Part shown: piece after piece, positions 1 to 32,495 of the stretch
How positions within the stretch are numbered: position 1 is the first letter of the stretch
Layout of the letters: each line of letters starts with the position of its first letter
Source: a virus
Taxonomy: Duplodnaviria > Caudoviricetes
Length of the DNA stretch: 32,495 nucleotides
Virus record (IMG/VR): IMGVR_UViG_3300032212_000108
Location: 1-32,495 of that record
Strand: one strand, 5' to 3'
Position numbers and translations under genes: made by a program
Notes under the pieces: model-generated
The model's database searches: none
What the model was told of the DNA's origin: nothing
What the model saw: the letters and a program-made list of their open reading frames with translations, nothing else

Positions 1-91
1 CCGAGCCAAACACCCACGCCAGCAGGGCAGACGAGAAGGCTGCAAGTAGGTTTAAAAACGCTTTTGCGCTTATCGTCTGTTCCGTTGTCAT
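1..91 (-). CDS. Partial membrane protein (possible holin), 5' part only
   Basis: Manual translation MTTEQTISAKAFLNLLAAFSSALLAWVFGS... gives a hydrophobic helix; GGGGG RBS-like motif upstream; lies downstream of the tail fibre. Confidence 0.45.
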   Translation of the reverse strand, partial: MTTEQTISAKAFLNLLAAFSSALLAWVFGS

Positions 92-106
92 GTGACCCCC
101 ACATTA

Positions 107-166
107 TTATTTCTTCTTCGGCGGCTTTCGTTTTTGTGTTTTCCCTTTCGATACTTTGCATCCCAT
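107..166 (-). CDS. Possible tiny basic peptide (19 aa)
   Basis: MGCKVSKGKTQKRKPPKKK; GGAG inside the end of the tail fibre gene could act as RBS. Confidence 0.3.
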   Translation of the reverse strand: MGCKVSKGKTQKRKPPKKK

Positions 167-168
167 GG

Positions 169-1890
169 TTAAGCTCCTGTTTTGATATATGCCACAATGT
201 AGCCGTTGGAATCCGCGTTAATCAATGGTAGCACCGGCGACGCCTTGAAGAAATTAAAATAAGGGGACGTATCGCAACTAATGGCCATATGTGCGCCATC
301 GCCACCAATGGAAACGGCCTCTGAGCCAGAGGCAAGCGTGTTATCAGGGATACTTATTGCTAGCAGGCTATCGGGATAAACCTTATACGAGAAGATGAAT
401 GGTGACGTTTGAGACACTGCGTAAAGCCTATTATCACCATCGAACGCAATACCCCTAACTGCCCCGCCTGGGAGTGATGCCGGGTTGTCTTGCTTTGTTA
501 GTGTGTCACTAGCCAAATCATAAACAGACAGAAAAGTCGATGTGTCATAGCCCACAGCCAGCTTATCCCCTGACTCATTAAACGCGACGCTGTAGCCCGT
601 TCCATCTGGCAAGTCTGACGGATCAGCGAGCTTTGCCAGAACGTCACCAGTTCTTTTATATGCCGTCACAAATGGGGTGGTCGCATGACTTACTGCAAGG
701 TAAGTGCTTGTCGTGTCCCACGCCACACCGTAACCTATTCCTGTTGGCGTTGTTGCTGGGTCGGCAATCTTTGTGAATGTGTCGCCGCTTCGCTTGTATG
801 TCGTCATGTATGGCGCTGTGTTGTGGCCTACAGTCAAATAAACGCCGTCCGGGCTGAATGCTACTGAATAAGCATCTCCTGTTGGTAGTGTTGCCGGGTT
901 TGATAATTTGGTAAAAACATCACCAGCACGCTTATAAATTGTCACAAAAGGGGTTGTAGTGTGAGCAACCGCTAAATATGTATCGTCGGCACTAAATGCC
1001 GTCGCACGGCCTATACCTGTTGGCAGCGTTGCCGGGGCCGTCAATATCGCCAGCGCGTCGCCTGTTCGCTTGTAATTTTTAACATAGGGAGATGAAGTCT
1101 CAACAACTGAAACATAAGTTGAATCCGAGCTACATGCTATGCCATTGCCTGCGCTGCCTGGTAGTGTCGACGGGTCTGCCAGCTTAACAGGATAGCCACC
1201 AATCTTTGTATAGAGGTCGGCGTATGTAGTTGAGTTGTACGTGTCACCATTGCATGGAAGCCATGTTGGTTCTGCGTGTTCTGCTGCATCACCTGACATT
1301 TTTATATCGCCGATTCTGAAGTCAGTTGCAGCATTGCGCCAGTTTGTAGTGTCTGAAATTGGATCGTTGCCACTGTTTGAGCTGGTCAGGGATACATACA
1401 AATTCCCATCTGATCCCTGAACAATGTCATCAGCTGTGTATGAGACGTTGGTATTCCATGTCTCGTTAAATTGCACCCTTGCCCATGATGCCGGAGCGCC
1501 GGTCGGGTCGTTGCCCTGGTTAGACGCTGCAATACTGACATAAAAATTATTATCTGATCCGACCACAAGATTGTTAACAGCGTAAACGGTTGAAGCCTCC
1601 CATGATGAAAACTCACCGGCAACTGCCGCCACGACTGGATCACGTGTCTCGATGTTTGCATTAGCGCTAGTGGCTAGAACAACCTTGGCCACGCCGTCAA
1701 AGAATATATCCGGCTGCCTTCCTGCTGCTGACAACACGACCGGGTTTGCGTTAGGGATTGTCTGACTGGAATCTGAATAGGTTGTTTTTTTAGTTGAAGT
1801 GCCTGTTTCGTAAAAATACAGCAGCCCTCCGGCTAATGGGTCGCCAGCGTCATCTAGGTATTGTTCGCCTACTTTTTTAAATCGTGCCAT
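169..1890 (-). CDS. Tail fibre / receptor-binding protein: podophage-type N-terminal attachment domain, two carbohydrate-binding-like repeats, tail-collar motif, beta-propeller
   Basis: N-term GLLYFYETGTSTKKTTYSD..NPVVLSAAGR; two W-x4-Y-x5-V-GSD-x2-YVS repeats; IGDIKM..WLPCNG..YADLY collar motif; about seven ~46-aa repeats (VAFSPDGVYLTVGH..PY..YKR). Confidence 0.8.
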   Translation of the reverse strand: MARFKKVGEQYLDDAGDPLAGGLLYFYETGTSTKKTTYSDSSQTIPNANPVVLSAAGRQPDIFFDGVAKVVLATSANANIETRDPVVAAVAGEFSSWEASTVYAVNNLVVGSDNNFYVSIAASNQGNDPTGAPASWARVQFNETWNTNVSYTADDIVQGSDGNLYVSLTSSNSGNDPISDTTNWRNAATDFRIGDIKMSGDAAEHAEPTWLPCNGDTYNSTTYADLYTKIGGYPVKLADPSTLPGSAGNGIACSSDSTYVSVVETSSPYVKNYKRTGDALAILTAPATLPTGIGRATAFSADDTYLAVAHTTTPFVTIYKRAGDVFTKLSNPATLPTGDAYSVAFSPDGVYLTVGHNTAPYMTTYKRSGDTFTKIADPATTPTGIGYGVAWDTTSTYLAVSHATTPFVTAYKRTGDVLAKLADPSDLPDGTGYSVAFNESGDKLAVGYDTSTFLSVYDLASDTLTKQDNPASLPGGAVRGIAFDGDNRLYAVSQTSPFIFSYKVYPDSLLAISIPDNTLASGSEAVSIGGDGAHMAISCDTSPYFNFFKASPVLPLINADSNGYIVAYIKTGA

Positions 1891-3986
1891 TATTGCGCTT
1901 CCTCTTGCTGTATGGCTGATATGCCTATCGCAGACCCAAGCGCTGGAAAGTCACGCTCTATGCTGCTAATTACTTTCTTGTAGCCTGGGTTGGCTTTCAT
2001 AGCCTTGCGTACTGCACGCTCATCCCCACCAGCTTTAATAATAAAATTGATTGTATCTCTAACCGCTGCTAGCCCTGGTGCCGACCCAACCCGATTTATC
2101 ATGTCCATAATTACAGGTGCCGAACCTTTAGGCGTTGCGGCTGCTGTGGGGGATATGTCAAGCGCGGTCTCTTCTAGCGCTCTCAGCGTGGCTAGCGCTT
2201 TCGGATTGTCTTTAAATAATACAGCCAGCTTATTATCTGGGCCGTCAAACTTTCGTAACGACTTTGCAAACTGGTTGCCGCTAATTGTTTGCACGCCGCC
2301 GGTTTTCTGGCTAACTGCTCGCATTGCGTCATCCAAGGCATTCAATACTACTGACGACTGCATGTCATTAATCGCCCTTTGGCCCGGCTTCCCGGCTTTG
2401 GCTAGACTAGCCATGGTGCGCTGCAAATCTTCAACCGCCGCCGTGGGCGACAATAGCGTTTTTGTGACTTTTGACGCCTCAATAATTGGCGTTACCTGGT
2501 CGCGCTTAACCCCTATTAATCGGCCTGTTATCGATTGAGGTGAAAACTCTTGTTTCATCTGGCGAACAGTGCCGCGTGCCTTTTTAATGATTTTGCTTAT
2601 GCTCTCATCCATTACCCCGGCTTTCGTCATTGCATCGGCGATCATATCGACTTCATTATCCAAGGCATTTTTGATTGGTCCCGTGATTACTTTAATCGCG
2701 CCGGTCTGGTCTGATCGTTCAATATTATTAATCAGCTTTCTGAAGCGATCAAAATTAGCCATTGTTAAAGGTTGTGGATCCATTCCGCTAGGCAACACAT
2801 CAAGCTGGCTTTGATCTATCCCGAACCTGGCTAAAGCCTGCTTTAACTTATTCACCGCTTCAGGTGCCGTTATGCTTATATCGTCTATAGTATCAGCATC
2901 AGGCATTGCTTTTAATATATCATCCGGAAGAACCGGGACGTTTGCCGCCTGTGGTCGTGTCTCAGCAACCTTTTTATATAGCGCTGTTTTCTCTTTCTGC
3001 AAAAGACTCTTCCTTGCTGACAAAGCGTCTTTTACTGCGTCGCCTGTTTCTCTAGGAACTCCTAAATCTTGGATTAAATCATCTACTTTGCTTGTGAATG
3101 CTTGGCTCTGCCTAAGCTTTAGCTGACGTAACGGCTCTGCTGCCTCGTTTACCGAGGCCATGCTTAATATTCTCTGCTCTGCTGCCTGTTCGCCAAAATC
3201 CTGAGTAATATCACCAGCCGTTGCCGGGATCCCTTGAGCTTTAAATCTTGCCGCCCTGGCTGCCTGCTCTACATTTACGCCTTGAGGCTGTGATTCAAGA
3301 AACTTTTTCACCTCTCCTGTCAGGTCATCAACCGTAACCCCGGCTTCATCCATCGCGGACTTAAACTCTGGCGTTGGGATACCTTCTTTTGTCAGTAACG
3401 GGCCTTTAGGTGTTTTGCCTAGCTTCCTAAAAATCTGACGGCCAAGGCGACCAATGACAGGCATAACCAATTCCAAAGCACCGCCGATGCCAGCACCAAC
3501 CCCCGCGCTAGTAACTGTCTCACCGACTGTCCCGCCCTCACCTCTTGCGATAGCTCCACCTTCCAACCCTCCTATGCCCATTGATGCCAACACTCGCATT
3601 GGCAAGCTCTGAATGCCCGCAGCTGCCAGCCCTAATGGCACGAATGGCGCGGCCTGTCCTGCAATCTCACCACCTGTAACTGCTACTGGATATTCTTCTC
3701 TAAGCGCTTCAATTGCTGCTTTTGCTGTTTCGTCCTCCGGCTCCATCAAGCCAACGCCACGGGCAATAGTCGCAAACCCTGAGCCAAGGCCAATTAATGT
3801 GGCTTGGAAAGCGTTAGTGTCTTGCGCTAGCGTCTGCATTCTCTCCTGAACGCCTTGCGAAAAGTCGATCGGCTCGTCTGGTGCGGCGATTTTTATCTCA
3901 TCCAACAAATCACCGCCCATTGTGCGGGCCGCGCTGGCTGGATCGTCATCGCTTTTCTTTCCTAGCTCATCGAATAAATCACTCAT
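1890..3986 (-). CDS. DNA ejection (pilot/transfer) protein, P22 gp16-like position
   Basis: 698 aa, helical, with a Gly/Ala-rich hydrophobic segment; sits between the other ejection genes and the tail fibre. Confidence 0.65.
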   Translation of the reverse strand: MSDLFDELGKKSDDDPASAARTMGGDLLDEIKIAAPDEPIDFSQGVQERMQTLAQDTNAFQATLIGLGSGFATIARGVGLMEPEDETAKAAIEALREEYPVAVTGGEIAGQAAPFVPLGLAAAGIQSLPMRVLASMGIGGLEGGAIARGEGGTVGETVTSAGVGAGIGGALELVMPVIGRLGRQIFRKLGKTPKGPLLTKEGIPTPEFKSAMDEAGVTVDDLTGEVKKFLESQPQGVNVEQAARAARFKAQGIPATAGDITQDFGEQAAEQRILSMASVNEAAEPLRQLKLRQSQAFTSKVDDLIQDLGVPRETGDAVKDALSARKSLLQKEKTALYKKVAETRPQAANVPVLPDDILKAMPDADTIDDISITAPEAVNKLKQALARFGIDQSQLDVLPSGMDPQPLTMANFDRFRKLINNIERSDQTGAIKVITGPIKNALDNEVDMIADAMTKAGVMDESISKIIKKARGTVRQMKQEFSPQSITGRLIGVKRDQVTPIIEASKVTKTLLSPTAAVEDLQRTMASLAKAGKPGQRAINDMQSSVVLNALDDAMRAVSQKTGGVQTISGNQFAKSLRKFDGPDNKLAVLFKDNPKALATLRALEETALDISPTAAATPKGSAPVIMDMINRVGSAPGLAAVRDTINFIIKAGGDERAVRKAMKANPGYKKVISSIERDFPALGSAIGISAIQQEEAQ

Positions 3987-5116
3987 GGCAGTTTCACGCC
4001 AAGTTGGGCTGCCACATCTTCAGGCGCTAACCCTCTGTTTTGCGCTGTCTCGTATATTTCTCCAACCGTAATTTTTCGCCCAAGCTTTTTAGACTCTATC
4101 GACTTGCGCCATTGGCGGTTTAGCCCGGCTGGCTTTCTGCGTGAAGATATATAATCAGCCTTGAATTGATTATATGCAGCATCAAACCGCGCTAGTCGTG
4201 CAGCCCCGCGCAAAAACGACGCAACCTGTGATGCTGGGGCATTTTCAGGTGGAACGCCTCTAAACGCCTCTTGAACGTCTCTGTCTGTTGCCGGGCCTGG
4301 AGGCAGGTACTTCAAGGCCTCTGACATCCTGACCTTATTAAACCTGCGTCGGAATTCTGTCACCTCGTCTTGTGAGCCAAGAATACTTTTAAATGTTTCT
4401 GTCACCGTTGATTTGAGGCCGCCTTCTACATCCTTGCGCTCAAAGTCTTTGGCTAGCACTTGGTATTCATTCGAGCTTCTTTGAGCCTCGACTACAGCGT
4501 CTTGCGCCTTCATTAGCGCGGCCTCTGCCCCAGCTGACATTTTAGTTCTCTGTCGTTCTTCTTGCGCCTCTTTAAGCTCAAGCTCTCGGACTTTCAAGCG
4601 CTGATCCTCCAGGCTCGAACCCTCGAACCCTTTAACCTTTCTGGCTACCACGCCATCATCGCCCGCCTCATAATACTGGCCCCGGTCGCTTACCTGTGAA
4701 GCCGTGAGGATCCTCTTGCTTTCGCCTTGTTTGTACTCAGGAACAAGACCCTGCAAGGTAAAGCGCATATCTAGCTCTTTCACCAGCTCACCAAGCATTT
4801 CAGGGTCTTGGTCGATCAGCTGTAATGCTTGCGCTGTGTCTCGATCATCAGCATTCGGGTCGATCTGCTTTAATGTTTGAAGGCGATTCATTAACAGCTC
4901 TTTGCCCTGTGGAATGCGCCCGTTTTCTAAATGATCTCTGAGAATACGGGTATCAATAGCAAAAGCCTGCTTGCGCTCTTGTGATAACTTGTCAGCCTGT
5001 GTTTGTCGTTCACGCTCCTGCTGGGCTTGTAGCTGCTGGAACTCTACTCCACGTCCCTGAAGGCCAGCGCCAAGTGCTTGAAGTCCTGTTCCGAAGTTTT
5101 CTCTAGTGACTGGCAT
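3983..5116 (-). CDS. DNA ejection protein, P22 gp20-like position
   Basis: Coiled-coil rich with an LPPGPATDRD motif; synteny. The ORF track starts at 5128 but MPVT at 5116 is more likely. Confidence 0.6.
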   Translation of the reverse strand: MPVTRENFGTGLQALGAGLQGRGVEFQQLQAQQERERQTQADKLSQERKQAFAIDTRILRDHLENGRIPQGKELLMNRLQTLKQIDPNADDRDTAQALQLIDQDPEMLGELVKELDMRFTLQGLVPEYKQGESKRILTASQVSDRGQYYEAGDDGVVARKVKGFEGSSLEDQRLKVRELELKEAQEERQRTKMSAGAEAALMKAQDAVVEAQRSSNEYQVLAKDFERKDVEGGLKSTVTETFKSILGSQDEVTEFRRRFNKVRMSEALKYLPPGPATDRDVQEAFRGVPPENAPASQVASFLRGAARLARFDAAYNQFKADYISSRRKPAGLNRQWRKSIESKKLGRKITVGEIYETAQNRGLAPEDVAAQLGVKLP

Positions 5117-5117
5117 T

Positions 5118-6458
5118 CTATGCTCCAAATACGTTATAAGCGCCGCCGATGCCGCTTAACAATTGGCCAGCGCCACCAAGAACATCAGGCCCAGCTTGAA
5201 CACCTGGGATGCCCGGCAAGCCTGCTACCTGTGTTCCTGACTGAGTGGCGATATTGGCAAGCAGTGTTGCTAATGCCTGCTGTGTCCCGCCAAGCTGAGC
5301 ACCTGTGCCAGATAGTAAGTTGGCCAGGTTGCCACCCGTTGCGCCAAGCAAATCAGATACCCCGGCTCCTTGCTGCTGAGCTAGGTTCGACAGTGCGCTG
5401 GATGTTCCGCCAATGTTAGACGCTAGCATCTGGCCAACATCAAAACGACGGCCGGCCATTTCTGAGCCTGCCTGACTCGCTAGCTGCGCGGCTGTTAATC
5501 CGCCAGCCTGACCAAGATTGGCTAGTGACTGCCCTATCTGGCTCGACAAGTTAGCGCCGGCAATATCTCTGCCTGACTGCTGCCCGGCAAAGTCACCAAT
5601 CAACCCAGCCTCGGCACCTCTTAATTGCCCGGCTGACTGCGCGGCCTGCAATCCTGTTCCTGCTATCTGACCAAGGCGGTTAAATTGACTGCCAAAGTCC
5701 TGAGCTGCCATGCCAATTCCTTGACGCATTAACTCTCGACGAACATTGCCACCACCAAGCCCACCGATTGCCGCCTCATTCGCTAGCAAAGCTTGCTGGC
5801 CCTGCTGCTGCAAATACTGCTGCCCTGGTGAGGCTGTATAACCACTAAAGGCTTGCTGCTGCTGCTGTGGGCCTAGTGCGCCTGCCAATGCTGCCTGAGC
5901 AGTAAATGCCTGCCCAGCTGCCGGGTAAGTAAACTCAAACGGGCTTACGCCCTGCTGAATTGCGCCTCTTGCCTGGGCTAGTTGTTCTTGAGCGCCACCA
6001 CCTGCCAGCTGAGACAGTCCGGTTTGCTGCGCCTGCTGAAGATCAGACCGGCCAGTTTGCAGGCCAATCTCAAGCCCTTGCAGCGCTCCGGTTAGTCCTC
6101 GCATATTAGCTTGCTCAGCACCGATCAAGCCTGTTTGTGGTGTTGATGGGTAAATAATTCTCTGCTGTGGCTGGTTGATATTCTGGCTAATCCAGTTTTG
6201 TGCCGTCCCTGGGGCGTACCCAAGCGCGGTATCAAGCTGGCCAGGGGCGACGCCAAACTGCTGAGAGGCCGCATATATCTGCTCTGGTGTCATGCCTTGC
6301 GTGTAATCGACAATCTGCTGGTTTGTGTATTGCTGCGGAATGGTTGTCTGTCCTGGATTAGTTGGCATTAGTGGTGATCCTGGTTGGTTCATTGGCGCCA
6401 CTGGTTGGCCTATCCCCGGCTGCACTACCTGCTGAAGCTGTTGTTGTATCGTATCCAT
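5118..6458 (-). CDS. DNA ejection/internal virion protein (Gln/Gly/Ala-rich)
   Basis: SPGQQYLQQQGQQALLANEAAIGGLGGGNVRRELMRQGIGMAAQDF resembles podophage DNA-transfer proteins. Confidence 0.65.
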   Translation of the reverse strand: MDTIQQQLQQVVQPGIGQPVAPMNQPGSPLMPTNPGQTTIPQQYTNQQIVDYTQGMTPEQIYAASQQFGVAPGQLDTALGYAPGTAQNWISQNINQPQQRIIYPSTPQTGLIGAEQANMRGLTGALQGLEIGLQTGRSDLQQAQQTGLSQLAGGGAQEQLAQARGAIQQGVSPFEFTYPAAGQAFTAQAALAGALGPQQQQQAFSGYTASPGQQYLQQQGQQALLANEAAIGGLGGGNVRRELMRQGIGMAAQDFGSQFNRLGQIAGTGLQAAQSAGQLRGAEAGLIGDFAGQQSGRDIAGANLSSQIGQSLANLGQAGGLTAAQLASQAGSEMAGRRFDVGQMLASNIGGTSSALSNLAQQQGAGVSDLLGATGGNLANLLSGTGAQLGGTQQALATLLANIATQSGTQVAGLPGIPGVQAGPDVLGGAGQLLSGIGGAYNVFGA

Positions 6459-7069
6459 TAGAAAAGCCCCACTCCAATCCTCCTAGAAATGTCCTGCAAT
6501 TCTGCGATGATTTTTTCCTCTTGCGCCCTTATGTATTCGGGGTCTTGCCGCCTCTGCTCATCTAGCACCCTCTGGGCTTCCTGCTCATCTCTCATACCTG
6601 TAAGGGCTTGTTGTGACGTTGTGAACTGTGGCATTTGCGTATCAAACGGGGCCATATTTACTTGTTGCTGATATGGCTGGAAGGCCGAGTAATCTACCGG
6701 CTGACCCATCAAGGCCGCCTGAACTTGAGACATACCGCCTATTAATTGCTGTTGTGCGCCTACATTGCCTTGCTGAAAAGCGCCAATCTGTTGCGGCCCT
6801 AGCTGCCTTAGAAGGGCATAGGCGGCTTCGTTGCCTGCAAGAATGTTACCTTCAGCACCACCAAAAAGCGCCTCACTAGACCGCTCTGCCTTTGCAGATT
6901 GCGACTCTATAAACGCCTGTGCTCGATCATTTGCCGCGACTTGACCGCGCTGCGCGCTGGTATCCGGCTTATTCAGCATTGAGCTAAGCGCCACGCCGCC
7001 CACCGTCGCTGCTAATGTTGGTATCATTGGGCTAAGCGCGCCGCCCACCGTCGCTGCTACTGTTGGCAT
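6458..7069 (-). CDS. DNA ejection protein, P22 gp7-like position
   Basis: Hydrophobic Gly/Ala N-terminus followed by Q/A-rich helices; synteny. Confidence 0.55.
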   Translation of the reverse strand: MPTVAATVGGALSPMIPTLAATVGGVALSSMLNKPDTSAQRGQVAANDRAQAFIESQSAKAERSSEALFGGAEGNILAGNEAAYALLRQLGPQQIGAFQQGNVGAQQQLIGGMSQVQAALMGQPVDYSAFQPYQQQVNMAPFDTQMPQFTTSQQALTGMRDEQEAQRVLDEQRRQDPEYIRAQEEKIIAELQDISRRIGVGLF

Positions 7070-7070
7070 C
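6976..7070. repeat. Imperfect tandem duplication (~48 nt unit) of the 5' end of the gp7-like gene
   Basis: cgccgcccaccgtcgctgcta(a/c)tgttgg(t/c)atc occurs twice; protein reads MPTVAATVGGALSPM / IPTLAATVGGVALSSM. Confidence 0.8.
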
Positions 7071-7542
7071 TTAAATACTCCTCTACCTCGTCGCGGGTTA
7101 TTCCATAATTTTCCATGTCTACAATTTCCCCGCCTTTTAAGTAGCTTTTACGGTTTGTACCTTCGTGCTTAAACCCGAAATATTTAACGTATTTTATCAC
7201 GTTACCGTACAAAGCCGGAACGCTCGTGACAAATTTCTGACACTCATCGGGTAAGTTGTCAAGCATCCACTTATAGACCTCAATGCCAGCCGTCTTGCTA
7301 TGTTTTGCCCTATATCTAACAAGTATTTGAGCGTGAATCATCATTGTTACGGTGGTCAGTGAATGCAGGAAATACAGTCCGATAATCTCTTCGTCATCAA
7401 CAACAACTAGCCATACATCTTTCTCAACATCTGGATTGAAATCAATTGGCCTTTGCCCGTCCTCTGAAACGGTGTCGAATATCTCAGGGGTAGACATAAA
7501 ACATCGAACAAACTCTTCGTTGTATGTCCTTTCGACTATCAT
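7057..7542 (-). CDS. GNAT-fold acetyltransferase-like virion assembly protein (P22 gp14-like position)
   Basis: FGFKHEGTNRKSYLKGGEIVDMENYGI is a RimJ/GNAT-like C-terminal motif; synteny. Confidence 0.65.
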   Translation of the reverse strand: MIVERTYNEEFVRCFMSTPEIFDTVSEDGQRPIDFNPDVEKDVWLVVVDDEEIIGLYFLHSLTTVTMMIHAQILVRYRAKHSKTAGIEVYKWMLDNLPDECQKFVTSVPALYGNVIKYVKYFGFKHEGTNRKSYLKGGEIVDMENYGITRDEVEEYLRCQQ

Positions 7543-7793
7543 GCTAGTTTCCAGCCCTGGGATTTGTCGCCGCTAATGTCGGCCAGCATCTTGATATAAT
7601 GAATCGACCCTGCTGCCGCTGTGGTGTCGTAGTAGCTAGAATACTGCAAAGCCTCTACAACACCCTCAGGGCTTCCCTCTCCAGTGTGAGGGATAAGGTT
7701 CGTTAGAATGGCTTGAAGCTCCCTGAACGGCTGTGCCATTGTCCCGTCCATATTAATGATGGGTTGCGTGGCGTTTAATACACGACGATTCAA
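7539..7793 (-). CDS. Small tail/virion protein (P22 gp26 position)
   Basis: GEGSPEGVVEA..YYDT..YIK..GW motif seen in phage tail proteins; follows the gp10-like gene. Confidence 0.5.
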   Translation of the reverse strand: MNRRVLNATQPIINMDGTMAQPFRELQAILTNLIPHTGEGSPEGVVEALQYSSYYDTTAAAGSIHYIKMLADISGDKSQGWKLA

Positions 7794-9241
7794 CTTGCAG
7801 CCCTCATATCAGCCGTCAGCTGGATTATCGACGTATCTACAGCGTCAGCAAGCGTAAACTTAAGCACAGCAATGCGGGGGATTCGGCCATTCCTGCGCCA
7901 TACTGCCCGACGCTTGTAATCGCCTATGCCGCCGATTGATCTTGCTCGCTCATCTCTAAATGTTTTGCCGCCATTCAGGCTGATAGCCATTGAAACCTTA
8001 GGGTCCACAACATCCGCATTGCCTGCGCCTGATTCAACCGTTAGCTCAATCATCGGGATTGTGAATGCTTGCATGTTATTTTGAAACGGCTGGCTCGATA
8101 CTGTTCTGATTATGCCAGAGCCATATTCATCAAGTGCCGACTTGCATAGTTTGCCAATTCGGCCATCAATAGAATCGCCGATAATAGTCATGCCGTAAGC
8201 ATTCACGACTGAATTAGCCCTGAATCTTACCGACTGCTTACCGCCTGCTGCTGTGGAAAACGCGCTCTTTCTTTCGTGCCACCGTCCTGTTATAGCGTCT
8301 ATAACCAGTGTCGTGTTCGGTAGCGAGAAGCCAACAAAGTACGCGCCCTTCTCAGCATACGACCAAGCAAAGGCTTGATTTAGCTCGTCACTACTAAAGT
8401 CCTGTAGGACATTGTCAATAGCCGTTGTGCTGACCTTTTCAACAGTATTGCCAGCCAGCTGCCAGATTGCCGGGGATTCATTTTTACCACCGCCGATCCA
8501 CATAAAGGTATCGTTTGACTCGATCAGTGATAATGGAGACTTAACCCCTTTTGACAGATACAGCCCTGACCTTTGGAATGGGAAGTCAGCGCCGCCGATA
8601 TTCTGGAACCCTTCGCCTGTGACTGAACCCATTATGAATAACTGGTTCTTGAAAACAAAAGGCGCAACAGTATCATCAGGGTTGGCCTCAGCCGATCCAA
8701 AGTCCAAAGCGTTGTAGCTTAGCCCGTCATTAAGGGCTGAAATAATGAATTTCTTGGAATCAGTTGTGATGACAAAATAACCATCAATAAACACAACGTA
8801 TTGAGGCTGTCCGTTTGCAGTGAAATCTGCATCAGTTATCTGGGTAAGTGTGTCGGGCGATTCCGTGAATACGTATCCATTGCCGCCAGGGACAAGAATA
8901 AACAGCTGCGTCCCGTTGTCTGCCATTGATACACGGCCTGAGCCTGATATAGCGCCTAGATTTGTTGTTGTGTACGTGCTGCCAGATTCGTTAAGCCGAT
9001 ACAGCGAACCGCCGTTAACAAAGTACGGCTTGCCATTTAACACCCAAGCGCCACGATTGGCTTGATTGACTGTGCCGGTTGTGGCTAATTGTTCAGCCCC
9101 AGGCGTTCTGAATAGCGTTTCTGTTGCTAATGCTGGAGCCTGTGGAGCGTTTACATACCAATTGACACATTCCTGAGCTGATATCGGGAGGGAATCAGAC
9201 AGGTAGAAGCCGTTAGTGATTGGCAGCTGGGTGATTGGCAT
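7790..9241 (-). CDS. Packaged DNA stabilization protein / tail hub (P22 gp10-like)
   Basis: 483 aa; GSGRVSMADNG, FIDGYFV, AEANPD and WHER motifs typical of the P22 gp10 family. Confidence 0.85.
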   Translation of the reverse strand: MPITQLPITNGFYLSDSLPISAQECVNWYVNAPQAPALATETLFRTPGAEQLATTGTVNQANRGAWVLNGKPYFVNGGSLYRLNESGSTYTTTNLGAISGSGRVSMADNGTQLFILVPGGNGYVFTESPDTLTQITDADFTANGQPQYVVFIDGYFVITTDSKKFIISALNDGLSYNALDFGSAEANPDDTVAPFVFKNQLFIMGSVTGEGFQNIGGADFPFQRSGLYLSKGVKSPLSLIESNDTFMWIGGGKNESPAIWQLAGNTVEKVSTTAIDNVLQDFSSDELNQAFAWSYAEKGAYFVGFSLPNTTLVIDAITGRWHERKSAFSTAAGGKQSVRFRANSVVNAYGMTIIGDSIDGRIGKLCKSALDEYGSGIIRTVSSQPFQNNMQAFTIPMIELTVESGAGNADVVDPKVSMAISLNGGKTFRDERARSIGGIGDYKRRAVWRRNGRIPRIAVLKFTLADAVDTSIIQLTADMRAAS

Positions 9242-9663
9242 TAATCAGCACCGTCATAAAAGCGGTCAAGCGTAGATGCGTCGATGTCGTTGCCGCCCCC
9301 TCTTGGTAGTGTGTCTGGGTATTCAACCGCAACAATAGTCCGGCCTAGCCTTCTCATGGCGTTCATGCCGTCTTTGGCTGCAACAACAAGCCCTTGGGAT
9401 ATTTCGCCGCCGTAATCAGGGGCAACACGAATGGCCATATTGGCAACCAGCCCGTCAATAGCCCCGGCGTCGATGGTTATCGTGTCGCCAACATTTGTAA
9501 CGTCTGTATAGCCTAAGTCAGTGCCTCGGGCCTTTAAAGACGCCATGAAGTTGTTCATGTCAAAGATGAAATCGGCGTATTCGTCAGCCTCTAGCGGGGC
9601 CTCGCTTCCTTGTACGAGTATTCTTTGAAGCGCTGCCTTTGCTACTTGTGCCGCTGTCGTCAT
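9241..9663 (-). CDS. Head-tail adaptor (P22 gp4-like)
   Basis: MTT..AL..I, NMAIRVAPDYG and LPRGGGN motifs of the gp4 family; start placed at MTTAAQ. Confidence 0.8.
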   Translation of the reverse strand: MTTAAQVAKAALQRILVQGSEAPLEADEYADFIFDMNNFMASLKARGTDLGYTDVTNVGDTITIDAGAIDGLVANMAIRVAPDYGGEISQGLVVAAKDGMNAMRRLGRTIVAVEYPDTLPRGGGNDIDASTLDRFYDGAD

Positions 9664-9769
9664 TAGATTTAGCCTCTTTACGTTTCCAACCAAGGGACTC
9701 TACATATTCAATAGTTGCAGGCCGGTCGTTGGTTTCAATCTCGTTACCGTTGGGTTTAATCCATTTCAT
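9584..9769 (-). CDS. Small conserved protein downstream of the coat gene
   Basis: MKWIKPNGNEIETND..LGWKR with AGAGG RBS; occupies the usual post-capsid position. Confidence 0.5.
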   Translation of the reverse strand: MKWIKPNGNEIETNDRPATIEYVESLGWKRKEAKSNDDSGTSSKGSASKNTRTRKRGPARG

Positions 9770-10268
9770 TCCAATACCTCTTTTCAGCTTCAACTCTAGC
9801 ATTGATAGCGTCTTGCTTCTCTTTGAAGGAGCCTAGGCTAATCATTTTACCATTAACCTTTATCCTAGCTCTCCATTTCCCAGAATCCTTCCTGAAGACA
9901 ATACCGCTTTTCCCGCTTGTGTTGGTACTGTGCCGCTTCTGGTTCCACCCATTTTGGGCGTGTGTCACCTCTCTAAGGTTGCGCCACCTGTTGTCCAAGC
10001 TATCGCCGTTAATATGGTCTACTTCTAGCGGCTGCTTTCCTGTCATTATCACCCAAGCCAGCCTGTGGACATAAATATGACTCCCATCGAAATAAGTCCT
10101 AAGATAAGGCTTCTTGATGTGTTTAACCGTCTGCTCATGCCTATATCCGACATCATCGCCAACCTTTTTTGTGCTTCCTACTAATATCGTTCTTAGCGAA
10201 AGCTTCCCAGTATCTGGATCGTAATTATATTTCTCTCTAACTCTATCTACATCTATCAGCTTCTTCAT
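9756..10268 (-). CDS. Free-standing HNH homing endonuclease with C-terminal AP2 DNA-binding domain
   Basis: YDPDTG; HRLAW..VDHINGDSLDNRWRNLREVTHAQN (HNH_3); NTSGKSGI..KWRARI..SLGSF..A..AR (AP2). Confidence 0.92.
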   Translation of the reverse strand: MKKLIDVDRVREKYNYDPDTGKLSLRTILVGSTKKVGDDVGYRHEQTVKHIKKPYLRTYFDGSHIYVHRLAWVIMTGKQPLEVDHINGDSLDNRWRNLREVTHAQNGWNQKRHSTNTSGKSGIVFRKDSGKWRARIKVNGKMISLGSFKEKQDAINARVEAEKRYWNEMD

Positions 10269-10323
10269 AATTCCCTCCAAGTAGTAAAGCTAGTATTTTG
10301 CTACTCAGAGGGATTATGGTCAA
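10267..10323 (-). promoter_or_regulatory. Promoter (TTGACC-17-CAAAAT) embedded in a hairpin that sequesters the HNH gene RBS
   Basis: Minus strand: ATAATCCCTC-TG-AGTAG...CTACT-TG-GAGGGAATTAT(G) forms an inverted repeat. Confidence 0.65.
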
Positions 10324-10333
10324 CTATATAGCG

Positions 10334-11605
10334 CTATGCTATTCCATATCCATGGCCGCCCATGAAGGGGTTCATGCAGCCAAAGGCCGGATGCAAATCG
10401 AAACGAACAGTCTGCTTGTTAGCAGCGCCGTCCGAGAACTTCGAGATACGCATCTGAAGGCCATCAGCAGTAGTAGCGATGGTGTCAGTTGAGTGCAGCT
10501 TTCTAATTGGCACTGACGCAATAGTAAGCGCGTCTGGGTGCCAGAAAAGGTTAGGCTGGAACGTAGTCGCATCTGTACCCATGAATGTTACAACGTCATT
10601 CTCTGCAATCGCTGAGTCAACTGTATTGTAAGCGCCAGTTGCTTCATAGATTGCTGGGCCAGTCACGATGATAGTACCAGTACCGGAAGTGAAGGTAGCA
10701 TCAGCAGTCACTGTACCCATGTAAACAATACTGGCACCAGTTGCATCGACAATCGGCTGACGAGTAGACAGGTTCAGACGGTTACGACCTGCAATCTTCA
10801 CCACTGTACCAGCAGGGATTGTGCCGGTAAAAGTACCAATGCCATCAACCTCAATGGATTGTGTCATGGTGTCTTTTGCAGTCGCGTAGGTGTCATCAAC
10901 AGCTGTAGCAGTCACAGCGCCAACCAAGTCGCCAGTAGTTGGCAATGTGTAAGTTGGCAGAGTTGTGGCGGTCTTAACGTCAAAACCGGCAAAGTTCTTA
11001 TTGATGGTGGCTGACTCATTAGCATTACCAGCTTCAGGGTTAACACCCAAAGAGCGCTGCTCTGTCGCCAAAGCTACTTGGCTATGTGGGTTCAGGAAGT
11101 AATACCATTTCTTGTTCATTGGCACACCTGAAGACTGCATCAAAGCGCCTGCACCAGCTACTTCAGCCCATGTGTTAACGCCCTGGTCTGGATCACCGTA
11201 GTTCAAGCCCAAGTTCTTCATTGCAAAGTCTGCAAACTTAAGCTCAAGATCAATAACAACACGATTGGCAATGTCGTCAAAGAAACGATCAGCATCAGAA
11301 CCCATTTTCAAGGCTTCATCAACTTCATTATAGTCAACCGCTACAGTGATGTAGTTCTGGACTGTTGCAGTTGCTTTACCTGTGATGATGTCGCTTCGAG
11401 TGGTTGAAATATCGCCATCTGCTGAAGAAATAACGGTGTGGTCTGTTGGTCGTTTTACATCGACCTGAGTGCCTGAATCGGGGTTAAATGCGCCCTGAAC
11501 CAGCTGAGTATTTACGTTTTTAGAAAGTACGCGATTTGCTTCAAAACGATCTGTTACCTTCATTGCAACCTTTCGCGTAAAGTTGCTTTCAAAAGTGTTA
11601 GCCAT
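10334..11605 (-). CDS. Major capsid protein (P22 gp5 coat family)
   Basis: 423 aa; MAN..; PNLFWHPDA..L and VRFDLHPAFGCMNPFMG C-terminus typical of P22-like coat proteins. Confidence 0.9.
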   Translation of the reverse strand: MANTFESNFTRKVAMKVTDRFEANRVLSKNVNTQLVQGAFNPDSGTQVDVKRPTDHTVISSADGDISTTRSDIITGKATATVQNYITVAVDYNEVDEALKMGSDADRFFDDIANRVVIDLELKFADFAMKNLGLNYGDPDQGVNTWAEVAGAGALMQSSGVPMNKKWYYFLNPHSQVALATEQRSLGVNPEAGNANESATINKNFAGFDVKTATTLPTYTLPTTGDLVGAVTATAVDDTYATAKDTMTQSIEVDGIGTFTGTIPAGTVVKIAGRNRLNLSTRQPIVDATGASIVYMGTVTADATFTSGTGTIIVTGPAIYEATGAYNTVDSAIAENDVVTFMGTDATTFQPNLFWHPDALTIASVPIRKLHSTDTIATTADGLQMRISKFSDGAANKQTVRFDLHPAFGCMNPFMGGHGYGIA

Positions 11606-11622
11606 GAGTGGACTCCTATTAT

Positions 11623-12411
11623 CTATTCATAAGTAGCTCCGGCTGGGCCTTCGTCATAAACCGGCGCACCTGCACCATTCAGGACTTCGACCGGCTCCGG
11701 GGCTGTCGTTTGCTTCTTAACGCCTAGCTGTGCCGCCTTGCCCTTGACAGATGACTCAATGTAAACAGCTGCCTGCATTGGGCTCATCTGGCGTATCGCG
11801 TCCAATTCCATCGGGCTGGTTGACAGGTACTTAGTAATTAATGGCCCTTGGTCGTGATCCAGTACAAAACTGGCTACTTGGTCATCAATTCCATAATTAG
11901 CAACCTGTTGACCTGCTACCCGCAAATCATCAGAGCTTACACCTAGCGCCGTAGCCCTTTCGGTATACGTTTGCATACGCTTGTTCAAGAGCTGCTGTTC
12001 TTGCAATGCTTGCTGCTGCTGGGCTTGTTGGGCCTGTTGTTGCAGCATGTTCTGCTCTGCGTCGAACTTGACAGCCTTTGCCAGTGCCTCATCTCTCTGT
12101 CTTACCTTATCCGCAAAATCATCATCAAACGGATCTGGCAAGTCAGGGACATTTGGCCGCGACTCCTGGGGTTGTTCGGCTTTCAGCTTGGCCAGCTGCT
12201 CTTGCAGTTGTTCGGCCTCGCGTCTTGCCTCCCTTTCCTTGAACGCTTTTTCCTTTACTACGGATTCAAGCTGCGCAAGTTTGTCCTCTGGAGTCTCTAC
12301 CTTTTCTTCCGGGGTAGTTTCCGTCGTAGCAGCAGTTTCTACGGTTTCTGTTTCTTCGATAACAAAGTTTGCGGCCTCGTCAACTTCTACAGCTTCAATC
12401 TGCTCACTCAT
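11623..12411 (-). CDS. Scaffolding protein
   Basis: Acidic N-terminus, coiled coil and C-terminal TTAPEPV; lies between portal and coat. Confidence 0.8.
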   Translation of the reverse strand: MSEQIEAVEVDEAANFVIEETETVETAATTETTPEEKVETPEDKLAQLESVVKEKAFKEREARREAEQLQEQLAKLKAEQPQESRPNVPDLPDPFDDDFADKVRQRDEALAKAVKFDAEQNMLQQQAQQAQQQQALQEQQLLNKRMQTYTERATALGVSSDDLRVAGQQVANYGIDDQVASFVLDHDQGPLITKYLSTSPMELDAIRQMSPMQAAVYIESSVKGKAAQLGVKKQTTAPEPVEVLNGAGAPVYDEGPAGATYE

Positions 12412-12517
12412 AGTTAATCCTCTTCAGGTAAATTCAGCGCGATTCAGTCGCGTACTGTTTATACAATTTTAGCACTTTATACGGTAATAACAACTATTCT
12501 CACTACAAGAACGATTC

Positions 12518-14716
12518 TTATTCAATACCGCGGTCAATAGTTTGTTGATTCTCTACAATCTGCTCCGCCTGTCCAGCGTATGCCTGTACGTTGTTTGGGC
12601 CAATAACCTTATCAACTCCCATTGCCTCACGTAGTAGGTTGAGCGTCTCAGCCTGTGTCTTCTGCATAGAGATTGCCGTTTCATCGTTCCTCCGCTGCTG
12701 CTCTTGCATGGCTAGAATCAAATCTTGCTGCATTTTCTCAATGCTGAGCTGGAACTCTTGTTGTTTCTGGCTTGCACTTATACTGTCCTTTTGGCCTGTC
12801 TGCTGGAGCTTGGCCATCTCAATCTGCTGCTGCTGAGCTTTCAGTTGTGCATTGACCTGCATTTCCTGCTGTTTGTTCTGAGCGTTTAGCAGCTCTGCCT
12901 GACCCCTAACCTGTTCGGCCTGAGCTAGCACCATAGCCGGGTCTGGCTGCTGCTGTTGATTAGCCGCGGCCTGCTGCATGGCCTGCATTTCTTCGTCGGT
13001 CATCTGCTCTTGTGGGATAGCGCCAGCACTCAATAGCTGCATACGCTTACGCTCTGCCAGCTTGTCCATGCCTGGGGCTGTGATGTTGTTCAGCATGATG
13101 TCACCACCCAGCTGAATCACGCTTGGGTCAACCTGCGCAATCTCTGTCAGCGCCTTGACTGTTTCCTGCTGTCGATTCTGGAATGCAGGGCCAGCTGAAC
13201 ACGTTACATCATAAGTACCTACCGATAGATCATTTAATACTACAACATCGCCTGTTTGCTCATCTCTAACCGACTGATTGAGCGTGACCATATCGAATGA
13301 GCCGTCTTCGTTTAGTATTCTGACCTGTCTTTCGGCATCGTAAACTTTGGGGATTGCATCAACTAGTATCCTTGCAGTGTGCCGAATAGCGCATTCCTGA
13401 GCCTTGAAATACTTGATTGTGCCGGTGTCGCCTTTGTTTTGAAGCTTTTCAATTGCCACGCCAGACTGAAGTCCGGGGTTATCGCCCATATTTGCTGCAA
13501 ACATTGACGCAGACTGGCCAACCATTGACCGCATCGCCTCAGATATAGTTCTTAAGCCTGGATTAATCTGTGCCCCGCCTACCTGTGGTGGCGGGCCTGG
13601 AACCTCTGAATCATTAGTGTAGAACTGAACCGGGTCGGTGTTAGTGTTGAGCGTGGCCAAGGTGTCCTCGTAGCCTTCCCCTTGCTTCTCTGTCATCCAA
13701 TACTTTTGACGTGGGGCAAGCGCCCCTTCTTCAATCTCACGGCTGAGCGAATAATTCAGCACCCGTTGCTGGTCGATGATCTTCTCAACAGCGCCCCAAT
13801 AGATTGTTTTGCCTTCGTTAATCTTGAAGTTTGCATAGGTCGGAACGACTGGAATATAAGAAAACACTGTCTCTTTCTCGCCATCAATCCAGCCTTCACC
13901 GTCGAACTTACGGATATAAACCACGTTCTTTTTGCGCTTTCTGCGCCTCAACTCAGTCACACCAGCACGTTCAAGCTCGTCCTTAACTTTCTGGAATGAC
14001 TCGTTATCTTCATACACCGAATTATTAGACATCAACACTATTTCACGGTCTACTTCTTTAATGAAATAGAACTCGCCAACGACAACCGCTTCGGCCTTGT
14101 GAGAGTAAGCTTCCGCGCTAGCATCTTGCGTAATTGATAGCCCTGCTCGATCTGGCCATTTTTCATCAAACGCTTCTTTACTGATCGTCTGGAGGACAAA
14201 CGCATACCTTGAATCAGACTTATCGCGCTTTTCTGAGTTAACATCGAACCAAACACGGTCAACAAAGTTGTTGATCTTCTGAATAACTAGGTCTTGGTCG
14301 AATGAGTCATCATTTACATGCTCTTGAACAATGCGCCAACCATCAAGGCCGCCGGTTGTCATTGATCTACCGGCCTCATTAAACACTTCCTTGGCGTTGG
14401 AAATGTTCTCGATATTCCGAACTAGCCCGTCAAGCGTTTGCGCTACATCCTTAGTGGCTTCACCGCCTGAAGGTCTAATGGTTATATCAAAGTCGGCTTG
14501 CTCCATCTCCCCGGCTATTTGGTCAATAATCGGATTGGTCAGATCAAACGTGTACCTAGGCTTGTCGCTGTTCTGATTCCAGAACTGCGGCTCCCACTGG
14601 CCATCACGGGCATCTACGAATAAATGCGCCTCTCTGGCCTGCTCTCGCATGTCATGGTCAGCATCTTGGGACGCCTTCAACATGTTTAAAACTTTACTAT
14701 GGTCTGAGTAATCCAT
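12518..14716 (-). CDS. Portal protein (P22 gp1-like)
   Basis: 732 aa; GQW..RYTFD, SGVAIEKLQ and YDVTCSAGPAFQNRQQETV motifs; Q-rich C-terminal barrel. Confidence 0.92.
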   Translation of the reverse strand: MDYSDHSKVLNMLKASQDADHDMREQAREAHLFVDARDGQWEPQFWNQNSDKPRYTFDLTNPIIDQIAGEMEQADFDITIRPSGGEATKDVAQTLDGLVRNIENISNAKEVFNEAGRSMTTGGLDGWRIVQEHVNDDSFDQDLVIQKINNFVDRVWFDVNSEKRDKSDSRYAFVLQTISKEAFDEKWPDRAGLSITQDASAEAYSHKAEAVVVGEFYFIKEVDREIVLMSNNSVYEDNESFQKVKDELERAGVTELRRRKRKKNVVYIRKFDGEGWIDGEKETVFSYIPVVPTYANFKINEGKTIYWGAVEKIIDQQRVLNYSLSREIEEGALAPRQKYWMTEKQGEGYEDTLATLNTNTDPVQFYTNDSEVPGPPPQVGGAQINPGLRTISEAMRSMVGQSASMFAANMGDNPGLQSGVAIEKLQNKGDTGTIKYFKAQECAIRHTARILVDAIPKVYDAERQVRILNEDGSFDMVTLNQSVRDEQTGDVVVLNDLSVGTYDVTCSAGPAFQNRQQETVKALTEIAQVDPSVIQLGGDIMLNNITAPGMDKLAERKRMQLLSAGAIPQEQMTDEEMQAMQQAAANQQQQPDPAMVLAQAEQVRGQAELLNAQNKQQEMQVNAQLKAQQQQIEMAKLQQTGQKDSISASQKQQEFQLSIEKMQQDLILAMQEQQRRNDETAISMQKTQAETLNLLREAMGVDKVIGPNNVQAYAGQAEQIVENQQTIDRGIE

Positions 14717-16159
14717 TTAACCGCCCCATCCAGCGAATTTAATTGTCTTTTTCTTTGCGCCAATCTTGCCAGCCTGAACCGCAAAACGCCGCATCATGAA
14801 GGCGTACCGGATAGCATCAAGCAAATCATCGCGCACCTTTACTATCTTGCCTTTTTCGTCACGGTGGTACTGTCTAACCTCTTCGAATACTTCATGCAGG
14901 CCTTTGAATATCTTAAACTTACCTTTGCGCATCAGATCGTTAATTGAGTACAGCCCGCTTTCCACGCTATTGCCGCCCTCTGGCCATGTCGCGTGAGCTG
15001 ATAGCATATTAAAGCCCGCCGATTCATAGTGTACTTTCTGCTGAACCGCATCATCACGACCTTTCTCATTCTGAAGCCCGTCATGCGGCCAAGCAGTGGG
15101 AACACCGTTTGCCCAAGACTTCACCGCGCCCCACGCATCGTTTGCACTTAAGCGTGACTGCTTAAACCCGTTAACAACATAGAATGCCTCGTTATCCCTG
15201 TCTTCAACCAGCCTGATATGTGCCTGTGGATGGTCCCACCCAAAATCCATTCCGTCGATAACATACCAGTGTTGAGGAATCTCGAATGGATCGCACGTTA
15301 TAAACTCATCACTCAAATCATAAATACGCCCGTGCCCAAGCATAGGAACGCCTTTAGACCTCATGTCCCGCTGGTATTCTGGGTATTGCTCCAGCAGCCT
15401 TTCACGCTTCTCTTTTGTCATGTGAGGAGCGTCTATCCAGCCCTTCATCATAAAAAACTGGCTTGAACTTGGGCTATCCATGAACTGAATAACTAGGTCT
15501 GTCCTGCCATTCTCGGGGGTGAACGTGTAAATACCACGACCGCCACGACCTTTATCACCGTTGATTGTCCGCGTTAGCACTTGAGGCCGGATCGTCTGGT
15601 CTTTTGGTTCTTCATCAATATGGAACCAGTCAACAACATCACCCATGATCGCATGTTGCCCCTGGGTATACGACCAGAACTGTACTTTAGACGTGCCTTT
15701 CTTGTGCTTAACTGTCACTGAGCGCATAGCGTTAACCGTGCCGCCTGCTGATTCCCAGCTGAGTATTCTATCCTTTGGTATTAATCCCCCGGTGAATTTG
15801 CCGCTTTCATACGTGCCGAATAGGGCTGTTTGCAGCAAGTCTCTGGCCTTTTCCATTGAATACCCAAGGCACCAAACCAGGGGCGGAAAGTCAAACTTGT
15901 GGCCTTCCCATTCTTCAGGATAATCACCAAGCAAGTGAATGGCGTCGATATCCGTGCCGGTGTAAGTCTTGCCTATCTGATTAGCCGCACATAAGCAGCA
16001 TTCAAAGTAGTCAGCCGTGGCCTTTACAAAGTCACGCTGCCAATCGTAAAACGAATCAAACACCGCTAAGTGCTTTGTGCTCTTGGCCCTCTCTACCTGC
16101 TCTGACAGCAAGTGAATGGCTTCGATCTTGGCCTCTCTGCTAAGACTTGCCAGTTGCAT
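14717..16159 (-). CDS. Terminase large subunit (P22 gp2-like)
   Basis: Walker A AANQIGKT; Walker B WFHIDEEP; YTFTPENG; nuclease motifs GMDFGWDHP and DDLLDAIRYA. Confidence 0.95.
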   Translation of the reverse strand: MQLASLSREAKIEAIHLLSEQVERAKSTKHLAVFDSFYDWQRDFVKATADYFECCLCAANQIGKTYTGTDIDAIHLLGDYPEEWEGHKFDFPPLVWCLGYSMEKARDLLQTALFGTYESGKFTGGLIPKDRILSWESAGGTVNAMRSVTVKHKKGTSKVQFWSYTQGQHAIMGDVVDWFHIDEEPKDQTIRPQVLTRTINGDKGRGGRGIYTFTPENGRTDLVIQFMDSPSSSQFFMMKGWIDAPHMTKEKRERLLEQYPEYQRDMRSKGVPMLGHGRIYDLSDEFITCDPFEIPQHWYVIDGMDFGWDHPQAHIRLVEDRDNEAFYVVNGFKQSRLSANDAWGAVKSWANGVPTAWPHDGLQNEKGRDDAVQQKVHYESAGFNMLSAHATWPEGGNSVESGLYSINDLMRKGKFKIFKGLHEVFEEVRQYHRDEKGKIVKVRDDLLDAIRYAFMMRRFAVQAGKIGAKKKTIKFAGWGG

Positions 16160-16463
16160 CTAGTAATTCTCTCAGCTTTGCACTTAGCTGTTCATCGGTT
16201 AAGTCGGTTAGCTCAACAGCGCCGCCGCCTTCCCCTGTTATCTCTGTTGCCTTTAGGTCTGGCAAATACTTGTTAATCAGCTTTAGTTTTATTTCAGCAG
16301 CCGCTTTAAGTCGTTGAACCTCAAGGGATTCTAGGCCATTGCCCAGCTCAGCTATTTTTTTAGCGTATTCAACAACATGGTCAAGGTGTTTACCATTGGA
16401 TAAGCGAACCCTTAATTCTTCCTGTCTTACTGCTCTAATTCGCTGTGCCTGAGTCTTTGCCAT
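16140..16463 (-). CDS. Terminase small subunit (probable)
   Basis: Overlaps the TerL start; KYLPDLKATEITGEGGG motif; start placed at MAKTQ. Confidence 0.7.
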   Translation of the reverse strand: MAKTQAQRIRAVRQEELRVRLSNGKHLDHVVEYAKKIAELGNGLESLEVQRLKAAAEIKLKLINKYLPDLKATEITGEGGGAVELTDLTDEQLSAKLRELLDATGKS

Positions 16464-16553
16464 GTTAAATACCCTCTCCATATCTCACGACATTGATCGG
16501 GCCACTACCACACTTTACGTGCGAGATAATAATCACCTCCGGCTGGTTGGTAA

Positions 16554-16895
16554 TCATGGGCATACCGCGCTAACTGTGAATGATGCACATTCGCCAATAT
16601 ATACATCGTCTGGGGTTGGTGTTGTGTTTGTGTATGTCAGATACACCTTCCACGTTCCTGCCTGGCTTAAGAAGCCGCTTTCTACCTCGTACTCGACGTA
16701 TTCATTAGCTGCTAAGACGCCAAGGTCTGGATCAGTGACTCCAGCGCCTATAGTAACTTCTCCGCCGGTCTTGGTCTTGCTGACTGTTGTTGTGTCCGGG
16801 AGCGTGAACGTCAATGTCAATTCTGTGTTGCTTGACATATCAAAGCCAGCAGCCACCCTAAACGTCTTGCCTGTTTCGCCTACTTTTAATGTCAT
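16554..16895 (-). CDS. Beta-rich hypothetical structural protein (Ig/BppU-like)
   Basis: Thr-rich beta strands and a YEV..FLSQAGTW motif. Confidence 0.5.
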   Translation of the reverse strand: MTLKVGETGKTFRVAAGFDMSSNTELTLTFTLPDTTTVSKTKTGGEVTIGAGVTDPDLGVLAANEYVEYEVESGFLSQAGTWKVYLTYTNTTPTPDDVYIGECASFTVSAVCP

Positions 16896-17242
16896 ATGTC
16901 TGAACTCACGCCTTTACTGTCCGTTATTGTGCCTGCCACGCCTAAGCCTCTTGACTGCATTATAGACGTTAATCCTATGCCTTGCTCAATTCCGCTGCTA
17001 ACGCTCTGTCCTGACGCTGTTATCGTGCTTAATACACCGATTCCGTGTGTTTCTATGATGGAAGTCAGGCTGTACGGCTTTCCGACCGCTACTACGGCCT
17101 CAGTAGCTAATATCCCACTGTATTGATGGGCTACTGTCTGCCTATCGCCTTGGTCAATCGTTCCATCTGGAACGACAAGCGTTAGCGCTATGAATCCAAA
17201 GCCTAGCGCGCTTGCCCTCTTGCTTGCTGAATCGATAGCCAT
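16892..17242 (-). CDS. Hypothetical virion-associated protein
   Basis: Translationally coupled within the operon. Confidence 0.55.
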   Translation of the reverse strand: MAIDSASKRASALGFGFIALTLVVPDGTIDQGDRQTVAHQYSGILATEAVVAVGKPYSLTSIIETHGIGVLSTITASGQSVSSGIEQGIGLTSIMQSRGLGVAGTITDSKGVSSDI

Positions 17243-18397
17243 TTATGGCCCTGTGCCCTGCTCGCCCTTGATAAACGTAGTACCGTCATCAGATACCATT
17301 GCTTTCTGATCTACCGTCGTTCCTGCATCATCATAAAGACTTGTGGTTGTCGCTGTTTGCTCTGTTTTGTTCCGCCATGCCTTGTACAGATAGTTTATCT
17401 TGGCCACTAGGCTAGTTGTAGCCGCTGGTGCGCCCTGCCCAGGCTCTGCATAGGTATCAACATTCAAAGCGTCGACCACTTCCGCATTAACTTCCGCCGG
17501 GCCTAATTCCAAATTACTAGCCACAGAACCCGTTACATTGCCATCGACGTTACCTGTAACGCTGGCCACAGACCCAGCCACATTACCACCTACATTGCCA
17601 GTCACCGACCCTACAGCCCCTGTCACGCTACCTACAGCGCCAGTAACAGAGCCAACCGAGCCAGATAAATTGCCTGTTACGTCAAATGTTTGACTTGCCG
17701 ACAATGAGTAGCCCGTCTTGTCTGAAACCGTTGACGCCGTATAGCCTGTTTTGTCATTGTTTGTGCCAACCGTGACTTGGCCTGTCGTTACTGTTATCGC
17801 TAAATCGCCAAAATTGGTTGGCGCTGACGTTGCAAGAAGCGCGGAATCAGTACCCCTCATATCAGTATTGGTTGTAGTGGTATCAACAAGGACAACGCCC
17901 TGCACTTTGTTTGTAGCTGGGTCGTAGCCTGCGTCAGCGAAGTCCTTGAGGTCGGTTACTGTCTGTGTGCCGCCTGCCATATGGGTTAAGTCAACCTCTG
18001 GCACTCCGGCAACTGTTGGCGTGGCTACTGCTGTTCCTAGCCATTGCGCTACATTTACGTCAAGGCTATCAGTGCCTAGCACTATTGCATCATAGACAAC
18101 CGCCGGGACAACCAAATATGACCGATGCACAGCCAATGCCCCGGAAACATGCACATCAACTTCCAAAATCCCTAGCGTGTCCGTGTCTGTCGCGTCCAGA
18201 ACAGCCGAATATCTACCACCAGCCACATGAGTAGCGCCGCCTGAGTTTTTGTTTGTCTCGGTCGTTGCGCCGCCTTTTGTCAGTTTGATATCTGTATTCG
18301 CTATCGTTAAACCAGTTTCGGCTGTATTGCCGTCCGTGGAATCAAGGAACGCGCCGAGCTTTATCTCTTGGCTAGCTGTGCTTTGTCTCAACCACAT
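17243..18397 (-). CDS. Putative fibre/decoration protein with GSV(T/G) repeats
   Basis: T/G/V/D-rich with a GSVGSVTGAVGSVTGAVGSVTGNVGGNVAGSVASVTGNV repeat tract. Confidence 0.6.
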   Translation of the reverse strand: MWLRQSTASQEIKLGAFLDSTDGNTAETGLTIANTDIKLTKGGATTETNKNSGGATHVAGGRYSAVLDATDTDTLGILEVDVHVSGALAVHRSYLVVPAVVYDAIVLGTDSLDVNVAQWLGTAVATPTVAGVPEVDLTHMAGGTQTVTDLKDFADAGYDPATNKVQGVVLVDTTTTNTDMRGTDSALLATSAPTNFGDLAITVTTGQVTVGTNNDKTGYTASTVSDKTGYSLSASQTFDVTGNLSGSVGSVTGAVGSVTGAVGSVTGNVGGNVAGSVASVTGNVDGNVTGSVASNLELGPAEVNAEVVDALNVDTYAEPGQGAPAATTSLVAKINYLYKAWRNKTEQTATTTSLYDDAGTTVDQKAMVSDDGTTFIKGEQGTGP

Positions 18398-19143
18398 TAC
18401 ATTATCCCTTGGTTTCTATAATGGTTTACGAATATTGGTATTGTAGCAGCCGGTGCCGCTGCCGTTGGTGGGAACTGGAGTATCTGTGCGATTGGCTGGT
18501 AGATTCTTGGGTGTGCAAATTTTGTTGCGCCTGATACCGTTAGATCATATCCACCAACAATGTCTATCTCTGGGCTGTTGTTGCCGATTATTGGCCAAAA
18601 CGCTACTAGTGATTGTGCTCGCACTGTCAGCGGCGACGCTCCTGCCGCTAGCGCTGCTACCTCTCCATCTGTCAGCGCCACATTCCAGATAGCCACATGC
18701 GAAACTCGTCCATTAGTGTATGCCGCTGGACTACTGCGCTCCAGCCTACCAACTGCCATTGCATCAATTCCACTCGGGTAGTCTTTGGACGTCGTATCAG
18801 TGCCCTTTGATCCGCCATCGATATACACCGAGCGGCTTGTCGTTGATTCAAAAACTGCACATACATGATGGTCAGTTCCTAATGAGTAGCCTGTTGATGT
18901 GTCAGCCTGTACCGGCGATCCTCCTGTGACATATGCCGCCCTGATCGGATCTCCAGCAACGTCACCTTTGGCGATAAGTGCTAAATAATTAGTATTCCCA
19001 GCCGTATCACCGAACGATACAAGATAGTGTTGCGCTGTAATATTGTCCAAGTTTGCAATACATGCGATTGTTAATGGCAACCCAGAAACCGGGACAGTTC
19101 CTCTCCGTAGATGATCCGTTGATCCGTTAAAATCACGAGCCAT
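18397..19143 (-). CDS. Concanavalin A-like lectin / LamG-domain protein
   Basis: HHVCAVF..SVYIDG..NGRVSHVAIWNVALTDGEV is a Laminin_G_3-type signature. Confidence 0.85.
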   Translation of the reverse strand: MARDFNGSTDHLRRGTVPVSGLPLTIACIANLDNITAQHYLVSFGDTAGNTNYLALIAKGDVAGDPIRAAYVTGGSPVQADTSTGYSLGTDHHVCAVFESTTSRSVYIDGGSKGTDTTSKDYPSGIDAMAVGRLERSSPAAYTNGRVSHVAIWNVALTDGEVAALAAGASPLTVRAQSLVAFWPIIGNNSPEIDIVGGYDLTVSGATKFAHPRIYQPIAQILQFPPTAAAPAATIPIFVNHYRNQGIM

Positions 19144-19643
19144 TACGTTTCACGAACCTCAACAAAAACCAACTCCATATCTCCAGTCATATTATCCGTC
19201 GACGTTGTGCCGTCTGCGTCGCGCGTGACCTTTAGCCGGAAATACTCGCCTGCTGCCACTGAGTCCATGTCTGCGCCATCGGTAAAAGTGATCGTTGCGT
19301 AATCAACCTCACCAGACACGCTTGCTGTTGTCGGGTTGGCATTGTTTGCCGCTGCATAGGCTTTTGTGTCTAAATCGTCTGCATCGTCTGAGATTGACTT
19401 GAACGCTACATCTAGCGAGATAGTGCCGGTAGTTGCTGTCGTTGCAGCCCATCCGACCGTGACCGTCACGCCTCCACCGCCGTAATGGCGAGGCATTAGT
19501 AGCCCGAACTCTGCTGTTTGATCTGTCGTGTCGTCAAAATCAAGAACTGGCACACTGTTTCGGGTGTCGAATTTCGCATAATTCGAGCTTGGCGGCTCGT
19601 TCATTAGCGCACTTACATAGCAAAGTGAATCGCCGCTAGCCAT
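19143..19643 (-). CDS. Hypothetical beta-sandwich virion protein
   Basis: Acidic, Thr-rich beta protein; coupled to the LamG gene. Confidence 0.55.
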   Translation of the reverse strand: MASGDSLCYVSALMNEPPSSNYAKFDTRNSVPVLDFDDTTDQTAEFGLLMPRHYGGGGVTVTVGWAATTATTGTISLDVAFKSISDDADDLDTKAYAAANNANPTTASVSGEVDYATITFTDGADMDSVAAGEYFRLKVTRDADGTTSTDNMTGDMELVFVEVRET

Positions 19644-20077
19644 TACAATTTACCCCTTACTGCTTTTTTTAACTGTGCCAATGTTCTTTGTGGGTAATCC
19701 GGTATTGCGCCGATAGCAGTTTTCAGGCTGGACAAATTATTGGCCGCGTCGACAGCGTCCAGAATAGCGTTTGTTTTGGCCGCCCTGGCATTTAGCTCGT
19801 CTACCAGCACCTCAGCAAACGCCCTCATTGATGATTGCGCTCTGTCGAACTCATCAGATACAGCATTTTTAAACGCATCTAGCTCTGTCTCGTCTACCGA
19901 GTCACGCTCTGGTTGACTCATTAATGACACAGCATCACCAGTAATTATCCAGTATTTTGATTCAAACCCTGCTACTGCTGACATGTCGGGATTAATAATC
20001 CAGTCTGCTGTAGGAAAATCAGGGGTATTAGCGCTGGCTTGGTATTGCTTTGTCGTTCGATTTAAAACAGCCGCCAT
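19643..20077 (-). CDS. Hypothetical protein (first gene of the late operon)
   Basis: AGGTG RBS; coupled to the downstream gene. Confidence 0.6.
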   Translation of the reverse strand: MAAVLNRTTKQYQASANTPDFPTADWIINPDMSAVAGFESKYWIITGDAVSLMSQPERDSVDETELDAFKNAVSDEFDRAQSSMRAFAEVLVDELNARAAKTNAILDAVDAANNLSSLKTAIGAIPDYPQRTLAQLKKAVRGKL

Positions 20078-20104
20078 AAATCACCTAAATTATTGATTCA
20101 TCCG

Positions 20105-20132
20105 ATTATAGCCCATCTAGCGGGCTATTCAA
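20105..20132 (-). promoter_or_regulatory. Candidate late-operon promoter TTGAAT-16-TATAAT with overlapping inverted repeat ATAGCCC-N7-GGGCTAT
   Basis: Read directly on the minus strand upstream of the 20077 gene. Confidence 0.6.
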
Positions 20133-20548
20133 TGGCCTAATAACTCTGGCGCATTCTCGACGCACCACGCCTCCAATTCCTTAAACGCCTCAAAATAATC
20201 GGGCTTTTGTATCTTGTGCTTATTGCTTGAGCACCATTCCCACGTTTCAGGCTTGTGCTTTTGAACCCATTCTGCGAACGCCAGCGGCGCTCCGTGAGCC
20301 GATAGCTTATTGCAAAACTTGTGATGCTTTGAACATAGCCCTATCCCGTTTTCTATGCTGTGCCTCGTTGCTGTGTTGGCCCTGGAAATGAGATGGTGTG
20401 CTTCCACGCTCCCGGCGCATTCGTCATCGATAGCGCATTGTTTATAGATTTCATGGATGACTTTACCCCAAAGCGCATCAGCTTTCGTTTTCCAATACTT
20501 AGATCTCGGATTATCCTTTTTCTTTTGTAGATTGCTTTTCTTCTTCAT
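20129..20548 (-). CDS. NinG/Rap-like HNH nuclease
   Basis: ADALW..CAI..C..EAHHLISR..TRHSIENGIGLCSKHH. Confidence 0.75.
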   Translation of the reverse strand: MKKKSNLQKKKDNPRSKYWKTKADALWGKVIHEIYKQCAIDDECAGSVEAHHLISRANTATRHSIENGIGLCSKHHKFCNKLSAHGAPLAFAEWVQKHKPETWEWCSSNKHKIQKPDYFEAFKELEAWCVENAPELLGH

Positions 20549-20589
20549 CTCTCCCCCGGGTTAACGACTGTCGTAATTACTGCTCAATA

Positions 20590-20630
20590 GTGGTTTTCTG
20601 CCCCACTTTTGGGTCTATTCGTTGTTATAT
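20590..20630 (+). other. Candidate attI-like cassette insertion site no. 1 (crossover G20624|TT)
   Basis: GTGGTTTTC-N16-CTATTCGTTG|TTATAT; same motif as 25996-26037; no attC hairpin. Confidence 0.6.
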
Positions 20631-21082
20631 TGCCTAATCCCGGCCTAGTAAATTAACCGCTCGCTTTGACTGAGTAGGTTTTGTTGGCATTGTTTTGTAC
20701 TCCCACCACTCACTCCCGTCATACTCATGTCGCTCTATCCAAAAGTCAGCCCCAACTACGATAAGATCTTCTGGTATCTCTGCACCACCAAATCCAGAAT
20801 CATACTCAATATTAAATAGTGCCTGTATGTCGCAGTCAAAAACGAATTTATCATTCCCGAACCACAGGATGTCAAATATTGTTTTCCCGTTCTCCTCTAA
20901 AACTTCCCTAGTATCTTCCAGTAAGTTGTTCATCAATCAATCCTCTTGTGTAACCGGCAAATATAACAATCAAATTCAACGCGGACTGTGTGCCGCGTGG
21001 CTTCGTTTAAATTACTTTCTTTTCGTCTACCATTTTAGCCCCCTTAAAGTTCATCGATGCACACATCCGGTTAATTTGGTCG
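20625..21082 (+). mobile_element. Solitary integron-type gene cassette (gene inverted relative to attC)
   Basis: Starts G|TTATATTGCC; its attC begins GGCAAATATAAC (complementary to that start) and ends in G|TTAAAC. Confidence 0.8.
20634..20936 (-). CDS. Conserved hypothetical phage protein (cassette cargo)
   Basis: YDSGFGGAEI..DLIVVG.DFWIERHEYDGSEWWEY; GAGGA RBS. Confidence 0.8.
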   Translation of the reverse strand: MMNNLLEDTREVLEENGKTIFDILWFGNDKFVFDCDIQALFNIEYDSGFGGAEIPEDLIVVGADFWIERHEYDGSEWWEYKTMPTKPTQSKRAVNLLGRD

Positions 21083-21088
21083 TTAAAC
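20961..21088 (+). repeat. attC-like site (solo)
   Basis: R'' ATATAAC, 5 nt, L'' AATTCAAC, CGGACTGTGTGC...GCACACATCCG, L' GTTAATT, 5 nt, R' GTTAAAC. Confidence 0.85.
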
Positions 21089-21547
21089 CTTCCCTTCCCG
21101 GCTCAACATATAATCAAGCCTCTCACCGTTGTTGTTGAATGGTTTTTTGCCGTCAACATAAAGCGGCTTGTGCCCTTTCGCCTCTACACCCTGCGCCCGG
21201 TATTGCTTGTGCCCTTCCCATGTTTCAGCGCATTCGGGACAGTATAGTTTTGTCTTCTTGCCGACCTTTGTTTCTGTGACAGGACCAACATTGCAGCAGT
21301 TTTGATTCTCACAACAACCTCTGACCCACACTCGATTATCTTCAATGTCGTCATGCACCTGCTTGACCAGATCGGTATTGCCGTCGATTAAATCAGCTTC
21401 GCACTGCTTGCAGATATTCCGCGTTCCGCCTGGCACCTTCTTTGGCGTGCCTTTCTCGCTGATGTTCTTGTACTGCTGGCATGTTTCGCATCTGAATTCA
21501 TTTGACATTTCCTTGATCTCCTTGATTGAATCTCTACTTTTGCACAT
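21083..21547 (-). CDS. Cys-rich zinc-binding hypothetical protein
   Basis: Multiple CxxC motifs; stop codon coincides with G|TTA. Confidence 0.7.
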   Translation of the reverse strand: MCKSRDSIKEIKEMSNEFRCETCQQYKNISEKGTPKKVPGGTRNICKQCEADLIDGNTDLVKQVHDDIEDNRVWVRGCCENQNCCNVGPVTETKVGKKTKLYCPECAETWEGHKQYRAQGVEAKGHKPLYVDGKKPFNNNGERLDYMLSREGKV

Positions 21548-21731
21548 TCAGGGTTTTTTGCAACTGTTTATCCGTACAGCACCATTTTCCTGATGCCGGG
21601 AAATTGGTTTTATTTGCCACGGTAACTACTCCACGCTCTTCCATCCTCTTCATCTCAGCCTTGAACCTGTCGACCTTCTCTTTCGGCCATGCTGCTATTA
21701 CTTTTGCTAGTGAGTTGCCCGCATGTTTCAT
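21534..21731 (-). CDS. Hypothetical protein
   Basis: ATGA overlap with the helicase stop. Confidence 0.6.
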   Translation of the reverse strand: MKHAGNSLAKVIAAWPKEKVDRFKAEMKRMEERGVVTVANKTNFPASGKWCCTDKQLQKTLNVQK

Positions 21732-23320
21732 TTCGTACTCCCAAACATTGCCTTGATATTATTTAGATGCCGCTTTCCGCGCTCGACCTGCTTTGAATAC
21801 TTGATGTTTCTATGCTGAATCCATTTTTTAACATCAACAGATAGCGACTCTGCATAAGTTTTATCTATGGCATTCGGCCAAACGCCAAACATTTCTTTAT
21901 ACATGTAGGCCGCCGCACCTTCTTTTTTCTTTTTATCGCGGCAATAGGTACGAAACTCAGCAAAAATACGGGTCTTTTCGTCCCTAGCTGTATCTCTGTT
22001 GCGGCGCTGCTCTGGTGTCAGTGTGTTTACGACTTCTTTTAGTTGGGCCTTGTGGTATTGAATCTCGGCCTTTTTACCTTCCAGTATGTGGCCACACCCA
22101 GGGCAGATATTTGTAGATTTGAATAGCATCCTGCACTTTTCGCATTCAATCTCTTTCGGCTCTTTCTTGTCTTGCTTCCGCTGTTCTATCCGGTCTTGCA
22201 CTTTCGATGCTGAATCAAGACTCCAGTCGTCTATAAACTCAACCGGCCCCATCTTCGGATCAAGTGACATGCCTCCATGGTCTATAACATTAGCGAACTT
22301 CTGATCTTCAAACGGCCTCAAAACCCGCCCTACGCCCTGCATCCAGCGCGATATAGATTTGGTCGCTGTTGCAAAACAAACAGTCTGGAGGCGTGGTATG
22401 TCTGTTCCCATGCCGATTATCATCACGTTGCAAATGATTAATATTTCGCCTGTGCTTATTTTCTTGAATATTTCAAAGCGCTCATTGTCTGGGGTTAGCG
22501 CATCAACATAAGCCGCCGGTATGCCCTCGCTGTTGAACTTTTCAACCAGGTCGTTAGCATTGGCCCTGCTGGCACAAAAAACCACTGTGGATGTGCCTGG
22601 CGCTATGCGCTTCCAATTCTCGACAACGCACCCCATTATTTTTTTATCGGCGTATGCTTCGCCTAACTCTTTGTTGTTGTACTCGTCCTTTTGAACCGTG
22701 ATGCCTGATAAGTCCGGCTTGGGGGCTGAGTAATAGCGGGGCTGTAGTAGGTGCCCTTGCTTAATAAGCTCCAGCATTGAAACAGGCTGCAACAATACTT
22801 CGCAAATATCTGCCAAGCCGCCCCCGTTGGTCGTGCAGGGCGTGGCGGTCAATAGGATAACTATTTTGTTGTCACCGTACTTGCCGTCACGAACATCGTT
22901 TATATACTCTGCTCGCTTGCTTGAAGCGTAGGTGTGGGCCTCGTCACATATCAGTGTTCTTGTTAATTTTGTTGCTGTCTTTGCAGACGACCTCTCGTAT
23001 TTGTTGATTCTGGCAAGCACTGTGTCGATTGAGCCTACGTCAATCATGTGTCGAGCGTCGTAGTATTCGCCCGACATGATAACGCCGCAATCTAGCCCAA
23101 GATCGTTGTAGCTGGTTTGTATCTGGTCAACCAGGTTACGACGTGGGGCCAAGAATAGCGTGTGATTGCCTTTCTGTGATGCTGTCTTGCAAATTGATGC
23201 TGAAGTTCGGCTTTTGCCTGCGCCTGTTGGCATGACTAAACAGATTGAGCGATGCCCCTGCTTAATGGCTTCGCGTATCATGTCTATGCTGGATTGCTGG
23301 TAATCTCTGAGTTGAATCAT
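21728..23320 (-). CDS. Superfamily 2 DEAH helicase (RadD/YejH-like) with C-terminal zinc finger
   Basis: LRDYQ Q-motif; MPTGAGKS; DEAH; LTATP; GTDIP; QGVGRVLR; CEKC..CPGC. Confidence 0.93.
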   Translation of the reverse strand: MIQLRDYQQSSIDMIREAIKQGHRSICLVMPTGAGKSRTSASICKTASQKGNHTLFLAPRRNLVDQIQTSYNDLGLDCGVIMSGEYYDARHMIDVGSIDTVLARINKYERSSAKTATKLTRTLICDEAHTYASSKRAEYINDVRDGKYGDNKIVILLTATPCTTNGGGLADICEVLLQPVSMLELIKQGHLLQPRYYSAPKPDLSGITVQKDEYNNKELGEAYADKKIMGCVVENWKRIAPGTSTVVFCASRANANDLVEKFNSEGIPAAYVDALTPDNERFEIFKKISTGEILIICNVMIIGMGTDIPRLQTVCFATATKSISRWMQGVGRVLRPFEDQKFANVIDHGGMSLDPKMGPVEFIDDWSLDSASKVQDRIEQRKQDKKEPKEIECEKCRMLFKSTNICPGCGHILEGKKAEIQYHKAQLKEVVNTLTPEQRRNRDTARDEKTRIFAEFRTYCRDKKKKEGAAAYMYKEMFGVWPNAIDKTYAESLSVDVKKWIQHRNIKYSKQVERGKRHLNNIKAMFGSTK

Positions 23321-23354
23321 TTTTCTACCTCCTACAGTAGTCCTAGTTTAATAA

Positions 23355-23404
23355 AAACGGCGGCCTGCTAGGTACAGGTTTTCAGGGTATCCCCCTAGCC
23401 GTTT
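23355..23404 (-). promoter_or_regulatory. Structured three-way-junction RNA leader upstream of the helicase
   Basis: AAACGGC...GCCGTTT closing stem encloses GGG-GATA-CCC and CCTG-TACCTAG-CAGG hairpins joined by TGAAAA. Confidence 0.45.
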
Positions 23405-23411
23405 ATTTACA

Positions 23412-23612
23412 TTACTCTGTTGCTTTATTGGCTGCAACTGGTGATTTAACCAGCTCTTGCGCAAGCTCACCATTCATCCATTCCCAGCAGATACGGCCAC
23501 AGCCTAAACACAGCTGATACTCCCCAGCTGTTACCTTGTCCCTGATAACTTTCCTTTCCGCCATTTGTCCACCACAAGAACATTGCACGTTGACCTCACT
23601 TTTTTTAGACAA
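23412..23612 (-). CDS. Small zinc-ribbon protein
   Basis: CSCGG...CLGCG. Confidence 0.55.
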   Translation of the reverse strand: MSKKSEVNVQCSCGGQMAERKVIRDKVTAGEYQLCLGCGRICWEWMNGELAQELVKSPVAANKATE

Positions 23613-23951
23613 TAACTCTCACTGACCTTAAGGGTGATATATATAATATAAGCCCTACCGCCTGAATGGTTGTGAAGTGAATAGCCACAGTACTCACTAC
23701 GCTAGTCAATAATAGCCATATTATTCGGAACCCTAATGCCCTGGTATTGGATGGAGGGTCAGTCCACATAGCAAATATCACCACTGTACCCGTTTTTATG
23801 CCAGTAACGTGCTGTTTACGCTCTGGCTGCCCTCGGTCACAAAGGGCTGGCTATTACTTTCTACACTGATAACCCTCAGCCGTTGGTATACCCGACAGGG
23901 AGTGTATTTTTAGAGTTGACCCTAATATTGTAGATAACTTTATCTTTAGGG

Positions 23952-24047
23952 TTTACAAGAAGGGAAGTTTGTATATAATTACTCACAGACTCCCCGTCTA
24001 ACTCCGAAACCGCTCTAGGATCACTAGTCCTTTGATGAGCGGTTTTT
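23952..24047 (+). ncRNA. Candidate antisense small RNA (promoter plus ~60-65 nt RNA ending in a terminator)
   Basis: TTTACA(23952)-16-TATAAT(23974); stem AAACCGCTC(24007)...GAGCGGTTT(24045) followed by a T-run; opposite to phage transcription. Confidence 0.55.
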
Positions 24048-24232
24048 CTATTTTACATCCACCATTTTTTAAATCAAGCTGAAATTAAGGTGGCGACTAA
24101 CAGGCCTCCGGAATCCTAACCGGAACACTTGGTTTTGCTATGCGGGCACCAGTGGCCTTTGTGTGTTTTTGTTTGCCAGTCAATCACCGGGAAACCTGCA
24201 CCATCACAGGCTATGTTAGGTTTATTGTACTA

Positions 24233-24421
24233 CTATTCCCATTTCTTAGTATTGGCAACGCGCCACATTTGGCCAGTGATTCTTCTCAGGTTCGCCATGT
24301 CTCGTTCGCTGATCTTGTCTTCGAGGAACTTGTACAAGTCTAGCCGGGATTGCTCCAGCTTTTCCAGCTCAAGGACTGGGACTGGTATTTTTTTAGTCAT
24401 AGCTTCCCCCTTGTAGGGCAT
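24233..24421 (-). CDS. Hypothetical protein
   Basis: Probable start MTKK at 24400 with GGGG RBS; overlaps the upstream stop. Confidence 0.55.
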   Translation of the reverse strand: MPYKGEAMTKKIPVPVLELEKLEQSRLDLYKFLEDKISERDMANLRRITGQMWRVANTKKWE

Positions 24422-24540
24422 TCGCCCTTTAGCCGTTCTGTCACGTACCGCACGAGCCGTTCTTCCTGCTCCGGGCGTATGTGTACCATTATTGATTTAG
24501 TCAGCCCTCGGGCCTTACGGGCCGCCCTTGTCTCTCGCAT
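24397..24540 (-). CDS. Small basic putative DNA-binding protein (ribbon-helix-helix-like)
   Basis: MRETRAARKARGLTKSIMVHIRPEQEERLVRYV; AAGGA RBS. Confidence 0.5.
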   Translation of the reverse strand: MRETRAARKARGLTKSIMVHIRPEQEERLVRYVTERLKGECPTRGKL

Positions 24541-24556
24541 TCCTTGGGCTTTGGAT

Positions 24557-24760
24557 TTAGGCATTAGGCGCAGCACTAGGCAAGCATTTAGCGCAAAAGT
24601 CCGAATCAACAGCTTTCAGTAATTCCGCTTCACTGGCAGCGATATACCGAGTAGCACGCCTTGACTGACCGCTATGATTGCAATTTGAGACCGTTTCACC
24701 AGTGCAGATGTGATATTTGCCGCCTCTGTTTGATTTTCCTATGTATTGATTCGCGTTCAT
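24557..24760 (-). CDS. Hypothetical Cys/His protein
   Basis: GGAG RBS; HIC..CNH..CAKC. Confidence 0.6.
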   Translation of the reverse strand: MNANQYIGKSNRGGKYHICTGETVSNCNHSGQSRRATRYIAASEAELLKAVDSDFCAKCLPSAAPNA

Positions 24761-24796
24761 CTTCTTGATCTCCGGTTTGTCTCTGAATGTGTAACT

Positions 24797-24825
24797 ACTG
24801 TGGACTAGGTAACTGTTACTGTCAA
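24797..24825 (-). promoter_or_regulatory. Promoter TTGACA-17-CACAGT with palindromic operator GTAAC-A-GTTAC
   Basis: Perfect -35, weak -10; palindrome at 24809-24819. Confidence 0.55.
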
Positions 24826-24847
24826 TGGAATTATGATGCTAAAGACG

Positions 24848-24870
24848 AAAAAAACCCCGAACTAGCGGGG
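24848..24870 (-). terminator. Rho-independent terminator
   Basis: CCCCG-CTAGTT-CGGGG followed by T7 on the minus strand. Confidence 0.75.
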
Positions 24871-25037
24871 CAAGGCGTGGGAGATGTAGGGAGGGTGGGC
24901 CGGGAATTGATACCCGGTTAAGCCGATCAAGGAAAACAACCCACCATAATGCTTGCCTAGTTAATATACCCCAGCTAGGCGCTGGTACGTTATCACCACT
25001 ATATGCCCAGTGGCAGGCAGTTGAAATACTTTAGCGG

Positions 25038-25316
25038 TTAAGCTTCGTCTTGTAAAGGCTTCATGTACTGGCCTATGCAAATCTGTCTTGCGTACGCTGC
25101 TGTGACTTCAAACTTTTCACCGATTTCCCGATACGTGAACTTCTTCCCGTTCGGCTTGCGCTCTTTTCGTAGCGCTCTCATTAGCTCTGCGTCGTAATGC
25201 GTGAGTTTATCGCCCGACCTTTGGCCTTCGATGGGCCAATGTTTGCACCCTGTCTTGTAGCCTGTGGGGCTGTCGAATATTAGCGTTCCACATTCTGAAC
25301 ATTGAAAATGGCTCAT
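25038..25316 (-). CDS. Zinc ribbon plus HTH DNA-binding protein
   Basis: CSEC..C and KLT....FTYREIGEKFEVTAAYARQI. Confidence 0.7.
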   Translation of the reverse strand: MSHFQCSECGTLIFDSPTGYKTGCKHWPIEGQRSGDKLTHYDAELMRALRKERKPNGKKFTYREIGEKFEVTAAYARQICIGQYMKPLQDEA

Positions 25317-25741
25317 TTCTCACCTCTGTATTTCAGGTCTTCAGGGTTAATCAACGCATATTCACCAGTCATATTGAGCCATTCAACGCAATGATGTTCT
25401 AGTAATTCAAGATACCCGCACAGCTCCTTGTTAGTCATTTTGCTGGTGCGTGCTCTCTGCGCTATTTGCTCCCCGTTTATTCCTGTTCGATACTCCAGCG
25501 GAAGCAATAGCTCCACAAGCTCATCGTGAATATCCTCAGACTTAACATGAATGCCTCGCGTCTCGAATAGCATTTTTTTAACCTGCCCGTACCAGTACCA
25601 CATAAGCCGATTAAGGGCAGCACTTCTATTATCAGACCAATCGTCAACCGTCACCTTTAGCGGCCCTGGCGCACGCTCTTTGATGTGCTCTATACAGAAT
25701 TTAAAGCTGTTCTTGCCCTGTATTTTAAATGTACGCTTCAT
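25313..25741 (-). CDS. ninB: NinB/Orf family recombination protein
   Basis: RSAALNRLMWYW...RTSKMTNKELCGYLELLE is a NinB/YbcN-type signature. Confidence 0.75.
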   Translation of the reverse strand: MKRTFKIQGKNSFKFCIEHIKERAPGPLKVTVDDWSDNRSAALNRLMWYWYGQVKKMLFETRGIHVKSEDIHDELVELLLPLEYRTGINGEQIAQRARTSKMTNKELCGYLELLEHHCVEWLNMTGEYALINPEDLKYRGEK

Positions 25742-25971
25742 CTGATTTCATATCCAATTGCTCCGCTATCATTATCAGACACCCATTTTTGGCATAAATG
25801 AAAAATATTAGTAGTCGATGCCTCAGGTGTTCTTTTCGAGTATGACCTGCCGCGCTTTAGCAGATACCGGCCTTTTCTGATCCGGCAACCGCTAATGCTG
25901 AATCGCTTTCCGTCTAGCTCTATTTTTATCCTAAGCTGGCTTTTCATAATGTTATTTTTATGCCTCCGCAA
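25738..25971 (-). CDS. Hypothetical basic protein
   Basis: ATGA overlap with ninB. Confidence 0.5.
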   Translation of the reverse strand: MRRHKNNIMKSQLRIKIELDGKRFSISGCRIRKGRYLLKRGRSYSKRTPEASTTNIFHLCQKWVSDNDSGAIGYEIR

Positions 25972-25995
25972 GATTATGTTTTTTATATTGAATGT

Positions 25996-26037
25996 GTAGT
26001 TTTCGTTTGAACTGGTTATCCCTATTCGTTGTTAGCT
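25996..26037 (+). other. Candidate attI-like site no. 2 at the head of the main array (crossover G26031|TT)
   Basis: GTAGTTTTC-N17-CTATTCGTTG|TTAGCT; matches 20590-20630. Confidence 0.6.
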
Positions 26038-26283
26038 GTACTGCCTTTCCTCATAGTAGGGGCGCAACCTAAATGTAAAGCACAGTACAAGTAGGTATGG
26101 CTCTCCGTGATTCCATCTCATTCTTGGAATCCAGTTCCACCACAAGAGGTGCATATCAAATTGAAACTTAAAGCCCTCAATTCGGCGTCCGTTATACTTT
26201 CCACGAGGCCAGCTAACAATACGCTTGTTCCGACCTGCTACGTCGGCGGTTGCTTTAAGTTTATCGGTTTCGCTCATCTTCAT
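26032..26283 (-). CDS. Hypothetical Trp-rich protein (cassette 1); starts inside the attC loop
   Basis: GAGGA RBS at 26286-26290 and the ATG both lie within attC 26211-26331; stop at G|TTA. Confidence 0.7.
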   Translation of the reverse strand: MKMSETDKLKATADVAGRNKRIVSWPRGKYNGRRIEGFKFQFDMHLLWWNWIPRMRWNHGEPYLLVLCFTFRLRPYYEERQYS

Positions 26284-26331
26284 ATTCCTCAGTGGTTTCG
26301 TTTCCGCAGTCGGCACAGCTGGCTGTTATGC
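26211..26331 (+). repeat. attC-like site 1
   Basis: AGCTAAC-AATAC-GCTTGTTC-CGACCTGC...GCAGTCG-GCACAGC-TGGCT-GTTATGC. Confidence 0.75.
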
Positions 26332-26874
26332 AGCAAATGCGTAGCTCTCAGGTAATATTAAGCGTACAAAGGTTCTATTGTGTGTTTCGGCGGCTGGGAT
26401 AGTTTCATGCACCATAGAAACATTCCCCACATAAACTTGGTTAGGCTTCAAAACATGAACCGTAGCGTGCGATAAATCCATGTGAGAGCAATCACCGCCC
26501 TCACCGATGTCATCAGCAAATTCACCTTCGTATGCCTTAGCTCCGATTTGATCGGAAGCAAGAATAATCCCGCCACCAGCGCAATCCTTAGTTATCCAAC
26601 TTGGTCCAGTATCCCATCCAGCAATTGTGTAAACGCCATCAATGTGCGCCCCGCCTCTGCGATGCGTAGTGCCTTTTTCAACCTCACCCTGATCAATCGT
26701 CATGTAAATAACATCGTCGGCATCAACGCCGTCTAACATAGAGTCAACGGTATCTTGCCAGCGCGAATACTGCTCTGGTAACTTCTCGCCTTTCTTAAAA
26801 GGCACCATGTATGCACGTTCTTTTGTGAACTCGGGGAAGGTAACTACGTTTCCGGTTTTTAATAGGCTTTTCAT
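26326..26874 (-). CDS. Putative 2OG-Fe(II) dioxygenase-fold protein (cassette 2)
   Basis: HIDG (HxD), distal HE and RTFVRL; double-stranded beta-helix pattern. Confidence 0.6.
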   Translation of the reverse strand: MKSLLKTGNVVTFPEFTKERAYMVPFKKGEKLPEQYSRWQDTVDSMLDGVDADDVIYMTIDQGEVEKGTTHRRGGAHIDGVYTIAGWDTGPSWITKDCAGGGIILASDQIGAKAYEGEFADDIGEGGDCSHMDLSHATVHVLKPNQVYVGNVSMVHETIPAAETHNRTFVRLILPESYAFAA

Positions 26875-26903
26875 GTCGTAATCCTCTAGTTAGAAGTGTT
26901 GCT

Positions 26904-27025
26904 GCATAACAATAGGGTCGAAATGACCCACTACCGCAGCGTTTAATTAAAAGTTTCTAGTGTTCGTTTACTTCTGTGCTTCCCGTGGCTCCGTTGCCGT
27001 GGGCATCTCACCCTAAGCGTTATAT
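26904..27025 (+). repeat. attC-like site 2
   Basis: GCATAAC-AATAG-GGTCGAAATGACCCAC...GTGGGCATCTCACC-CTAAGC-GTTATAT. Confidence 0.8.
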
Positions 27026-27289
27026 TTCTTTAGTTACTGGCTCGGCCTCATCCCAGTGCAGGTATACGTGCAGCTCTTCCCGTAGCCGCATCATGTCCTT
27101 CATACTCTCTATGCCATTGAAAGAAACCTTGTTAACTAATGGCTTTATCTGTTCGCGTAATTTAGCCTCAAAATCAACCATCTCTTTTTTCACTATCTCT
27201 TCGGTTACTGCTTTTTTTACCTCTCGCTCCAGCCCTGTTTTCAGTAGTTCCACCATGTTCAAATTTGCATTTGCAATAGCCATAATCAA
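27020..27289 (-). CDS. Hypothetical protein (cassette 3)
   Basis: GAGGA RBS; stop at G|TTA. Confidence 0.75.
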   Translation of the reverse strand: MIMAIANANLNMVELLKTGLEREVKKAVTEEIVKKEMVDFEAKLREQIKPLVNKVSFNGIESMKDMMRLREELHVYLHWDEAEPVTKEI

Positions 27290-27302
27290 TTCCTCAGTAA
27301 AA

Positions 27303-27363
27303 ATATAACAACGGCATCAAATCCGATGCTCGTACCTCGCACGGCTTATGCCGGGCGTTATGC
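27303..27363 (+). repeat. attC-like site 3 (61 bp)
   Basis: ATATAAC-AACGG-CATCAAAT-CCGATGC...GCACGG-CTTATG-CCGGGC-GTTATGC. Confidence 0.88.
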
Positions 27364-27405
27364 CGCTCTCGGCTTATGCGTTGAGCGGCGCTAAATGGAT
27401 GCCAA

Positions 27406-27600
27406 TCAAAAAGCAGCAATGCGCTGCCAAAGAATCTCTGAGTATTGCCACATGATGTCGTTTTGCAATTTCATGCGCTCCTGCTCTTCGGGGTCAAGAT
27501 CATCGAACAGAGGGCTATTGCCAATAAACTCACTAAGCGCGGTGGCTTTTTGGTCAAGTTCGTTTTTCTCGTCAACTACTCGTTGTTGGTATGGCTGCAT
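27406..27600 (-). CDS. Small conserved phage protein (crAss001_48-like; cassette 4)
   Basis: MQPYQQRVVDEKNELDQK..L..F...L...EQ..M..Q...M..YS.IL..RIA.F pattern; GGAG RBS. Confidence 0.7.
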   Translation of the reverse strand: MQPYQQRVVDEKNELDQKATALSEFIGNSPLFDDLDPEEQERMKLQNDIMWQYSEILWQRIAAF

Positions 27601-27623
27601 ATCATTTGCTCCAGTGTAAAGCG

Positions 27624-27747
27624 GCATAACAAAGCGCATTAACTCGGACACATGCCGCAGTGTCCGGCGCTCAATTTTAGTTAAATGTTTACGGCTTTCT
27701 TTTCAAATTCATCGTTGGCATGCGCTCGGTTATGCGTAACGTTATAC
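27624..27747 (+). repeat. attC-like site 4
   Basis: GCATAAC-AAAGC-GCATTAAC-TCGGACACATGCC...GGCATGCGCTCG-GTTATGC-GTAAC-GTTATAC. Confidence 0.82.
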
Positions 27748-28524
27748 GGCATGTCTGGCTTCAAACTGTGCCTCGGCCTCTTCTCGGTTTGCGTGGTCAT
27801 TTACGCACAGCACTCCGCACTCAATATCAGGCATAGGGACATTGCGGCCCGCATTGGGGTCTAGCTCATCCAAAAACACCCGCTTCCGCTTGCCGTCACC
27901 GGCATAAGTTTTATTTATGGCTACATTCATTTTCCGCTCTTGTTTTGCCATCTTCTCGAAAGCGTCAGGAAAATCAAATCTTATCTTGTTCCAGTATCCT
28001 GCCTGCCCTTTTATACATCCAATGCAGTTGTTATTGTTGTAACCCAGTTTATACATTGCAGGTAACTCAATCCCGGCCTGCTGCAAGATACGGTAACAAT
28101 CTTTTTTCACTATCCCGGCTTCCTGCAATACCCACTCAACCTCCAGCTCCGGATTTTGATCTTCGAATCGATCAATTCGTTTTTCTTCATCGGCAGTAAG
28201 TCCAAAAATGTGTACGTCATCTTCTAATTGGTAGGCTTTGCGCACATTCTTTTTTAGCTCTGTTGTGCATCGTGCGCCACCGACGCCGATCAGCCAGCCG
28301 GTTTTATCAAACACATCATAGATGTCTGAGTATTTTTCTGACTTAAGCAGTTTTATATCCTTGCCTAACCAGCTTTCAACGTCACGCAAAAATCTTATAT
28401 TGTCGTCATGCTCATAGGCGAGAGTGTCACAATACAAAACCTCTGCATCAGGATACTTTTCAAGCGCCATCTTTGCTGCAACAGCAGAGGCAGCCCCACA
28501 ACTAAACCATACTAGGTGTCTCAT
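27742..28524 (-). CDS. Phage PAPS-reductase-like (adenine nucleotide alpha hydrolase) protein (cassette 5)
   Basis: WFSCGAASAVA PP-loop-like motif; CTTELK; MYKLGYNNNNCIGCIKG; C-terminal ECGVLC. Confidence 0.8.
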   Translation of the reverse strand: MRHLVWFSCGAASAVAAKMALEKYPDAEVLYCDTLAYEHDDNIRFLRDVESWLGKDIKLLKSEKYSDIYDVFDKTGWLIGVGGARCTTELKKNVRKAYQLEDDVHIFGLTADEEKRIDRFEDQNPELEVEWVLQEAGIVKKDCYRILQQAGIELPAMYKLGYNNNNCIGCIKGQAGYWNKIRFDFPDAFEKMAKQERKMNVAINKTYAGDGKRKRVFLDELDPNAGRNVPMPDIECGVLCVNDHANREEAEAQFEARHAV

Positions 28525-28541
28525 AATTCCTCCTAAATGCC

Positions 28542-28614
28542 GTATAACCAGCGGTTCAACGGCGACATTCGCCGCGCTGGCGCTTACTCATGCGCGTTAA
28601 CCTTCACGTTATGT
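28542..28614 (+). repeat. attC-like site 5
   Basis: GTATAAC-CAGCG-GTTCAAC...GTTAAC-CTTCAC-GTTATGT. Confidence 0.85.
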
Positions 28615-28615
28615 T

Positions 28616-28903
28616 TCATAATTTCTTCCGCGCAATAATCCGTCTAATAACTGAATTGTGTTTATCCATTGCGCCGATTTGTTGCGCCTTGGTTGTCGGT
28701 GGTGTAAACGCCTTCCATAAACCTATCAATGCTTGTTCAGTTTCTATTAAGCGGTCATTCAGCACTTTGATTTCCACCGTTTGTTCATCCAGCCGTAAGG
28801 CTGCTTCATTGCAAGCGCCATTTGCTACGCCATCATCACACTGGATTGTTCTCCCCAGTTCGTACATTGCGCCGCTAATCACTCGTGTTTCTACTCGTTT
28901 CAT
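28616..28903 (-). CDS. Hypothetical protein (cassette 6)
   Basis: GGAG RBS; L..TIQCDDGVANGACNEAA.RL. Confidence 0.75.
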   Translation of the reverse strand: MKRVETRVISGAMYELGRTIQCDDGVANGACNEAALRLDEQTVEIKVLNDRLIETEQALIGLWKAFTPPTTKAQQIGAMDKHNSVIRRIIARKKL

Positions 28904-28918
28904 GTTTCACTCCAAAAA

Positions 28919-28985
28919 ACATAACAACCGCTTTCACTCGGACATGCGCAAAAGACGCGCCTGCCGGTGAAGCGGAGCGTTATAC
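28919..28985 (+). repeat. attC-like site 6
   Basis: ACATAAC-AACCG-CTTTCAC-TCGGACATGCGC...GCGCCTGCCG-GTGAAG-CGGAGC-GTTATAC. Confidence 0.88.
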
Positions 28986-29219
28986 GTCAGGCTTATCCGT
29001 GCATTTGCGGTTAAGCCCGTCGCACCGAAGCCCCTTACCGCTCATTGTTGAATAAAAGCCAGGGTTAGCGCCACACCAAGAGCATCTTCCAGCGCTCCAT
29101 TTCAGAAGCTTTCTGCCTGTTCTCAGCATCTTTGCTCCGCACCACGTAACCGAATTTCTTATAAATGCTCCGGCTTTGGTGTTCCAAAGAAAGTTATGTC
29201 TAATCGCATCAGTGTTCAT
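28980..29219 (-). CDS. Hypothetical Cys-containing protein (cassette 7, gene 2)
   Basis: Start MNTDAI with GAGGAG RBS and TAATG coupling; stop at G|TTA. Confidence 0.65.
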   Translation of the reverse strand: MNTDAIRHNFLWNTKAGAFIRNSVTWCGAKMLRTGRKLLKWSAGRCSWCGANPGFYSTMSGKGLRCDGLNRKCTDKPDV

Positions 29220-29341
29220 TATTCCGGCTCCTCTGTTTCGTTGCCGCAAATTGGGCATTCTGTTTCGCCAGCAACAAGCTGACATTCGTCGTCGCATGTC
29301 TGGCAATAAACTAAAACTATGTCGTCAGGGTCACAAAGCAT
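29219..29341 (-). CDS. 40-aa zinc-finger microprotein (cassette 7, gene 1; absent from ORF track)
   Basis: Manual translation MLCDPDDIVLVYCQTCDDECQLVAGETECPICGNETEEPE; two CxxC; TAATG overlap with the next gene. Confidence 0.65.
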   Translation of the reverse strand: MLCDPDDIVLVYCQTCDDECQLVAGETECPICGNETEEPE

Positions 29342-29358
29342 TGCTCATACCTCCAAAC

Positions 29359-29418
29359 GTATAACAATAAAAATTCAGTCGGACGCAAAAACCGCGCCGC
29401 TGATTTTTGGCGTTAGGC
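29359..29418 (+). repeat. attC-like site 7 (60 bp)
   Basis: GTATAAC-AATAA-AAATTCAG-TCGGACGC...GCGCCG-CTGATTT-TTGGC-GTTAGGC. Confidence 0.88.
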
Positions 29419-29419
29419 G

Positions 29420-29662
29420 TCATAAAGGGACACCATCACCATCAAACCATGTATCCGGGTCATCGCCAAATAATCGCTTTCTTGAGCTAACGAAAGCATC
29501 CCATTTAGTTATTGCTGTGTACGGATAATCACATGGCTCGTTTTGCATCCATGCTCTCATCATCTGTAATCGAGCGCCGCGCTGTCCACAACATTTGGCT
29601 AACCGAGATATTTCTTCTGCGCACTCTCCATGTATATCGGCATCTGGTTCTATATCAAACAT
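29420..29662 (-). CDS. Hypothetical protein (cassette 8)
   Basis: AGGAG RBS; QRGARLQMMR..WFDGDGVP. Confidence 0.75.
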   Translation of the reverse strand: MFDIEPDADIHGECAEEISRLAKCCGQRGARLQMMRAWMQNEPCDYPYTAITKWDAFVSSRKRLFGDDPDTWFDGDGVPL

Positions 29663-29684
29663 TTTTATATCTCCTGTTAAAATC

Positions 29685-29747
29685 GCCTAACAATTGCATT
29701 AACGCGGACGCAAAACAGCTTTGCGCCGGTTATGCTGGTCGTTATAT
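29685..29747 (+). repeat. attC-like site 8 (63 bp)
   Basis: GCCTAAC-AATTG-CATTAAC-GCGGACGCAAA...TTTGCGCCG-GTTATG-CTGGTC-GTTATAT. Confidence 0.9.
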
Positions 29748-29948
29748 TTCTCTCCGGCACATCAGCAACGCCAAAGCTTTTTTGCTGAGTAGCAAATGAG
29801 CTTCAACACTAGCGGCGATGTAGTCGGGCACTTTTCCGCGAGTGCCCCATCCTTTGTATGTACTTAAGCCTACCGCTAACAGTTTAGCCATTTGCTCCTC
29901 GGTGAGGCCAAGCCCGTTCCTGACCTCTGTTAGTTTTCCAAAATTCAT
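29742..29948 (-). CDS. XRE-family HTH transcriptional regulator (cassette 9, gene 3)
   Basis: LTEVRNGLGLTEEQMAKLLAVGLSTYKGW. Confidence 0.8.
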   Translation of the reverse strand: MNFGKLTEVRNGLGLTEEQMAKLLAVGLSTYKGWGTRGKVPDYIAASVEAHLLLSKKALALLMCRREI

Positions 29949-30160
29949 TTAAACCCATACCGTTTTAAAACACCTGTGATTTCCTGATTAGGACTCCCCA
30001 CGTATTTGCATGCATTTTCAATAGATTCTCGGCTGGCGATGTTGAAATTTGCGAATTCAAAGCCGCCTTGTTGTTGGCATTCTCTGTGAAGCTCACTCTC
30101 TCCGCCATCATCCTCGCCCCAGATAGTTGTCATGCCGACATTTCCTTTTTTAACTTTCAT
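29945..30160 (-). CDS. Hypothetical protein (cassette 9, gene 2)
   Basis: AGGAG RBS; ATGA overlap with the HTH gene. Confidence 0.7.
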   Translation of the reverse strand: MKVKKGNVGMTTIWGEDDGGESELHRECQQQGGFEFANFNIASRESIENACKYVGSPNQEITGVLKRYGFK

Positions 30161-30172
30161 ATCTAATCACTC

Positions 30173-30565
30173 CTATTTGTAAACGTAGCAAACAAATTCA
30201 CCTTCAAATCCTGCCGGTACAACGCCGGTGTCGATTTGGTGCTGAGTTGGTTTCCATGGTTTGCCGTGCTCTAAACCGTATTGCTCGGCGTGATACAGGC
30301 TAGTTACATAACGCTGTTTTTGTTCGGTTTGCTCGGCAGCCTCTTGTTTGGCTGACTCCAGCTCGCTCAGCATGTCTAGAATTTCAGCAATTTTTGCTTT
30401 GCCAGGCTTTCTCATTGGCTCTACTACAACGCTGTTGTTCTCAACGGTTACGTAGATGGTGTCACCCGTAATTGCGTGAGCTGATTTACGGATGGCCTCT
30501 TTGTCGGCACTTTCAATTGTTGCTGTGAAAACAAACTCGCCGTCGATTCGTGTAGTAGTTGCCAT
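30173..30565 (-). CDS. Hypothetical protein (cassette 9, gene 1)
   Basis: AAGGA RBS downstream of a strong promoter. Confidence 0.75.
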   Translation of the reverse strand: MATTTRIDGEFVFTATIESADKEAIRKSAHAITGDTIYVTVENNSVVVEPMRKPGKAKIAEILDMLSELESAKQEAAEQTEQKQRYVTSLYHAEQYGLEHGKPWKPTQHQIDTGVVPAGFEGEFVCYVYK

Positions 30566-30609
30566 TTTCTTTTTTCCTTGTTGGTCGCTTTTATCTCTAA
30601 CTTGTAAAT

Positions 30610-30638
30610 ATTATAGTACGCAATGCGTACCAATGCAA
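30610..30638 (-). promoter_or_regulatory. Sigma70 promoter TTGCAT-17-TATAAT with a perfect palindromic operator GTACGCA-N-TGCGTAC in the spacer
   Basis: Read directly; palindrome at 30616-30630. Confidence 0.8.
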
Positions 30639-30665
30639 GGATTATTTAAGCACCAAACAAAAGAA

Positions 30666-30736
30666 ATATAACAAAGCAATTGAGCGCGACCATCCCTCGC
30701 GGTGCTCGGTCTGTCGCCTCATTGCAACCGTTAGAT
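30666..30736 (+). repeat. attC-like site 9
   Basis: ATATAAC-AAAGC-AATTGAG-CGCGAC...GTCGC-CTCATT-GCAACC-GTTAGAT. Confidence 0.85.
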
Positions 30737-30739
30737 TGC

Positions 30740-31117
30740 TTATCGGTGTCCCCACTGATGGCCGCAATCGTGGCAAAGCTCATAATCAGCTTCAGGTAAT
30801 GCGAATGATACATTAGCGCCAGTCGTCGCCCATTCTTCACTTTCGCACTTCGGGCAAACCGCTTTAATAATCCTGTGAGAATCAATCCAGTATTTACCAG
30901 TCTTGCCTTGCACTCTAATTTTCATTTCATATTTAGAGTGGTCGCAAACAATCGCCTTACGTTCTTCTAGCCCGTGGCGAATGATTAACATCACGCCTTC
31001 TGGATATTCTTGCGCCATTTTCTTGAGCGCTTCTTTTTCAATGTCCTTCATCATCTGTTCCATTTCTCTGAAGGTCTTATTATCAAGTTCACGCCTTAGC
31101 GCTGATCCACCGCTCAT
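30740..31117 (-). CDS. Hypothetical protein with C-terminal zinc ribbon (cassette 10)
   Basis: CPKC...CHDCGHQW; GGAG RBS. Confidence 0.75.
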   Translation of the reverse strand: MSGGSALRRELDNKTFREMEQMMKDIEKEALKKMAQEYPEGVMLIIRHGLEERKAIVCDHSKYEMKIRVQGKTGKYWIDSHRIIKAVCPKCESEEWATTGANVSFALPEADYELCHDCGHQWGHR

Positions 31118-31142
31118 GTCATTACTCCGTAAGTTGGTCGCA

Positions 31143-31230
31143 ATCTAACAAAAGCAATAGAAGCGGACGGTTCGTCCGCAGTGCTTCGTAGCTTGCTTGG
31201 TCATGCCGCCGTTCATTGCTGCCGTTATAC
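31143..31230 (+). repeat. attC-like site 10
   Basis: ATCTAAC-AAAAG-CAATAGAA-GCGGACGG...CCGCCG-TTCATTG-CTGCC-GTTATAC. Confidence 0.85.
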
Positions 31231-31779
31231 CGCACTAGGTAGTTCAGCGGTGCATTCAACCTCGTTGCCCCATGCGTCCCAACCTGCGGTGGTAGTTCTA
31301 GCGAATAGCTCAACTCGTGGCAGATCACCAAAGGTGTCAACAATCATATCTCTAAAAAATGCAGGCTTTTGGCTATGGGCTTCTCTTGGATGGTGCCAGT
31401 GGTTCCCTTTCACTCTTTTTTCTGCTTTTACAGTCCCTTTCCTACAAAACAATAAATATTCATTGGCAAGGGTGAATGTACCGCCCAACCCAATGCCCTT
31501 TGGGGTCTTATCCCACACCAACATGGTGCTTGGCTTAAAACCCCATGCGCGAGCCACTTCGTAGCTTTGCTCTAGGTATTTGTTTATAGTCCAAAGGAAA
31601 AGAACGCAATTTTTATCGGCTATATCTCTTACCGGCAATCCTTTTATTTCATCTAATCCCATCGTTGGATATGTAAGTTTTAAACTACGCTCACTGTCCC
31701 CGCTTTTTCTTCCCTGTTTGCTTCCTGCCATCACTTGCCACGGCGGGTCTGCATAAATTATTTGATATTTCTTTGTCAT
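31225..31779 (-). CDS. MT-A70 family N6-adenine DNA methyltransferase (cassette 11)
   Basis: YQIIYADPPW; YPTM; LFLWT; WGF; HSQKP; RVELFAR..GWDAWGNE. Confidence 0.92.
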   Translation of the reverse strand: MTKKYQIIYADPPWQVMAGSKQGRKSGDSERSLKLTYPTMGLDEIKGLPVRDIADKNCVLFLWTINKYLEQSYEVARAWGFKPSTMLVWDKTPKGIGLGGTFTLANEYLLFCRKGTVKAEKRVKGNHWHHPREAHSQKPAFFRDMIVDTFGDLPRVELFARTTTAGWDAWGNEVECTAELPSAV

Positions 31780-31804
31780 AAATTCTAACTCCAGTGTAAT
31801 TGCG

Positions 31805-31863
31805 GCATAACCAAACCATCAAAACGATGCGCTACCGCGCACGTCTTATGGCAACTGTTATAA
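31805..31863 (+). repeat. attC-like site 11 (59 bp)
   Basis: GCATAAC-CAAAC-CATCAAAA-CGATGCGC-TACC-GCGCACG-TCTTATG-GCAACT-GTTATAA. Confidence 0.85.
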
Positions 31864-32232
31864 CTCTACCAATATCCCCAAGCCCTTAAGTGCGGCGGCT
31901 CGAGTTTCGAGCATGTCATTGGGCATCTGCTCCCACCCGTAAAATGTCTTGCCGTAATAAAGATCGTCACAATTCCGGTCTTCGTCGTTAAGCTCACCTT
32001 TTAAGCGAATCATCTTTTCTTTATAGCTTTCCTGGCCAACCACTTCGTAGTCATCATTGTAAATATCGCAAGGGCCGTCCTCTTCGTCTCTGTCACTCCA
32101 GCAGCCATAGGTTTTCTCTTTATCTAACCACTGATAAACAGTCTCATCATTTTCAGCAAGTACGAAAGTTTCAATTGCTTGATGGCTGTCTTTTTGTGAT
32201 AGGTGCTCAACATCAATTCTGTATAGGTTCAT
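31858..32232 (-). CDS. Acidic hypothetical phage protein (cassette 12)
   Basis: GAGG RBS; stop at G|TTA. Confidence 0.75.
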   Translation of the reverse strand: MNLYRIDVEHLSQKDSHQAIETFVLAENDETVYQWLDKEKTYGCWSDRDEEDGPCDIYNDDYEVVGQESYKEKMIRLKGELNDEDRNCDDLYYGKTFYGWEQMPNDMLETRAAALKGLGILVEL

Positions 32233-32247
32233 CTTTTTTACCTCGAG

Positions 32248-32376
32248 TTATAACAAGGCCGGTCAACTCAGACACACTACCGCGTGGCTTCGTTCTGGCT
32301 CTTGTGTTGGTTTAAGTTCATCGTTTTCAATCGGTTCATAGTTGCGGTAGCGTGCTGGTTACCGGCAACGTTAGCT
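32248..32376 (+). repeat. attC-like site 12
   Basis: TTATAAC-AAGGC-CGGTCAAC-TCAGACACACTACCGC...GCGGTAGCGTGCTG-GTTACCG-GCAAC-GTTAGCT. Confidence 0.85.
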
Positions 32377-32495
32377 GTCATACATTCCAAGCTCTTGGCC
32401 TAATTTTGTTAATTTATCTACAGCTTCAATTTGATCTTTAGTTACCTGCTTATTAACAGCGTCAGCCGCATCACGCAAACATTGTGCAAGCCCAT
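32371..32495 (-). CDS. 3' end of a further probable cassette gene (partial)
   Basis: ...GLAQCLRDAADAVNKQVTKDQIEAVDKLTKLGQELGMYDS* ends exactly at G|TTA. Confidence 0.65.
   Translation of the reverse strand, partial: GLAQCLRDAADAVNKQVTKDQIEAVDKLTKLGQELGMYDS

Follow-up and report, generated by a model that had tools for sequence, protein, structure and literature searches.

Two attC arrays in an incomplete phage genome

The window, i.e., the whole 32,495-nucleotide stretch that was analysed, is a phage contig of ~91% estimated completeness (~9% of the genome is missing) that encodes P22-type portal, coat, head-completion and ejection proteins. The original prediction of a P22-like phage holds for these proteins and fails for genus membership, since the portal is 26% identical to those of Salmonella P22-like phages and 44% identical to that of Pseudoalteromonas phage H6/1, indicating that the P22-type head is a shared module. 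Thirteen attC-type hairpins were found, of which 12 lie within 6.2 kb in 26031–32495 (array 2), every one in the + orientation on the top strand, and one at 20961–21088 bounds a second array holding one cassette (array 1). The 12 palindromes proposed earlier were all real, at the starts and with the lengths (59–129 bp) given, while the thirteenth site had been missed. No arrays were found in H6/1, nor in 764 kb of loci or nine whole records of portal relatives at ~57% identity; array presence thus does not track the head module. The features are as follows, where R' is the GTTRRRY box of a site and core the position of its G|TT.

20598–20630, top: attI-like left end of array 1, core 20624, short GC-rich inverted repeat before it
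20634–20936, bottom: c0 gene, 100 aa, phrog_3972
20961–21088, top: attC outside 26031–32495; R' holds the stop codon of the next gene
21083–21547, bottom: backbone gene, 154 aa, conserved in relatives; right bound of array 1
26005–26037, top: attI-like left end of array 2, core 26031
26032–26283, bottom: c1 gene, 83 aa, stop codon in the 26031 core
26211–26331, top: attC, 121 bp, core 26325
26326–26874, bottom: c2 gene, 182 aa, phrog_8970, stop in R'
26904–27025, top: attC, 122 bp, extra bases G16 and T23, core 27019
27020–27289, bottom: c3 gene, ~85 aa, no family, stop in R'
27303–27363, top: attC, 61 bp, weakest L pairing (5/7), core 27357
27406–27603, bottom: c4 gene, crAss001_48 family (PF21825)
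27624–27747, top: attC, 124 bp, core 27741
27742–28524, bottom: c5 gene, 260 aa, PAPS-reductase-like (phrog_424), stop in R'
28542–28614, top: attC, 73 bp, core 28608
28616–28903, bottom: c6 gene, 95 aa, no family
28919–28985, top: attC, 67 bp, three extra bases, core 28979
28980–29306, bottom: c7 coding region, 79-aa ORF (28980–29219, stop in R') and a short upstream ORF
29359–29418, top: attC, 60 bp, core 29412
29420–29662, bottom: c8 gene, 80 aa
29685–29747, top: attC, 63 bp, core 29741
29742–30640, bottom: c9, three genes (68-aa HTH-like, 71 aa, 130 aa)
30666–30736, top: attC, 71 bp, core 30730
30740–31117, bottom: c10 gene, 125 aa
31143–31230, top: attC, 88 bp, core 31224
31225–31779, bottom: c11 gene, MT-A70 family DNA methyltransferase, 184 aa, stop in R'
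31805–31863, top: attC, 59 bp, extra bases G16 and T23, core 31857
31858–32232, bottom: c12 gene, 124 aa, phrog_25048, stop in R'
32248–32376, top: attC, 129 bp, core 32370
32371–32495, bottom: c13, truncated where the contig stops; its open frame closes with the TAA in the core

As predicted, TAAC and GTTA are invariant in 13/13 sites, and the R'' (RYYYAAC) and R' boxes are set 5 and 5–6 nt from paired L'' and L' arms, despite a mean column identity of just 41% among the array sites. The arms are paired in 83/91 cells (mean 6.4/7, vs 3.6/7 when arms were crossed between sites), with compensatory pairing of three to four different pair types per column. Folding of the bottom strand, a check proposed with the original prediction, gave the full attC hairpin as the minimum-energy fold in 9/13 sites, and by folding energy the minus strand was more stable than the top strand in 11/13. 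With the R box forced, unpaired bases appeared in 11/13 sites, all on the minus-strand 3' arm, 16/17, 20/21 and 23–25 nt from its 3' end (in sets of 16/20/24 or 16/23); the first is G in just four of these sites and often A. These positions equal those in VCR2, attCoxa2 and attCaadA7 (PMC5027507). The claim of extra L'' bases thus stands, as single unpaired bases, in 11/13 sites; attC 27624 and attC 28542 prefer other folds (attC-form pairing probability 0.01–0.03). A structure scanner reported 9 sites in 26031–32495 vs a mean of 0.3 (maximum 2) in 100 dinucleotide shuffles, and a second scanner at score 20 reported 7 in the window vs 0.27 in 30 Markov simulations, arguing that the sites are not due to chance, both scanners being custom-built, shaped on these very sites and each missing some of them. 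A custom covariance model ended without base pairs and served as a sequence profile only.

The sites are intergenic and a few have terminator-like stems, in keeping with terminators, RNase sites or other intergenic RNA signals. This reading is hardly credible, however, because an Rfam scan of the window returned no match at all, because the invariant TAAC/GTTA, fixed spacers and one-sided extra bases are features of DNA recombination sites, and because gene content changes at the cores (see below).

Judged by sequence, both arrays begin at an attI-like site, each a candidate attI. The two left ends share 13 bases, a motif not found in the other fetched loci. A scoring matrix was derived from 26 sites that lie upstream of intI genes in phages, and was applied to the 606 GTTR sites in the window; the array 1 left end ranked 1/606 and that of array 2 ranked 9/606, dropping to 32/606 on the upstream columns alone; since some bacterial sites also score 10–12, the matrix cannot tell phage from host IntI. 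The array 1 left end does not fold as attC. The interval 20559–20631, considered as a decayed attC, was rejected for lack of an attC fold.

Inverted polarity of phage cassette genes

The bottom strand holds every cassette gene with a family match or ribosome site, a layout that is the reverse of bacterial integrons and that, like the attI-like left ends, was absent from the original prediction. Intervals of attC sites sharing one motif were called by polarity, with L211 excluded (same contig as L086); a 1500-nt cut-off and a 0.6 coverage rule applied in the analysis were our own choices. Viral intervals comprised 32 inverted, 0 canonical and 14 unclear (12 of 45 viral loci), while bacterial intervals comprised 3 inverted, 27 canonical and 12 unclear (19 of 127 bacterial loci). 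Homologues of c4 and c7 picked by protein had an adjacent site in 7/25 loci, all seven inverted. Inverted polarity is general among viral attC intervals. Homologues of other genes likewise sit in inverted cassettes, that of c5 (43% identity) in the IntI-coding phage G046, that of c8 in L101 and those of c11 in G004, G012 and L102. The proposed organisation of accessory genes into a cassette array is therefore upheld in that the genes are bounded by attC sites, and amended in that they are inverted relative to attC polarity and lie in two arrays rather than one.

Could the array be a block of a host chromosomal integron, acquired in a single event and since then a passive passenger? Bacterial genomes commonly contain this attC motif (~800 stored stretches), and such captures are described for Vibrio and Shewanella prophages (Qi, Rajabal, Ghaly, Tetu and Gillings 2023; PMC9892861). 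Against this, the genes are inverted, whereas 27/30 called bacterial intervals are canonical; six cassette genes belong to phage families; the PAPS-reductase-like family (c5) occurs without attC in four cultured phages; and there are two arrays whose strains differ cassette by cassette. Capture is largely refuted already, and we give it very little credence.

Genes and sites overlap closely. The ribosome site and start of c1 lie inside the loop of attC 26211, and a homologue with 79% identity (P0122) has a similar leader; the conserved core supplies the stop codon at 10/15 cores; and long attC sites were read through by a gene in 6/21 phage and 0/31 bacterial cases. A stop codon falls at many of the cores, and breaks due to ordinary phage mosaicism also occur at such codons. 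A candidate promoter in c9 (TATAAT at 30610–30615, weak −35) has a 17-nt spacer that contains a perfect 7-bp inverted repeat, and a sigma-70 scan found fewer promoters than in shuffles. Given their leftward direction, transcription of the genes would start at phage promoters to the right and at one inside c9, and not at Pc.

Strain differences at the G|TT cores

Co-occurring and related strains were compared on contigs only, from sequencing runs including X1, X2, X5, X6 and X7 and excluding X3, X4 and X8. Among the junction ends listed, 13/27 distinct ends fall from −7 to +9 of a core, a range chosen after the data were seen and into which 3.6% of positions fall; 21/27 lie at a core or inside an attC, and the other six elsewhere. 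Other attC ends precede 21081–21082 in X1, X2 and X5, different attC ends stand before 27354 and 30729 in X1, and a 99% identical piece of c7 in the marine runs X6 and X7 begins at 28976. At the left ends, relatives match array 1 up to 20627–20629 and then differ, and two X1 variants depart from the window at 26034. The c4 cassette (27358–27741) is common to both X1 strains, and the shared unit (27361–27736) consists of the gene, 49 nt past its stop and the complete attC on the gene's 5' side, flanked by foreign sequence that ends before 27354 on one side and starts after 27745 on the other (attC 27624 has junctions at 27741 and 27745). Cassette c13 is also common to both, with a doubling of depth and a junction at 32369. 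Importantly, one cassette occupies different arrays in the two strains: on one contig (depth 1445) c11 comes after c10, while in the second X1 strain its homologue adjoins the 21082 core of array 1 (depth 1150). X1 is perhaps the window's own sample, and assembly may have produced a mosaic in the cassette order that the window shows across shared cassettes. No excised circle or empty site was seen in these contigs. Cassette gain, loss and reordering at G|TT were thus seen at the level of contigs; gene-content breaks in related contigs do fall at the G|TT cores, which supports the central proposal that phage accessory genes are exchangeable attC cassettes.

Certain junctions lie inside attC and off the cores (29371 and 29377, in L'' of attC 29359, and 31149), and those at 29371/29377 yield chimeric sites. 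This would suit a process in which the hairpins are linker homology and IntI plays no part, a phage annealing protein with a NinB/Orf helper swapping cassettes by homologous or microhomology recombination and replication slippage losing them. In line with it, NinB is encoded 290 bp to the left of array 2, and tyrosine recombinases are absent from five complete or near-complete phages that carry such arrays. However, with 41% column identity the extra-base geometry and compensatory pairs are kept, which homology does not need, and foreign sequence runs up to the core (27354, 28976, 30729, 21081) with one to three shared bases left of G|TT. Linker homology is therefore an unlikely general explanation, and may be a second route that explains the chimeric sites.

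Source of the integrase and relation to known integrons

No IntI or other integrase gene was found in the contig (~91% complete). At array 2 the usual place of intI, left of attI, is occupied by a 77-aa gene and NinB; its right end is cut off by the contig, and an intI past that end is possible. The predicted phage integron-like diversification system is borne out in its cassette exchange and lacks an integrase in the contig, so that it would work in trans. The missing ~9% of the genome might instead encode the phage's own, non-IntI recombinase that reads the sites. We consider this very unlikely, because neither PF00589 nor TIGR02249 matched anything in the complete helicase relatives G001 and G002, which share the site family, and because any enzyme found next to sites of this family is IntI. 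(Helicase searches gave no match in viral contigs and, in metagenome contigs, only the window's own record.) Specifically, a prophage (L192) and two complete phages (G046 and G048) encode an IntI above the TIGR02249 cut-off directly beside inverted arrays. Among 83 viral IntI loci, L314 (duplicate of L291) and L295 (partial hit) being excluded, 21 have mainly inverted arrays, 1 a canonical array and 61 none or a tie. IntI is also encoded by 15/17 bacterial genomes carrying this attC motif. In a tree made by a quick method, viral IntIs are spread over several supported clades and show no single origin, the comparison set being 13 rows of which two are phage records.

The locus has neither the intI gene nor the top-strand genes read from Pc of a complete integron; like a CALIN, it has at least two clustered attC sites of the same polarity, none beside an integrase in the contig. 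Overall, the attC anatomy, gene polarity, core-located strain differences, presence of c10 in two arrays and integrase-free contig were observed directly, and the locus is most probably an integrase-less phage cassette array (CALIN) whose cassettes are shuffled at G|TT by IntI in trans. The unit would run from the TT of one core to the G of the next, comprising a gene and the attC on its 5' side, and the recombining strand would be the folded minus strand. IntI supplied by the infected cell would excise and insert cassettes at G|TT, new ones entering through either attI-like left end (20624, 26031) or through an attC site. The conserved core supplies stop codons, and a long attC loop can supply a start. 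The enzyme could well be a host chromosomal IntI; the IntI of a resident prophage or co-infecting phage is a weaker possibility, an intI in the portion of the genome that the contig lacks is improbable and any other source is more improbable still.

The usual view of integrons is of a bacterial device whose asymmetric attC sites place genes under the control of Pc. In these phages that asymmetry goes with genes in the opposite direction, and there is evidence of shuffling at the population level, so that some of the mosaicism of phage accessory genes gains a concrete, site-specific mechanism. Host IntI often carries anti-phage cassettes; the present data suggest that it may diversify the phage as well, and the shuffled genes include methyltransferases that may counter restriction. 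Families present with and without attC (c4, c5), and genes whose start and stop lie within the sites, are informative on how cassettes are made. We tentatively propose that phages run their own integron branch, a reverse-polarity pool of phage-gene cassettes circulating among unrelated phages, with phage IntI clades having their own attI and integrase-less phages hitchhiking. If so, the reversed layout would silence phage cassettes in a host integron and host cassettes in a phage, two pools would be kept apart on one chemistry, and ordinary genes would be turned into cassettes. The layout is testable with the cultured phage PH101 and clonable phage IntI genes.

The original prediction placed attC sites normally on chromosomes, plasmids and transposons, whereas phage CALINs (TJE1, PH101, P12002L and MW202573) are already published (PMC9892861). 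Like the present arrays, these are intI-free attC clusters with small genes and orphan methyltransferases, and IntI1 recombined 5/6 tested sites, those of PH101 and TJE1 included, with the bottom strand preferred. They differ in size (2–4 sites in the phages of Table S1, vs 13 in two arrays here), and TJE1 is canonical whereas PH101, by our own check of its annotated genes, is inverted like this phage, a layout on which the main text of PMC9892861 makes no remark. That study shows no strain-level shuffling and no attI-like end in a virulent phage, and its complete integrons are host- or class 1-derived. Our literature search did not find the inverted phage layout or phage IntI with inverted arrays, nor a relevant passage in PMC13366799, PMC8618304 or PMC8876359. 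In attG insertion and SALINs, double-stranded sites that do not fold and lie outside integrons receive cassettes through IntI (Loot et al., bioRxiv 10.1101/2022.09.11.507474). An array might be started in this way at a stop codon of a phage gene, 21082 being an example; since the left ends share 13 bases and resemble intI-upstream sites, a kept attI fits better than two random attG hits, and attG insertion alone leaves the inverted genes unexplained. With bacterial integrons the arrays share attC anatomy, strand asymmetry, G|TT crossover, one or few genes per cassette and, where each array opens at its top-strand 5' end, an attI-like site; in IntI-coding phages the place and direction of intI relative to attI are also as in bacteria. 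Unlike bacterial integrons, this contig has its genes on the bottom strand and no intI; bottom-strand cassette genes are co-oriented with intI and cannot use Pc. Co-orientation is shared with the inverted-integrase integrons of the Treponema type (PMC4889954), which flip the integrase relative to attC, whereas the phages described here flip the genes and keep the usual attC–intI relation.

Folding of the attC sites and the array ends

Integron-type hairpin sites (attC) and their cassettes occupy two parts of the window:
20961-21088: attC site of array 1, next to cassette c0
26031..32495: array 2, cassettes c1-c13 with 12 attC sites

Each of the 12 palindromes of the original prediction was found at the start claimed for it, and the attC at 20961-21088 is a 13th site beyond these. 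In the site alignment the TAAC and GTTA boxes are invariant, with a mean column identity of only 41%. A structure scanner reported 9 sites in the region 26031-32495 against a mean of 0.3 in 100 shuffles, and a second scanner, at score 20, reported 7 against 0.27 in 30 simulations. The L arms paired in 83 of 91 cells, as compared to only 3.6 of 7 when arms of different sites were crossed. When the bottom strands were folded, a check proposed with the prediction, the full hairpin formed unaided in 9 of 13 minus strands. The fold was more stable on the minus strand in 11 of 13 sites, and single unpaired bases on the minus-strand 3' arm, 16/17, 20/21 and 23-25 nt from the end, were present in 11 of 13. 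The extra bases named for three studied attC sites, in the accessible text of PMC5027507, are G16/T20/T24, G16/A20/T24 and G16/T23. On these grounds the plus strand is the attC top strand; as counter-evidence, sites 27624 and 28542 favour a different fold, and just 4 sites have a G as their first extra base. In the long attC sites at 20961-21088, 27624-27747 and 32248-32376, the loops contain minus-strand reading frames of 8, 7 and 20 codons, respectively, that resemble trapped gene starts or leader peptides; the one at 20961-21088 has a ribosome site.

Both arrays begin at a non-folding G|TT (20624 and 26031) with 13 shared bases. Using an attI matrix built from 26 distinct sites just upstream of phage intI genes, these left ends ranked 1 and 9 among the 606 GTTR sites in the window, and 2 and 32 on the upstream columns alone. 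The same matrix also gives 10-12 to sites upstream of some bacterial intI genes, and it therefore marks attI-likeness, not the source of the enzyme.

Cassette exchange between strains

The window DNA is present at high depth in one microbial-mat metagenome run (X1), which may be where the record came from, and partly in biofilm and marine runs, and contigs of five runs were compared with the window region. Two abundant strains are present in X1, one at a depth of about 1,300-1,500 and the other at 1,100-1,200. The only parts with doubled depth are c4, c10, c13 and the sequence to the left of 26034. The second strain departs from the window sequence at 26034, just past the first core of array 2, and a minor X1 variant (depth 46) departs at 26034 and rejoins at the core at 27741. 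The shared piece carrying c4 (crAss001_48 family) runs from 49 nt downstream of the stop codon through the gene to the complete attC on the gene's 5' side. Foreign sequence flanks it at both ends, before 27354 and after 27745, and the part before 27354 is attC sequence. On one X1 contig c10 is followed by c11, an MT-A70 methyltransferase gene; on another, a ~93% identical c10 is followed by a related attC and then the 21082 core, indicating that c10 sits in array 1 in that strain. One further X1 contig joins 20629 and 32369 across an intervening stretch. For relatives in runs X2, X5, X6 and X7, the break points are 20627, 21081 and 28976.

It had been proposed that gene-content breaks between related phages be sought at G|TT, and among the junctions listed, 13 of 27 distinct ends in the arrays fall within -7..+9 of a core, windows that make up 3.6% of positions; the remaining ends lie inside an attC (8 of 27) or elsewhere (6 of 27). 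Similar-looking sites in other phages are a possible source of ends that fall inside an attC. A c7 of 99% identity runs on at 29377 into a different attC half, a chimera that core exchange alone does not explain, and homologous exchange within attC sites is likely a minor second route beside exchange at cores. The halves of attC 29359-29421 seem swapped at the inner L'' box: X6 and X7 have c7 with another attC remainder past 29377, another X6 contig has the attC from 29371 behind a different outer R'' box, and in X2 and X5 the site is intact but flanked by other genes. To the left of each array, backbone genes (20129-20548 and 24400-25640) are also swapped between strains at points other than attC cores, showing that ordinary mosaicism coexists with cassette exchange in this phage.

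Inverted cassette genes in viral arrays

The TAA within the core is a stop codon at 10 of 15 cores, and on the minus strand the ribosome sites and starts come after R'', with the c1 start inside the loop of attC 26211. A single motif built from the window attC sites, used as query, gave 45 loci among viral contigs and, from ~800 stretches, 128 among bacterial genomes. Viral between-site intervals were inverted (gene on the attC bottom strand) in 32 cases, canonical (top strand) in 0 and unclear in 14 (12 loci), and bacterial ones were canonical in 27, inverted in 3 and unclear in 12 (19 loci), intervals within one locus not being independent; by a cruder rule, the canonical-to-inverted ratio was 3:24 for viruses and 25:8 for bacteria. 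Two of the three bacterial exceptions belong to a prophage, L192. Under the attC scanner, the phage TJE1 and Shewanella prophage M16-3 showed canonical polarity. Homologues of c4 and c7 picked by protein alone had an adjacent attC in 7 of 25 loci, all 7 inverted, and none in 18. Homologues of c5 (PAPS-reductase-like), c7, c8, c10 and c11 lie in inverted cassettes of unrelated phages, and no attC was found near the c5 family in four cultured phages. Loops with a ribosome site and an ATG that read through into a gene occurred in 5 of 16 long sites of genomes G001-G004, as compared to 0 of 31 long bacterial sites. Cassette c12 (31858-32232) has an unexpectedly distant relative in the yoqY gene of Bacillus phage SPbeta, with a 74% match across 108 bases.

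The integrase and the proposed mechanism

The window, an entire virus record of 32,495 bp and an estimated 91% of the genome, contains no integron integrase (IntI) gene. Its P22-type head and tail module, superfamily II helicase and NinB are all on the minus strand, and the closest cultured portal, of Pseudoalteromonas phage H6/1, is 44% identical. Genomes G001 and G002 have terminal repeats and helicases 51-54% identical to that of the window, and no tyrosine recombinase was found in these or in G003, G004 and G012, all of which carry such arrays. G002 and G004 have two arrays each, with genes reading outward from a central region; the arrays of opposite polarity lie at 1-9947 and 50292-56348 (G002) and at 1-4472 and 30241-36152 (G004). 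G002 has at least 20 attC sites, with near-identical copies repeated, and at G001 4351-6921 (L111) a helicase relative has a large insertion bearing an intein-type Pfam domain (P0004).

Among bacterial genomes with this attC motif, 15 of 17 encode an IntI over the cut-off. In the L192 prophage, at tRNA-Phe, a phage integrase, an IntI (394 bits, cut-off 265) and inverted cassettes follow one another, all co-oriented. L192 is a complete integron of phage type, and the chromosome it lies in has further IntI genes. At 913-4740 (G036:C2), the phage integrase, IntI, attI and at least five inverted cassettes stand in a single leftward operon, with two more sites ~38 kb on. A search with the L192 IntI as query gave G045-G048; two of these, G046 and G048, are complete phages in which an IntI adjoins an inverted array. 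Among the five IntI aligned, the catalytic residues do not vary. A wider scan gave 184 viral loci, of which the best 80 were kept, a set biased towards the query. Among 83 loci examined, the upstream arrays were mainly inverted at 21, canonical at 1 and absent or tied at 61. With the first left out, the intervals numbered 31 inverted versus 7 canonical. In a quick tree, L192, L291 and L292 fell within a viral clade of 16 rows (support 99), with other viral IntIs scattered. A phage contig with an inverted array (L211/L086; G044, G006) is binned with an Oceanospirillales genome, and a second contig of that genome has two IntI-like genes in tandem; if the putative binning is right, this is a possible host-phage pair. 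In virus Rctr41k (KX853513), an IntI-like gene annotated xerD (4680-5678) is co-oriented with small upstream genes, and the scanner at score 18 found no attC upstream of it.

Overall, these results make it quite probable that the window attC sites are IntI substrates worked in trans. The minus strand would be the recombining strand, and each mobile unit would combine a gene with the attC lying 5' of it. Phage promoters to the right would drive expression, and c9 has a candidate promoter and operator of its own. That candidate (30610-30638, minus strand) combines a perfect -10 with a weak -35, has a spacer containing a perfect 7-bp inverted repeat, and lies upstream of three genes, the last HTH-like; c9 may be a self-regulated promoter cassette driving the genes to its left. 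As background, many hosts have IntI under control of the SOS response, which infection by a dsDNA phage can induce (PMC8946536), attC clusters without an integrase (CALINs) are mobilisable in trans (PMC11389934), and attC folding is affected by replication direction (PMC5371416).

Seventeen phage CALINs have been reported, and IntI1 recombined 5 of 6 sites tested (PMC9892861). The bottom strands of phage PH101 assayed there are the strand of its annotated genes, so that an inverted phage array has already been assayed, a point absent from the accessible text of that paper. The original prediction of integron-like phage cassettes is supported by the strain junctions at cores and needs correction in that the genes are inverted, there are two arrays that each start at an attI-like site, the contig has no IntI and phage CALINs were already published (PMC9892861). 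No description of inverted cassette arrays in phages, or of a phage IntI serving them, turned up in a literature search with most subscription journals outside its coverage. As described in the accessible parts of their reports, attG insertion (bioRxiv 10.1101/2022.09.11.507474) and inverted-integrase integrons (PMC4889954) are each related to, yet different from, the window arrays. In bacterial integrons the cassette gene lies on the top strand, whereas in the window phage every cassette gene lies on the bottom strand.

What the first reader, a model, noticed from the sequence alone, without database searches (positions are those of the whole stretch)
26031..32376. Every cassette's two ends are complementary: footprint of circular-cassette insertion
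Seen: the R'' of each site pairs with the R' at the start of the same cassette. The pairs are GTTAGCTG/CAGCTAAC, GTTATGCAGCAA/TTGCTGCATAAC (12 bp), GTTATATTT/AAATATAAC, GTTATGCCGCT/AGCGGCATAAC, GTTATACGGCAT/ATGCCGTATAAC (12 bp), GTTATGTTT/AAACATAAC, GTTATACGT/ACGTATAAC, GTTAGGCG/CGCCTAAC, GTTATATTTCT/AGAAATATAAC, GTTAGATTGC/GCAATCTAAC, GTTATACCGCA/TGCGGCATAAC (one mismatch) and GTTATAACTC/GAGTTATAAC. In contrast, none of the 12 sites has a 7-mer R'' fully complementary to its own in-place R'. Known: integron cassettes behave this way because the attC is complete only in the circular form and is split at G|TT on integration. Inference: these units were mobilised as circles and are not just terminator-like hairpins.
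Basis: partly seen in the sequence, partly recalled or inferred. Interest (0 to 1): 0.85.

Follow-up and report, generated by a model that had tools for sequence, protein, structure and literature searches.

The report
Backwards integron cassettes swapped between phages
A phage genome carries thirteen small gene cassettes bounded by integron-type recombination hairpins, with the genes written on the opposite strand to bacterial integrons, and close sister phages hold different cassettes at exactly the same crossover points, so phages likely use an integron enzyme made elsewhere to trade their own accessory genes.

Summary
In detail: all 12 quoted end pairs are in the sequence and beat 1,000,000 permutations. 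But it is the ordinary footprint of integron cassettes: a Vibrio-type control array scores the same (mean 9.5 bp). The real interest lies elsewhere. The window is a P22-like phage with no integrase found. Sister phages (L136, L138) keep the same docking point and carry different cassettes; three shared cassettes start at G|TT, and one sits at the other docking site. In IMG/VR, such sites are mostly inverted (29 inverted, 1 canonical, 31 uncalled of 61), and seven viral records encode a related IntI with a compact attI and inverted cassettes. Phage CALINs are published (PMC9892861); I found the inversion in no paper in 10 searches. This scan noted it before on other DNA. No circle junction was seen.

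The parts
26002..26031 (+). Docking site A: fixed sequence left of the first G|TT, no hairpin; attI-like by behaviour (inferred)
   Evidence: Identical in window, L136 and L138, each followed by a different first cassette; does not match the compact phage attI profile (score -13.0, rank 300 of 606)
26032..26325 (-). Cassette 1: ORF of about 84 aa that starts inside its attC loop and stops in the R' box; attC 26211-26331 (top strand +)
   Evidence: no Pfam or PHROG hit
26326..27019 (-). Cassette 2: 182-aa ORF (phrog_8970, unknown function); attC 26904-27025
27020..27357 (-). Cassette 3: ORF of about 87 aa; attC 27303-27363
   Evidence: the same attC body (1 difference in 60) sits on another gene in run X2 (record 10; loose ends)
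27358..27741 (-). Cassette 4: crAss001_48-related small ORF (PF21825); attC 27624-27747
   Evidence: 98% identical in L136 from G|TT to G|TT with other neighbours
27742..28608 (-). Cassette 5: 260-aa PAPS-reductase-like ORF (phrog_424); attC 28542-28614
   Evidence: start shared with L138 exactly from G|TT; 43% homologue in the IntI-bearing array of G013
28609..28979 (-). Cassette 6: 95-aa ORF; attC 28919-28985
28980..29412 (-). Cassette 7: two small ORFs (40-aa Cys-rich, about 79 aa); attC 29359-29418
   Evidence: 28976-29377 has 5 differences in 402 nt in runs X2-X4, where the backbone 24877-25752 has 66 differences and 9 gaps in 876 nt
29413..29741 (-). Cassette 8: 80-aa ORF; attC 29685-29747
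   Evidence: homologues in L154, L202
29742..30730 (-). Cassette 9: three ORFs (130, 71, 68 aa; last one HTH-like by eye) behind a promoter-like stretch with a palindrome near 30600-30635; attC 30666-30736
   Evidence: weak NF040522 hit far under cut-off; promoter read by eye, not listed
30731..31224 (-). Cassette 10: 125-aa ORF; attC 31143-31230
   Evidence: In L136 the same gene (87% nt) is the last cassette at docking site B; identity runs from G|TT to the R'' TAAC and stops there
31225..31857 (-). Cassette 11: 184-aa MT-A70 family methyltransferase; attC 31805-31863
   Evidence: PF05063; close viral homologues also hairpin-flanked
31858..32370 (-). Cassette 12: 124-aa ORF (phrog_25048); attC 32248-32376
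32371..32495 (-). Start of a further cassette, cut by the contig end
   Evidence: joined to docking site B in a sister phage of run X1 (joint 20629 to 32369, side 30 nt, sequence between not known)
20615..20624 (+). Docking site B: shares the 13 nt around G|TT with site A
   Evidence: 2 identical 9-mer pairs among 33,411 GTTA pairs, one of them this pair; other first cassettes behind it in X1 and X2
20625..21082 (-).
   Evidence: highest arm score in the window, 15.0; none above 13 in 6 shuffles
10334..16159 (-). Phage backbone: P22-like coat, scaffold, portal, large terminase; helicase at 21728-23320, NinB-like gene at 25313-25741
   Evidence: no PF00589 in the 32,495-nt record, estimated 91% complete

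Best explanation
This P22-like phage carries two arrays of integron-type gene cassettes (12 plus a cut one, and a solo one) whose genes all lie antisense to the attC sites and in the direction of the phage's own genes; sister phages differ by whole cassettes at the G|TT crossover, and the cassettes are likely moved by an integron integrase supplied in trans and likely expressed by phage early transcription. Shown: attC geometry, polarity, end pairing, cassette-precise differences between sisters, two fixed docking points, no integrase in the contig. Inferred: IntI folds and cuts the bottom strand (here the coding strand), excises a cassette, probably as a circle, and inserts it at a docking G|TT or another attC; the integrase comes from the host or from a co-infecting phage of the kind found here in seven viral records (intI, compact attI, inverted cassettes read towards intI); inversion is kept because promoterless genes must face the phage transcript.
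For: End pairing 0 of 1,000,000 permutations, 0 of 300,000 with the solo cassette. Unpaired bases only on the 5' arm of the + strand near positions 16, 20, 24 in 13 of 13 sites, the numbering given for extrahelical bases in PMC5027507; + scores higher as top strand in 12 of 12; polarity rule checked on a Vibrio-type array and against the aadA7 strands in Table S3 of PMC9892861. Minus-strand SD plus start codon near R'' in 12 of 13 cassettes, stop codon TAA inside the R' box in 8 of 13 and within 8-49 nt in the other 5. L136 and L138 share docking site A and carry different first cassettes; cassettes 4, 5 and 10 are shared from G|TT with other neighbours; cassette 10 sits at site B in L136. Cassette 7 is 99% identical in X2-X4 against about 92% for the backbone. 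Sister arrays show the same end pairing in 6 of 8 cassettes. IMG/VR pattern scan: 29 inverted, 1 canonical, 2 both, 27 neither, 2 near an end, of 61 unique sites; Vibrio control 0 inverted, 5 canonical of 16. IntI over the TIGR02249 cut-off in 2 of 49 such records, both with phage structural genes and inverted arrays.
Against: No integrase in the window, so the enzyme is not tied to this phage. No circle or single-cassette excision joint in contigs of 4 runs (contigs drop rare variants). Docking sites A and B do not match the compact phage attI profile. Two sister cassettes break the end-pairing rule (L138 first cassette: own 4, in place 9; L136 cassette 4: one mismatch). L136 holds one cassette in canonical orientation (DUF3800), so inversion is not absolute. 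Cassettes 10 and 7 and attC3 show breakpoints at or near R'', which bottom-strand recombination alone does not explain. L136-L138 share an assembly prefix with L135 (a 100% match of the window's length) and X1 may be the source, so they are co-occurring phages, not independent samples.
Confidence: 0.85

Rival explanations
1. The attC sites were acquired once, and cassettes now move by short-homology recombination between similar attC arms, driven by phage recombination proteins, with no integrase needed.
For: No IntI in the contig; a NinB-like gene lies next to the array; three breakpoints fall at R'' or in the left arm, where arms of different sites resemble each other.
Against: At cassette 5 identity with L138 begins exactly at the G of GTT, and at docking site A it ends at GTTA; only 3 shared bases precede G|TT at cassette 4. 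Arm-based exchange would break R'/R'' pairing, which is kept in 11 of 12 cassettes. attC sites are only 43% alike on average.
Confidence: 0.08
2. The array is a piece of a host chromosomal integron picked up in one block and since inert.
For: Phages with captured chromosomal integron segments are published (PMC9892861); L136 holds a canonical DUF3800 cassette with nearest named homologues in marine Gammaproteobacteria.
Against: Cargo is phage-type (PHROG hits for 5 of 12 array cassettes), GC equals the early backbone (0.458 vs 0.459), genes are antisense to attC, and three sister genomes have different arrays behind one docking point.
Confidence: 0.04
3. The phage encodes its own IntI in the part missing from the contig.
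For: The record is linear, about 91% complete, and ends inside the array; related site families occur in phages with their own IntI.
Against: In all seven compact phage integrons intI starts 28-45 nt from the docking G|TT; here that place holds a 77-aa ORF with no family hit and a NinB-like gene, in L136 and L138 too.
Confidence: 0.1
4. The hairpins are terminators or RNA structures, and the end pairing is chance or a by-product.
For: Several attC inner stems are listed as terminator-like (20 found vs 9.1 expected).
Against: Pairing across 300-1000 nt between the two ends of each unit; no Rfam hit; cassette-precise exchange.
Confidence: 0.01

Closest known systems
CALINs in phage genomes (Qi et al. 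2023, PMC9892861: TJE1, PH101, P12002L)
   Same: attC-bounded cassettes in a phage without intI; orphan methyltransferase cargo; their phage attC sites recombined with attI1 by IntI1 in 5 of 6 tests.
   Different: 13 sites in two arrays against 2-4 per phage in their Table S1; all genes antisense. TJE1 is canonical by my test. P12002L attC1 has its top strand opposite to its genes, which the paper describes only as divergent directions. Exchange between sister phages was not reported in the parts I read.
Sedentary chromosomal and mobile integrons (intI, attI, Pc, attC arrays), e.g. the Vibrio-type array in MK672802
   Same: R''/L''/L'/R' layout, 59-129 bp, extrahelical bases near 16/20/24, R'/R'' pairing within a cassette (mean 9.5 bp in both).
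   Different: Genes face the docking site instead of away from it; stop codons lie in R', ribosome sites next to R''; no intI or Pc-like layout; PMC5027507 states that cassettes facing the promoter had never been observed in mobile or sedentary integrons (that passage concerns whole-cassette inversion by top-strand recombination, whereas here the gene is flipped against its own attC).
attG secondary sites (bioRxiv 10.1101/2022.09.11.507474)
   Same: Both docking points fit the short GWT / TGWT consensus and have no hairpin.
   Different: The two docking points share 13 nt and are reused by several genomes, more than a GWT consensus needs; hotspot motifs were not tested.
Phage-encoded compact integrons found here (G013, G034, L227-L230, L234)
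   Same: Same attC family, inverted genes, shared cargo family (PAPS-reductase-like).
   Different: They encode IntI 28-45 nt from an attI and lie just upstream of the phage integrase; the window has neither, and its docking sites do not match their attI.

Membership tests
Integron gene cassette / attC site | R'' (RYYYAAC) and R' (GTTRRRY) boxes with conserved AAC/GTT, site length about 55-141 bp | tested here: met
   13 sites, 59-129 bp, TAAC and GTTA invariant; some flanking letters depart from the R/Y consensus
Integron gene cassette / attC site | Imperfect hairpin with 2-3 extrahelical bases on one arm | tested here: met
   13 of 13 have 2-3 unpaired bases on the 5' arm of + near positions 16, 20, 24, none on the other arm
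Integron gene cassette / attC site | R'' complementary to the R' at the start of the same cassette | tested here: met
Integron gene cassette / attC site | Unit moves as a whole with crossover at G|TT | tested here: met
   Comparative only: cassettes 4, 5, 10 and docking site A in L136 and L138
Integron gene cassette / attC site | Recombined by IntI through the folded bottom strand; circular intermediate | not testable with these tools
   No circle junction in contigs; needs a recombination assay or raw reads
Canonical integron cassette | Gene on the attC top strand, readable from Pc at attI | tested here: not met
   13 of 13 cassettes have their genes on the bottom strand
Complete integron | intI next to the array | tested here: not met
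   No PF00589 match in the 91% complete record; position next to site A is filled by other genes in three genomes
Complete integron | attI site | tested here: inconclusive
   Fixed, reused docking points but no match to the compact phage attI profile; no general attI model was available
CALIN (attC cluster lacking integrase) | At least two attC sites, no intI nearby | tested here: met
   the missing 9% of the genome was not seen
Integron integrase IntI (for G013, G034) | TIGR02249 over cut-off; catalytic residues and IntI-specific insertion | tested here: met
   390 and 372 bits vs 265; alignment with the Vibrio IntI (residue roles recalled)

The most novel reading that the evidence does not exclude
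Phages run their own branch of the integron system: a clade of phage IntIs with a compact, promoterless attI sits at the end of the early operon, builds and shuffles a phage-specific pool of back-to-front cassettes, and integrase-less phages such as this one plug into that pool through their own docking sites. Exchange at the R'' side re-pairs gene units with new attC bodies, which would be a visible route to making new cassettes, an old open question.
Probability: 0.4. Interest if true: 0.85.

Novelty: new variant of a known kind. Interest (0 to 1): 0.6.

Why it matters
It would give a site-specific mechanism for the hypervariable small-gene regions of phages (methyltransferases, DNA-modification and unknown genes) and turn integrons from a bacterial anti-phage store into a system both sides use. 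Inverted cassettes would be silent behind a bacterial Pc but readable in a phage operon (inferred), which could keep the two pools partly apart. The three sister arrays, two docking sites and seven phage IntIs are ready substrates for standard attC x attI assays, and the R''-side breakpoints offer a test of how genes acquire attC sites.

Tried and rejected
Terminase scan gave 80 loci at 59-78% identity; of 9 run through the detector (5 + 4) none showed an array. First pattern scan (15 loci) was biased towards inversion by design and was not used for counts. Named phages share no cassette DNA with attC. Genome scan with the MT-A70 alignment: 6 loci, none beside an intI-linked array by my detector. 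No RNA holder listed. No circle or excision joint in contigs. No Rfam family in the window, L136 or L138. Left flanks of the docking sites do not fold as attC. Terminase Pfam PF17289 found only 7 of 50 records, so it was not a useful phage test; hallmark genes were checked by PHROG only for G013 and G034 and neighbours of the IntI loci. My detector's strand call fails on the Bacteroidota-like sites (label recalled) around MT-A70 homologues, so those were read by eye. The first tree had long-branch rows inside the clade; four were dropped, which is a quick tree, midpoint-rooted, with only two named bacterial rows besides the Vibrio-type group. Whole-cassette top-strand insertion was rejected as the cause: it would flip gene and attC together. 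No structure or complex predictions were run.
Full report
Observation. The perfect run between each R'' flank and the start of its own cassette sums to 114; random assignment to 13 starts gives a mean of 63.9 and never reaches 114 in 1,000,000 trials; in-place runs are 4-5 bp. Circularised bottom strands fold better in 10 of 12 sites with 7-mer ends (two ties) and 12 of 12 with 6-nt flanks. Against: 11 of 144 non-own pairs reach 7 bp, cassettes 9 and 11 pair better with another cassette's start, and the minimum-energy folds of sites 4 and 5 are not the full hairpin. As a control I ran the same test on the 16-site Vibrio-type array of MK672802: 15 of 15 cassettes reach 7 bp, mean 9.5 bp, the same as the window. 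The feature is real and ordinary for integron cassettes.

Context. The window is a whole linear virus record, 91% complete by its estimate, with no tyrosine recombinase match. It encodes P22-like coat, portal, terminase and head-closure proteins, a helicase and a NinB-like protein, all on the minus strand. The nearest named terminases are 56-59% identical (Sodalis and Pseudomonas phages); the host is unknown, probably gammaproteobacterial (inferred). Cassette cargo is phage-type: MT-A70 methyltransferase, PAPS-reductase-like, crAss001_48-related and two unknown PHROG families; 7 of 12 array cassettes have no PHROG hit. Array GC equals the early backbone (0.458 vs 0.459).

Polarity. An arm-pairing detector of my own found the 12 sites and a 13th at 20961-21088, the best score in the window (15.0; six shuffles gave 20 hits of 8 or more and none of 13 or more). 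In 13 of 13 sites the unpaired bases lie on the 5' arm of the + strand near positions 16, 20 and 24, matching the G16/20/T24 numbering in passages of PMC5027507. The + strand scores higher as top strand in 12 of 12, narrowly for site 9. The rule calls the Vibrio control and TJE1 canonical and agrees with the aadA7 strands in Table S3 of PMC9892861. All cassette genes are on minus: an SD plus start codon lies near R'' in 12 of 13 (inside the loop for cassette 1; cassette 9 has a promoter-like stretch instead), and the stop codon TAA is the reverse complement of the TTA of R' in 8 of 13, within 8-49 nt in the rest. So the gene is flipped against its own attC, and the recombinogenic bottom strand is the coding strand. 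Whole-cassette insertion through the top strand would flip both together and does not explain this.

Mobility. A metagenome scan with the NinB-like protein returned L135 (100%, same length as the window) and three sisters. L136 and L138 are identical to the window up to the G|TT at 26031 and then carry other cassettes. L136 has a DNA methylase, a 92-aa gene starting in its attC, a DUF3800 cassette in canonical orientation, then cassette 4 at 98% identity from G|TT to G|TT. L138 has three other cassettes, then cassette 5 from exactly its G|TT. L136 also holds cassette 10 (87%) as the last cassette before the 21082 boundary, i.e. at the other locus (the same joint in run X1). The two docking points (20624, 26031) share 13 nt; only one other identical 9-mer pair exists among 33,411 GTTA pairs. 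In runs X2-X4 (one study) cassette 7 differs at 5 of 402 nt while the backbone differs at 66 of 876 nt plus 9 gaps, and another cassette follows docking site B. End pairing holds in 6 of 8 sister cassettes; L138's first cassette fails and L136's cassette 4 has one mismatch. L136-L138 share an assembly prefix with L135 and X1 may be the source, so these are co-occurring phages, not independent samples. No circle junction or single-cassette deletion appeared in contigs, which drop rare variants.

An unexplained pattern. Identity of cassette 10 with L136 stops exactly after the R'' TAAC, that of cassette 7 with X2-X4 stops 12 nt further in, and a contig of X2 carries the body of attC3 (1 difference in 60) behind another reversed gene start. 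Genes and attC bodies are thus re-paired at the R'' side. Top-strand recombination at R'', which PMC5027507 puts at 1,000-10,000 times rarer, or short-homology recombination could do this; three cases cannot decide.

Spread. A pattern for this attC family with no gene-strand bias hit 73 IMG/VR loci: 78 sites, 61 unique. With a strict SD-plus-ORF rule 29 are inverted, 1 canonical, 2 both, 27 neither, 2 too near an end; the Vibrio control gives 0 inverted and 5 canonical of 16, the window 9 and 0 of 13. A looser rule on the 29 unique sites with arm score 9 or more gave 15 inverted, 4 canonical, 10 unclear. All 6 close viral homologues of the MT-A70 gene (78-81%) have an upstream hairpin reading as a bottom strand on the gene's strand, by eye; 26 of 27 distant ones (58% or less) have no detector hit within 200 nt. 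In P12002L the attC1 top strand is opposite to the methyltransferase genes.

Integrase. I searched 49 of the 73 records (duplicates and some weak sites left out by hand) plus the Vibrio control: 2 of 49 encode IntI over the TIGR02249 cut-off. G034 has HK97-like terminase, portal, capsid and tape-measure genes; G013 has tape-measure, head and primase genes and terminal repeats. Both have intI, an attI and 4 and 6 cassettes with end pairing of 8-11 bp; most genes read towards intI, and G013 holds a 43% homologue of cassette 5. A scan with their alignment gave 35 viral loci. Seven (L226-L230, L233, L234; L226 is G034, L233 is G013) have the docking G|TT 28-45 nt upstream of the intI start (L228 assigned by motif, missed by the chain search), genes upstream on the intI strand and a second, phage-type integrase within 1.2 kb downstream (7 of 7). 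They fall on one side of a branch with SH-aLRT 100 in a quick tree of 36 proteins after four long rows were dropped; unnamed metagenomic proteins lie inside it too. Five loci have the site 226-294 nt away with canonical cassettes (L232, L235, L236, L258, L259); eight had too little upstream DNA and the rest gave no clear chain. The window's docking sites do not match the compact attI profile, so the link between this phage and that IntI clade is inferred from shared site family, polarity and cargo only.

Mechanism. Most likely, an IntI from the host or a co-infecting phage acts on folded bottom strands, excises cassettes (probably as circles) and inserts them at the two docking points or at other attC sites; promoterless genes are kept only if they face the phage early transcript, which here runs from the far end of the array towards the docking site. 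The enzyme, the circle and the expression are inferred; geometry, polarity and cassette-precise exchange are shown.

Literature. PMC9892861: read parts 2-4 of 7 of the text and part 1 of 2 of the supplement; figures and the Dryad annotation file were not seen and may show polarity. It reports phage CALINs and IntI1 activity on 5 of 6 phage attC sites, and mentions divergent attC directions in P12002L. PMC5027507: 12 of 22 passages. bioRxiv 10.1101/2022.09.11.507474: 12 of 13 passages, supplements closed. PMC5737381, bioRxiv 10.1101/2022.02.06.479319 and 10.64898/2026.09.14.751636: passages, not informative. All others: search listings only. Ten searches showed no paper describing systematic gene-versus-attC inversion or phage IntIs with compact attI; the library lacks most subscription journals. 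Earlier notes of this scan describe inverted phage cassettes in at least 7 other genomes and phage integrons with inverted cassettes; these are unchecked AI notes, seen after I had formed each reading, and are not counted as support.

Verdict. Observation confirmed; interpretation right in kind, unproven as to circles, and overrated on its own. The locus is a new variant of a known kind: an integrase-less, inverted-polarity cassette system in a phage with direct comparative evidence of exchange. Interest 0.6.

Noticed in passing
window 20559-20627: The 69 nt left of docking site B are conserved in runs X2-X4 (8 differences) while the HNH-like gene to its left is replaced by another gene; a small hairpin lies in this stretch.
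   Followed up: partly
window 30600-30635 (minus): Promoter-like TTGCAT-17-TATAAT with a palindrome in the spacer, ahead of three genes ending in an HTH-like ORF; similar small HTH cassettes occur in G013, L202 and L234.
   Followed up: partly
L136:764-1633 (minus) and the 110 nt after it: DUF3800 cassette in canonical orientation inside an inverted array, followed by a GC-rich hairpin stretch; no Rfam hit. Nearest named homologues are in marine Gammaproteobacteria.
   Followed up: partly
L136:5187-7117 vs window 21728-23320: Sister phages have different replication modules: DUF1376 plus DnaB in L136, a DEAD-type helicase in the window.
   Followed up: no
window attC loops 20961, 26211, 26904, 27624, 32248: The five long loops are purine-rich on the bottom strand (0.55-0.63) and several look like short reading-frame starts; cassette 1 and genes in L136 and L138 start inside the loop.
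   Followed up: partly
L261 (KX853513) 4680-9434: Virus Rctr41k has an IntI-like gene followed on the same strand by five attC-like sites with genes apparently in canonical orientation, a different layout.
   Followed up: no
L141 (P12002L) 29150-39250: More attC-like sites than the two tested in PMC9892861 seem to flank methyltransferase and mom-like genes, apparently inverted (by eye).
   Followed up: partly
L242-L245, L247, L248: A second group of viral IntIs with their own short upstream motif and at least one inverted methyltransferase cassette; not resolved.
   Followed up: no
window 169-1890 (minus): 573-aa tail-like protein with a collar domain and beta-propeller repeats.
   Followed up: no
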